From Paragordius varius (Eukaryota > Animalia > Nematomorpha), in contig OZ176058.1 of assembly GCA_964247055.1 (NCBI GenBank), positions 496,001 to 560,000 of the forward strand: a stretch of DNA of 64,000 nucleotides, given 5' to 3'. Position 1 is the first letter of the stretch. Every line of letters begins with the position of its first letter. The position numbers and the translations under genes are program-made. This document shows positions 1 through 64,000 of the stretch, in pieces. The notes beneath the pieces were generated by a model, which was given only the letters and a program-made list of their open reading frames with translations, was not told the origin of the DNA and made no database searches.

Positions 1-902
1 CATAGAATTAACTCATTTTATCAAGCCCTTTTTCCAATTTTGAATAGTTTTAATATATAATCTTTAACAACATATTTATTTTGAATGTTTTGTGGACGAT
101 TAAGTAAATAACTTGCCGTTTAAAAAGTTGTGTTTTTGGGTAAAATTTAATTTCAATGAATAACTTATGTTATCACAGTTCTTTAATATCTAGAGTCCAA
201 AATTGGGAAGCATACTCAATTACAAACAGTTGATCTTAAAATCCTTTAAAATAAAATCTGTTGTTAAAATATTATCCTAAACTTTTTTAACTACATATGT
301 GCTTAAAAGCCTAAGATTACATATTTTTGAAATCTCCTAGTAAAAAATTTATACGGACAAAATGTAAAAAGATAAAGACAAATTTTTTTCCAAAAGACAA
401 CCATACTTATTTAAACCTTAATAATTTTAATGATAACTTATTGTTTTGATTTTTCAAAATTTAAAATAAGTATATATTGGTAACACAGTCAATTATACCT
501 ATTTGTTGTTAAATGCCTTTAATAGAATAAATTAAGGTTTAAAAAAGTTCGGTCGTCTTTTGAAAAAAATTTGTCTTTAAATTTTAACATTTTGTCCGTA
601 TACAGAAGGTAAAATGGCCATTGCGCCTTAAAATACCCCAAAAGATAAAGTAAATATTTTTCCGCAAATGGGAAATGAAACACTTTTACAAACTTATAAA
701 AAATTGATTGTCTAATGCTACCTTTTTTTAAAAATAATTAAGGTAAGTTAATATATGTATTTCGAAACATTTCAGATCTATGAAATATTTTATATATAAT
801 TTTCTTAAGTTTTTTTATTTTATACTATTTTAATTCCATAAAATATAAATATATATATATTTCAAAAAATTTTACAGGTAAAGAGCAATTAACAAGCAAA
901 AA

Positions 903-977
903 ATGACAATTTTGAAGTCTTGTTGCCTGTGTTTTTCCCTTCGACAGGGAAGCATGATATCTGGAATCATAACTTTG
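903..977 (+). CDS. LAPTM-like gene coding exon 1
   Basis: ATG at 903; donor TTG|gtaaag; acceptor tttacag| at 877 upstream. Confidence 0.85.
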
Positions 978-3900
978 GTAAAGATTATGAAAAAATTTTA
1001 TAAAAATTAAATATTTTTATTTTCATTTTTTACAGTAAAAATTGAAATTATGTAAATTATAAGGACAAACATATTTTTCTAAGTGATAACCATTTGTCTA
1101 ATCATTTTTAGATATAACTGATTATTTTAAAATGCAAAGTAGGATAATAGTAATATATATTGATAACACAATCAATTATATAATTTGCATGAATCAACTA
1201 ATAAAGTTATTAAAATAATCATGATATAAATAGTATGGGGTTGTTTTTTCGAAAAAAAACGTTTGTCTTTATAGTTTTACGTATTGTCCATATTATAATT
1301 TCAATTTTTACTGTAAGATATATTACGAATTTTTACTAGTTAAGTTGTAGAAATTTGAAAATATTTATTCAGAATTGTCTAAAAAACCAATTTAAATTTC
1401 ATTTAAAATTCAAAAATATATATACTTTTTAAAATTTTGAAAAGCAGTCTGTATTTTATAATAGGTTTTAAAAATTATTACCTATAACATAATTATTATA
1501 CAATAATTATAAAGTTATATATATATAATTTATATATTTATCTGAAAATGAAAAAATTTTTTTTTAAGTTTTGAAAAAAAAACGTATTTTTAGCTTTTTA
1601 TAGCTTTACACCTGTATAAATATTGGAAACATCTTTATAACCTTATTTTTGCACCTGTTGAGTTTTTCAATAAAAATTTTATTTCAAAAATCAATAATAT
1701 ATGGATAAAAAAATAATTTTTAATTAATATGTAAAAATATGGGTAGATTTAAGAATAAGTCTTAAATTTCAAGAAATTTCAAGATACAGTAAAATTTGAA
1801 GTTATACGGACACAATGTGAAATTATAAAGACAAACATTTTTTTCAAAAGACAACCTATACTTTTTAAACCTTAGTATATCCTATAAAAAACATTTAATT
1901 AAAATCGTAAAATATATAATTGATTGTGTTACCAATTACAATTCTATATTATATTTTGCAGTTTTAAACAACGATTTATATTAAAAAAATTCAAGATTGA
2001 AAAAATATGGTGTCTGTTAAATAAAGATATTTATATATAAATTTTTACGTTTTGTCCGTATATTTCAATTTTTACTGTATTAATGAATATAATATGACTT
2101 ACACAAACTACAGTATAAATTTAAATTATACAGACAAAACGTAGAAAAATATACAATTTTTTTCCTTTTTTAATTATTAAAGGGTAAGGACTAACAGTAA
2201 AAATTGAAATTATATAGCCAATACATAAAAATATTAAGACAAATATTTTTTTCTAAAAAACAACCATATTTTTTCAATCTCTATATCGCCTTTTGCCATT
2301 GAAAACAATGAGTTATATTGATATCTAGATTTAAAATTTATGGTTGTCTTTTAGAAAAAAATATTTGTCCGTATAATTTCAGCTTTTACTGTAATTACAG
2401 GGAAAAAATAGGTTTTAAAATATATGGTTGTCTTCTTTCGAAAAAATATTTGTCACGTTTTTCCTCTAAAATAAAGTTTTAGATAATTTTTACGATATAA
2501 ATTGTTGTCCAAATTAAATTATTGCATAAATTAATTCCAAAAATATGAAATAAATTGTATATTCTTTAATATTTGTATTACAATATTAGAGCAAATTATT
2601 TAACATTTTACAGTAAAAACTGAAATTATACGTGAGGATAAAACGTAAAAATATAAGACAAATATTTTTTTTTCAAAAGACACCCATACTTTTTAAATGT
2701 GGATTTTTTAAACTGTATCTAGTTGTTTTAAACTGCAAAGTATAAAATAGACATAATAATTAATAACGCAATTATATTTTTTACAATTGCAATTTTATAA
2801 TTAGATAAGGGTATATTAAGGTTTATAATAGAATGTTGGTCTTTTAGAAAAAAATTTGTGTTTATATTTTAACGTTTTGTCCGTATAATTTCAATTTTTA
2901 CTGTAAATTCTTGCTTAAAAACACATTTCCAAATATTAATATTTATTTTTAAATTTTGATATATGACATTAATTTTTGGTTATATTTATATATATATTTA
3001 ATTCAAATTTTATGATTTCAAATTTGATTGTATTTTTTATTTTTTAAAATAATTTATTTTTTAAATAAATTTCAAATTTATTTTATTACATTTTAGATAT
3101 ATTTTTTGCTTCAAGTCCGTATAATTTCAATTTTTACTGTCTTACAAAATTCAAATTTTATAAATTTAGAAACTTTCAAAATTTAATATTTTTTAAAATA
3201 TTTTCAAGTAAATTTCAAATTTACTTTACATGTTAATATATGACAATTTCGTTATATATATATATATTATAATTTTAAAAATCTATATTTTTTAATTAAT
3301 TGTTAATTTTTTATTAAATTTCATATTTATATATATATATATATATATATTACAAAAATTCAAATTTTAAAATTTTATAAATTTAATTTAAATTTTAAAA
3401 TTTTTCATATATTTTTTAAATTAATTTTATTTAATTTTTTATTATATTTTAGATATATTTTTTGCTCCAAGCCATTTCCCGCATATATTATTTGACTGCG
3501 TGGAATAAAAAGAATATTGATTATTTGAGGTCGGGCGTTACCCCTGAACGTATTAGAGGTAGGTTTATTTTAAATTTAATTAATTTTTTAGAATTAATTT
3601 TTAAAAAAATTAAATAAAATTATATTAAATTCTTAGAAATATTTTTAATTATTTAAGTTATTTTTGAAATTTTTTTAGAATTTTAAATTAAAATTTTATA
3701 TAAATGATAATAATTCAATAAATAATAATAAAATATTTAATTTTTTGGAATCTTAAATAAAAATTTCAAAAATTTTAAAAAATAAAATTAATTTAATAAA
3801 ATTATATTAAAATTTTAAGTTATTTTAAAAGGCTTCTAATTTTTACAAAATAAAAAATGAATATATTAAATAATTAAAATATTGATTATTTGAGGTCGGG

Positions 3901-6900
3901 CGTTACACCTGAACGTATTAGAGGTTTATTTATTTTAAATTGATTTTATTTTATAATTTTAATTAAAAAAATAAGATTTAAATTAAAAATAATTTAAAAT
4001 AAAATAAAATTGATTTCTTAAAAATATTTTCAAATATTTATTTTATTTTAAATAAATTTGAATTTATTTTTTAATAATTATTTATTTAAAATTATAAATA
4101 ACAGAAATATATTAAATTCTTATAAATATTTTTAAATATTTAAGTAATTTTTAAAAAATCTTTTAGAATTTATTTTTTATTAAAAAGAATATTGATTATT
4201 TGAGGTCGGGCGTTACCCCTGAACGTATAAGAGGTAGGTTTATTTTATTTTAAATTATTTTTTTTTAAAAAATTTATTTTTTTATAAAAAACATTAATAA
4301 ATTCAAAATAATTTAATATAATAATTATTAATTTTTTAAAAATATTTATAAATATAAATGAAAATATTATAATATATTATTATTAAGTTTTATTTTCAAT
4401 AAAAAAAATAATTTAAATTCACGAAAAATATTTTTAAATTTTAAATAAAAAAAATTAAATAAATTTAAAATTAAATTATATTCTAATTAAAAATATTTTT
4501 AAAACGCTTTTAATTTTTACAAATTAAAAATGAAATTATTAAAATAAAAGAATATTGATTATTTGAGGTCGGGCGTTACACCTGAACGTATTCGAGGTAA
4601 ATTATTTTATTTTAAATTAATTTTTATTTTAATATTTAAAAAAAAATAAAATAAAATTATTAAAATTCTTAAAAATATTTTTAAATAATTATTTTATTTT
4701 AAATTAATATTTTAGAATTAATTTTAAGTAAAAATTTTAAATAAATATAAATTTAAAATGATCAAATATAATAATAATTAAATTTTATGCTATTTTAAAA
4801 GGCTTTTAAATTAATTTTTAAAAATTTTAAATAAAAATTTAAATATAAATGAAAATAATTTAATATAATTAATTTTTTAGAATTAATTTTTTTAAAAAAA
4901 TAAATTAATTAAAAATTAAAAATAATAAATTATATTAAATTCTTTAAAATATTTTTTAATGTTAAATAATATAATTTAAATAAATTTAAAATATAATAAA
5001 ATTTTATTAAAATTTAAGTTATTTTAAAACGCTTTTAAATTAATTTTATATTTTATTATAAAAATTTTAATATAAATGAAAATTTTTAAATAAAATTTAA
5101 TTAAAAACGTTTTAATTTTTTACAGAGATAAAATGAAGTTATAATAAAGTAATTAATATATTTTCTTAATCTAAAAACATTTAGATATAATTTACAATTC
5201 AAATCACCCTAGAACAATTCAAATTCACCCTAAATAAATTATTTTTTTTAATAATTAAAATTACCTTTTTTTATGTATATAAAAATTGAAATTTTCTATA
5301 AATTCAAATAATACTGAAAAAATAACTAAGTTATAAAGATATATTTATATTTATTATATTTTATATTAACTCGAAAACACATAATTTGTTTTTAGGGTGA
5401 ATTTGAGTTGTTCAAGTGTTAATTTTATTGTTGATATAGTTAACTTATATATTTATACACAAATAATTTTTATACATAAATTAACCAATTAAGTAAAATT
5501 TCAAACAATAAATATATAATATTATAAAATTTTCGCTTTTCCAATTATTCATATTTTATGTTAAAAAGATCAATTTCAAGCTCACAATTTTTTAAAAACC
5601 ATAAACTGATCGTGCCTAATAGATATATATATATATATTTAACCCTAAACTAAGTTATAAGATTATTATAACATAAAAATAAATTTATTTTATAACTTTG
5701 CGAAATATATAAAGTAAAAATTAAAATAATACAGACATAACGTAAAAATATAAAGACAAATATTTTATTCTAAAAGACAACCATACCTAAACCTATATTT
5801 AACATACTAAAATCATTTAGAAACAATCTTCAATTAATAAACATTTCTTTATATATACTTTGCATTTTGAAACATTGAATATTATTAAAATCAATCGGGA
5901 TTAAAAAACAATCATTGTCTTTTAAAAATATATTTTTACGTTTTTTACGTATAATTTCAATTTTTACTCTATTTTTGACATTTTACAGTAAAAACTGAAA
6001 TTATACAAACAAAATTTTTTTTCTAAAAGACAACCATACTTTTAAATCTTGAATTATTTTAATATAACCCATTGTTTTTAATGGCGAAGTCTTAAACAGA
6101 AGAGATATATATTATAACACAATCAATTTTTTTTATTTTACAATTGAAACTAAATAGCATATATAGGAAAAATTAAGGTTTATAAAAGTATGGTTGTCTC
6201 AGATAAAAATATTTGTTTTTATATTATTACGTTTTGTCCGTAATTTTAATTTTTACTGTAATTTATAAAAAAATATTTTTTACTTATAAAATTTTTTAGG
6301 TTTCAATGTTGGATGGGGCTTGGAACTTTTATTTGCTATCTTTGTTGTGATTTCGTCCGTTTTTTTGATTATGGGAATTAGAAGGGTATTTTTTATAAAT
6401 ATAATTTTTGAAAATATTCTGTTTGCCTTAAAAAATTATTTTCATTTCTTCATTTCAAAATATTATTAAATTATTAAAAAATAAATAAAATACACTAAAA
6501 ACTGAAATTAAACTATGGAAAAAACGTATAAATATATAAATATAATTTTTGATAATACTATGTTATCCTAAAAAATTATTTTATTTTATTTTTTTTATCA
6601 AATATTTTTTTATGAAACTACTCTTAATTATAAAAATGAAATTATACTGACAAAACGTAAATATAATATAATTTTTGAAAATATTCTGTTAGCCTTAGAA
6701 AATTATTTTCATTTCTTTTTTTATCAAATATTTTTATATGAAACTACTTTTAATTAAATAATACAGTAAAAACTGAAATTAAACTATGGAAAAAACGTAT
6801 AAATATATTAATATAATTTTTGAAAATATTCTGTTAGCCTTAAAAAATTATTTTTATTTCTTCATTTCAAAATATTATGAAATTATTAAAAAAGCAAATA

Positions 6901-9900
6901 AAATACAGTAGTAAATACTGAAATTATACCATGGACAAAACGTATATATATATATATAAATATAATTTTTGAAAATATTATGTTAGCCTTAAAAAATTAT
7001 TTTCATTTCTATATTTCAAAATATTATGAAATTATTAAAAAATTAATAAAATACAGTAAAAACTGAAATTAAACTATGGAAAATACGTATAAATATATAA
7101 ATATATTTGAAAATATTACTCTGTTATCCTAAAAAATTATTTTTATTTCTTTTTTTATCAAATATTTTTTTCTATGAAAACAATTATTAAATAAATAAAA
7201 TACAGTAAAAACTGAAATTAAACTATGGACAAAACAAAAATATATAAATATATTTGAAAATATTTTTCTGTTATCCTAAAAAATTATTTTTTATTTCTTT
7301 TATTATCAAATATTTTTTATATAAATTTATTAAAAAATAAATAAAATACAATAAAAACTGTAATTACGTAAATAGAATACAATCATCATACTTTAAAAAT
7401 TAAAATTTTTCTCATATAATTAATTTATTTACAATTATAATATATATACTAATATAGATCACTCTATTTTATACTTTGTTGTTTAAACAATGAGTTATAT
7501 AAAAAAATTAAGATTCAAAAAGTATGGTTGTCTTTTAGAAAAAAAATTTTTGTCTTTATCTTTTTACGTTTTGTCCGTATAATTTGGAAAATACTCTGTC
7601 CAAAAAATTATTCTTTATTTTATTTTTTTTATAATATTTTTTCCATAAACAATTATAAAATTTGAAGACAAAACTTACAAAATAAAATATATATAGTTTT
7701 ATTTTTTAATCCATGGAAAATATTTTTTGATTTTTGATTTTTTTTAAATCTCATTATACGACTTAAAAATTTTAGGTTTAAGACATTTGTGTAGAACACA
7801 CGACTCGCCAAGATATACCATTTAATGTTCAAATTCACTCTTGAACAATTCAAATTACCCTAAAACAAATTAAAATTCACCCTTGAACAATTCAAATTCA
7901 CACCCTAAAATAAATTATGTTTTTTTAAGATTAAAATTACCCTCATTTTTATAATATTTTTAAAATATGAAATTTAGTTTAAAATTAATATATGCTGAAA
8001 AAATCATAACTATGTCGTAACATATTTCATATTAATGATGAATTGTATATTAACTGCCCGAAAACACATAATTTATTATTAGGGTGAATTTAAATTGTTG
8101 AAGGTGATGAATTTGAATAGTAAATGGTATATTTTGTACTAACGTAAAAATTTGGAAATTTAACATATAAATCCGGATAACCTTATTCGAATATGCTTTT
8201 TTTCAAAATTTTATTCTTTTTTTATATAAACCAATTTTGAACAAATAATAAAAATATACTGTTTGTAAACTTCTTAATCTCTTTTCTTTAATACAGTAAA
8301 AACTGAAATTATACGGACAAAATGTAAAAATATAAAGATAATTTTTTTTCAAAAGACAACCATATTTTTTAAACCTTTCATCAAAGTATAAAATAGTTAT
8401 AAATTGCTAACGCCATAAATTATGTATTTTACGATTGTAATTAAATGATTTTTAAAGTCGAATCTTAAAAAGTATGGATGTCTCTTGAAAAAAAAATTGT
8501 CTTTATATTTTTACATTTTGTGCGTATAAATTTATTTTTAATCATAATATATAAATCCGGATAACCTCATTCGCAAAATATGCTTTTTTTCAAAAATTTT
8601 CATCGTTTTTTTATATAACCAAATTTTGGCATCAAATTTGAGAAAATTGGTGAGGGCTAATAATAAATATTTTGTTAACCTCTTAACTGTCCTACTTTTT
8701 GTTGAAAATTTAATAGGTTATCAGTGCCCATATATAACATTTATTAGTTCGAATTCGCCCTCAAACTCTTCAAATTCCCTCTTGAAACCCCTAAAAAAAT
8801 TATGTGTTTTCGAACTATTATAATTTATTATTAATATGAAATATATCTTGACTTAATATTTTTTCATTATTATTTTAATTTAAAACAAAAATTTTTTAAT
8901 AGGTAATTTTTAGTCTTAATAAATATATAATTTATTTGAGGGTGAGAATTATTTGAGGGTGAATTTGAATTGTTCAAGGGTAAATTTTAAATGTTTAAGG
9001 GTGAATAGATTTGTTCAAGGGTGAATTTGGAATGTTCAAGAATGAATTTGAATTGTAAATGGTATATTTTATGTGGATCGCCCGATCTTTTGAATTAGTA
9101 AAAATGCTGCAGGCGAAGTCATGTTGGGCCCCGCTGGTGTTATATATACCAAAATTTTTATTTCGTAACTCAAAATGATAGGTAAAAAGTTTTAAATGTT
9201 TTTAACCTAAAGATTAGTATTTTAAGGTGTAAGTTGTTAATTTTGATAATTTTATTAATGAAAAATTTCTGTTTACTTTCGTATTAGTTTTTAATGATTT
9301 TAGCATTTTTTTGCGCTCTAGTTTCAACGATTTTTTATATTTCATAATAAAATTTAATTAGATATGTTTTTTTTCTCTTCATTAATCATGTTTTATTGTC
9401 AATATTTAATTGTTTTAAATAATTTTTCACATGCCTATTTATCAATTTGCAAAAAATATATTATACCATTTACTTAAATTTACGCTTGAACAATTCAAAT
9501 TCACCCTCGAACAACTCATATTCACCCTCTAAAATAAATTATGTGTTTATTAAAATTAAATATTACCTATATTTTTCTATATTTTTTTAAAAAAAATTGT
9601 TTAAAATTTATATAATACTGAACAAATAATATACTATGCTATAAAAGAATATATTTTATATTAATGATGGCTTATATTAGACCGAAAACACATAATTTAT
9701 TTTTAGGGTGAATTTGAACTGTTCAAGGGTGAATATGAATTGTAAATGGTATATTAAAATTCAAATAAAAATTCTAAAACTCAACAAAATATTTTTTGGA
9801 GATAATTTTTTATTATACCATTTAGAGTTCAAATTCACCCTTGAACAATTCTAACTCACCCTTGAACAATTCAAATTCACCCTAAAAATAAATTATCTGT

Positions 9901-12081
9901 TTTTGAACTAATATAATTCATTATTAATATGAAATATATGTTTATGGTATAGTTCATTATTTTTTCAGTATTATTTTAATTTAAAACAAAATTTTTATTT
10001 TTAAAAAAAATATATAAAATATAGGTATTTTTTATCTCAAAAAACATATATTTTATTTGAGGGTGAATTTGAATTGTTCGAGGGTGAATTTGTATTGTTC
10101 GAGGGTGAATTTGAATTGTTTAAGGGTGAAATTGAATTGTAAATGGTATCAAATAATTTTGGTTAACAAAAAAATATTGAAAAAAATAAAAAAATATGTT
10201 TTTTTAGAATAATAGATCGTATTTCATTCCCTGGATGGTTAGTTTATTGATTATGATAATTATCGTTTTGTGCTCTTCGATTGCTACTTTGGCTTTGGGG
10301 GTAAAATATTTTATATTTTTAAAAATTAATAATTTTTTTAATCAAAAAACATTGATTTTTATCAAAAAAATAAATTTTTAATAAAAAAATTAATTTTTAA
10401 TAAAAAAATTTATTATTTTAATAAAAAATATTAATTTTTTAATAAAAGTAATAAAAGAATATATCTTTAAATAAAAAATATAAAATTTTATTGCTAATAT
10501 GGACTTAGTTTTTTTTCTAAATATATTACTTAGTTTTTTTCTATAAATATATTACAGTAAAAATTAAAATTATACTATGGACCAAACGTAAAAATATAAG
10601 ACAATTTTTCTAAAAGATATTCATTCATAGTTTTTAAAACCATATTTTATTAAAAAAACAAATTTTTTGTAAAAAAGAATATACTGTAAAAATTGAAATT
10701 GTACTATGGACAAAACGTAAAAATATAAAGACAAATGTTTTTATTTATAAGACAACCAACCGTACTTTTCAAACGTTAAGTATTCTCACATTAGCTATCT
10801 AGTACAATTATAAAATAAATTGCGTATATATCTTTGAAAAATCAATATTTAAATAAATATAGATTTAAAGAGTATGGTTGGTTGTCTTTAGAAGAAATTA
10901 TTTGTCTATGTAATTACGTATTGTTTTTATATAAATAATAATTTTTTAATTAATGAATAAATTTTTTTACCAAAAAATAATTTTTAAATAAATTTTACAT
11001 AGGAATTTTGCTAAAATGGAATTAGTTTTTTTTTATAAATATATTATTACGCCAAACTTATAAATAAAAAGAAACCCTTGAACAATTAAAATTCACCCTA
11101 AAAACAAATTATGTCTTTTTGGAATGTAACTACCCTTTAATGAATATATCTTTATGGCATAGCTTAATTTTTCAGTTTTTTTTAAAAAAATATATAAAAT
11201 TAGGTAATTTTTAATTTAACATATATTTTGTTTAAGGGTGAATTTAATTGTACCATTTACATATAAATTCACCCTTAAACCATTTAAATTCACCATTAAA
11301 TTATGTCTTTACGGGTTAATGTAACTCCTGATTAATTAATATATCTTTATGGCATTTTTCAGTATTAATTTTAATTTACACAAAAATTTTCTTTAAAAAT
11401 AAAACAATATAAGTAAATTTTAATCTCAAAAACACAAATTTATTTTAGGGTGAATTTGAATTATTCGAGGGTTAACTTAAAGTGTAAATGGTATAATAAT
11501 AATAAAAATTAGTAAAAAAAAATTTAAAATCTCTAAAAACAAAAATATTGTGTAATGTTATGTAAACTAAAATATTTTATTAATCCCCTCTAAAACCTTT
11601 TAAGGATTATTAAAGCAAATATTTAAAAAATCATTTTTAGAGGTGAATTTATATTGTTCAAGGGTTTTGAATTGTTCGAGGGTGAATTTGAATTGTTCAA
11701 TTAGATTTTAATAAAAAGTAATGATTTTTTCTAAAATCTATAAAAACAATTATTTTTTGTATTGTTATTACTAAATTTTTAAACTTTTTAATTAAATTTA
11801 AAACAAATATTTTATCAATATTTTAATCATATTAATCTAAATATTTTAATATAATTTATTTAATTTTAATTTTTTATTATTTTAATTAATTTTAATTTTT
11901 TAATAATTTTTTTATTAATTTAAACAAATTTTTTTTATAAATTATTTTTATTTTTTTATAAATTTAGCACGGGGTAGTAAGTTTCTTAGCAAGTGCAATA
12001 GTTAATATTGTGGTCGCCCTTTTCCTCATATACTGTTTGTTGTGTGTTGTTTCTTATTACCAAGAGCTAGGGGGCGCATAA
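903..12081 (+). CDS. Four-transmembrane protein, LAPTM/DUF4728-like, 157 aa, 5 coding exons
   Basis: Exons 903-977, 3453-3558, 6300-6385, 10208-10300 and 11968-12081 all have GT-AG ends and compatible phases (0,1,0,0). Translation: MTILKSCCLCFSLRQGSMISGIITL-IYFLLQAISRIYYLTAWNKKNIDYLRSGVTPERIRG-FNVGWGLELLFAIFVVISSVFLIMGIRR-NNRSYFIPWMVSLLIMIIIVLCSSIATLALG-HGVVSFLASAIVNIVVALFLIYCLLCVVSYYQELGGA*. The N-terminal CCxCFSLRxG, the GxxR..R..(F)IPW and the C-terminal YxxLCVxSYYQEL match the invertebrate LAPTM-like/DUF4728 pattern (recalled, not searched). Probable 5'UTR intron 743-877. Confidence 0.85.
1033..1313. mobile_element. MITE A copy
   Basis: ta|CAGTAAAAATTG...TTTTTACTG|ta. Confidence 0.8.
1787..2077. 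mobile_element. MITE A copy
   Basis: Both TIRs, TA flanks. Confidence 0.8.
2611..2903. mobile_element. MITE A copy
   Basis: Both TIRs, TA flanks. Confidence 0.8.
3453..3558 (+). CDS. LAPTM-like gene coding exon 2
   Basis: tttag|ATATAT...AGAG|gtaggt; 106 nt, phase 0 to 1. Confidence 0.85.
5986..6258. mobile_element. MITE A copy, 41 nt upstream of exon 3
   Basis: Both TIRs, TA flanks. Confidence 0.8.
6300..6385 (+). CDS. LAPTM-like gene coding exon 3
   Basis: ttttag|GTTTCAAT...AGAAGG|gtattt; hydrophobic TM segment. Confidence 0.85.
6400..7340. repeat. Tandem array (~140-150 bp unit, about 6 copies) containing the MITE A left terminus
   Basis: Repeated AAATACAGTAAAAACTGAAATTAAACTATGG...TTTGAAAATATTCTGTTAGCCTTAAAAAATTATTTT. 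Confidence 0.75.
7818..8127. mobile_element. Foldback MITE family B copy
   Basis: tata|CCATTT...AAATGG|tata with subterminal 21-bp repeat AACAATTCAAATTCACCCTTG. Confidence 0.8.
9466..9749. mobile_element. Foldback MITE family B copy
   Basis: tata|CCATTTAC...GTAAATGG|tata. Confidence 0.8.
9818..10146. mobile_element. Foldback MITE family B copy
   Basis: Both ends present; extra 21-mers on the right arm. Confidence 0.8.
10208..10300 (+). CDS. LAPTM-like gene coding exon 4
   Basis: tttag|AATAATAGA...TTGGGG|gtaaaa; NNRSYFIPW plus TM segment. Confidence 0.85.
11968..12081 (+). CDS. LAPTM-like gene terminal coding exon
   Basis: tttag|CACGGG...GCATAA; ends CVVSYYQELGGA*. Confidence 0.85.
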   Translation, partial: HGVVSFLASAIVNIVVALFLIYCLLCVVSYYQELGGA

Positions 12082-12789
12082 ATCCGTGTGCACGTGACTC
12101 GAAAAAGTAAAAAAATATATTATTTGAAATTTATTGATTTTTTTTGGTTTTTATAAAATTTTTAGGAATTAATTGAATATATTTTTTATTATATTGATAT
12201 TTTTAATATTTATATAAATATATATAAATTAAAATATTATTAATATGACTCTCGTTTTTAAAAAAAATGTTAAATTTAAACAAGTATATATATCTATATA
12301 AATTAAAAAACTATATGTTATGTATAGATAAATTTAAAAATTTATAATAACCTCTAAAACTATTAAATATATTGTTTTCTATAAATTAAATAAAATATTT
12401 ATTTATAGAAAACATTCAAAACGTTGAAAAACTTTTGCTTTTAATATAAGTTTATATTATATTATATTTTTTTTATTAATTAATAATTGATCCAGTAAAA
12501 ACCGAAATTTCTAATATAATTGATAATTAAATAACTAGCTGTTTTTTAATTTAGAACTTAGGATTATATTATTCCTATGTATAAATTTATAAAATATTTT
12601 TTTGCCAATATTTTAGCAAAGAAAAGCGCAAAGATACATAAACATAACTACATTTGGAACCAATTAACTCAAATACCTTATAACTTTTTTTTTCAAAAAA
12701 TTTTTTTTTTAAACATTTATATTTTTTGAATTTTTCATATATATATAACATTTATTTGAATTTTTGTTCAAACATTTATAATTTTTTGT

Positions 12790-12829
<40 letters not shown>

Positions 12830-13091
12830 CAAAATATTAATATATAAATTACATACAGTATGAGTAATTTTTATATATATATATCTATATATAGAAAATT
12901 ATTAATTATTATTGCCAATTAGTATATTCAGAAAGAGAATTATTATTGGCTAATATAATAGTAAAAAGTGAAAAAAATAACTATAAGCCAATAATACTGC
13001 CCCCTTTGTGGTATATGTATGCTATTTGAGGCAATAATTAATAATTTTCTAGCAATATATACTTATTTATTTTATATCATAAATTTATATA

Positions 13092-13350
13092 CAGTAAAAA
13101 TTGAAATTATACGGACAAAATGTAAAAATATAAATACAATCTTTTTTGAAAAACAACCACACATTTTTAAACCTTAATTTATCCTATAAAAAACTTTAAG
13201 TTACAATTGAATACATATTTGATTGTGTTACCAATTTATTTAAAACAATGAGTTATATTAGAAATTATCAGATTAAAAAATTAGGTTTTTCTGAAAAAAA
13301 AATTGTATGTATATTTTCAAGTTTTGTCCGTATACTTTCAATTTTTACTG
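13092..13350. mobile_element. MITE A copy
   Basis: Both TIRs, TA flanks. Confidence 0.8.
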
Positions 13351-13405
13351 TAACAATATCAAAATGCAAAATTATTTAAAAAGCGCAAATAAATTATGCA
13401 ATATA

Positions 13406-13436
<31 letters not shown>

Positions 13437-15123
13437 TTTATCAAAAACATTGTTAATTATACCAAATTATATCAAATTGTTTTAAAGATACAAATTATAT
13501 TACATATGCAATATTAGTTTAACCATATATTTTTTAACAATAATAAAAATATTTTAAATTAATAATGATTTGAATTATTTTCATTAATAACATTAAAATA
13601 AATCCTTGTTTATTTTACCCTATATTATATTCATAGATACAACTCAGTTTTCAGTAAATTCGAAAAAATTACAGTAAATAAAATTATATGGACAGAACAT
13701 AAAAAAAATAAATACATTTTTTTTTAAAAGAAACTTTTTAAATCCTAGTTTTTTATAATTGTTTTAAATATAAAGTGTGAGATTGATAATTATATTGGTA
13801 AAACAATCATTTTTATATTTTACAATTGTAGTTATATAATTTATATGGGTAAAATTAAGGTTTGAAAAAGTAAGGTTGTCTTTAAATATTGATTTATATT
13901 TTTACCTTTTTTCTTATAATATCAGTTTTTTATGTAAAGTTTATTTTATAATATATACTATTTTGTGTTACAAATTACACTATAAAAATGTTATTTATCA
14001 ACCCTAATTTATGTATAATACAACAGATTACATAGATTTTCAAATTATTAAAGTAAAAATTGAAATTTTGCGGATATAACGAAAAAAAATATAAAGACAA
14101 ATATTTTTTTATAAAACAAAACCATACCTTTTTTAATCATTCAACCTCAATCTTAAAACACACAATTGATTGTTTTAATTTACAACTCTAATCTATACTT
14201 TGCATTAAAACAATGAGTTATATTTAAAAATCGCAAGATTTAAAAAGTATGGTTGTCTTTAAAAAAATATGTGTCTTTATATTTTTACGCTTTATATCCT
14301 TAAAATTTCAATTTTTATAAAAAAGGTTTCTTCATTAAAAAATGAAGTTTTAACTTGTGTTTGTATATATAATATCAACTTTTGACTGGAAAATAATATT
14401 TTATACACAAAACGTATAATAGGATAAATACAGTAAAAATAAAATTATACGGACGACAAAATATAAAACAATTTTTTTTTCGAAAACACCATACTTTTCA
14501 AAACTTTAATGTTTCTCATATAAGCTACAATCGTAAAATATAGAATTGCTTGTGTTAGGAGTATATAGCTTAATTTTACACTTTGCTTTAAAACAATGAG
14601 TTATATTGTTATAAATCTTGATTTAAAAAGTATGGTTGTTTTTTTTGAAAAAATATATTTGTCCTTATATATTTACGTTTTGTCCGTATATTACTATATT
14701 TTTTGAAATAAATATATATTTTTTAAAATGATTTTTTTCTCAATGAATGGAGGACGTAAAATACACTCTTTAAATGTATATTATTTGTGTGATAATAAGG
14801 TTAGTAAAGGCATATTTTTTAAATGTTCATTATATGTTTTTCATGTTTTGTCTTTAATATATACAGATAAAACGTAAAATATAAAGACAAAAATTTTTAA
14901 AAAAGATAATCATATTTTTTAAAATTGCATTTATTTAAATACAACTCATTTTTTAATATTACAAAGTATATTATAGAGATATCAATTAGATATTAACAAG
15001 AATTAAATAGTATTTATATAGTAAAAAAATTTTTTTTTAAAAAATAAAAGTGTCTTTATATTTATACGATTTGTTCATTGAATTTCAATTTTTACTGTCA
15101 TTTTTATTTTAACTGAATTTGAT

Positions 15124-15142
15124 GGGGGGGGGGGGGGGGGGG
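15124..15142 (+). repeat. Poly-G run (19 nt)
   Basis: Seen directly. Confidence 0.9.
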
Positions 15143-15502
15143 AATTATGGTGGTTAAGAAGCGTTTTGTTTTTACGATAAATTCATATTGGTTTTAACTA
15201 TTATAGGCCTATTAGTGAATCAAGTTGGTCATATTATCATTAAAAGAAATTCACAATTATTACCCAATTATGATTGAGCTGAAATTAATTTATACCTATT
15301 CATTGGTAAATAGATGGCTACTTTAAGCAAAATTTTGATAATTTTGTTAAAAACTGTTCATTTTATCATAATTTATCTCTAATTAATTCAAGTCTATATT
15401 TTGGACAAATCGTATATATAGTTGCTTTTCATGATATACAGTGTTCTCACTTACAAAAAAAAGCCTACTATTGTTGCAATTGAAAAAAATCTTCCTTTTT
15501 TA

Positions 15503-15750
15503 CAGTAAAAATTGAAATTATACGGACTAAATGTAAAAACATAAAGACAAATATTTCAAAAAGACAACCATATTTTATAATCTTATTTTTTTTAAATAAC
15601 TCATTGTAAATTATAATATAGAAATGTAAATTGGTAACGTAATCAATTATATATTACGATAGTAATTAAATGTTTAAGATAAGTATGGTTGTCTTTTAAA
15701 AAAATGTGTCTTTATATTTTTACGCATTCGTATAATTTCAATTTCTACTG
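15503..15750. mobile_element. MITE A copy
   Basis: Both TIRs, TA flanks. Confidence 0.75.
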
Positions 15751-16696
15751 TATATTTAAATGGTCCCTAAAAATGTATAAAATCCAAAATAACTCACCCT
15801 AGTAGTTTTTTGTTATTTTATTAACACTCCATTACCTTTAGGGGTAGATTTATATCCTAGAGCGATGTGAAATTTGATTATAAAAGTGTATAAGGGATTA
15901 AGCCGAATATAAAAATATGCTTTCTTTACCCTTTACTGATCATTATATTGAAAAAATATTTATATACCCAAAGCTCTTAGAACTGAGTAATTTCTTTTGC
16001 ATTCAAATGCTAAAATTAACGAGAAATATTATATTATTCTCTTTTGATTATTTTATAAATAAAAAGATGGCATTTTTTAATGATATAAATAAGATTAAAA
16101 AATAACTTATATTAACAAACATAGTCATATGATTTTAAATAAAATATATCCAAAATTTATCATTAAATTTTATATGTATAAATTGATATTACGGACAAAA
16201 CGTATAAATATTAAGACATAGATTTTTTTCTAAAAGACAGCCATACTTTTTTAAACTAAATTTTTTAAAAATATAACTCATTATTTCAACTTGCAAATTA
16301 TAGAATTGATATATATATATATTGCTGATACAATTAATTTATATCATAAAAATTAAGGTTTAAAAAAGTATGGTTAAAAAAATATTTATCTTTATATTTT
16401 TACGTTTTGTCTGTATAATTTCAGTTTTCACTGTAATAGGCTTAAGGTAAAAATTTTAACCAAATTAATGTTGAAAATATTGTTTGCACCCTATATGATA
16501 CCATTAATTTGAGTATATTGACAATTTCATTTCAAAATATACAAGGTAAAAATCACAAAAAAATGGATTTTGTTAATATTGTTAACGTGAACGAATATTT
16601 TATGTTAAAATAATACCTATTTTATTCAAAATATACAACGTAAAAATGACAATAAAAAATTGATTTTGTTAATATTGTCAACGAGAACGAATGTTT

Positions 16697-16870
16697 TATG
16701 TTAAAATAATAATTTCAATTCTCGTAAAATTTAATAAATTAAACTATATCCAAAATTTTCGATACTTTGTAGTATTTTTTTCAATGGATTAATTAAAAAC
16801 AAAGGAAAATTTTGGATATAGTTAAATTTAATAAATTTTACGTGATTTCAAATTATTATTTTAACGTAAA
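16697..16870. repeat. Short near-perfect inverted repeat (hairpin MITE-like)
   Basis: CGTAAAATTTAATAAATTAAACTATATCCAAAATTTTC ... GAAAATTTTGGATATAGTTAAATTTAATAAATTTTACG. Confidence 0.6.
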
Positions 16871-17234
16871 AATCACAAGTTTGACGTTTTTTTTAGTTCT
16901 AATAGAATTAGGTATCCATTTACTCGTTTTTTATTAACATTGGTTTTAAACAGTTCGCTGCTCGTTGAGTATGTGAGCAGGCTTAGACAACTTAAAAGAA
17001 TTTTTGTGCAATAACTGAAATTATACAGACAAAACGTAAAATAAGGACCAATATTTTATTCTAAAAGATAATCATTGCTTTTTAAATCTTGAATTATTTT
17101 AATACATCTGATTGTTTTAAAATGTGAATTTATATATTGGATTGTGTTACCTTACAACCGTAAATAACTTTACTTATTATAAGTAAATTAGTATTGGTCA
17201 AAAATTAACACACTAGTATAAAAAAACTAGATTA

Positions 17235-17523
17235 CAGTAAAAATGATAATATACGGACAAAACGTAAAATAAAGACCAATATTTCTTCTAAAAGACAACC
17301 CATGCTTTATAAATCTTGAATTATTTTAATACATCTGATTGTTTGAAAATGCAAATTCATATAATGGATTGTGTTACCAATAAACATCTCTATCCCATAC
17401 ATATAGTTTGAAACAATAAGTTTTAGATGAATTAAGATTTAAAAAGTATGGGGTTGTCTTTTGAAAAAAAAATTTTGTCTTTATAATTTAACGTTTTGTC
17501 CGTGTTAATTTCAGTTTTTACTG
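17235..17523. mobile_element. MITE A copy
   Basis: Both TIRs, TA flanks. Confidence 0.8.
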
Positions 17524-17539
17524 TAATAATAAAATAAAC

Positions 17540-17960
17540 GATATGTAAGGATGTTTGACTGAGTTAAGACATAATCCGATAGTATATTAATCCATTAATA
17601 AAGGAAATAGCATGAAATAGCTTTGCCAACCGTATATCACCATCAAAGCTGTGATCTCCAGTGCTGAAGGTAGGTAGCTGATTTGATATAAGTTTTTATT
17701 GTGTTGCTTCCCAACTGTTTCTATTTTTTGCATCTTTTATTTTTAGTTTGTCGCCTCAGTGTAAGATCATCATATATAGTACTGATCCAGCCAGCTTTCG
17801 AAGGGTTAGGTTTTAACTAGATGTGACTAGGACATCATTAAATGTATATAATTATCTGGTGATCTGCGATAGATGTGACTACCCATCTTTTGGCTCTTAG
17901 TAAGGGGTCAAGAACATTGATTTTAAGGATTTTATAAAGATCGAGAGCTGATTATAAAAG
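17540..17960 (-). mobile_element. Degenerate non-LTR retrotransposon (RTE-like) 3' fragment
   Basis: GC-richer island; broken minus-strand peptides GSHIYRRSPDN, PSKAGWISTIYDDL and KNRNSW resemble the RTE C-terminal pattern GH..RR..D / RP...W.D.I..DL / DR..W. Confidence 0.35.
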
Positions 17961-19241
17961 TTATAGAGTTTAGTACTATGTACAAAAAGGATTGTTGTTT
18001 TGAATATTTTGGATTCTGAGTTTTGAAATTTGGCAAGGCTTTTATGTGTATGAACATTCATAAATATATATTAGAGTTCGAAGATTAGACTAGCTAAATG
18101 ACAACACAATATTACAATATTGTTCAAGTTTGTTGTTATTTGGATAGATTGTTGAGAATATTTGCTCAAGAATTGTAAATTTTATAATTTTAATTTGTAA
18201 GCTTATTTTTGCAAACTATGGATTTTTTCGAATTTTTCGCATGACCACAATACGCCTATACCAGAGTATATCACAATAAAAACTAAAATTATACGGACAA
18301 AACTTAAAAATATCAAGAGAAATATTTTTTTTAAAGAACCAACCATTTTTAATCTTGATTTATATCAATATAACTCATTGTTTTAAACAGCAAATTGTTA
18401 AATAGAGTTATAGAATATTAACATAATTAACTTTATATTAAACAATATTGTAACTAAATGGCTTATGTGAGATAAATTAATATTTGTCTCTCTAAATTTT
18501 TACGTTTTGTCCTTCCGTAGTATGATTTCAATTTTTACTGTGAAACCAAACAAAACCTATTTCAAAATATTTATAGCCTGCGATTTTTCGGCCATGTGAG
18601 GAGAGATTTTAGGGTCATTAAGAAAGGGCTAGAAATCTTAAGTTACGAAATTTAAATCAGATTAAAAAATTTTATTACATGAACTTGCAGAGATACAGTA
18701 AAAATTTAAATTATACGGACAAAACATTCAAATATAAGGACAAACATTTTTTTTCTAAAAGACAACCGTACTTTTTAAATCATAATTTATTTAAATAAGA
18801 CTGATTATTTAAAACAAGTATGAAATCGAGATGTATATTGGTAACACACTCTTTATATTATTCTATTGTTAATAATTGATCCCTATGGATAAATTTAGTT
18901 TATATTTTAAATAATTATTCAGACTTTTTTGCCATTTATTATAGTAATAATTGGAGATAATTGCAATGATTTATAATCGTGTTTTGGATACACAGTTATT
19001 TATATTTTTCGGTATGATATATTTACTATTAAAAAGATAAATGTTTATTAATGTATCTAACACAAAACTATTGAGACTTATTTTGCCTTTATTTTTTTAT
19101 TGTTTATGATAAATAATTTATTTGATTATTATTTAATTTATTTTTTTTTCGGATAATTCAAGACTGCTGTGAATAACTTTACTAATTATAAGTAAATTAG
19201 TTATTGGACAAAAATCAACACACTAATATAAAAAACTTTTA

Positions 19242-19531
19242 CAGTAAAAAAATTTTACGGACAAAACGTAAAAATATAAAAACAAATATTTTTTCTAATT
19301 AACAAACCATTTTTAAACCTTAAATTATTTTAATATTATATGATGTTTTAAACTGCAAATGATATAATGAATTGTGTTTCCAATAAACATCTCTATCTCA
19401 AACTATATAGTTTGAAACAATAAATTATATTTTATAAAATTAAGGTTGCAAAAAGTATGGGGTTGTCTTTTGAAAAAAAATTTTTGTCTTTATAATTTTA
19501 CGTTTTGTCCGTATATTTCCAATTTTTACTG
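19242..19531. mobile_element. MITE A copy (shares left flank with the 17235 copy)
   Basis: Both TIRs, TA flanks. Confidence 0.8.
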
Positions 19532-20246
19532 TAATCACACACACCTATGAGTTATCTTATGTAGATTGAAAACAAAATTCCTATTTTTAGAGTTTGATGG
19601 CAATATTTTTTAAAACTTTTTACGTCTTTAGTGTTTTGACAATTAAAGGTTAAACTATAAATTTCTGTGTTATCCCCTCACTGTTTCTGCTTTTTATAAA
19701 AGAGATGGCGTATTAAGAGTTATAAATATATACATATATATATCTATCCTTAATTAAATATAATAACTATATTTGATAAAAATTATTAAATAAATTAGCA
19801 TTTAAAATTCAAAAATATAAAATATAAATTTTAAAGTGCAAGTCTAATTAAAGTTATAAACACAATTTTATTTTATTTTGATATCGACCGCGCCAGTTGA
19901 TATAAAATCTTGAATTTTTGGCTAATATTAGAAAAATAAAATTATTTATGGCAAAACGTAAAAATATAAAGACAATTATATTTAAAAGACAACCCCATTC
20001 TTTTTTAAACCTTAATATCTATATATAAGTTATTTAGATTATAAATTATAGAATAAATTGTTTTAGTATTACATATGTCTATCTCACACTTTGCCATTTA
20101 AACAGTGAATTAGTTATGTTTGAAAAAATCAAGATTTAAAAAATAAGGTTGTCTTCAAAAAAAAATATATTTTTTTATATTTTTACGTTTCGTCCGTATA
20201 TTACCAGTTTTTACTATAAAAATGAAATTATAACAGACAAAATATA

Positions 20247-20739
20247 CCATTTACAATGGATTCTCACCCTTCAACAATTCATATTTACCCTTAAACAATT
20301 CGAATTCACCTTTGAGCAATTCAAATTCACCCTTGAACAACAATTCAAATTCACCCTTTCAAATTCACCCTTAAACAATTCAAATTCCGCCTTGAGCAAT
20401 TCAAATTCACCCTTAAATAATTTAAATTCACAATCAACCAATTCAAATTCACCCTTGAACAATTCAAATTCACCCTTAAACAATTCAATTCGAAGCCCTA
20501 AAAATAAAATTGTCTTTTCGAGCAGCTATAACTCATAATATAATTTATAAGAAATATTTTACCACATATTTTAAATTTTTTTAACAATATATTGATTTTA
20601 AACAGAATTTCATATTTAAAAATATTATATAATAAAGGAATTTTTTTTATTTTAAAAAACACATATTTTATTTTAAGGTGAATTGAATTGTTCAAGGGTA
20701 AATTTGAGTTTGAAATGTTCAAGTGCATTTCCTAAATGG
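20247..20739. mobile_element. Foldback MITE family B copy (about 11 left-arm 21-mers)
   Basis: tata|CCATTTAC...AAATGG|tata; source of the spurious NSNSPLN ORFs. Confidence 0.8.
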
Positions 20740-20930
20740 TATATAAAAAGATTAATAGATATTTTTTTATTAAACAGGCTTGTCCAAATGCAGCCCTCCA
20801 AATATTTCTGTAGCCGGCGAGAACTTTAAGATAGATAAATTTTACTAAATCTAAGCAAAAATAATTTTTTCAAACAAATCTTTTCAATAAATTTTTCCGA
20901 ATTTCGGTAATGAACTAGCATTAAATATTA

Positions 20931-21222
20931 CAGTAAAAATTAAAATTATACGGACAAAAGGTAAAAATATAGTGACAAATTTTTTTCTAAGAGACAACCA
21001 TACTTTTTGACACCTTAATATTTCTCATATAAGCAGCTACGTAGTTACAATTGTAAAATATTTGATTGCTTTCGTATTATATACCTCTATTTCACACTTT
21101 GCCATTAAAAATGATGAGATATATTGATATAAATCTATTAAAAATTTGGGGGTTTGTCTTTTAGAAAAATATTTGCCTTTATATTTTAACACTTTGTCCC
21201 CTTATAATTTCAGTTTATACTG
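20931..21222. mobile_element. MITE A copy
   Basis: Both TIRs, TA flanks. Confidence 0.75.
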
Positions 21223-21411
21223 TAAAACAAATATTAGTTTTTATGTGTAAAATCTAGAAAAATTTTCTTAATGACCATATGTTTTGCATGGATTTGAGAT
21301 CAAAAAATGCGGTGCACGAAATCATTTGTGTTAAACAGCCCTGTTCTATATGATAGCTATATTATATATAACCCTACTTATTCTGTATATAGTTAATTCC
21401 AGTTTGAAATA

Positions 21412-21695
21412 CAGTAAAAATTGAAATTATGCGGCAAAAGGAAAATATAAAGATAAATATTTTTTTCTAAAATACAACCCCATACTTTTTAAATATTGAT
21501 TTTTAGATTTAACCCATTGTTTTAACAGCCAAAGTATAGAATTGGTATATATATATATATATTAGTAACAAATTACATATTCGGTTATTTAATATTTTTA
21601 ATAGGATACATTAAGGTTTAAACTAGTATGGTTGTCTTTTGAAAAAATATTTTGTCTTATTTTACGTTTTGTCCGTATAATTTCTATTTTTACTG
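21412..21695. mobile_element. MITE A copy
   Basis: Both TIRs, TA flanks. Confidence 0.8.
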
Positions 21696-23203
21696 TATAT
21701 AATTGGATGTGATTTACATTTCTTTCTCTTTAACTGCAAATTAAAACGATGAGTTAATTTAAAAAAAACGTTTTTAAAAAATATGATAATTATTAGAAAA
21801 AAAATGTCTCTTTTTTAAATTTGTCTGTTTAATTTAATATAGAGAAACTTAAAATTAAAAGACAATTTCTTATATAAAAGATAGTTATATTTTAATACCT
21901 ACATTTTCTTTATAGACTATATATTTCCAATTTTGTATATATTTAGTGTAAATTTACAATTTTTTTCTTTAACTGCAAATTAAAACGATGAGTTATAATA
22001 CAGTAATAACTGATATTATACGGACCAAAGGTAAAAATATAAAGCAAATTTTTTTTTAAATACAACCATACTTTTTAAACCATTTTTAATAATTTTACTC
22101 ATTGTTTCAAATTGCAAATTATAAAATAGAGATATATATTAGTAACAAAATAATTACATTCTTTGCATTGTTATTAAATATTTTTAATAGGATACATTAA
22201 GGTATAGAAACGTATGGTTGTCTTACAAAAATAATTTGTCTTTATTTTACGTTTTGTCCGTATAATTTCTATTTTGAAGTATACAGTAAATATTAAAATT
22301 ATACGGTCAAAACGTAAAATTATAAAGACAAATATTTTTATATAAAAGACCACCATATTTTTTTAAAGCTTATTTTTTCTCATATAAGCTATTTAGTTAC
22401 ATCTAACATAAAATTGATTGTGTTAGTCTTAATATTTCTATTTCGGATTTTAACATTAAAAAGAAATCAGGGTTAAATTAGTATGGTTGTCTTATAAAAA
22501 ATATTTGTCTTTATATTTTTACATTTTGTCCGTATAATTCCAATGACGTATATAATTGAGTGTGACTATTTACATTTCTTTTTCTTTATCTGCAAATTAA
22601 AACGATAAATTATTTTATAAAAAAACTTAAGTTTTAAAAATAATCATTAGAAAAAAATGTCTCTTTTTTACAGTTTGTCTGTCAATTTTATTCCAATTTT
22701 AACATATATAACTGAGTATGAATTTAAATTTTTTTTATTTAAGAATTAAAACGATATTTTAAAACTAATAGAAATAACATAATTCTTGATAAAAAGTTTT
22801 ACATTTTGTCTTTATAAGGAATTCCTGTAATTATATATGACAAAAGAAACTAAATATGTTTTTTTTAAATAAATATAACTATAACTATTTTTTAAAAACT
22901 TAACTTACGGTTTGAAAATGAAAAGAGATACATATCAGTAACTCAATCTAATATCTAAAATGATTGTTACTAAATATTTATATTAAAGGGGAAATTTATG
23001 GTTATCTTTTTTAAAATAATTCTTTTAATTTTTCGTTGTGTCTTAATTTTTTATATTTTACCGTAAATAAATATTTTTTAATATTATCAATGTTTTTTTA
23101 GGTAAAAAATATGAAAATATTTTTGTTGAAAAAAAAATAAAAAAAAATTTTGTGCAGATATTTTACACTTTTATATATGATCAACTACCTATTAAGCGAT
23201 ATA

Positions 23204-23404
23204 CAGTATGTGTAGGTATACATTGCTAGAAAGTTATTAATTATTATTGCCAAATAATAAATACAACAAAGGGGGAAGTATTATTGGTTTATAATTATTT
23301 TTCACTTTTTACTATTATATTAGCCAATAATAATTCTCTTTACTGTACATATGCTATTTGGCAATAATTAAAAACTCTATAGTGACATATATTTACTCAT
23401 ACCG
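23204..23404. mobile_element. MITE family C (~200 bp, TA-flanked, CAGTATGAGT-type TIR)
   Basis: CAGTATG..TTGCTAGAAAGTTATTAATTATTATTGCCAAATA paired with TATTTGGCAATAATTAAAAACTCTATAG..CTCATACCG; related copies at about 12856-13070, 23600-23670 and 49034-49205. Confidence 0.65.
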
Positions 23405-23789
23405 TATATAGAAAGATATAAAGATTTCAAAATGTATGATTTTTTTATAAAAAATATTATTTTTAGTTTTTATTTTTCTTGATATATTTTCACACACAAA
23501 CAATTTTTAATATAATTAATTTTCTTTGAATAGAAAATATAAAATAATTTTTTAAAAAAATATATCTAAAAAAAATATTTTGTGTTCACCTTTTATAGAT
23601 GATCACCTACCTTTTAAACATGCTATTTGGCAATAATTAATAACTCTATAGCAATATATACTTAATCATATTGTGAAATTATTTGAAATAAAAATGAAAT
23701 GGAATATTTTAGCAATTTTTCTGTTTATTTACATAACATAGTATACAAATTTGAGGGGTGATTACATATCGTGAGGATATATATAATAA

Positions 23790-24100
23790 TAGGTGAAAAA
23801 ATTTCAGGATTTTCATAATGCTTTTAATTTTGGCCCTTACGAGTGATTTAAGAAAGTTAATTAGACTTCTGTAGTAACTACATATCGAAAATCGCAAAAT
23901 TGCACACATTATTTTGAATAATGTGTTTTGAATAAAGCTTTATTTTAAAAGCATTACAAATCATTTTTGCGAATTTTAATCTGTGATATGGTTATACATC
24001 GATAAAAGACATCTTATCTTACTAGTTTTTTACAAATTAGATATTTTAGATCATTATTAAATGATAGATGATTATGCGATGCAGTTGAATGGGAAATGTA

Positions 24101-24146
<46 letters not shown>

Positions 24147-24720
24147 TGATGAGTTTATGCATCTGGATTTCCATAGTTATTTTTGTTTTGGCCCTTACGA
24201 GTGATTTAAGAAAGTTAATTATATAATAATTGCTTCATATCGTAAAATCACAAAATTTCCGCACATTAAGAATAATTATTTTTGAATTAAACTTCATTCC
24301 ATAAAATAATATTTCATTATTTTTACAATTGATGACATCTTATCATGCTGGTCTTTTACACATATTAAAATTTTAGGTTTTAGTTTTTATAATAATCTGG
24401 TTATGCGATGCTTTAAGTTGAATGGAAAAAGAAATTATTTTTATAAAAATATCGTGCGTAAAAAAATTTATATTCTAATTCAAAATTCAGGATTTTCATA
24501 GTAATTTTGGGCCTTACGAGTTTTTTAAAAATTTTAGTTATATAATAACTGTTTCATATCGTAAAATCGCAAAATTTCCACACATTATGCTATATAATTA
24601 TATTTAAATTAGGCTTCATTTCAAAAAAGAATGGTTCATTATTTTATCAGATAAAGACACCTTATCTTGCTGGTCTCTTTTACACATATTTAAACATTTT
24701 AGGTTTTAGTTTTTTTAACA
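23790..24720. repeat. Degenerate tandem repeat family D, cluster 1
   Basis: About 3 units of CAGGATTTTCATA..TTTTGGCCCTTACGAGTGATTTAAGAAAGTTA..ATCG.AAAATCGCAAAATT. Confidence 0.65.
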
Positions 24721-24990
24721 ATTGATGATATGATGCTTTATGTGTAATGGTATAAAATTAAAAAAATGAAATAAAATCTCCAAAAAATCAATTAAATTTA
24801 TTTTATCAATTATCCATAAAAGACATTGGTCTTTTCCACATATTTCGGCATTGTAATTTTTAGTTTTTTTAACAATTGAGATATCCGATGCTTTATGTAA
24901 ATGGTATAAAAGTAAAAAAAAATCAAATTAAAATCTGCAAAAAATCAATTAAATTTATTTTATCACACATAATAATCATATTTTAATAAA

Positions 24991-25071
24991 TCAATCATCT
25001 AATTGATAAATTCTATCATAGGGAGGTTGACCCAATCTTTGTTTCGTTATATCATCCCTCATCCATTTAGT
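24991..25071 (-). CDS. MRPL38: MRPL38 terminal exon
   Basis: TKWMRDDITKQRLGQPPYDRIYQLDD*(TGA); resembles the SWL..I.KxRLG tail of invertebrate mL38. Confidence 0.7.
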   Translation of the reverse strand, partial: TKWMRDDITKQRLGQPPYDRIYQLDD

Positions 25072-26491
25072 CTTGTTATATTCAAAAAAATATAAATAAA
25101 AAATATAAAAACTAAAAAAAAATAAATAAAAATAATAATAATTTTAAAAAAATGCATGTTTTGCAAAAAATGGTAATAAAAGAATTTTTTTAATAATATT
25201 TATAGCAATGAAATCAACTTTTGTCTTTTATAATATAATTCCTTAAAAAAATAAAATTTTATTTTCATATATATTTTTAATAACATTATTTATTTTTTAG
25301 ATTAAAAACTTTTACAAATTCAATCTTTTTAATGGAAAAAAAAATATTTCAAAATGTAATTTTTTAATATCATAAATTTAAAAATATAATTTTTTACAAA
25401 TTTTATTATAAAATCCAAAATATAATTATATAAACTTTGATATTTTTCGTAGATGTATCTACATTAAGTAAAAAACTCTCAGATGATCGCTGAGCACGTG
25501 ACCAGGATTGGACGAATGGGGAGGCGTTCACGTGAGTCAGCTGAGCTAACGTGACACGTTTAGCACGTGCTTTGGGGTCTTCGTAATAATCTAAATATCT
25601 AAAAAAATTTAATTAAAAATAAAATTATTTTTTATTTTATTTAAAAAAAAAATAAAATTATTTTATTTTATTTACAAAATAATTTATTTTTTTAATAGAA
25701 ATAATTTTATTTTATATAAAAAATTTGATTATATTTTTTATTATTTAAAAAATAAAATTATTATTTAAAATTAAAAAAATTTTAATTTTTTTAAAAAAAT
25801 TGAATATATCGTTTATTAATAAATTATTTTTAAATAAAAATTTCTTTTGTTATTTTAAATAAATCATAAATCATTTCAAAATTTTATATTATTATTTTTT
25901 AATAAATAAACAATAAGAAAAAATATTTTCATCAAATATAAAAAATTTTAAATAAAAGAAAATTTAATAATAAACGCGTTTTTAACAATTTTTAATTCGA
26001 TAAATATTGAAAGATTGTATTTTCATCAAAAATTATAAAATTTTCAATACATTTTCCAAACTAAATAATATTGTTAATATTAATAAAATCTCTAAATTAT
26101 ATAAAAAAAAATTAAATTATTAAAAAAAAATAATTAAAAATAGATAAAAATGAATAATATTATATTTAATTTTTTTTGATAAAAATTAAAAATATAAAAC
26201 TTTAAAAAATATTTTTTTAAATAAAATATTTTTTATATAAAAATTTAAAATATACTTAAATTTTAAAATATTTTTTTAATTATATATTTTATTTTTATAA
26301 TAATTTTAAATTATTTTATAAAAAATAATTTTAAAACAAAAAAAATTTTATTAAAAATAATATAATTTTACGTATTAAATTTTTGTTTAGCTGGAAATGA
26401 CATTTGATCCGATCTGAACGGGTCCAGCTGTTGATATTCTACGGAGGGGGCGGGTATTTCTAAAATTAATAAAAATATATTTTTTACAAAT

Positions 26492-26537
<46 letters not shown>

Positions 26538-29500
26538 TAATTTTATATACAAAAATATATATTAAAAAACCAAATTTTAAATAATATTTTTATATTTAAT
26601 TATTTTTTAATAAAATAAATTATTTTACTTTATGAAAAATAATTTATTTTTATTAAAAAAACCAAATTATAAATAATAAATTTTTATTATAAATTTAATT
26701 TTTTAATATAAATAAATTATTTTACTATATAAAAAATAAATTTACTTTTAAACTTCGTGTTTTATAATCGAATAAATGTAAGCTCTTTCTATATTTAACA
26801 TTTTTTTAAAAAAATAAAAATAATAAATTTATCTCTAAATAATAAAAAACTAAAAAATTTTAATTAAAAATATTTATTTTATGTAATAATTTAAATCTAA
26901 TTTAAAAATTCTAAATCTTATTTTTTATAAAAATAAATTATTAATTTAATTTATTTTTTAATAAAAATTTAATTTTAAAATTTTTTAACTCAGTTCCTTC
27001 TGATAGAATGAATGTAAGATATCATGCCACGTGGCTTGAAACCAAGAAATTTCAACAGCTGTTAATTCACTCTGGAAGGTTCGGTAAAAATGACGGGAAC
27101 TGAAAACACGTGACGAGATCAGCTGATTATTTAATAGAGTATAAGCTGATTTTTGGGAAGCATTTTCTTTGCTTAGACCCATTCTAATATATTATATATA
27201 TATATATATATATTATTAAAACATTTTAAAATTAAATAAAAATTAAAATAAAATAATTTGTATTTGTAAATTAATTTTTAAAAACTTTTGCAAAAATTGA
27301 TTCCTTAAATAAAGACGTATAATCTTATAAACCATTTACAATTCAAATTCACCACCCTAAAATAAATTATGTCTTTTGGGGCAGCTAAAACTCATCATAT
27401 TAATATGAAATATAGCTTTATGGCGCGCATAATTTATTATTTTTTCAGTATTATTTTGGAATTTTAAACGAAATTTCCTTTTTTAAAAATATTTAAAAAT
27501 ATATGTATTTTTTAATCTCAAAAAAAATATAATTTATTTTAGGGTGAATTGGAATTGTTTAAGTGTAAATTTAAATATAGTATATCAATATTTAATAAAC
27601 TATGTTATTAAAAGGACTAATTAAATAATTTGTATCCGAAAAAAATTTATTTAATAATAAAACGTGTAATATGGAGAATGAGCTGTTTTAGGATATAAAA
27701 GAATAGTTTTAATATATTTTATAAATTACTAAAATTTTAAAATAAGATATATTTCTTTATTTAAAATAAATTATGTGCAATATGTATCCTATTTTCTGTA
27801 TTTTACTATATATAATAATTAAAATAAGGATTAGTTTTATAATTTAAATTTAACTCATCCATTTATAAATTTTAGTCAATAAAAATTAAATTAGAATAAA
27901 TATTCTAAAATTAGATCAATTTACATAAATAAATTTTACTCCCAAATTTAATTCTTACAAATAAGACGTGTAATCTGGGGTGGGAACAGCTGTTTTTTGG
28001 TGAAACAATAAAAAACCCATACAATAATAAGCTTTTTTAACGAAAAAACTTAACAAAGTATATCGCAATTTTAATTTTATTAAAATTTAAACGTACAAAC
28101 GCTTAATTTTCGCGATAACAGCTGTATATTCAAAAACTATTTTATAATTCTTACTTATTCTAGAAATAATTTAAATTTTAATATTCTCAATTTTACATTT
28201 TTCAAATTTAATTCTTACAAATAAGACGCGTAATCTGAGGTGGGAACAGCTGTTTTGTGGTGAAACAACAGGAAAACCATTCTATGATACCCAAGTCCAC
28301 GGGGGAAAAATGGTCTAATGTAAGGTAACAGCTGTTGGCCCTCGCCATCACCTGTTTTGCATTCATTCATAAACTCATATGGGTGATTAAGATCAGCTGA
28401 TTTTTGTGGAAAAAATTTAACCCGTGAAGGTTTATCTGCGTGAGCTGGGATATTTGCACTTGAAAATTATATATAAAAAAATAAGTTTTATAAAACTTAA
28501 AAATATTTATTTAAATAGATTTTAAATAATTTTTGAATAATACGAAAAATTTCAATATTTTAAAATTAGCAAAATTTATTTAGAGTTAGAATTAAAAATT
28601 GATATTATTACATAAATACAATTAAATATATAGAAATTGATTAAAAATAATTTTGAAAAAGGCAAAACATCTAAAAAATTAAAAACCGTAACCTATTTCG
28701 AAGGGTTTTTATGAAACATGAAAAATTGATTAAATATTATATTCAAGAAAGAAATTTATAAAATATTATATAAGATAAAAATAATCTCTCATTTTTTATA
28801 TAAAAGTTTCCAAATTTTGGATAAAAATGAAATTTTTAAAAAATTACCATAGAAAATGCAATTTTTTTTATAAAATTAAATTTATACAAAAAAATCATTA
28901 TTTTTATTAAATATATATAAAAAATTATTCAATTTTTTTACAAAAATAGAAATATTAATTTTATTATTTTAAAAAAAATTTAAAAAACTAAATTCAATTT
29001 ATTTTATAATTCTCAAAAATAAAGACTTACACAAACCAATGTAACACTTCATTTCTGGGGTCATCAATAATACCCTGATCTGTTAAATCAAATTTATTCA
29101 TATCTGCTTGATATAATTTTTCTAATTGATCAGCTGATTTTCGAACAGCTGTTTTTCCAGTTTCCGCCATATGATTTTGTGTTTTGCCGTTAATAACAGC
29201 TGATAAGTTTGAAATATCAGCTGTGTTTCCAGTTTCAGCCATATGATTTTGTGTTTTTATGCCGTTAAAATCAGCTGGTAAGTTTAAATCACAAGCTGTG
29301 TTTTTGGTTGCTGTCATATGATTTTGTGCATTTCTGCTGTTAAAATCACCTGATTGACGATCAGCTGAGTTTAGCGTTTTTATAATATTAATTTTATTAT
29401 CGTTGTTTAAAAAGCGTGGTGGAACATTTAATTGTAGTTGTATGGAGGTGTTTGGGTTATCTAAACTATCTGTATATCTGAAAAAAAATTAAAAAATTAT

Positions 29501-32500
29501 TATAATAATTTTTTTTAATATTATTTAAAAAAATTATTTTAATTTTTTTTAAAAAATATATAATATTTTTTTAAAAAAATTTTATAATAATTTTTGAGAT
29601 TCATATTAAACCTTTGGAAAAATATTATAAATAATCAAATATCCACATTTTTTATATAAATATATAAAAATTAATATTATCAAAAATAATAATAAAAAAT
29701 CATTTTTTTAACAAAAAATCACCGAATTTAAAATTCAATTAATACAAATATATAAAAACAAATTATTAAAATCATATTTTTTAATATATTAATATTAAAT
29801 TAATTAATCTGTTATAAAATTAAAAAATTTAAAATATATTTGTAATTTTAAAAAAATATAAAATAAAATAAATCAAAAGACCTATAAAATATATTTAAAA
29901 TTAATTAAAAAAATTCTTTATTTTTATATTTGAAAAATTTAAAATTAAAAAATGAATTTCTTGATTAAAAAAATATTTTTTAATAAAAACTAAAAAAATT
30001 AAAACTTTATATAACACAAAAAAAATAATTTCTTAATAAAAATATAAATTTTTAATAAAAACTAAAAAAATTAAATTTTTTAAAAATAAAAATAAATATT
30101 TTTAATATAAATAAAATAAATTTAACAAATTAAATTTCTTGATTAAATAAAAAATTTTTAATATAAACTTAAAATATTAAATTAAATAATAAAAAAATAA
30201 ATTTTTAATAAAAACTTAAAAAATATAATTTTTCAAAAAAAACTAAAAAAATTAAAAAAATATAAACATTTAATAAAAACAAAAAAAATCATTTTTAATA
30301 AAAACTAAAAAAAAACATTTTTATATCATAAATAATTTTTAAATTTTTATTAATAAAAACAAAAAAAAACATTTTTTTAATAAAAACAAAAATAATCATT
30401 TTTTTTATATTTTAAATAATTTTTTTAAAATTTCAAAAAAATAATTAATAAAATAAATTTTTATTAAAAATATTTAAAATATATTATATAAAATCTATTT
30501 TTGTTGCAAAAAAAATTATAAAAAAAATAATTTTTTTCAAATAATTTAAAAAAAAAATATTTTTTTTAAAAAAATATTATAAAAATTAAAAATACCTTTT
30601 AACTGTATCATATCGTTCAATGTGTTTAACATTGCGTCGATCTAAACTATCAAAGGCGCCCCCTTTAATCAGCTGATCTGGCGTGTGATCATAAAAAGGG
30701 GATGGTAATACACTTATATTTTCAGTTTTTCTAAAAATTTATAATCAAAAAAAATAAATTAAAATAAATAAAATTCTTTAATTTTAAAATAAAATAGAAA
30801 AATATTCAAAAAATTAAAATATATATTATTAAAAATATTAAAAAATTAATATATTTTTAGTTTTTCTAGAAATTAAAAATAAATAAAATTAAATTATTTA
30901 AAAAATCAAAAAAAATCAATAAAAAAAATATAAAAAATTATTTGAAAATAAAATATATATTCAGATAAAATTATAAATAAATACATTAAAATATATATAA
31001 ATTAATATTAAAAATTAAAATATAATTATTTTCACTATTCTAATATTTTCAGAAAAAAATAAAAAAAATTAAAAAAAATATATTAAAAATAATTAAAATA
31101 AAATAAAAAAATTTAAAAATAGTAGATAAAAAAAATTCAAAAAAAATTATTTAATTTAATAAAAATAAAATATAAATAAATTAAAAGAAATTATGTGAAA
31201 ATAAATAAATTTAAATAAAAAAATAAAAATGAAAGGAAAAAAAAATAAAAAAATTAAAATAAATTAAAAAATAAGGATAGAAAAATATGAAAATAAATAA
31301 AAAAATTCAAAAAAAATATTTATAAATTTTAAAATAATTGATTCATTTTTAGAAAAATAAAATAAATTATTAAAAATTATTTAAAAAAATAAAAGTAAAG
31401 AAAATTACAATTATTAATTTTATTAAAATAAAATTTAATAATAAATTAAATTGAATAAAACTATTCTGAAACAATTTATTACATTAAAAATATATAAAAA
31501 ATTATTTAAATATAAATAATTTTATAAAATTTATCTGAAAATAAATAAATAAAAAAAAAATTTAAATAAAATAAATAATCATTTAAATATAGAAAAAATA
31601 TTTGAAAAATTAATATATTTATTAAATTTTATAAAAATAAAATATATATATTCAGAAAAAATTAAAAAAAATTAAATGAAAATAAAAAAATTTAATAAAA
31701 ATATTTAAAAATAACTTTTAAAATAATTAATTAATATTCAGAAAAATAAAATAATAAATAATTAAAAAATATTAAAAAATTAAAAAATAAAAAATATATA
31801 TAAAAAAATTAAAAAAAAAATTTAAAAATAATTAATATCAAAAATAATTAATTTATATTCAAAAATAAAATAAATTATTAAAAAAGAAAAAAAATTATTT
31901 GAAAATTAAAATTATTTAATTTTATTAAAATAAAATAGAAAAACATTTAAAAAATTAAAAAATATTAAAATTAATAAATTTATTTAATTAATATAAAATA
32001 GAAAAAAATTAAAATAAAATAAAAAATTTTTTAAAAATAAAAATTAAAAAAAAATATATTTAAAAATAGTTAATTTCAAAAATAATTAATTTATATTCAG
32101 AAATATAAAATAAAATAAATTATTAAAAATTATTTAAAAAAATAAAAGAAAAAAAATTATTTGAAAATTAAAATTATTTAATTTTACTAAATAAAATAAA
32201 AAATTTAAAAATTAAAAAAAATAAAAATATTAAAATTCAAAAAAAATCATAAATAGTTAATTTCAAAAATAATTAATTTATATTCAGAAAAATATAAATT
32301 ATTAAAAATTATTTAAAAATATAAAAGAAAAAAAATTATTTAAAAATTAAAATTATTTAATTTTATTAAAATAAAATAGAAAAATATTTAAAAAATTAAA
32401 AAATATAAAAATATCTTAATTTTAAAATTTAAAAATTTTAATATATTTTTACTGTGACGGTTTTTCCACAGTAATAGGCAAGCCAGGATCTAACGAAGTT

Positions 32501-33374
32501 AACAACAAAGTATAATATCCTAAATCAGGTGATCTGCGAGTCTTTATGTTTTTTTCGCTATTATTAATTAGCGAACAAGTCGCATATGGTGTTAATATTG
32601 TAATTTCTGGAGACTGAGAAGTCTAAAAATATTAAATAAAAATAAAATAATATTAACTCAATTTTAGAAATATTGTAAATTTGTAAGTTTTGAAAAATTA
32701 TAAAATTAATATTAAATATACCATTGAACAAATCAAATTCACCCTCGAACAATTCGAATTCACCTTTAAATTCACCTTAATTCAAATTTACCCTTGAATA
32801 ATTTAAATTTAACATTGAACAATTCAAATTTACCCTTAAAACAATTCAAATTTACCCTTGAACAATTCATATTCACCCTTAAACAATTTAAATTTACCTT
32901 TGAATAATTTAAATTTACCATTGAACAATTAAATTTACCCTTAAACAAATTTAATTCAAACTTGAACAATTCAAATTCAAATTCACCCTTAAACAATTTA
33001 CATCCTTGAACTATTTAAATTTACCCTCGAACAATTCAAAATCACCCTTGAACAATTCAAATTTACCCTCAAACAATTCAAATTCACCCTTGATCAAATC
33101 AAATTCGCATTATAAAAAATTATGTGTTTTTTTAAATTAAAAATTACCTATAATTATTTTGATATTTTTATGAAATGAAATTTTGTTTAAAATTAATGTA
33201 ATACTTAAAAATAATAAACTATGGGCCATAAGAAATATTTCAATAATGATAGTTATATTAGCTGCCCGAAAACACATAATTTATTTTTCAAGGGTGAATT
33301 TAAATTGTTCAAGGGTAAATTTGCATTATTTTAGGGTAATTTAAATTGTTCAAGAGTGAATTTAAATTGTAAAT

Positions 33375-33415
<41 letters not shown>

Positions 33416-36400
33416 ATTTAGTTTTCTGTAATTGATTCTTAAAAAACGAAGAATTTTAATTTTGATTAAAAACATATTATAGAAATTTTTTTGGGGTTTC
33501 TCTATTTTAGATTCTATAATTGTAAATTTCTTAGGGCTTTTAAAAAAATAAATTTTTGAGAATATTTATATTATTTAAAGAACAAGTCGCATATGGTAAA
33601 TATTTAATTTCTGATGATTGGGAAGTCTAAAAAAATTTTTAATTTTAAAAAATCAATTTTAATCTCAAAAGTTTTTTAAAAATATTTTTACTTTTTTTTA
33701 TCAAATGCAATAATTTACCTACAACACTAAAATAGAATAAAAATTTTATTTTTGGTAAAAAAATTAAAAAAAAGGATGGTTTTCGATTTTTAAGAAATTT
33801 AGGTTTAAAGCACAAGTCGTATACGGTATTAAAATTGTAATTACGGGTAACTGAGAAATATATATATTCGGAGTAAGATTATAATTTAATTTAAAGTTTT
33901 TTATTTTTTCGAATAATTTTATTTGATTAAATCTATATTCTAAGAAAATAATTTTCAGGGTAAAATTTAACTTTTTTTTTACAGAAATATCTAACGTTTA
34001 TTCTTCAATTAATTATCTTTAGGTAACTCAATGTTTTGATTGAGAGATGTATATTGATAACTTTACCATTTATATATTTTATTGCACATTTTTATTACCA
34101 TTTACAGTCAAAAATCACCCTAAAAATAATTTATGTGTTTTCTCACTAATATAACTCATTATTATAAAAATTATCTTTATAGCACAGTGTATTATTTTTT
34201 CAGTATAATTTGAATTTAAATAAAATTTAATTTTTTAAAAATATAGGTAATTTTTAATCTTAAAAAACATATAATTTATTTGAGGGGGAATTTGAATTGT
34301 TTTAAAGAATAGATTTATGTATCAGGATTCTCAGAGTGCTTTTAGTTTTGAGTTTTACAAATTTAAAAAAGTTATCTAGACTTTGTGGTATTAGCTTCAT
34401 ATAGAAAATTCACAAATTTTGAGCACAATATTTTGTGTTTACAAAAAATATCTTCATGAAATAAATATATATAGATATATATATCAGGATTTTCATAATG
34501 CATTTAGTTTTGGCTTTAAATGTTTTAGGATTTTTAAAAACGACTTTTGAGGTAGAGCTTTTATATTATATATCAAAATATATGCGCATATTATGTTAAA
34601 TAAAAAGTTTTGATTTAGTTTACTGACTATGATACAAGCATGTATCAGAATTCTCAGAGTGATTTGTGTATTAGATGAATTAAGAAATTTTTTTCTGGTG
34701 ATAACTTTATTGAAAATTCACAAAATTTGAGCAAAGTTAACCAAATAAATATTTTGGTTTGATTAAATAAATATATTTTGATAGATAAATGTATCAGGAT
34801 TCTCAATGCATTTAGTTTTGGGCTTTAAGTGATTAAAAATAAAAGCACTTTTATGGTTAAGCTTTTACAAAGATCAGAAAATTTGAGCAAATTAGGTTAA
34901 ATAAGTTTTTATATATTGACTATGATAGAAGTATGTATAAAAAATTTCAGAGTGTTTGGGGTTTTAACTTTAGAGAGTGAATTAAGAAATTATGACAGTT
35001 TTGTGGCATGATATTAGCTTCAGATCGAAAAATCACAAATTTTGAGCACATTACACTCGTTTACAAAAAAAATATTTTGATTAAATAATATATTTCGATA
35101 GATAAATATATAAGGATTCTTATAATGCATTCAGTTATGAGCTTTAAGTTATTTAGGAAAGTTAAGAACACTTTTGTGGTAAAGCTTTTATAAAAAATCA
35201 GAAAATTTGAGCAAATAATGGTAAACTAATAATTCATAAGTATACAAATTCTGATAAATTATATCAGAATTCTCAGGGTGCTTTTAATTTTTGAGCTTTA
35301 CGAGTAATTTAAGAAAGTTATTGACAGTTTTGTGGCATTAGCTTCAGATCAAAAAATCGCAAAATTTGCTCAAATTATGGTAAATAATTTTTTTGTAAAA
35401 ATACTTTTAATCTAAAAAATTCCATAAAAAAATACATCACGTTTTTATAAAACTTTATTTATTTGCAAAAAAGCAAAAAGAGGCGTTTCAATGTTGAAAT
35501 CTTTATATGTTCCGTATAGTTAACCTTAAAATGGATATAATATATATAATATATAAAAGCTTTAAAAATTAAAATTTCAAATTAGGGGAAAAATGTTATA
35601 TATCCGATAAATATTTTAAAATGATAAAACATTTACTTCAAAAATACATATTTTTTTAAAAAAAATATTTCAATGTTATTTATACTTTTTTTACTCTAAA
35701 TTCTTTTAAAAAAAAATAAATTTAAAAAAGTAAAAACCTCAAACGCATCCAATATATTTCCACGATATACAGGGGAGAAAACATATTTTTCATTATTTTT
35801 AATTTTATTAGAGTTTAGGCTATCAGCTGATTTCTTATTTGACGAGTTTAGATCAGCCAAGCTTTCTATTTCATTTGTAATTTGATTTGTGTTTTCGTTA
35901 TCAACTTTTTCAGTCGCTATAAATTAAAAAAATCAAATGTTTAGGAACTCTATAATATTATTTTTAAATGAATTGTTTTAGATCTCTATAAAATTTAAAA
36001 AAACAATTGTTTTATCATAAATCGTATTTTCAACAAAAAAAATTAATAGAAGAGCTATTAAATGTTTATGATTTTATCGTAAAACATATTTTAAACCAAA
36101 AAAATTAATAAAAGAGCTAATTAAATGTTTATAATTTTATTTTAACAATCAATTGTTTTAGAACTCTATAATTAAAAAAACCAATTGTTTTATTGTAAAC
36201 ATATTTTCAACAAATAAATTAATAAAAGAGCTAATTAAATTTTTATAAAGAGTTTATTGTTTTTATCTGTAATCATTTAATTTAATCATTTTTTGGGAAT
36301 ACTATTAATTTGGTAAAATTTTTAAGAACAAATAAATAATTTAATAATTTATCCAAAAAAATTCATTATTAGTTCAATATAACCATAAAACAATTGTTTC

Positions 36401-39400
36401 CTCGGTTTTTTAATTTTAGTTTTTTTAAAAAAATATTACTTAATTTAAAATGTATTGTTTAAAACAACTATTTTTATAATTCTTTAGTCTAAAACAATCA
36501 ATATACAATCTGTTTTGGTATTTTCCAATTCAAATTATAAAAAATATGATTTCAATTAAACTAATTATTCATAATTTTTTCAACTAAATGTGATATCTCA
36601 TAAAAAGTATTATTTCAATTAAACAAAGTAGACATATTTTTTAACTTAAAATCCATTAAATATTCATATCAAAAATCCAATATTGATTTCAAAAATCTAT
36701 ATCAAAAAACCAAAAAAGTAACAATATATAAACACATTCACCTATTTCCCCCTCTTTTCCCAATTCAATTTGTTCAAGATCACCTGATTTTTCCGATTGA
36801 CTATGTGAATATAAAATTTGCATAGGTACATGCGGATGAAATATATATTGACTTGAGGGGCAATTTTCATTTAAGGAATTAGAATTAGATTTAGAATTGT
36901 TTGAAAAAGCTGGGCCAAATATATCCCTATAAAGTCCGTAATGTTCAGCCAGGGCTTGAGTTTGCCCCACTTGGTTTCTACATGCTTTGATATTAATTTC
37001 AAATGTGGTTTTATCAGTTTTAATTTCAAAATTTTGATTTGTTTCATTAATTTTATTAACAACAACTTTACGAGTGTTTTCAAAATTATTATTGGCGTTG
37101 GTTTCAGTATTAATATTCTCAATATTCTTGTTGTTAATTTGATTTTCAGCATGAATGCATCTTTCAACACTGTCCAAATTGATGAGTACTATTTAATAAA
37201 ATTGATACCATTTTTAACTTTAGTAGTAAACATTTAAAATAAAATTAGGTTTTATAATATAAAATTTCCGGAAAACGTGTTAAATTATAGGAAAATTTTT
37301 AGTTTTAACAAGATAATTATCTTTAAGTTTTAAAATTATTCTCAATATTATTGATGATTTGATTTTCAGCATGAATGCATCTTTCAACACTGTTCAAATC
37401 GATAAGCACTATTGAAAAATAAAATTTCACAAAAAAAGTTTGAAATAATATTTTACAGGTAGTGATTTAATTAAAAATTCCTAATTTTAAACAGATTTTA
37501 ATAATTATAGTTTCAGTATTTATATTCTCAATATTGTAATTTGATTTTCGGCATGAATGCATCTTTCAACATTGTCCAAATTGATAAGCACTTTTGAAAA
37601 TATAAAATTTATTTATTTTTAAATAATTTCATTTTTAACTTCAATAGTGAACATTTAAAATAAAATTAGGATTTATAATACAAAATTTCCGGAAAACGTA
37701 TAAAATTAAGAGAATTTCTAGTTTTAACAAGATTTTAATCATTATATTCTCAATATTGATGAATTGATTTTCTGTGTGAATGCATCTTTCAACACTGTCC
37801 ATATTGATAAATACTATTGAAAAAATTATATAATTTTTATTTTAATAGTGAACATTAATGATTTCACTATCTGATTAAACTCGTCTTTTACAACTCTTCA
37901 AATCATTAAATTCTTTTACAGTGATTACAAGACTGTTTCATGATTTTCGCTTATATTCTCAATATAAATTATTCACTGCAAAAACGCACTTTATAACAAT
38001 TATATCAAATTGTTTCATAAAACGTATATATCTATTCTTTGTATTATTTTCATATAATTAGGTTCAAAAGCGGTTACATAATTGATTAATTATTGGAGTG
38101 AACGTGATTTCTAAATTTGATAAGTACTATAACAGTAAAAATTGAAATTATACGGACAAAATGTAAAAATATCTAAAAAAAATTTCTAAGGACAACCATA
38201 CTTTTTTAAACCTTAATTTATGCTATGAAAACATTTAATTACAATCGTAAAATAGATTATTGATTGTGTTACCAATTTACATTCCCATATTATATACTTG
38301 TAGTTTAAAACAATGAGTTATAATTAAAACTAATCAAGATTAAAAAGGGTATGGTTGTTTTTTTGAAAAATATAACTGATTGTTTTAAATTGCAAAATAT
38401 AAGAAATGTAAATTGCACAATCAATTATGTAGTTTACGAATGTATTTAATTATCTATGGTTGTATTTTTTAAAATATATTTATCTTTTTACTCTCACGTT
38501 TTGTCCTTATTATAATTTCAATATTTACTGTAAATACTAATTATATAAAGATATTATAGATGAATGCTAAAACACTTTATAACAGTTTCACATAAAGTAT
38601 TGCATGTTAAATCATATCTTTAAAACAATTTTACGGGTATAAAAAGATTTTAGCCCCTTCCTTGTTTATTATTTTAAGCTCCAAAAGTGTTTTAAGATTT
38701 CGCTTACATTAAAAAAGGTTAACTTAAGATTTTTGCGAGTCTGTTTATAGAGACTCAAGGTATAAGTTTTGGTTTTTTGGTTAAGAGTCATTTAGAAGAT
38801 TAATCGTATGTAATATCGAATTATCGCAAAATTAGCGGACATTATGATAAATCTAATTTTTGTGGTATAAGCTAGTTCATAAAATATTATTGATACAGTA
38901 TAAAATAATAAAAAAGCAAACATGTTTATCAATATTTTCTTTTACTTTAAATCGGCATCATCAAAATTAGATAGCTTATTTTTCAAAAAAATTAAAATAT
39001 TAATAGTATTCTAGCAATATTCCTTTCAAATATTAATCTGTTAAATTCGTTTCAAATTCAATAAGCTAACTCAATGGGACTCAAACAGCGGCCCTAAAAA
39101 AGCTTTTCCCTATTTTCGACATTTTAGAAATAAAATATTTTTACTTATTTTTCAAACATGAAAAAAATTTAAACAATCAACATTATTTTATCAATAATCC
39201 TATCATTCTTTTAAAATTCAAATTCAATTAGCTAACTCAGTGGTATTTAAACCGCGGCCATACAAAAAATTACCCTATTTTATTTTTTATCAATAATATC
39301 ACAATTAAATAGTTTAAAATTCAAAAAAAATCAAAAAATTAAACAATCAACATTATTTTATTAATTTTCCTTTTAAAGATTAACTTAATTTTTAAAGAAA

Positions 39401-42357
39401 TTTATAAACTAACTTAAGGGAAAATTAAACAGCGGCCCTAAAAAAGCTTATCATGACCGTATTTCAATTTTTTTATTTTTTTATTTTAAATCAGTAATAT
39501 CACAAATAATTTAAATTTCAAAACAAAAACAAAAAAATTAAAATATTAACAGTATTTTATCAATATTCCCTTCAAAGATTAATTTGTTAAATTCGTTTCC
39601 AATTGAATACGCTAACTCAGTGGGACTCAAACCGCGGCCCCAAAAGTAATTTTTATACCCTATTTTCAACTTTTAATATCAATTTTTACTGTATTGAGAA
39701 TAACAATTAAACAGGTTAATTTTCAAAAAAATCGAAAAAAATCAAAATGTTGATAATATTTTATCAATATAATTTTATCAATATCTCGTCAAAGATTAGC
39801 TTATTATAAAGAAATTTGTTTCCAATTCAATTAGCTAACGGTTGTACTCAAATCTCGGCCCTAAAAAGCTTTTTATAAACCTATTGTCAACTTTATAATT
39901 TTTACTATAAATGAAACAATTAAATGTTAATTTGGAATAAAAAAATTATTATGTTTACTAATTATACCATAAATCTTCAATCTTATATTAAATTTTCTTT
40001 TTTTAACTATTTTCTTAAAATTTATTTTATATTAATTTTTAACGTATTTAATAATATGATATATTTTTAATTTTTTTATTATTTCAACTTTTTTTTCAAA
40101 AAAATAATATTTTACCGATTTCTTCGATTAAAAATATCCTTATATATAAAAAAATTAAATTTTTTAAATTGTCTTTTAAAAATTAATATTTTTACCAATC
40201 TAAAATTACATTTTTTATTATTACAACTTTTTTAAAAAAAACTTCAAAATTTCAAATTAAAACTTTTATATAAAAATTTTACATTCTAACTTGTAAATTA
40301 GAAATAATACAATAAATAGGTTAATTGAAAAAAACAAAAAAAATAATTCGATTTAGATATTCAAAAACCCTCCTATAATTTTTTTTAATTTTAAACTTTT
40401 GATTCACTTAAAATTTATAAAAAAATTTAACGTTTTTAATTAGTAAAAAAATTTATTATTTCAACTTTTTTTTCTAAAAAAAACAATATTATACCGATTT
40501 CTTTTATTCAAAAATATCCCTATATCGTAATTTAAAGTTTAAAAATCCCAGAATATAAAAATTATATTTTTAAATTTTAATAATTAATATTTTTACAAAT
40601 CTAAAATAATATTTTTATACATAGTATTATTCACTTAATTTAAAATCACATTTTTTATTATTTAACTTTTTTTTCAAGAAAAAATTTCAACTTTAATCTT
40701 TCAAAATTTCAACTTTAAACTTTATTAAAAAAAATTTAAAAATATAATTTTATAATTTTCTTATTTTTCAAACTTACATTTATTAGTTCTAGTTAAAAAT
40801 TTAAACTTTTTTTCTAAAAAAAATAATATTTCTAAAGATGGAAATTTTATTTTTTTTTTTATTTTGAATTAAAAATTAATATATTTACCAATCTATAATG
40901 ATATTTTTTATTATTACTCACTTTTTTTAAAAAACTTTCAAAAAATTTTTAAACTTTTATAATAAAATTTTTTGAATATAATTTTCTTTTTTCTCTCAAA
41001 CTTACATTTATTAGTTCTATTTAAAAAAATTTATTATTTCAACTTTTTTTCTAAAAAAATAATATTTCTAAAGATGAAAATTTTATTATTGTTTAAAACT
41101 TATATTTTTACCAATCTAAATTGATATTTTTTATTATTCACTTTTATAAAATTCTTTAAACTTTTTATATAAAAATTTTATAAACGAATTTAATTAGTAT
41201 ATATAAAAAAATTATTATTTTAACTTTTTTTGTAAAATAATAATATTTTACCGATTTCTTTAATTAAAAAACCCCATATAAAAAAATTTTATTTTTTAAT
41301 TGTTTTTTCAAAAATTAAAATTTTACCATTTTAAAAATTAATATATTTAACAATCTAAATTAATATTTTTAGTATTTCAACTTTTTTTAGAAAAAATTTT
41401 AAAAAAAATTAATTTAAACTTTTTTTATAAAAATTTTATAGATTTTTTTTTAACTTACATTTATTAGTTCTAGCCAGCATTTCTAACTCTGGGTTTCTTT
41501 TATTAGCACGCAAGTGAGATTTTCTACGTGCCATTTCAATTGCAAAGTCAGCTGTTGTTTTTTGGTCAATCAGCTGATTAGTTTTCGCGCTGCCATGGTA
41601 ACGGTTGCCATCGGCAACGGCAAATGGATACCCAATATTAATAACAGCTGATGTTAATTCTTGTTGGTTTCTATCCAATTCTGTATTTGCTTTAAGGTTG
41701 GAACCAATTTCTCGGCGTTTTTGAACTATTAATTAAGTAATAAAATATTTTAAAATAATAAATTAAAAATGTTATATATATATTTATAAAAAAAATTATA
41801 AATAACTAAATTATTTTAAATAAAATTTAAAATCTAAATATATATAATATATATTTTGAATATTTAATTAATTATAAAAAAATGCAAACTAATAAAATTG
41901 CGATAAAAAAATATGTATTTATCAATATTACGAAAATCCTATTTAAGGTTGAAAAAAGTTGAACAAATAATATAATATATAAAACAAAGCCTTTAATTAA
42001 TAAAAGTAATTATTAATAATAGGGAATATATAAAATGAATTTAATTTATTTAATAAATTTTTATTAATAAAATTAAAACTCAAAACTCTACAATTACTTT
42101 TAATAAACACTAAAAAATATTAATAGTTAAAATTTATTTGTTAAATAGCTATCACAAAATATATTATGGAGAAAGATTTGACACGATTTATTAGGATTTA
42201 ACAAAATATAAAGTATTAAATAAAATTAAATACTTTCGATTTTTTCTTTCAAAGTTGGAATTTCATCAGGGTGAATTTGCAATATATGTTTTGCAGGAAG
42301 TTGAGCCAAGCCCTTTATTTGCAAATTAAAGATGTGTCGAATTTGGATTTTCAACAT
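24991..42357 (-). CDS. MRPL38: 39S mitochondrial ribosomal protein L38 (mL38, PEBP fold), about 844 aa, 12 coding exons
   Basis: Minus-strand exons: 42357-42234, 41725-41459, 37188-36742, 35916-35738, 32622-32453, 30730-30596, 29477-29031, 28458-28219, 27183-26990, 26459-26372, 25598-25436, 25071-24991. All are GT-AG, phases are compatible and the total is 2535 nt. Family motifs occur in the right order: INIGYP; LAEHYGLYRDIF; FHPHVPMQILY; PVYRGN; YTLLLTSLD; EVLHWFVANIP; LPYIRPFFPRGLGYHRMVFLLF; FYRTFQSELT..SWFQATW; FNTYLDYYEDPK; KWMRDDITKQRLG. The start codon and the exon 11/12 junction are the least certain parts. Confidence 0.9.
25436..25598 (-). CDS. MRPL38: MRPL38 exon 11
   Basis: YLDYYEDPKARAKRVTLAQL; donor position uncertain (gtttat at 25435 or gtagat further upstream). 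Confidence 0.75.
26372..26459 (-). CDS. MRPL38: MRPL38 exon 10
   Basis: IPAPSVEY...FPAKQKFN; ttttag| and AC|gtaaaa ends. Confidence 0.85.
26990..27183 (-). CDS. MRPL38: MRPL38 exon 9
   Basis: ORF 26985-27182; FYRTFQSELTAVEISWFQATWHDILHSFY. Confidence 0.85.
28219..28458 (-). CDS. MRPL38: MRPL38 exon 8 (PEBP core)
   Basis: VANIP...PYIRPFFPRGLGYHRMVFLLF. Confidence 0.9.
29031..29477 (-). CDS. MRPL38: MRPL38 exon 7
   Basis: 447 nt open frame including ORF 29027-29317; ends EVLHWF|gtaagt. Confidence 0.85.
30596..30730 (-). CDS. MRPL38: MRPL38 exon 6 (lineage-specific insertion)
   Basis: 135 nt, phase 2-2, open frame, tttag| and AG|gtattt ends. Confidence 0.75.
32453..32622 (-). CDS. MRPL38: MRPL38 exon 5
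   Basis: TSQSPEI...YYTLLLTSLDPG. Confidence 0.85.
32721..33376. mobile_element. Foldback MITE family B copy (about 18 left-arm 21-mers), in MRPL38 intron 4
   Basis: tata|CCATTG...GTAAATGG|tata. Confidence 0.8.
34310..35390. repeat. Degenerate tandem repeat family D, cluster 2 (MRPL38 intron 4)
   Basis: About 7 units of ATCAG(G/A)ATTCTCA..TTTAGTTTTGAGCTTTA..AAGAAAGTTA..AAAATTTGAGCA. Confidence 0.65.
35738..35916 (-). CDS. MRPL38: MRPL38 exon 4
   Basis: Ends SPVYRGNILDAFE|gttttt. Confidence 0.85.
36742..37188 (-). CDS. MRPL38: MRPL38 exon 3
   Basis: LLINLDSVER...LAEHYGLYRDIFGPAF...HPHVPMQILY; donor G|gtgaat. Confidence 0.9.
38133..38530. mobile_element. MITE A copy (only one inside MRPL38; internally expanded)
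   Basis: CAGTAAAAATTG...ATATTTACTG|ta. Confidence 0.75.
39050..39880. repeat. Five diverged tandem copies of a GC-rich core, possibly a hAT-like terminus
   Basis: TAGCTAACTCAGTGGGACTCAAACCGCGGCCC variants at about 39065, 39230, 39425, 39610 and 39830. Confidence 0.5.
41459..41725 (-). CDS. MRPL38: MRPL38 exon 2
   Basis: taatag| acceptor, |gtaagt donor; INIGYP...RANKRNPELEMLAR. Confidence 0.85.
42234..42357 (-). CDS. MRPL38: MRPL38 exon 1 (presequence-like N-terminus MLKIQIRHIF...)
   Basis: Donor GAAA|gtattt, phase 1; lies inside ORF 42226-42411. Confidence 0.7.
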
Positions 42358-42360
42358 AAG

Positions 42361-42379
42361 CACATGTAATTTTATCGAT
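42361..42379. promoter_or_regulatory. CACATG and DRE-like TATCGAT just upstream of the MRPL38 ATG
   Basis: Motif match only; TATCGATA is the arthropod housekeeping DRE. TSS unknown. Confidence 0.2.
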
Positions 42380-42492
42380 TCAAAAATATAAACGATGAAA
42401 GGTAAAATCAAATGACTTTTTAAATAAATTTTTTAAAAATAGTATTAAAATAAATAGTATAATAAAAGAACAATATAAGCCTAGGAATAATA

Positions 42493-42496
<4 letters not shown>

Positions 42497-42566
<70 letters not shown>
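42497..42566. repeat. (TA)n microsatellite, about 35 units, 140 bp upstream of the MRPL38 ATG
   Basis: Seen directly; other (TA)n tracts at about 12795, 24105, 26487, 33377, 49208 and 50352. Confidence 0.9.
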
Positions 42567-42570
<4 letters not shown>

Positions 42571-44251
42571 AATATTTTGATAAATATAGTATACATCTAT
42601 GAATCATTTATAGACAGAGATCACTCTTGAATATCATTTCTATTTAAAGATAAATAAATTTTAAATGTACACAATTTAAAAAAAAATATCTTATTTTCTA
42701 ATTTTTGTTTATTAACTATGTTAGCCGCAGAATTTCAAATTGGTATTTCCAATAAAAATTGCGAACAATGTATTATAGATTTTTTCTAGAACAAAAATCT
42801 AATATTCAAGCTTTTATTAAAATATTTACAATTATGTTAATTTTTGACACTATCAATTAAAAATTGGTTAAGTTTAACCAGTTATCCCTTTTTTTCCTAT
42901 TTATATGCAGTCTCTTAGTTTGTCACTGTAAATAATAATATAACCTCCAAAGATTTGATTTTTGACATAATGTGTTATTGTAATTATTATTTTATTTGAT
43001 TTTATCCTTCCAAGTTTATCTAAAAACCCTACCCCTAAAGCTGTTTTCTCAATAGAAGTTTCATAACTCATTTTTTAAACTTTATAATAATAGCTAATCC
43101 ATATTATATATGAGTAATCATTATTAGAGGTAGAAATCCGGAATTGACAGTAAAAATTGAAAATATTCGGACAAAATATAAAATACAAATATTTTTTTAC
43201 AAAATCAACCATATTTTTTAAATGTTGCTTTTTTTATACAACTGGTTATTGAAGAATATAAAATAAATGTAAATTGGTAGCATAACACTGTGCAACAAAA
43301 TATGGGGTCAATTTTCTGGACTCGATTTTCTAAAAATTTTCTGATTCCTTATAGTGTTGTGATCAGATTTGCGTAAAAATTTTTTTTACTTTCCCAGCTC
43401 GTTTTCGAGATATGGGACTTTTTCCATATTTGGACATATCCAAAATTTTCTTGTTTGTAAATATTTTTCGCTATGTAAACGAATAATATGTGGCTTACAT
43501 AAGTATTTTTACAAGAAATTACCAATTTATCTTCAAACTAAAAAAAAAATTTACTTAAAATATCCAATACTTTTTGTTTTAGGGGGCAAAAACCCTCAAA
43601 AATTGGGTAACTTAACATTTTTTCACACAAATATTTTTTATCAATTTATTAAATCAAAACAAACTTTATTATATGTTCTTGGATGTTGATAATGTTTGTT
43701 TAAATATAAATATCACTTTGTAATAGCTTTGTGGACTTTTATTTTTAAAAATAAATTTAATTTTTACAGCTTTTTTGTTGCTTTTTTTATGTAAAAAATA
43801 ATTTAATTTAGTCAGCTGTAAATACTAATTTCATTTTTTCATCTGAAATTTTTAAATTTTGACCATATATGGTGGCAGATATGTTGATTCGTTTGCTTCA
43901 TTTTTAAATATTTTAAAATAATATAAAATGGACAATGATTCTTATATAAATTTGTGATTGAATTCTGAATCGGAAAAATCGTCTGCCTTTTGGATATGAG
44001 AAGAACACACCAAAACCATCAAATACATTTTATATTTATACATTAGGGTTATGGATGATTCTTTATTTGTAAAGAGTGCAATGTAAAGAGGCTTATTACC
44101 CTGATGAAGTTTTACGATACTCGGAAATGAATTCTTTTTTAAAAAAGTTTAATCACCCATAAAATTTCAGTTGTTTAGAGAACAGGTATGCCACAGAGAA
44201 ATCAAAGGAAAGCACCCTCATATACTAAATTATATTTTTAATAATTTTAAC

Positions 44252-45224
44252 CAATTATTTCTAGACGCTTCTCAGGTATATATTTTACATCTTTAGGAAA
44301 GTTTAAAGGCATTTTTATTGGACCGTGCCGGAGAGCACAGGCCAATATTAATAGCATTCAGCCGAGTATATAGGGAAACCTATGATAATTTTGAAAATAT
44401 TTTGCAACTCCTCCGATACAACTTCCATTATTGGCATGTAACAGCGGATTATAAAGTTTCTAAAATTCTAATATTTTTATAGGTCATGGGACTGCTTTAC
44501 GGAATACAGAAAGGATTTCCTAAATTCTTTTGTCCTTTGTGTGAGTGGGACTCGCGGGACACCGATAACCATTACACAAAAAAAAATTGGCCCGCCAGAA
44601 CTTATGAAGTTGGGCCCAAGAATCAGACTAATTCTCCATTAATATCAGCTAACAAATTTGTTTTGCCGCCATTGCACACACTGCTTGGATTGGCCAAAAC
44701 ATTTTTGTGCAGTCTCGATAAAAATGGCGAAGCTTGGGCCCATTACTTCAGGAAGTTCAGGATGACGCCTGCCAAAATTAACGCCGCAGTTTTGATAGGG
44801 CCGTAGGTATTATACTTTTAATTTTAGGTTACGAATCTTTTCAATGATGTTATGTTTGAATCTAAAATGCAACCCAAAGAAAAAGCGGCATGGGTTGCAT
44901 TGCGAACTTTTTCTCAAAATTTTTTGGGAAATACAAAAAATAAGAACCATCTGGAATTAGGCAATCGTTTAATAGATTCTTTAAATAGGATGGGTATGTA
45001 TGTTATAATACATTTGTTTTTTAAACATTTATATTAATTTTTATCCTATAGGATGCCGCATGAGTCTAAAGCTCCATATGGTGGATTCCCATCTACATTT
45101 TTTTCCAAAAGACTCAATTAGTGACCAAAGAGGAGAAAAGGGTCACCAGCTTTTGAAACCCTTCGAAAAAACCTATCGAAACAATATAAATTTAATTTGC
45201 GATTATATATATATGAATAAATAA
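44252..45224 (+). pseudogene. Chapaev3-type DDE transposase, catalytic/C-terminal part, intron-split, one in-frame TAG
   Basis: Exons ..44275, 44297-44455, 44483-44806, 44828-44993, 45052-45224 give QLFLDASQ-ESLKAFLL...WHVTADYK-VMGLLYGIQKGFPKFFCPLCEWDSR...LPPLHTLLG...LIGP*-VTNLF...EKAAW...NFLGN...G-CRMSLKLHMVDSHLHFFP...SDQRGEKGHQ. These match the family motifs LFIDSS/SLKAVLL/GDLKV/CFLCEWDSR/LPPLH/GPQ/MSLKIH/SDExGERFHQ as recalled. Confidence 0.8.
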
Positions 45225-45544
45225 ATTATTATTTTATTTTTTCTACACCTAATTTACTTTATTATTCTAGATTAGATTATCCGTGTCTTAAAATCTTTTG
45301 ACCAAAATATATTCTAAATATTCACTTTAATAACTGATTATAATTAGGATTTGCATATAGTTCAATATAATATGATGAAATTATTTATTAATGGTAGATT
45401 TTATTAGGCATATTCTTCAATTTTCTCTGCACAGTCATCCATATTGAAAGTAATCTATTAGCTGATGTGATATACAAATTGTTGCGATTGGGTACTTTGT
45501 CATGATAATATAACTACCTATTAATAAAATACTTTTATGTGGCA

Positions 45545-45760
45545 GACGCCAAAATCGAATTGGTAAATAATTTTAAATACTTGGGCGATGTCATACATTG
45601 TCTAGGTGTGGAATAAACAAATCAGTTAAATATAGATCCCAACAGGTTGGGGTAAAATATCATTAACTTAAATTTATGCTTAAACATATATCAGCAAAAA
45701 ACAAAGGTTGATTAGAGTTGTTGATAAGCGACAATAGTTTAAATTAAATAAAACGTTAAC
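45545..45760 (+). mobile_element. LINE reverse-transcriptase fragment inside the Chapaev element
   Basis: KIELVNNFKYLGDVI followed, after a frameshift, by RIPTGWGK; FKYLG and RI..GW are typical non-LTR RT thumb motifs. Confidence 0.4.
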
Positions 45761-47219
45761 GACAAAAAATAATTTAACTGAAGAGACGATAACCCAAATA
45801 AAATTTTTAAGAATATATGGTTAAAATTATTAAAAATATAATTTAGTATATGAGGGTGCTTTCCTTTGATTTCCCTGTGGCATACCTGTTCCCTAAACAA
45901 CTGAAATTTTATGGGTGATTAAACTTTTTTAAAAAAGAATTCATTTCCGAGTATCGTAAAACTTCATCAGGGTAATAAGCTTCTTTAGATTGCATTCTTG
46001 ACAAAGAGGGAATCATCCATAACCCTAATGTATAAATATAAAATGTATTTGATGGTTTTGGTGTGTTCTTCTCATATCCAAAAGGCAGACGATTTTTCCG
46101 ATTCAGAATTCAATCACAAATTTATATAAGAATCATTGTCCATTTTATATTATTTTAAAATATTTAAAAATGAAGCAAACGAATCAACATATCTGCCACC
46201 ATATATGGTCAAAATTTAAAAATTTCAGATGAAAAAATGAAATTAGTATTTACAGCTGACTAAATTAAATTATTTTTTACATAAAAAAAGCAACAAAAAA
46301 GCTGTAAAAATTAAATTTATTTTTAAAAATAAAAGTCCACAAAGCTATTACAAAGTGATATTTATATTTAAACAAACATTATCAACATCCAAGAACATAT
46401 AATAAAGTTTGTTTTGATTTAATAAATTGATAAAAAATATTTGTGTGAAAAAATGTTAAGTTACCCAATTTTTGAGGGTTTTTGCCCCCTAAAACAAAAA
46501 GTATTGGATATTTTAAGTAAATTTTTTTTTAGTTTGAAGATAAATTGGTAATTTCTTGTAAAAATACTTATGTAAGCCACATATTATTCGTTTACATAGC
46601 GAAAAATATTTACAAACAAGAAAATTTTGGATATGTCCAAATATGGAAAAAGTCCCATATCTCGAAAACGAGCTGGGAAAGTAAAAAAATTTTTTACGCA
46701 AATCTGATCACAATACTATAAGGAATCAGAAAATATTTAGAAAATCGAGTCCAGAAAAAGTTGTGTCACAGTGTAATTAATTATATACTTTATATTATAT
46801 ATAAAAAATTCAAGTTTGAAAACGTATGATTGTTTTAGAAAAAAAGTATTTTGCTTTATATTTTTATATTTTGTCCGTATAATTTCTGTTTTTCCTATAA
46901 ATGACAAAAAGAATTTGAATAAGCTCAATGCTTCAATAAATAAATATTTATCATGCATTTTATTATGAAAAGTAAATAATGATATCTATGAATGATTTCC
47001 AAAAGTTTCATTGTTTTGTGATCTGTAAATATGAGCTAGTTTCTTAAACGCGATTATAGAGTTATTGATTAGCATTCTTATTTTTTTTAAAAAAAAACAT
47101 TCGTTTTAATAACCAAATATAATCTTACATACATCATATATAAATTAAATTAAATATACAATTTAGAGTGTCTTTTTTCCTTTTTCTAAAGGGTATGACC
47201 TTAATTGTATCTGGATTTG

Positions 47220-47343
47220 TGAAGGCTTAACACTCGCCTGCCTGCCCAAGACTGACAGTGATAATGGAAAAATTGCGTAGTTTCGGGGTTCGAACTCTTA
47301 CATGCAGTGTAAGAGTCCGGCGCCCTACCTACTCCATCACGCC
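47220..47343 (-). mobile_element. tRNA-derived SINE (head plus part of the body)
   Basis: Minus strand GGCGTGATGGAGTAGGTAG (A-box-like)...GAGTTCGAACCC (B-box), then CAGTCTTGGGCAGGCA...TTAAGCC body-like sequence; no acceptor stem or CCA. Confidence 0.55.
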
Positions 47344-47528
47344 TTTTACATACATCGTTTAAAAAGAAAAATAAATTGTTTTGAAAAAAAATTAATTACA
47401 AATACGTTATTAAAACATAAATCAACGTGGTAAGGAGATTTTTACCATATCCAACTCGAAATTTGGTTACAATTTGCTTATTTCTATGCCAATTTAATTA
47501 ACACTTGAATACAACACACTCATTTTAG

Positions 47529-48083
47529 TCCTTCGATTCAAATTGGGGTAGTTGGATACCCCAGGCCTGTTTAAAATCAAATACTTTAGAAAGTATGGAA
47601 GGAATCGAAACCATGGCAATATTTTGCACTTATATAACATTAATAAACCGAAATATATAAAAAATTTTATTCAAAAATACTTGATATTACACATTTTAAG
47701 CTAAAACCAAAAGGTAAAAATTTTGTCAACGTGACATGTGTCAAATTGTAAAATTGAAAAATTATACAAACTAAACCCCTTTTTCTATTTCTATCAATGT
47801 TAGATGTAATTTATATAAAAAATTAGCTTTAGTTTTAGCCTTAAAATTAAATAAAGACGATATTTTGCAAAAATTTTGTAAAATAAAAATGGCGTCGAAG
47901 TAGTTTGAGATGGAGCTTTTTTTTCAAAACAAAATTTTATCAAGATATATTGGCATATTTATATAATATTTATCAGGATAGAAGCATAAATTTAAATTGG
48001 GACCGTTTCCTTCAGTAGTTTTTTAAAAATATTAATTTAAAATAGGTCTGGGGTATTTAGATACCCCAATTTGAATCGAAGTG
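47529..48083. mobile_element. piggyBac-like non-autonomous element
   Basis: ~45-bp inverted ends CTTCGATTCAAATTGGGGTA...TACCCCAATTTGAATCGAAG; right end followed by TTAA, left TTAA degenerate. Confidence 0.5.
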
Positions 48084-48389
48084 TTAAATAACAGACTCAT
48101 ATTTAGTGCTTTTTTAAAATTTAATGTTTATTGGGTAATGTGTTGAAATGATAATTTAAGACTTGGGAAAATTTTCTAGTTATTGACGCTCTAGATCAGG
48201 TAACATGCGGTCATACAAGTGCCTTTTTTTAACCCTAAATTATTTATTAAATTATTTAATGTATTTATTTTGAGTGTATGTATTTGCAATATATAATATT
48301 GCTATGAAAATTATATTGGTGTTATAGGGCGCTCGGCTCTTGACACAGATAAATTTTTTGTGGCTTTATAAATATCTTGGAGGGATAAA

Positions 48390-49204
48390 TTAATGTAGAG
48401 TAAAAATGGAAATTATACGGACAAATCGTTAAAATGCAAAGACAAATATTTTTTCTAAAGACAACCATATTTTTCACCTTAATTTTTCTCATATAAATTT
48501 AATTACAAATGAATTGATTATGCTAGTTTTATATGTTTCTATTTTACACTTTGGTATTTAATACAATAAGTTATATTGATATAAATCAAGGTTTAAAAAA
48601 GTATGGTTGTCTTTTGAAAAAAAATATGTCTCTATATTTTAAAGTTTTTGTCCGTATAATTTCAATTTTTATTGTATTATTAAAATTTATAGAAAAATTA
48701 CACTTTGGCGTAATGGTAACCAAAGGATTTAAAATTATTGGTTGTTTTGTATTTTATTAGAATTTAATATAATTTTCTTATATATATGAATACATTTTAA
48801 GAAGGTAATTTTAATATCATGTCATCGTATATTATTATAAAAAAATAATTTATTCCCCCTTGACTTCTTTTAATTATTGTTAAAACATTTATTACCTATA
48901 ATTTGTTAGCTTTTATAGGCCATCTATTTTATTTCTAGTGCTTTTTGTACGGTTGTGTGTTATGTAAAAAACAAATTGACATTATTTTTGCCAACAAGTA
49001 TTAAATAAAATACCATTAATTCGAAACAATTTACAGTATGAGTATATAGTATTCATTGCTAGAAAGTTTTAAATTATTGCTAAATAGCACATGCAACAAA
49101 GAGAATTATTATTAACTTATGGTTATTTTTTCACTTTTTACTTTATTATTAGCCAATAATAATTTTCTTTGCTGGATTTTTGGCAATAATTATCAACTTT
49201 CTAG

Positions 49205-49254
<50 letters not shown>

Positions 49255-50344
49255 TTTACAATTCAAATTCACACTTGATCAATTCAAAATCACCCTCGAA
49301 CAATTCAAATTCAGCCTTGAACTATTCAAATTCACCCTCGAAAAATTCAAATTTACCCTTGAACTATTCAAATTTACCCTAAACAATGCGAATTCACCCT
49401 TCAACAATACAAATTCACCCTAAAAATAAATTATCTGTTTTCGGGCAGCTAATATAACTCTTTATTAATACGAAATATATTTTTATGGCTTAGTTTATTA
49501 TTTTTTCAGTATTAATATAATTACAAACAAAACTTCACCTTTAAAAAATATAAAAAAATAAGGGCAATATTTAATTTTAAAAAACACATATTTTATTTTA
49601 GGGTGATTTAAATTGTTTAAGGGTGAATTTACACATAATTTATTTTAAATAAGGGTACACAGTAATTTCGCGTGTTGATTTAATAATTTTTGTTAAATAA
49701 TCTGATTTTAGATGATAATAAATCTTCTAATTTATCTTAAATTTTTGATTGAACTCCAAATATTTAAGTTTCAAAAATTTTTTTATTGCAGTTTTGAGTA
49801 CCCAACCAAGCGTGTTGAATACCCTTGCTCTAAATAAAAAAATATCGTTTAACAATTATAAAACAAAACAATGGATATGAATTTGATTAAAATTATATTT
49901 ATTTTATATTATAATGTTTTAGGCGATTATTAAAGATAAATACAAAGTAATTAAAATATCGTATTTAACAGATATTCTTATGTCATTTGTTTAAAGTTTT
50001 AGGTATAAAATACTAAATACAAAAAATTTGGCAAACCAAAAAGATGAGATGTATTTAAGAAATTAAGGTTTAAAAATATTATTGACTTAAAACATTATTC
50101 ATTTTTTATTGTAATAGAATAGAAAATGCAACTAATGATTGGGAAATGTTAATCAAAAAGTTGAAACTTAACAGTAAATTGGTGATTCGTGGTAGAATTT
50201 TATGTTTATCGCTACAATAGAAATTTTGCATTGACAAATGAAATAGTTTAAATTATATTACATTAAATAAGAATACAAAATTTTTTTACTGTAATCATTC
50301 AGGGTGTACAATCCTCTATCTATTATTTATTTTATTAATTTTTG

Positions 50345-50387
<43 letters not shown>

Positions 50388-52420
50388 ATATTGCATTATA
50401 AATTTTTATCAATATTATCATATTATAATTTTGGAAATGTATAAAAAATCTTTTATCTGTACATTTTGTAGTTTATTGTTTTCGTAAATATACCATTTAC
50501 AATTCAAATTGACCCTTGAACAATTCAAATTGACCCTAATATATATTATGTGTTTGTCGGGCTAATATTATATGCACCATTAATAAGAAATTTATCTTTA
50601 CGTCATATTTATAAGGTATTTTAATTTTATAAAACACATAATTTATATTAGGGTAATTTAAAGTGATCGAGGGGAATTTGAATTGTTCAAGGGTGAATTT
50701 GTAAAACTGTAAATGGTATATAAGTACAGTTAAAATTGAAATAATTTGACAAGACATGACAACCAAAAGACGCAATTTTTTAATATAGCCCATCATTTTG
50801 GAAAATAGGGAAATAAGAAAAATATTAATGAGCCTTAAAAATGAATGTCTAGTAAAAAAAATATTTAATCAGTTTATACGTATTGGCTTTATTTTAATAT
50901 TTATTTTTGGTATGGTAGAGTATTCATATTTTTACAATTCAAAAACTTGTCCAAATAAATAAAAGAACATATATGTAGGACTTATATATGTTATCATTAT
51001 AGAATCAAAGATAATGGATTATAGATTAATTGATCGTAATTTTAGTTTTTTTGTTTTTTAAAAAGCAGAATTAGTTTGATCTTCGCCGAGTATGTTCTGA
51101 TATTTCATTTCCGTAACATGGAGTCCTCTCTAAATTGCCAAGTAATGTATCCGTGTAACATATATGATCTATTCTGACACGCAAAGGTCGGGTAAAAATT
51201 GGTCCATCTATAAATTATATGCAAAAACGAGTTATTTAAAGAAAATTTACTGTAAAAACTGAAATTATACGGACAAAACGTAAAAATATAAAGTCAAATA
51301 TTTTTTTCTAAAAGTCAATCACACATTTTTTTAGATTTGAATTTTTCTCATATAATTGATTTATTTTCAATTGTAAAATATAGAATTGATTGTTTTAGTA
51401 ATGTATATATCTCTATTTTACACTTTGTTGTTTAAAACAATGAGTTTTAATCAAAAAAAATCAAGATGTATAAAGTATGGATGTCTTTTAGAAAAAAATA
51501 TTTGTCTTTATATTATTAGATTTTGTCCGTATAATTTCAAGTTTAACTGTATTTATTTAAAGCAAATTTTTATCAATTTATAGATAATTATACAATTAAA
51601 CCCAATTATTTAAGTATTAAAAAAAATACACTACGATTTGACTTATACAATTTAATAGAATGTAAAAGTCCGATTATAAAATAGCCATCCTTTTAAGCAA
51701 AGTTTAAAAATAGGAATTCTCTGGACTTTCAGGTCTATTATACAACTTTGATTTTTTTTCTTTTTTGGAAAATCATTATAAACTCCAAAATGTTTTAGGT
51801 TAGCAATTTCTAAAAACAGCCTTATAATATATATTAAGAGGGACAAAGAATATCTTAAAATATATAATTAAATTACCATTTGTTTAAAGTAATTTTTGTA
51901 ACAAATATCGATTTTCAAAAGATTTTATCATAGAAAGTAAATAATTTAATTAATATATTATCTGAAACAGAAATAATTAACAGGTATATAAATATTCTTT
52001 TCCACATCTTAAAATATATGAAAAAAAAGGTAGACTAAAAAATCAAATACTGATTTTTTATGAACTTTCTAGCTCCAGACTGTATCGAGTTAAAAATAGT
52101 ACCACATAAAAACTTACCTGGTTAAATAATTTAATAAATGGATTTTTACCATGGTATAAATAGATTTCTTTATTTGGATAGGTTAATTTAGCCATCTTAA
52201 TATTAGTTGGCCATTAATATGTTAATGTACACTATAATATTAATATTCAATCGAAAAATATTGGTTAATTTGTTTATGAATTTTGAAAATAAAGAGAGAT
52301 AAAAATTAAACTTTTAATTTGATTAGATAATCGGGATTTATTTTTTTAAATTATTATATTATACTTTGAAAAAATTTGTTGGATATAAATATTATAGAGA
52401 AAATTATTTACTGTATAAAC
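48390..52420 (+). repeat. Segmental duplication copy 1
   Basis: Colinear anchors shared with copy 2, e.g. 48690/53790, 50870/55130, 51070/55340, 52050/56300. Confidence 0.8.
50493..50716. mobile_element. Foldback MITE family B copy
   Basis: tata|CCATTTAC...GTAAATGG|tata. Further partial copies near 5190, 8750, 11252, 27332, 34088, 49253 and 54701. Confidence 0.8.
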
Positions 52421-53384
52421 CAAAATTATACTATGGACAAAACGTAAAAATATAAAAACAAATATTTTGTTAAGCCTACTTTTTCAAACCTTAATTTTTC
52501 TTACATAAACTACTTGATTCCACTTTAAAATGATATAAGAGAGTTTACATATCATTTTGCAACCCAAAATAATAAGTAATATTATAAATTATATTTGAAA
52601 AAATATGGTTGTTTTTTAGAAAAAATATTTGCGTTTATATTCTTACGTTTAGTTCATAGTATAATTCCAGTTGTTACTGTATTAACTTAATGCTAATCTT
52701 TTTTTCCATATTTAGATGTTAATTTTTGTTTTTTCATAATAACCATTTATTAATCTTACTGTATATTGTGTTTGAAACGACTTTGTTACATTTTTAGAGT
52801 TTGAAATGCAAAAAATTTATTTTTCATAAGCTATTATGTATTTTTATATATATGGCTGTTCGCGGGAAAAAATAAAAATGCAATCCTTTTAATATTTCAT
52901 AGTTTATAAAATATTTTAATTTAGAACTAATTTATCGAAGAATATAATTTGAATTTAAGTGTAATTACATTTAAAACGTAGCCAGATTTGACTGCTTTTT
53001 TTAAAAAAGTCCGCTTAGACCCGGTCAGACCATGGTCATTACCACTTTTTACTTAAGGTATCATGCGATATTGGAATGTGAAAATATGCTTAAAAGACAC
53101 TTGCGTTTCACGAATAATTTCAAGTTTTTTCTTAAAAGTTTGTATTATACATTTTTTTTATATTTATAATTTACAAATATATTCAATCAAACTATTACAA
53201 GAATTTTAATAAAGAATTGATTATGTTAGTCTTATATGTTTCTATTTTTCACTTTGGTATTTAAAACAATAAGTTATACAGATATATAAATATAGATTTA
53301 AAAAGTATGGTTGTCTTTTGAAAAAAAGATTATCTTCATATTTTCACATTTTATCCGTATATTCTATTTTTTTTATAATTATAT

Positions 53385-56300
53385 AAAAATACGAAAATTG
53401 GAATTATACGGACAAAACGTGAAACATATATTTTTATCTCAAAGACAACCATACTTTTTTCTTCTTGATTTTGTAAAAATAATTCATTGTTTAAATTGCA
53501 AATTATTAAATTGATATGAATTTTATTATGATGTATTTACGATTGTAATTAATTGTTTTTTATTGGATAAATCAAGGTTTAAAAAAGTATGGTTGTCTTT
53601 TAGAAAAATGTATTTTTCAAATTGCAAATTATTAAATTAATTATATTATTATGTATTTACGATTGTAATTAATTGTTTTTTATAGGATAAATATAGATTT
53701 AAAAAATATGGTTGCCTTTTAAAAAAAATATTTGTCTTTATATTTTTACATTTTGTCCGTATAATTTTAATTTTTATTGTATTATTAAAATTTATAGAAA
53801 AATTACACTTTGGCGTAATAACCAAAGGATTTAAAATTATTGGTTGTTTTGTATTTTATTAGAATTTAATATAATTAACTTATATTATAATACATTTTAA
53901 GGGTAATTTTAATATCACATAATTAATATTATTTTATAAGAAAATAATTTATTCTCCCTTGATTTCTTTTTATCTACTCTTTTAATTTTTATAATATATT
54001 AAACTATCTTAAATAGGCCATCTATTTTATTTCTAGCGTTTTTTGAACGGTTTTTTGTTATGTAAAAAACAAATTGACATTATTTTTGCCAACAAGTATT
54101 AAATAAAATACCATTAAATTAATAAATATGACTCTAAAATAAAAAATGTCTTTAGTATCCAAATTTATAAACAATATATATATATATATATATGAGATTA
54201 AATTTTTAAACTTATTTCTTTTATAAGAAAAATATTAACAAATTATTTTTTATGTTTTAGGCGCTATCTAAGATATAAATGCAAATTGATGTTAAATATT
54301 ATAGTAAAAACAAAAATCCTGATATGATCTTAAAACCTCATATACTTAATAATAAATATCTAATAAACACATAAATTGTTCGAGGGTAAATTTCAAGTAT
54401 TAGGTTTAAAATTATGATTGTTTTAAAACATTATTTCTTATATTTAGTGCGTATAATTTCATTTTTTACTGTAATAAGTCAAAAATAATACTAATGCTGA
54501 AATGTTAATTTAGAGTCAAAATAACAGCAAAATCTAATCTCTGTTAAAGATATATTATTTTATAATGAATAAGAGATAAATTTATACCGATAAATAATTG
54601 CTTAAAATTATTTATGCATTTTATAAATTAAATAAATTTTTTCTATTATTCACACTGTGCTATACTCTATCTATTATTTTTAAATATTATAATTATATAA
54701 ACCATTTACAGTTAAAATTTACCCTTGAATAATTCAAATTCACCCTTGAAAAATTCGAATTCACCCCTGAACAATTCAAATTCACCCTTGAACAATTCAA
54801 ATTCACCCCTGAACAATTCGAATTCACCCTAAAATAAATTAGATGTTTATTAATATTAAAAATTACCTTTATTCTATAATATTTGTAAAAATATTAAATT
54901 GTTAAAAATCAATTTGATTTTTAAAAAATTATTAACTATGTCGTAAAAATATGTTTCTTATGATGAGTTATAATATCCCGAAAACACACAAATTATTTTT
55001 AGGGTGAATTTGGATTGATCATAAAATAAATATTTTATCTGTACATTTTGTAGTCAAAATTTATGTTTTCCTAAATATAGATAATCAAGACATAAAAACC
55101 AGAAGACTTAATTCTTCTGAAAAATGTATAATCTGTTTATACGTATTGGCTTTATTTTAATATTTATTTATAGTATGGTATAGTATTCATATTTTTACAT
55201 TTCAAAAACTTTGCCAAATGAATATAAATCATACATGTCAGTATCTTATACATAATTTTTATGTTTTATTGTAAATGGATTATAGATTATTATGATCGTA
55301 ATTTTGGTTTTTTCGTTAAACTTTTTTAAAAAAAAACAGTATTAGTTTGATCTTCGCCGAGTATTTTCTGATATTTCATTCCCGTAACATGGGGTTTGCT
55401 CTAAATAACCAAGTAATGTATCCGTGTAACATATATGATCTATTCTGACACGGATAGGTCGGGTAAAAATTGGTTCAACTATAAATCAGAAAAAATTATA
55501 TGGACAAAACGTGAAAATATAAAGACAAATATTTTTATCTAAAAGACAAATCATACATTGTTAGATTTAAATTTTTCTCATATAATTGATTTATTTACAA
55601 TTATATAATATATAATTGATTGTGTTACCAATATACATCTATATTTTTTATACATTGTTGTTTAAAACAATCACTTATAATCAAAAAAATCAAAATGTAA
55701 AAGGTATGGATGTCTTTTAGAAAAAAATATTTATCTTTTTTAGATTTTGTCCGTATAATTTCAATTTTTACTGTATTTGTGAAAAGCAAATTTATATCAG
55801 TTTTAGATAATTATACAATTAAACCCAATTATTCAAGTATTGAAAAAAATACACTATGATATGACTTATACAATTTAATAGAATGTAAAAGTCCGACTTT
55901 AGAATAGACATCCTTTTAAGCAAAGTTTAAAAATAGGAATTCTCTGGACTTTCAGTCTATTATTCAACTTTCGTAGGATTTTTTATTCTTTTTTATATTT
56001 TTTTGGAAAATCACTATAAACTATAAAATGTTTTTGGTTAGCATATTCTAAAAACAATCATAAAATAATTTTATCAACAATAAATATATATTAAGAGGTA
56101 CAAATTATACCTTAAAATATATAATTAAATTACAATTTGTTTTAAAAAATAAAATTTATAATAATTAATTTAGAAAAAATTTTATCATACATAGTAAACA
56201 ATTTAATTACCTGAAACAGAAATAATTAACAGATATATAAATATACTTTTCCACATCTCAAAATATATGAAAAAAAAGGTAGACTAAAAAATCAAATAAC

Positions 56301-56650
56301 TGATTTTTTATGAACTTCTTAGCTCCAGACTGTATCGAGTTAAAAATAGTACCACATAAAAACTTACCTGGTTAAATAATTTAATAAAGGGATTTTTACC
56401 ATGGTATAAATAGATTTCTTAATTTAGATAGGTTAATTTAGCCATCTTAATATTAGTTGGCCATTAATATGTTAAAGTACACTATAATATTAATATTCAA
56501 TCGTTTATTTATGAATTTTAAAAATAAAGAGAGATAAAAAATAGACTAATTTTAAACATCAGATAATCAAGAATTACTTTTTACTTTTTTTAATTAATAA
56601 ATTATATTTTAAAAAAATTTGTTGGATATAAAAAATTTTAGAAAAAATTA
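53385..56650 (+). repeat. Segmental duplication copy 2
   Basis: See copy 1. Confidence 0.8.
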
Positions 56651-58945
56651 TTTGGATAGCTTAAATTTAATATTTTTAACATTATATTATTTACAGTATG
56701 ATATTATTGAATAATTATTTCTTAATGCTATAATAAAAGTTTTGATTTAAAATTCCTTATTGTTAAATCAAGAAATTATTTATCACAATACAAATCCTCA
56801 ATTTTTTTTACATATATAGTTGGCTGATTTATTCCTTCTTGATTACTCTCATGCTCAATTTAATATTAAATTGTATAATATATGGATATAAATCTTTCAA
56901 CAATGCTCTATCTAATAAAATTGTATAATATATGGATATAAATCTTTCAACAATGTATATTAGTATAAAACAGCTATTAATTAATTTTTCAAACATTTTT
57001 TTTTTTCGATTTAAGTTAATGCCAAAAATATATAACCCAACAATATGTTATAGTAAATAACCATAGTATTATCGATAATATTTGTTTAAATTTCCAAGAT
57101 AACTTCCTTAAAAGTTTTTTATTTATAATATATCTATAAATATTTCTGAATAGTTTAAGTTTTATAACTAAATAAATAATTCCAATGTTATAAAATAAAA
57201 TTATTCCAAAATAAACCCTATTAATTGTTATGGTAAAAGTTGAATTAGTCAAAATAACCCTAAATTGAATTTTATAAAATAAGGATATAAATGTATGGTA
57301 GTTATATTCGTAAACAAGGATTCTAGTCCAATATCTATAAATATACACTAAATATTGCAATTAGACAGGACGTAAAAATAAAAGACATTTTTTTTAAATA
57401 AAATGACATTCATACTTTTTTTAAAATTAAATTTTTTATAAATATGACTTATAGCTTTGGGTTGCGAAACGGGGATTATCTATGTAAAGTGGTTTTTAAC
57501 TTATATAATTACTTTTAATAATATTATAGAGTTTAATTTCAGTGTTTTAAAAGTATGGCTGTTTAAGGCATAAATTATTTGTCCTCAAGTTTTTACGTTT
57601 TATCCGTATAATTTTAATAATTAATATTTATTAACTATTAACTAAACATAGAATAATGTTATAAAACTTAAATTTAAAATAAATATGCCAAAACGTAATA
57701 AATAGAAGTCATATAAATGTGTATAACCATAAAAATCATAAAAATATCAAAATTTTTTCGAATATAACTTAACGTTTTGGGTTTCTCTAAATGGAATAAA
57801 TATTTGGGATACTAAAATATTAAATTTAAAATTGTATTAAAATATTTATGAGGTAAAAATCCAGTTTTAAAAATATTTGGTTGATTCTTTTTGAATTGTT
57901 TTTTAATTTTTTAGGTTGTGTTAGAATAATTATAATTTTTACTTATTAATTATTATAATTTAAAATCGATAAAAATTTTGAAGAAATATTATTAATATGT
58001 AAATTAAATGGCTAAATAATTAGTTATTATATTAAAAATTAATTATATAAATATTAATAAACATTTTAATTAAATTAATTTTAATTAAAATATATATATA
58101 TAAATAAATAATAATAATAATATAAATTATATAAATAATATTTTTTTAGGTTTTTAGTTCAATCCAAATAATTTTATATTATGTTATCTATTTTTCCATT
58201 ATTTTTTAATAAAAAATAATTTTTTTATTGCAAATAAAAAATAAAATATACAGAAATAAATATTTGTTTTATATGTATTACGCATTCCTCAGTGCACACA
58301 TAAACACACAAAATATTTTTATCAATATTTTCATTATTTTTAAATGTTTTTTAATAAATATTTTTTCCACTATTGTGTGTATTGGTTAAAAACATATTTT
58401 TTTTAAATCAATCCCACAATATGATTTTGAGAAATATTTAAATTTAACAATAAAAAATATATATTTATTTTAAGGAAATTTTAATATTCCAGTGTAAGGT
58501 AATTTTTTATATATAAATTTAGTTTAAAATTATTTAGCATAAATTTGTTTTTGGATTTTATTAGGGATATATATTTAAATTTGTATCATACTGTAGTTTT
58601 ATAATTAACATTTGTAATTTTAACGAGTATATATTTTAAAGCTCTAATTTGAAATTTATGTTACATAGTTATGAATTTTTACAATTGAATACAGAATCAT
58701 TTCTGTGGTAAGGTTTTCCAATTTTTTTATTGGAAAATACGGTTTTTGGCATATTACATTTTTTGTAATCAAATAAACTGATTTCAATTCCCTTTTAATT
58801 TGTTGATTTCGCATTATTTTAAATTTACAGAGATAGCCTTAATATTTTATCAATATTGTAAAACTAAAAATATGATAGAAACAGCAAAATATTTCCGACT
58901 AAGACTGTTTGGATTATCGAAATTTACCTCCATTAGTTAAAAATA

Positions 58946-59227
58946 CAGTAAAGATTGAAATTATACGGATAAACCGTAAAATATAAAGACAAATATTTTT
59001 TCTAAAAGACAAGCCTATTTTTTCAAACCATATTTTATCTTACATAAACTACTTGATTAAACTTTAAAATGATATAATTGAGTGTATTAACAATTTACAT
59101 ATCAAGTCCCTATTTTCCACCCAAAAGAATAAGTGATATGAACAAATTGAAATTAAAAAATACGGGGTTGTTTTCCAGAAAAAAATATTTGTCTTAAGTT
59201 TTGTTCGTATAATTTCGATTTTTACTG
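58946..59227. mobile_element. MITE A copy
   Basis: Both TIRs, TA flanks. Confidence 0.8.
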
Positions 59228-59673
59228 TAAAATATGGTCGGATTTAAATTGGAATCGCGGTTTCTCAGAATAATTTTTAACGGTTTCATATTTTTTGTGT
59301 CGAAAAATCAAACTATTCCATAGGAAATTTCTAGTTAATTCAAATTTAATTAATATAAACTGTCAAAAGGTTATTTATTTCTTTTAAAATTATTTCTTAC
59401 TAGATTTAGTTAACTTATTTAAGCTCATTTGCCTAACGCGCATAAAAATATTGGCAAAAGCCCTAAATTTTTACATCCGAACTTTTTGTTTAATTTTTAT
59501 TAGAAATGCGTGAGCAAAAACGTAATGGTTTAATTTAAAAATATTTTTTTATTATAACCGCTCAGATTATAAAATATGCTACGTACATCAATCTTTGTTT
59601 TTAATAACCATCCAATCTTGCAATTATATATTATAAATTCTTTTTTGTTTTTGACATTCGATACCTCAAATTA

Positions 59674-59956
59674 CAGTAACAATTAAAATTATACAGACAA
59701 AATGTAAAAATATACAGACAAATATTTTCATCTAAAAGAACACCATACATTTTTCAAACTCCAATTTTTAAAATATAGCTCATTGTTTCAAATTGCAAAT
59801 TATAAAATTGCTATGCAATCAATTCTTTATATAACAAATGTAATTAAATAGCTTATATAGAAAAAATTAAGGTCTAAAAAAGTATGATTGTCTTTTAGAA
59901 AAAAATATTTGTCTTTATATTATTACGTTCTGTCCGTATAATTTCAGTTTTTACTG
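59674..59956. mobile_element. MITE A copy
   Basis: Both TIRs, TA flanks. Confidence 0.8.
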
Positions 59957-60834
59957 TATATTATATATATATATTTTTGATTTTGACATTCGATAGAACT
60001 CAATTCCTCAAACTAAATCAAAATATTGAAATTTTTTCCAATCTTTAAATCATATTAATTGATAAATAATATTTCGAAATTCAGAATTATTTGTAAATAT
60101 GCGATTTCTTAGTTCGCAAAGGCTTGAGTATGTGAACCATTACTATAAAAATTAACTTTATCCAATAAACATAATTGATATCAATATGAAAGTAAAAATT
60201 AAATTTTAATTAAAAAAAGCTAAAAGATTTAATTCTTGTTTTATCATAATTTATTTGAAATAAAATAATAATTGGTTTTTGTCAAATCGCTGCGGATAAT
60301 ACCATATTTGAATCGTATAAATTCTCTTTATTCTTGTTTTTAAATACTGATATAATGTAATAAATTTAACATATATTTTGGTTTCAAAGATTTTAAGGCA
60401 TATATTTTGGTTATAAATTCATTCCTTATTTGTCTTACTATTTATGTGTGTAAAACTAAATTAACACCTAAACAATTAATCAATAATATATATATATATA
60501 TATATAATTAATATTTATCAAATTATAGTTACTGTATTCATATTATGTGTTTTATAACGGTTTAATGGTAAAATATTTATATTTGTATATTTTTTTATTT
60601 TTTTATTTTTCGAATAGCATTTGTATACTAAAAACGGAATTTTTTTTGTTTTATTAAATTATGGATTATTCAATAAATATTTTCTATTCAAATTGTAAAA
60701 TCATTTCCGAATTTTAGGAGTGAAGTATATATATATATATATATATATATATAATGATTAGTTTTTTCTTTTAGCATGGGGGTGTTAAAAAAGTTTTGAA
60801 AAAAATAATTAAAATAATTTTTTAACACTTCTAT

Positions 60835-60865
<31 letters not shown>

Positions 60866-62047
60866 TTTTATTATACAAATTGATACAGTCTAAAATGAAA
60901 AATACAGTAAAAATTTGAAGATATACATTTTTATTAAAAAAACTAAAAGGAATATTTAATTAAAAAGACAGCCTTTTTAAACCTAATTTTTTATATGAAA
61001 CCCATCTTTTGGGTCTAATGATAAATAAACATGTAAATTGTTAACACACTCAATTATATATTTAAAAATTGTAATTAAACAGTGTAAGTGAGATAAATCA
61101 AGATTTAAAGTAAAAATTGAAATTATACGGACAAAACGTGAAAATATAAAGACAACTATTTTTTTTCAAAAAGGCATCCATATTTTTAATCTTGATTTTT
61201 TAGAATAACTCATTGTTTTAAACTACAAAGCATAATATGTAAAAATGTAAATTGTTAAAACAATCAACTATATATTTTACGATTGTAATAATTTAATGTT
61301 TTTTATAGGATGAATTAAGATTTAAAAAAGTATGGTTGCCTTTTAAAAAAAATTGTCTTTATATTTTTACGTTTTGTCGGTATAATTTCAATTTTACTGT
61401 AATTATTTAGTTTAAGCAAGAAATATCAAGTTTCATAAAAAAGTATATTGCTTTAAAATATTTGCCTTTAATTTTTACATTTATTCTGTACAATTGAAAT
61501 TTTTACTGTATCATAAAAACTTCTGAATTGTATTTCTCCTTTTTATACCATTTTAGAATATGGGTTAGTTTAATGACCATTCCCAAAACAACAATGATGC
61601 TTGGAATTTTTTCTTTTTTTCCAGAATAGATTTATACAAAATTGGAATGTTTAGTAAAAACATTTCTAACTATAATAATGATTAAAAAAAACCTTAAATT
61701 ATCATTTTTTGAACGAAACAAGTGCCTTTGCCTTTACTGCTTAATAAATGAATCAATCTATCAAAAAGAAAAGAGTGGCAATTAACTAACAATAATTATA
61801 TATGACGACCGCATTTGAAAGTGCACTAAAAGCTTTTACACCTCACAACAACACGAATGGTTTGACAGGTAATTCATAATTTTTTTGAGCAAAAAAAATA
61901 TTTTCTTAAACATATATTAAAATTCTGACAAAAACCAAATTATATGATATCGGCAAGGCTGATTTCCGCATTTGTTAATTTTTGGTAAAAAAATAAATTA
62001 CATTTCCTAGATTTTGTGGTCTTATTTTGAAGCTAATATTTATATTA

Positions 62048-62331
62048 CAGTAAAATCTGAAATTATACAGACAAAATGTATAAATATAAAGATAAAAATT
62101 TTTTCTAAAAGACAACCATAATTTTTTAAAATTATAATATTTCCTATATAAAATATTTACCTCTCACTGTAAAGTATATAATTGATGGGGTATCCTAAAC
62201 TGTATTTGTTATATTTTAATTTAAAAAAATCATTTATATTGAAAATAATCAAGATTTAAAAAGTATGGTTGTTTTTTGAGAAAATGTCTTTATATTTTTA
62301 CATCATGTCCGTATAATTACAATTTTTGCTG
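62048..62331. mobile_element. MITE A copy
   Basis: Both TIRs, TA flanks. Confidence 0.8.
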
Positions 62332-62982
62332 TAAATTTGGGTTTTGACTGATCAAAATGTTTTAAAAAGGGTAATTTTCTTAAAATGCATTTTCACAGTC
62401 AAAGGTCGTCAATTAATACCGCTAATGCACTTATAAAGTAAGAATCATCCTAATTGACCTATCGATTCGGTTTATAGTGTGCAAAAATATTTTAATATCA
62501 ATCAAATATTTTTACTTCACAATTTTTATTTATCATCCATCATTTATCTTTCAATACTCTAAATTTTATGCAAATTTATACAATTACAACCCTGATAGTC
62601 AATTAAATAAAATTTTATAAAATAATTAATAAAATTTTTTATATTATCTCATAAAATCTTAAATATACCCTTATACCTATATGAAAGATTAAAATTTTAG
62701 AGGTGCAATAAAAATAAAATTATTATCTCAAAACCAATTAACATGCGTTTATTATTAGTTGCAGGAGATATATTTAGATTAAAATTATACTTAACTTAAT
62801 CAATTTTTTTTAAAACAATAGTCCTTATTATATAAATATAACAGAATGATCGTTTTTTCGAAATGAAAATTAAGAGTTAATAACATTCAATTATATAATC
62901 TTAAATTGTACTTTTTTAGTAATGTTGATAAAAAATCAAAGTCAAAGGCTCTTTTAGAAAAAAAAAATTTTTATAAGTGGCG

Positions 62983-63013
<31 letters not shown>

Positions 63014-63632
63014 TTTGATAAAAAAACTAATTTCCCAATCAAAAATAAATCCACGGAAATTTTACATTGAAATGGTCATATTTGTAAATGTTTCAGGGTT
63101 CCTGTCGAGCAATAAATACAAAATTGATTGCAGATCTAAGTTTTTTAACATTGATTATACGGAATAAAACAAAAATGTTTAGGGAAAAAAATGTTAAAAG
63201 ATGTGTAACATCTTATGTATTGTGTGAATATGAAAGGTAGGTTAAAAACTTGCAGTAAAAATTAAAATTAAACGGACAAAACCTAAAAATATAAGGGAAA
63301 CACCATAAATTAATGTTTATTTTTTAAAAAAATGATTGTTTTCAATTGCAAAATATGAAAGCGAGAAATAAATTGGTAAACAATTAATTATATTTAAAAT
63401 TGTTATAAATGATTTTTATAGGATTTAACGTTTAACAAAGTAGGGTTGTTTTTTGAAAAAATTGCCTTCTGTATAATTTTAATTTTTACTGTATTATAAG
63501 ATTAACAAATACACAAAAAACAAAAGAATATTTAAATGAAAAAAAATGATTAGTACATGGTTAAAAAATATGTTAAATTTGTAAGTAGATACAACAGAAA
63601 GGATTCATCAAGGGTAGTATATGGTGTATTTA

Positions 63633-63791
63633 CAGTAGCGTATGGTGTAAAACAATAAATTAATCCATAAAAAATAAAAAATATTTTTTTTAAATATGGA
63701 TATGTCTATATAACAACTAGGGTGGTTTTTTTAAAAAAAGCATTTTTTTCTTCTTTTATGAACTAATCTTGTTTTAAGCCATACGCCACTG
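63633..63791. mobile_element. Small TA-flanked MITE with CAGTRGCGTATGG TIR
   Basis: ta|CAGTAGCGTATGG ... CCATACGCCACTG|ta. Confidence 0.45.
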
Positions 63792-64000
63792 TATTACACA
63801 TTTTTTTAAACCATGTGCTAATCAATTTTTTTTCATTCATAAAAATCTTTAATATACAGTAAAAACGACAAAATGTAAAAATGTAAAGACAAATATTTTT
63901 TTTCTAACAGAAAACCATACTTTTTTAATCTTGATATATTTCAACATAACTCATTGTTTTAAATGGCAAAGTATCAAATAAAGATATATAATACTAACAC

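What the first reader, a model, noticed from the sequence alone, without database searches (positions are those of the whole stretch)
25436..41725. MRPL38 coding exons are saturated with an AWCAGCTGWT palindrome that is nearly absent elsewhere
Seen: CAGCTG occurs 18 times in the 2535-nt CDS, at 25538, 26425, 27056, 27120, 28247, 28329, 28394, 29131, 29146, 29197, 29218, 29272, 29362, 30670, 35824, 41549, 41571 and 41645, spread over 8 of 12 exons. Twelve match AWCAGCTGWT exactly, 15 of 18 have A at -2 and 15 of 18 have T at +2. The sites occur in more than one frame (cag-ctg = QL; aca/tca-gct-g = TA/SA), so one dipeptide does not explain them. They lie both in insertions and in alignable core positions (ELTAVEISW, GQQLLPY, EYQQLDP, LAQLTHV). 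Outside this CDS I found only 4 in ~61 kb: two in decayed copies of exon 8 and one mirrored pair in the transposon arms. The LAPTM-like and transposase CDSs have none. A rough expectation at ~33% GC is about 0.2 sites. Known: AWCAGCTGWT is the AP-4/cropped-type bHLH E-box and Ohler motif 5 of fly housekeeping promoters. Inference: in a genome with almost GC-free non-coding DNA, a DNA- or RNA-level code may have moved into the exons (exon-encoded binding arrays that mark a housekeeping gene, set a chromatin or dosage domain, or aid exon definition), possibly bending the protein sequence.
Basis: partly seen in the sequence, partly recalled or inferred. Interest (0 to 1): 0.85.

Follow-up and report, generated by a model that had tools for sequence, protein, structure and literature searches.

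The report
E-box palindromes written through mL38 exons
The coding exons of a mitochondrial ribosomal protein gene in this extremely AT-rich animal genome carry a ten-letter symmetric DNA word about 80 times more often than chance, densely enough to dictate codon and amino-acid choice, and it most likely forms an array of protein-binding sites laid over the protein code.

Summary
CAGCTG occurs 22 times in the window against about 0.9 expected. Eighteen sites lie in 8 of the 11 exons of a minus-strand mL38/MRPL38 gene, where 0.24 are expected. Synonymous codon shuffles give about 3 sites, at most 10. All 12 [S/P/T/A]-A-[V/A/D/E/G] tripeptides and 6 of 10 Q-L dipeptides are spelled as CAGCTG, using codons that are rare elsewhere in the gene.

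New here:
- Of the 64 palindromic hexamers, only E-boxes are enriched: CAGCTG 18, CACGTG 5, and CATATG weakly.
- The flank-matched variant AWCA(GG/CC)TGWT, whose core CACCTG is AP-4's published secondary core, occurs 4 times, all in exons.
- No site lies in the promoter or the first exon.
- No site lies within 28 nt of a splice junction.

My best reading, at confidence 0.45, is an array of double-stranded-DNA sites for an AP-4/cropped-type homodimeric bHLH-LZ protein, kept by selection. What the binding would achieve is inferred. The rivals are an RNA-level element and a biased repair or conversion drive.

The scan has already found this word in many other genes of the same genome, so MRPL38 is one instance of a genome-wide feature. 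RNA evidence and related-species DNA could not be obtained.

The parts
42234..42357 (-). Exon E0, first coding exon (ATG at 42357-42355). It has no E-box site, and its one Q-L is spelled CAA-CTT.
   Evidence: ATG, GT donor, and a phase that fits E1.
41459..41725 (-). Exon E1 with three CAGCTG sites at 41549, 41571 and 41645.
   Evidence: Open frame with AG/GT borders and phase fitting both neighbours. Site frames T-A-D, Q-L and S-A-V.
36742..37188 (-). Exon E2 (447 nt). It has no CAGCTG and one flank-matched variant, ATCAGGTGAT on the sense strand, at 36779-36788.
   Evidence: The frame contains LAEHYGLYRDIF, which matches EYYGLYRDLF of mL38 chains shown. Phases are consistent. Variant found.
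35738..35916 (-). Exon E3 with one CAGCTG at 35824 (K-S-A-D), in a low-complexity stretch ahead of a PVYRGN motif.
32453..32622 (-). Exon EX (YYTLLLTSLDPG). It has no CAGCTG, one flank-matched variant (ATCACCTGAT on the sense strand) at 32524-32533, and one CATATG.
   Evidence: I found it as the exon that resolves the only phase mismatch in the model.
30596..30730 (-). Exon E4 with one CAGCTG at 30670 (D-Q-L-I).
29031..29477 (-). Exon E5 with six CAGCTG sites (29131, 29146, 29197, 29218, 29272, 29362), one ATCAGGTGAT (29345) and three CATATG. It contains a 75-nt tandem repeat of 2.8 copies at 29146-29354 and ends in the conserved LHWFV.
   Evidence: A 148-codon open frame at 32% GC. Tandem repeat.
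28219..28458 (-). Exon E6, the PEBP core, with three CAGCTG sites (28247, 28329, 28394) and one AACAGGTGAT (28347).
   Evidence: Best solved-structure hits are mL38, E 5e-5. Weak Pfam PBP match..
26990..27183 (-). Exon E7 with two CAGCTG sites (27056, 27120) and two CACGTG sites (27028, 27107).
   Evidence: Aligns to mL38 residues 293-333, collinear with E6..
26372..26459 (-). Exon E8 with one CAGCTG at 26425 (Q-Q-L-D).
25406..25598 (-). Exon E9, the last coding exon (stop at 25406-25408), with one CAGCTG at 25538 and three CACGTG sites (25495, 25529, 25564).
27935..28135 (-). Intronic 'echo' of the 3' part of exon E6, including its donor. It carries CAGCTG at 27987 and 28119.
   Evidence: Alignments A1 and A4.
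27640..27745 (-). Older, more decayed echo of the same exon edge. The word is broken here (CAGCTC, or a 3-nt gap).
   Evidence: Alignment A1. One-mismatch list (position 27678).

Best explanation
The exons of this mL38 gene carry a dense array of E-box sites, most likely read on double-stranded DNA. The main sites are the palindrome AWCAGCTGWT. There are also a few flank-matched AWCA(GG/CC)TGWT sites and a separate group of CACGTG sites in the last exons. The likely reader is a homodimeric bHLH-leucine-zipper protein of the AP-4 type (fly cropped, nematode HLH-11). CACGTG would be read by a Myc/Max- or USF/TFE-type partner.

Shown:
- The word is about 75-fold over-represented in the exons.
- It is imposed on codons and amino acids in two reading frames.
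- The enrichment is specific to E-box palindromes.
- The sites are absent from the first exon, the promoter, the transposon coding sequence and the satellites.
- The sites sit in exon interiors.

Inferred:
- A protein binds the sites, and selection rather than a mutational drive keeps them.
- The array acts from inside the transcribed gene, for example to keep a broadly expressed growth or housekeeping gene active or marked. A possible reason for the location is that the surrounding non-coding DNA is 3-8% GC and turns over by duplication, so exons are the only stable G+C-bearing DNA.
For: - Enrichment: 18 sites against 0.24 expected in exons, 22 against 0.86 in the window, and 13 full 10-mers against 0.09.
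- Nucleotide-level constraint: synonymous shuffles give about 3 and never 18. 12 of 12 and 6 of 10 possible peptide contexts are realised. CAG is 4 of 33 Gln codons and CTG 3 of 49 Leu codons outside sites.
- Amino-acid-level excess: 10 Q-L against 3.5 expected, and 12 tripeptides against 3.2.
- E-box specificity: among 64 palindromic hexamers only CAGCTG (18), CACGTG (5 against 0.21; shuffles give 0.7, 0 of 3000 reach 5) and CATATG (5 against 2.6 in shuffles) stand out. GAGCTC, CTGCAG and GACGTC are all 0.
- Secondary motif: all four exonic CACCTG/CAGGTG carry the AWCA..TGWT flanks, while the four outside exons do not. AP-4 binds CAGCTG as an obligate homodimer and binds CACCTG less often, and 52% of its ChIP sites are intragenic (PMC3698521, PMC7914591).
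- Fly precedent: CAGCTG (E-box1) and CACGTG (E-box2, Myc-Max, downstream of the start site) are the two E-boxes of fly housekeeping and growth promoters (PMC8842121, PMC3375229).
- Symmetry: 11 of the 13 full 10-mers are perfect palindromes.
Against: - No binding data exist, and I could not check whether the genome encodes an AP-4 ortholog.
- A classical transcription-factor array would be expected in the promoter or in unconstrained intron DNA. Here it lies almost only in coding sequence, with none at the promoter or first exon.
- A density of 7 sites per kb of exon is far above ordinary binding-site clusters.
- The preference for perfectly symmetric 10-mers over mixed half-sites (Fisher P about 0.02-0.03, weaker if only the inner flank is scored) is not predicted by independent half-site reading. 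It fits self-complementarity equally well.
- The AW/WT flank preference of AP-4 rests on my recollection of published matrices, not on a paper read here.
- In the older intronic echo the word has decayed, so it is not protected everywhere.
Confidence: 0.45

Rival explanations
1. The word is an RNA-level element. It is transcribed in every case here and is self-complementary. Copies in the pre-mRNA or mRNA could pair with each other, or the word could be bound by an RNA-binding protein. Either could help processing, export or stability of transcripts whose introns are almost pure A/U.
For: - All 20 gene-linked sites lie inside the transcription unit, and none lies upstream of the start codon exon.
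- Perfect palindromes are preferred over mixed half-sites, 11 to 2.
- In a minimum-energy fold of the E5-E7 pre-mRNA, neighbouring copies pair with each other: 29218/29197, 29146/29131, 28329/28247 and 28119/27987.
Against: - That pairing follows trivially from the sequences being the same palindrome.
- Pairing needs no particular word, yet the word, its flanks and its secondary variant match a known DNA-binding specificity, and a second E-box (CACGTG) is co-enriched.
- The sites avoid the 28 nt next to junctions, where splicing enhancers usually concentrate: 0 observed against 3.8 expected within 25 nt, P about 0.01.
- No RNA data could be obtained.
Confidence: 0.2
2. A neutral or selfish sequence-specific process makes and keeps the word. 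Examples are mismatch repair or gene conversion biased towards CAGCTG, possibly coupled to germline transcription. Such a mechanism was once proposed for iterated palindromes in bacteria.
For: - Hyper-abundant palindromes written through coding sequence in several frames are known from cyanobacteria (HIP1, 15-300-fold; PMC5861425, PMC4390886).
- Near-saturation of every permissive peptide context (12 of 12) is what a strong drive would give.
- The A/T-ward one-step derivatives CAGTTG/CAACTG and TAGCTG/CAGCTA are absent from the exons, 0 against about 1.6 expected.
Against: - The distribution is selective. A 447-nt exon of the same gene, the first exon, about 1 kb of transposase coding sequence (up to 44% GC) and roughly 100 other islands of 25-33% GC in the window have none.
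- The older echo lost the word.
- For HIP1 itself, conservation argued for selection rather than biased repair (PMC5861425).
- The near-cognate counts are too small to carry weight.
Confidence: 0.15
3. The excess is a by-product of protein sequence, codon-pair bias or local duplication. Under this reading there is no DNA- or RNA-level meaning.
For: - A 75-nt tandem repeat in exon E5 multiplied two sites into about five.
- With A/T-rich codon use, S/T-A-D/V tripeptides tend to be spelled WCA-GCT-GWT.
Against: - Shuffles that keep the protein and the gene's own codon pool give about 3 sites, not 18.
- The Q-L frame uses two codons that are otherwise rare.
- The same 10-mer flanks hold in both frames.
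- The permissive peptides themselves are 3-4 times over-represented.
- After removing repeat copies, about 15 independent sites remain.
Confidence: 0.03
4. The exon model is wrong for the site-rich parts. Under this reading exon E4 and most of exon E5, with 7 sites, are intronic regulatory islands rather than coding sequence.
For: - No RNA evidence exists.
- E4 plus most of E5 form an insertion of about 170 residues inside the PEBP fold, with no relatives in protein or structure searches.
- An AG just upstream of the conserved end of E5 could serve as an alternative acceptor.
Against: - E5 is a 148-codon open frame at 32% GC. By my own estimate of about 8% stop codons per random codon at this composition, the chance of such a frame is below 1e-4.
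- E5 runs without a break into the conserved LHWFV.
- All ten junctions are AG/GT and phase-compatible only with E4 and the full E5 included.
- Even without these exons, 11 sites remain in well-supported exons.
Confidence: 0.07

Closest known systems
AP-4 (TFAP4) / Drosophila cropped E-box sites, including fly core-promoter 'E-box1' (Ohler motif 5)
   Same: Same core CAGCTG, the same two-fold symmetry expected of an obligate homodimer, and the same secondary core CACCTG. It is associated with broadly expressed growth and housekeeping genes and co-occurs with the Myc-type CACGTG box (PMC3698521, PMC7914591, PMC3375229, PMC8842121).
   Different: Known sites are single or few and lie near transcription starts or in non-coding intragenic DNA. 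Here there are about 7 per kb of coding exon and none at the promoter, and they override codon and amino-acid choice.
Exonic transcription-factor sites ('duons')
   Same: Protein-coding sequence that also carries a DNA-binding code and shows codon bias attributable to it (plant and human examples: PMC6790085, 10.1101/085795, 10.1101/2021.09.06.459186).
   Different: Duons are scattered sites for many factors with subtle codon effects. Here one word saturates every permissive position of a gene and visibly changes the protein.
HIP1 (GCGATCGC), the highly iterated palindrome of cyanobacteria
   Same: A short G+C-bearing palindrome, 15-300-fold over-represented, written through open reading frames in several frames, apparently kept by selection, with function still debated (PMC5861425, PMC4390886).
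   Different: HIP1 is bacterial, spread over the whole chromosome and tied to orphan methyltransferases. The worm word is selective for genes and exons, and it matches a eukaryotic transcription-factor site.
Inverted repeats embedded in hairworm mitochondrial coding genes
   Same: Palindromic sequence tolerated inside coding sequence. If the earlier notes are right about the organism, it is the same phylum (PMC10380579).
   Different: Those are long (10 to over 100 bp), individually different hairpins in mitochondrial DNA. This is one fixed 10-bp word in nuclear genes.

Membership tests
AP-4/cropped-type E-box site | Palindromic core CAGCTG | tested here: met
   22 in the window and 18 in exons.
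AP-4/cropped-type E-box site | Extended symmetric flanks A-W ... W-T | tested here: met
   12 of 18 exonic sites match exactly. A at -2 and T at +2 in 15 of 18 each. That this is AP-4's flank preference rests on my memory of published matrices, not on a source read here.
AP-4/cropped-type E-box site | Less frequent secondary core CACCTG | tested here: met
   Four in exons, all with the same flanks. Synonymous shuffles give 0.74, and 14 of 3000 reach 4. Specificity as published in PMC3698521.
AP-4/cropped-type E-box site | Occupied by an AP-4 ortholog encoded in the same genome | not testable with these tools
   Only this window is readable. Earlier notes mention other bHLH genes but no AP-4.
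Fly core-promoter E-box1 (Ohler motif 5) | Positioned at or just upstream of the transcription start | tested here: not met
   No CAGCTG or CACGTG between 41651 and 43812, which covers the first coding exon and its upstream DNA.
Duon (exonic transcription-factor site) | Lies in coding sequence and biases codon choice | tested here: met
   Codon shuffles and use of rare codons.
Duon (exonic transcription-factor site) | Factor occupancy in vivo | not testable with these tools
   No chromatin data.
HIP1-like iterated palindrome | Hyper-abundant palindrome in several reading frames | tested here: met
   About 75-fold in exons, in two frames.
HIP1-like iterated palindrome | Spread along the whole chromosome irrespective of gene | tested here: not met
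   Confined to one gene in 64 kb. Absent from a 447-nt exon, the transposase and about 100 islands of similar G+C.
HIP1-like iterated palindrome | Cognate DNA methyltransferase | not testable with these tools
   No methylation data and no genome-wide gene search.
Exonic splicing enhancer | Concentrated near splice junctions | tested here: not met
   The minimum distance to a junction is 28 nt. 0 sites lie within 25 nt against 3.8 expected, P about 0.01.
Exonic splicing enhancer | Effect on splicing of the host exon | not testable with these tools

The most novel reading that the evidence does not exclude
AWCAGCTGWT is a genome-wide, gene-selective mark of gene bodies in this animal. A dedicated AP-4-like dimer would read it for a purpose other than ordinary promoter control. 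One possibility is licensing or protecting resident genes in an almost G+C-free, fast-turning-over genome and distinguishing them from transposons, which lack the word. The mark would be strong enough to have rewritten codons, amino acids and even whole insertions in hundreds of proteins.
Probability: 0.3. Interest if true: 0.9.

Novelty: new variant of a known kind. Interest (0 to 1): 0.8.

Why it matters
If a DNA-binding (or RNA) code can saturate coding exons to the point of fixing rare codons, changing conserved-region residues and riding in on 100-residue insertions, then protein evolution in this lineage is partly driven by a non-protein signal. That would be an extreme and easily measured case of overlapping codes in an animal.

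It also offers a way to study how regulation is organised when non-coding DNA has been driven to 3-8% G+C. The word is short, symmetric and matches a known factor family, so the central question of who reads it can be tested directly by DAP-seq, CUT&Tag and comparative genomics across the four published horsehair-worm genomes.

Tried and rejected
- **RNA evidence.** The run search found only four DNA-like holders from one study and no RNA holder. The later ORF-scan scripts and the fold script read the window file unmasked, but no interval they analysed or printed covered those places except, a whole-window ORF scan whose printed output left out 25300-42500.
- **Orthologs.** An HMMER search of the PEBP-core exon against 1.8 billion representatives gave one weak hit. 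Its contig is a 36% GC unrelated organism with no enrichment. Word-indexed searches with two large exons gave nothing. No cross-species conservation test was therefore possible.
- **Solved-structure searches.** Exons E1, E2, E5 and E9 gave nothing usable.
- **Helical phasing of site spacing.** Not significant, P about 0.2-0.3.
- **A 'one site per exon' rule.** The spread of 22 primary plus secondary sites over exons is what random placement by length gives, P 0.1-0.6.
- **Protection of the word in decaying non-coding copies.** The young echo keeps it, the older echo has lost it, and the homology of the 28119 site is ambiguous. This window gives no support for that claim.
- **Echo homology ending at the palindrome.** This is possible for the 28119 site but not demonstrable, and the exon E2 echoes have no E-box at their ends.
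- **Literature.** No paper in the library combines CAGCTG with Nematomorpha, contains the 10-mer, or reports CAGCTG over-representation in coding exons of an animal.
- **Rfam and tRNA scans** beside the gene found nothing. Pfam found nothing for the transposon reading frames.

Full report
**Setting**

The window is about 20% G+C. Between 25.4 and 42.4 kb, short islands of 30-42% G+C sit in DNA that falls to 3-8% G+C. The islands are exons of a gene on the minus strand.

The exon at 28219-28458 has mitoribosomal protein mL38 chains as its best solved-structure matches (E 5e-5). The next exon aligns collinearly to mL38 residues 293-333. A third exon contains LAEHYGLYRDIF, which matches the EYYGLYRDLF stretch of the same chains printed.

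From open frames, AG/GT borders and codon phase I built an 11-exon model without ever joining the pieces. It comprises E0 42234-42357, E1, E2, E3, EX 32453-32622, and E4 to E9, 2,481 nt plus the stop codon. All ten junctions are phase-compatible and no exon has an internal stop. Exon EX was found because it was needed to repair the only phase mismatch, and it carries the conserved YTLLLTSLD strand.

The protein is about twice the usual mL38 length, because of low-complexity insertions. No RNA evidence could be obtained. I worked beside those places from then on.

- CAGCTG occurs 22 times in the window, against 0.86 in dinucleotide-preserving shuffles. The full AWCAGCTGWT occurs 13 times against 0.09.
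- Eighteen sites lie in 8 of the 11 exons, where composition predicts 0.24.
- Two more lie in an intronic copy of an exon edge, and two form a mirrored pair inside the 660-nt arms of a transposon with non-consensus flanks.
- About 100 other islands of 25-33% G+C in the window have none. These include about 1 kb of transposase reading frames (up to 44% G+C) and a dispersed 21-nt satellite.

**It is a nucleotide-level signal**

- Six sites read CAG-CTG (Q-L) and twelve read xCA-GCT-Gxx.
- Shuffling synonymous codons within the gene gives about 3 sites, at most 10, and none of 3000 shuffles reaches 18. Resampling from the codon usage of non-site positions gives 1.75, and shuffling codon order gives 0.88.
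- Outside the sites, CAG is 4 of 33 glutamine codons and CTG 3 of 49 leucine codons. Even so, 6 of 10 Q-L dipeptides are spelled CAG-CTG.
- All 12 [S/P/T/A]-A-[V/A/D/E/G] tripeptides are spelled so as to make the word.
- The permissive peptides are themselves 3-4 times more frequent than amino-acid composition predicts.
- Sites fall at alignable core positions, such as GQQLLPY against mammalian GQETCPY, as well as in insertions.
- A 75-nt tandem repeat in E5 accounts for about three of the 18 sites.

**What this analysis adds**

- **Specificity to E-boxes.** Of the 64 palindromic hexamers, only CAGCTG (18), CACGTG (5 against 0.21; shuffles give 0.7, never 5) and, weakly, CATATG are enriched in the exons. 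Palindromes of the same composition, such as GAGCTC, CTGCAG or GACGTC, are absent. The five CACGTG sites lie in the last exons, E7 and E9, and four have a T just 5' of the core.
- **A flank-matched variant.** The most frequent near-relative of the word is AWCA(GG/CC)TGWT. All four CACCTG/CAGGTG in exons carry these flanks, and the four elsewhere do not. Two of the four sit in exons that have no CAGCTG. Published ChIP-seq shows that AP-4, an obligate homodimer, binds CAGCTG and less often CACCTG, and does so mostly inside genes.
- **Fly precedent.** In flies, CAGCTG and CACGTG are the two E-boxes of housekeeping and growth promoters.
- **Not a promoter element here.** No site lies in the first coding exon or upstream of it.
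- **Exon interiors.** No site lies within 28 nt of a splice junction, whereas 3.8 would be expected within 25 nt (P about 0.01).
- **Symmetry.** Eleven of the 13 full 10-mers are perfect palindromes rather than mixed half-sites (P about 0.02-0.03). This is a lead only, because it weakens when only the inner flank is scored.

**Interpretation**

The motif spectrum points to a DNA-binding bHLH-LZ homodimer of the AP-4 type. The spectrum consists of the core, the flanks, the secondary core and the companion CACGTG. I commit to that as the most likely reader, at confidence 0.45. I take the array to be kept by selection inside the transcribed gene. One possible reason for the location is that exons are the only stable G+C-bearing DNA in a genome whose introns are nearly pure A/T and grow by local duplication.

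Binding, selection and the effect of binding are all inferred. The exonic location, the extreme density and the taste for perfect symmetry are not what an ordinary binding-site cluster predicts. These features keep two rivals alive:
- an RNA-level element, since copies do pair in a predicted fold, though trivially so;
- a sequence-specific repair or conversion drive of the kind once proposed for cyanobacterial HIP1.

A pure protein, codon or duplication artefact is excluded by the controls.

**Relation to earlier work of this scan**

Earlier notes report the same 10-mer in many other genes of this genome, including AFF, PKN, CBP, ERp44, Aha1, PAN3, rabenosyn and a collagen. They report its absence from transposons and some neighbouring genes, and they take the organism for a horsehair worm. 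I did not test the taxon.

My window agrees with those notes on enrichment and selectivity. It does not support the claim that the word outlives decay in non-coding copies, because the older echo has lost it. No paper in the library describes the phenomenon.

All searches were exon by exon and by reference.

Noticed in passing
window 25495-25569 and 27028-27112: Five CACGTG E-boxes lie in the last exons of the gene (three in E9, two in E7), against 0.21 expected. Four have T just 5' of the core (TCACGTG). They use CGT arginine codons, which are as common in this gene as AGA (12 against 13). The only other CACGTG in the window is at 12091.
   Followed up: partly
window 37102-37824; 27640-28135; 40144-41404: Exon-intron junctions are tandemly 'echoed' into the adjoining intron. 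The 5' edge of exon E2 with its acceptor has three further copies about 200 bp apart (70-81% identity). The 3' edge of E6 with its donor has two further copies. A 47-90-nt intron unit just downstream of the E1 donor recurs five times. The introns seem to grow by duplicating junction-proximal DNA.
   Followed up: partly
window 29146-29354: A 75-nt (25-codon) tandem repeat of 2.8 copies lies inside coding exon E5. Each unit carries CATATG plus two CAGCTG positions, and the flanks differ between units.
   Followed up: yes
window 29031-29477, 30596-30730, 32453-32622: mL38 here is about 827 residues, twice the usual size. Exon E4 and most of E5 insert about 170 residues between the YTLLLTSLDPG strand (exon EX) and the DDPRNEVLHWFV segment. 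The end of E5 (FDLTDQG) resembles the EX strand, which suggests an internal duplication.
   Followed up: no
window 43600-46471: A transposon has 660-nt inverted arms that are 98% complementary (43600-44259 and 45812-46471; the arms may extend beyond the stretch scanned). Between the arms lie reading frames of up to 44% G+C that match no Pfam family. It contains no consensus-flanked CAGCTG.
   Followed up: partly
window 29500-32300 and 39900-41400: The introns fall to 3-8% G+C and are strongly T-rich on the sense strand (AT skew up to +0.49 on the plus strand).
   Followed up: no
window 32717-33164 (also near 20150-20730 and 49120-49420): A 21-nt satellite (units like TTCAAATTTACCCTTGAACAA) sits in the intron between exons E3 and EX. 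Reading frames with the same repetitive peptide pattern recur elsewhere in the window. It carries no CAGCTG.
   Followed up: no
window 26480-26540, 27190-27215, 42500-42600: (TA)n microsatellites lie directly upstream of the acceptors of exons E8 and E7, and directly upstream of the first coding exon.
   Followed up: no
L001:2733-2996: The only database relative of the PEBP-core exon (P0001, 43% identity) lies on a 36% G+C contig from an environmental assembly. That exon has no CAGCTG, and the 5.4-kb contig has one.
   Followed up: yes
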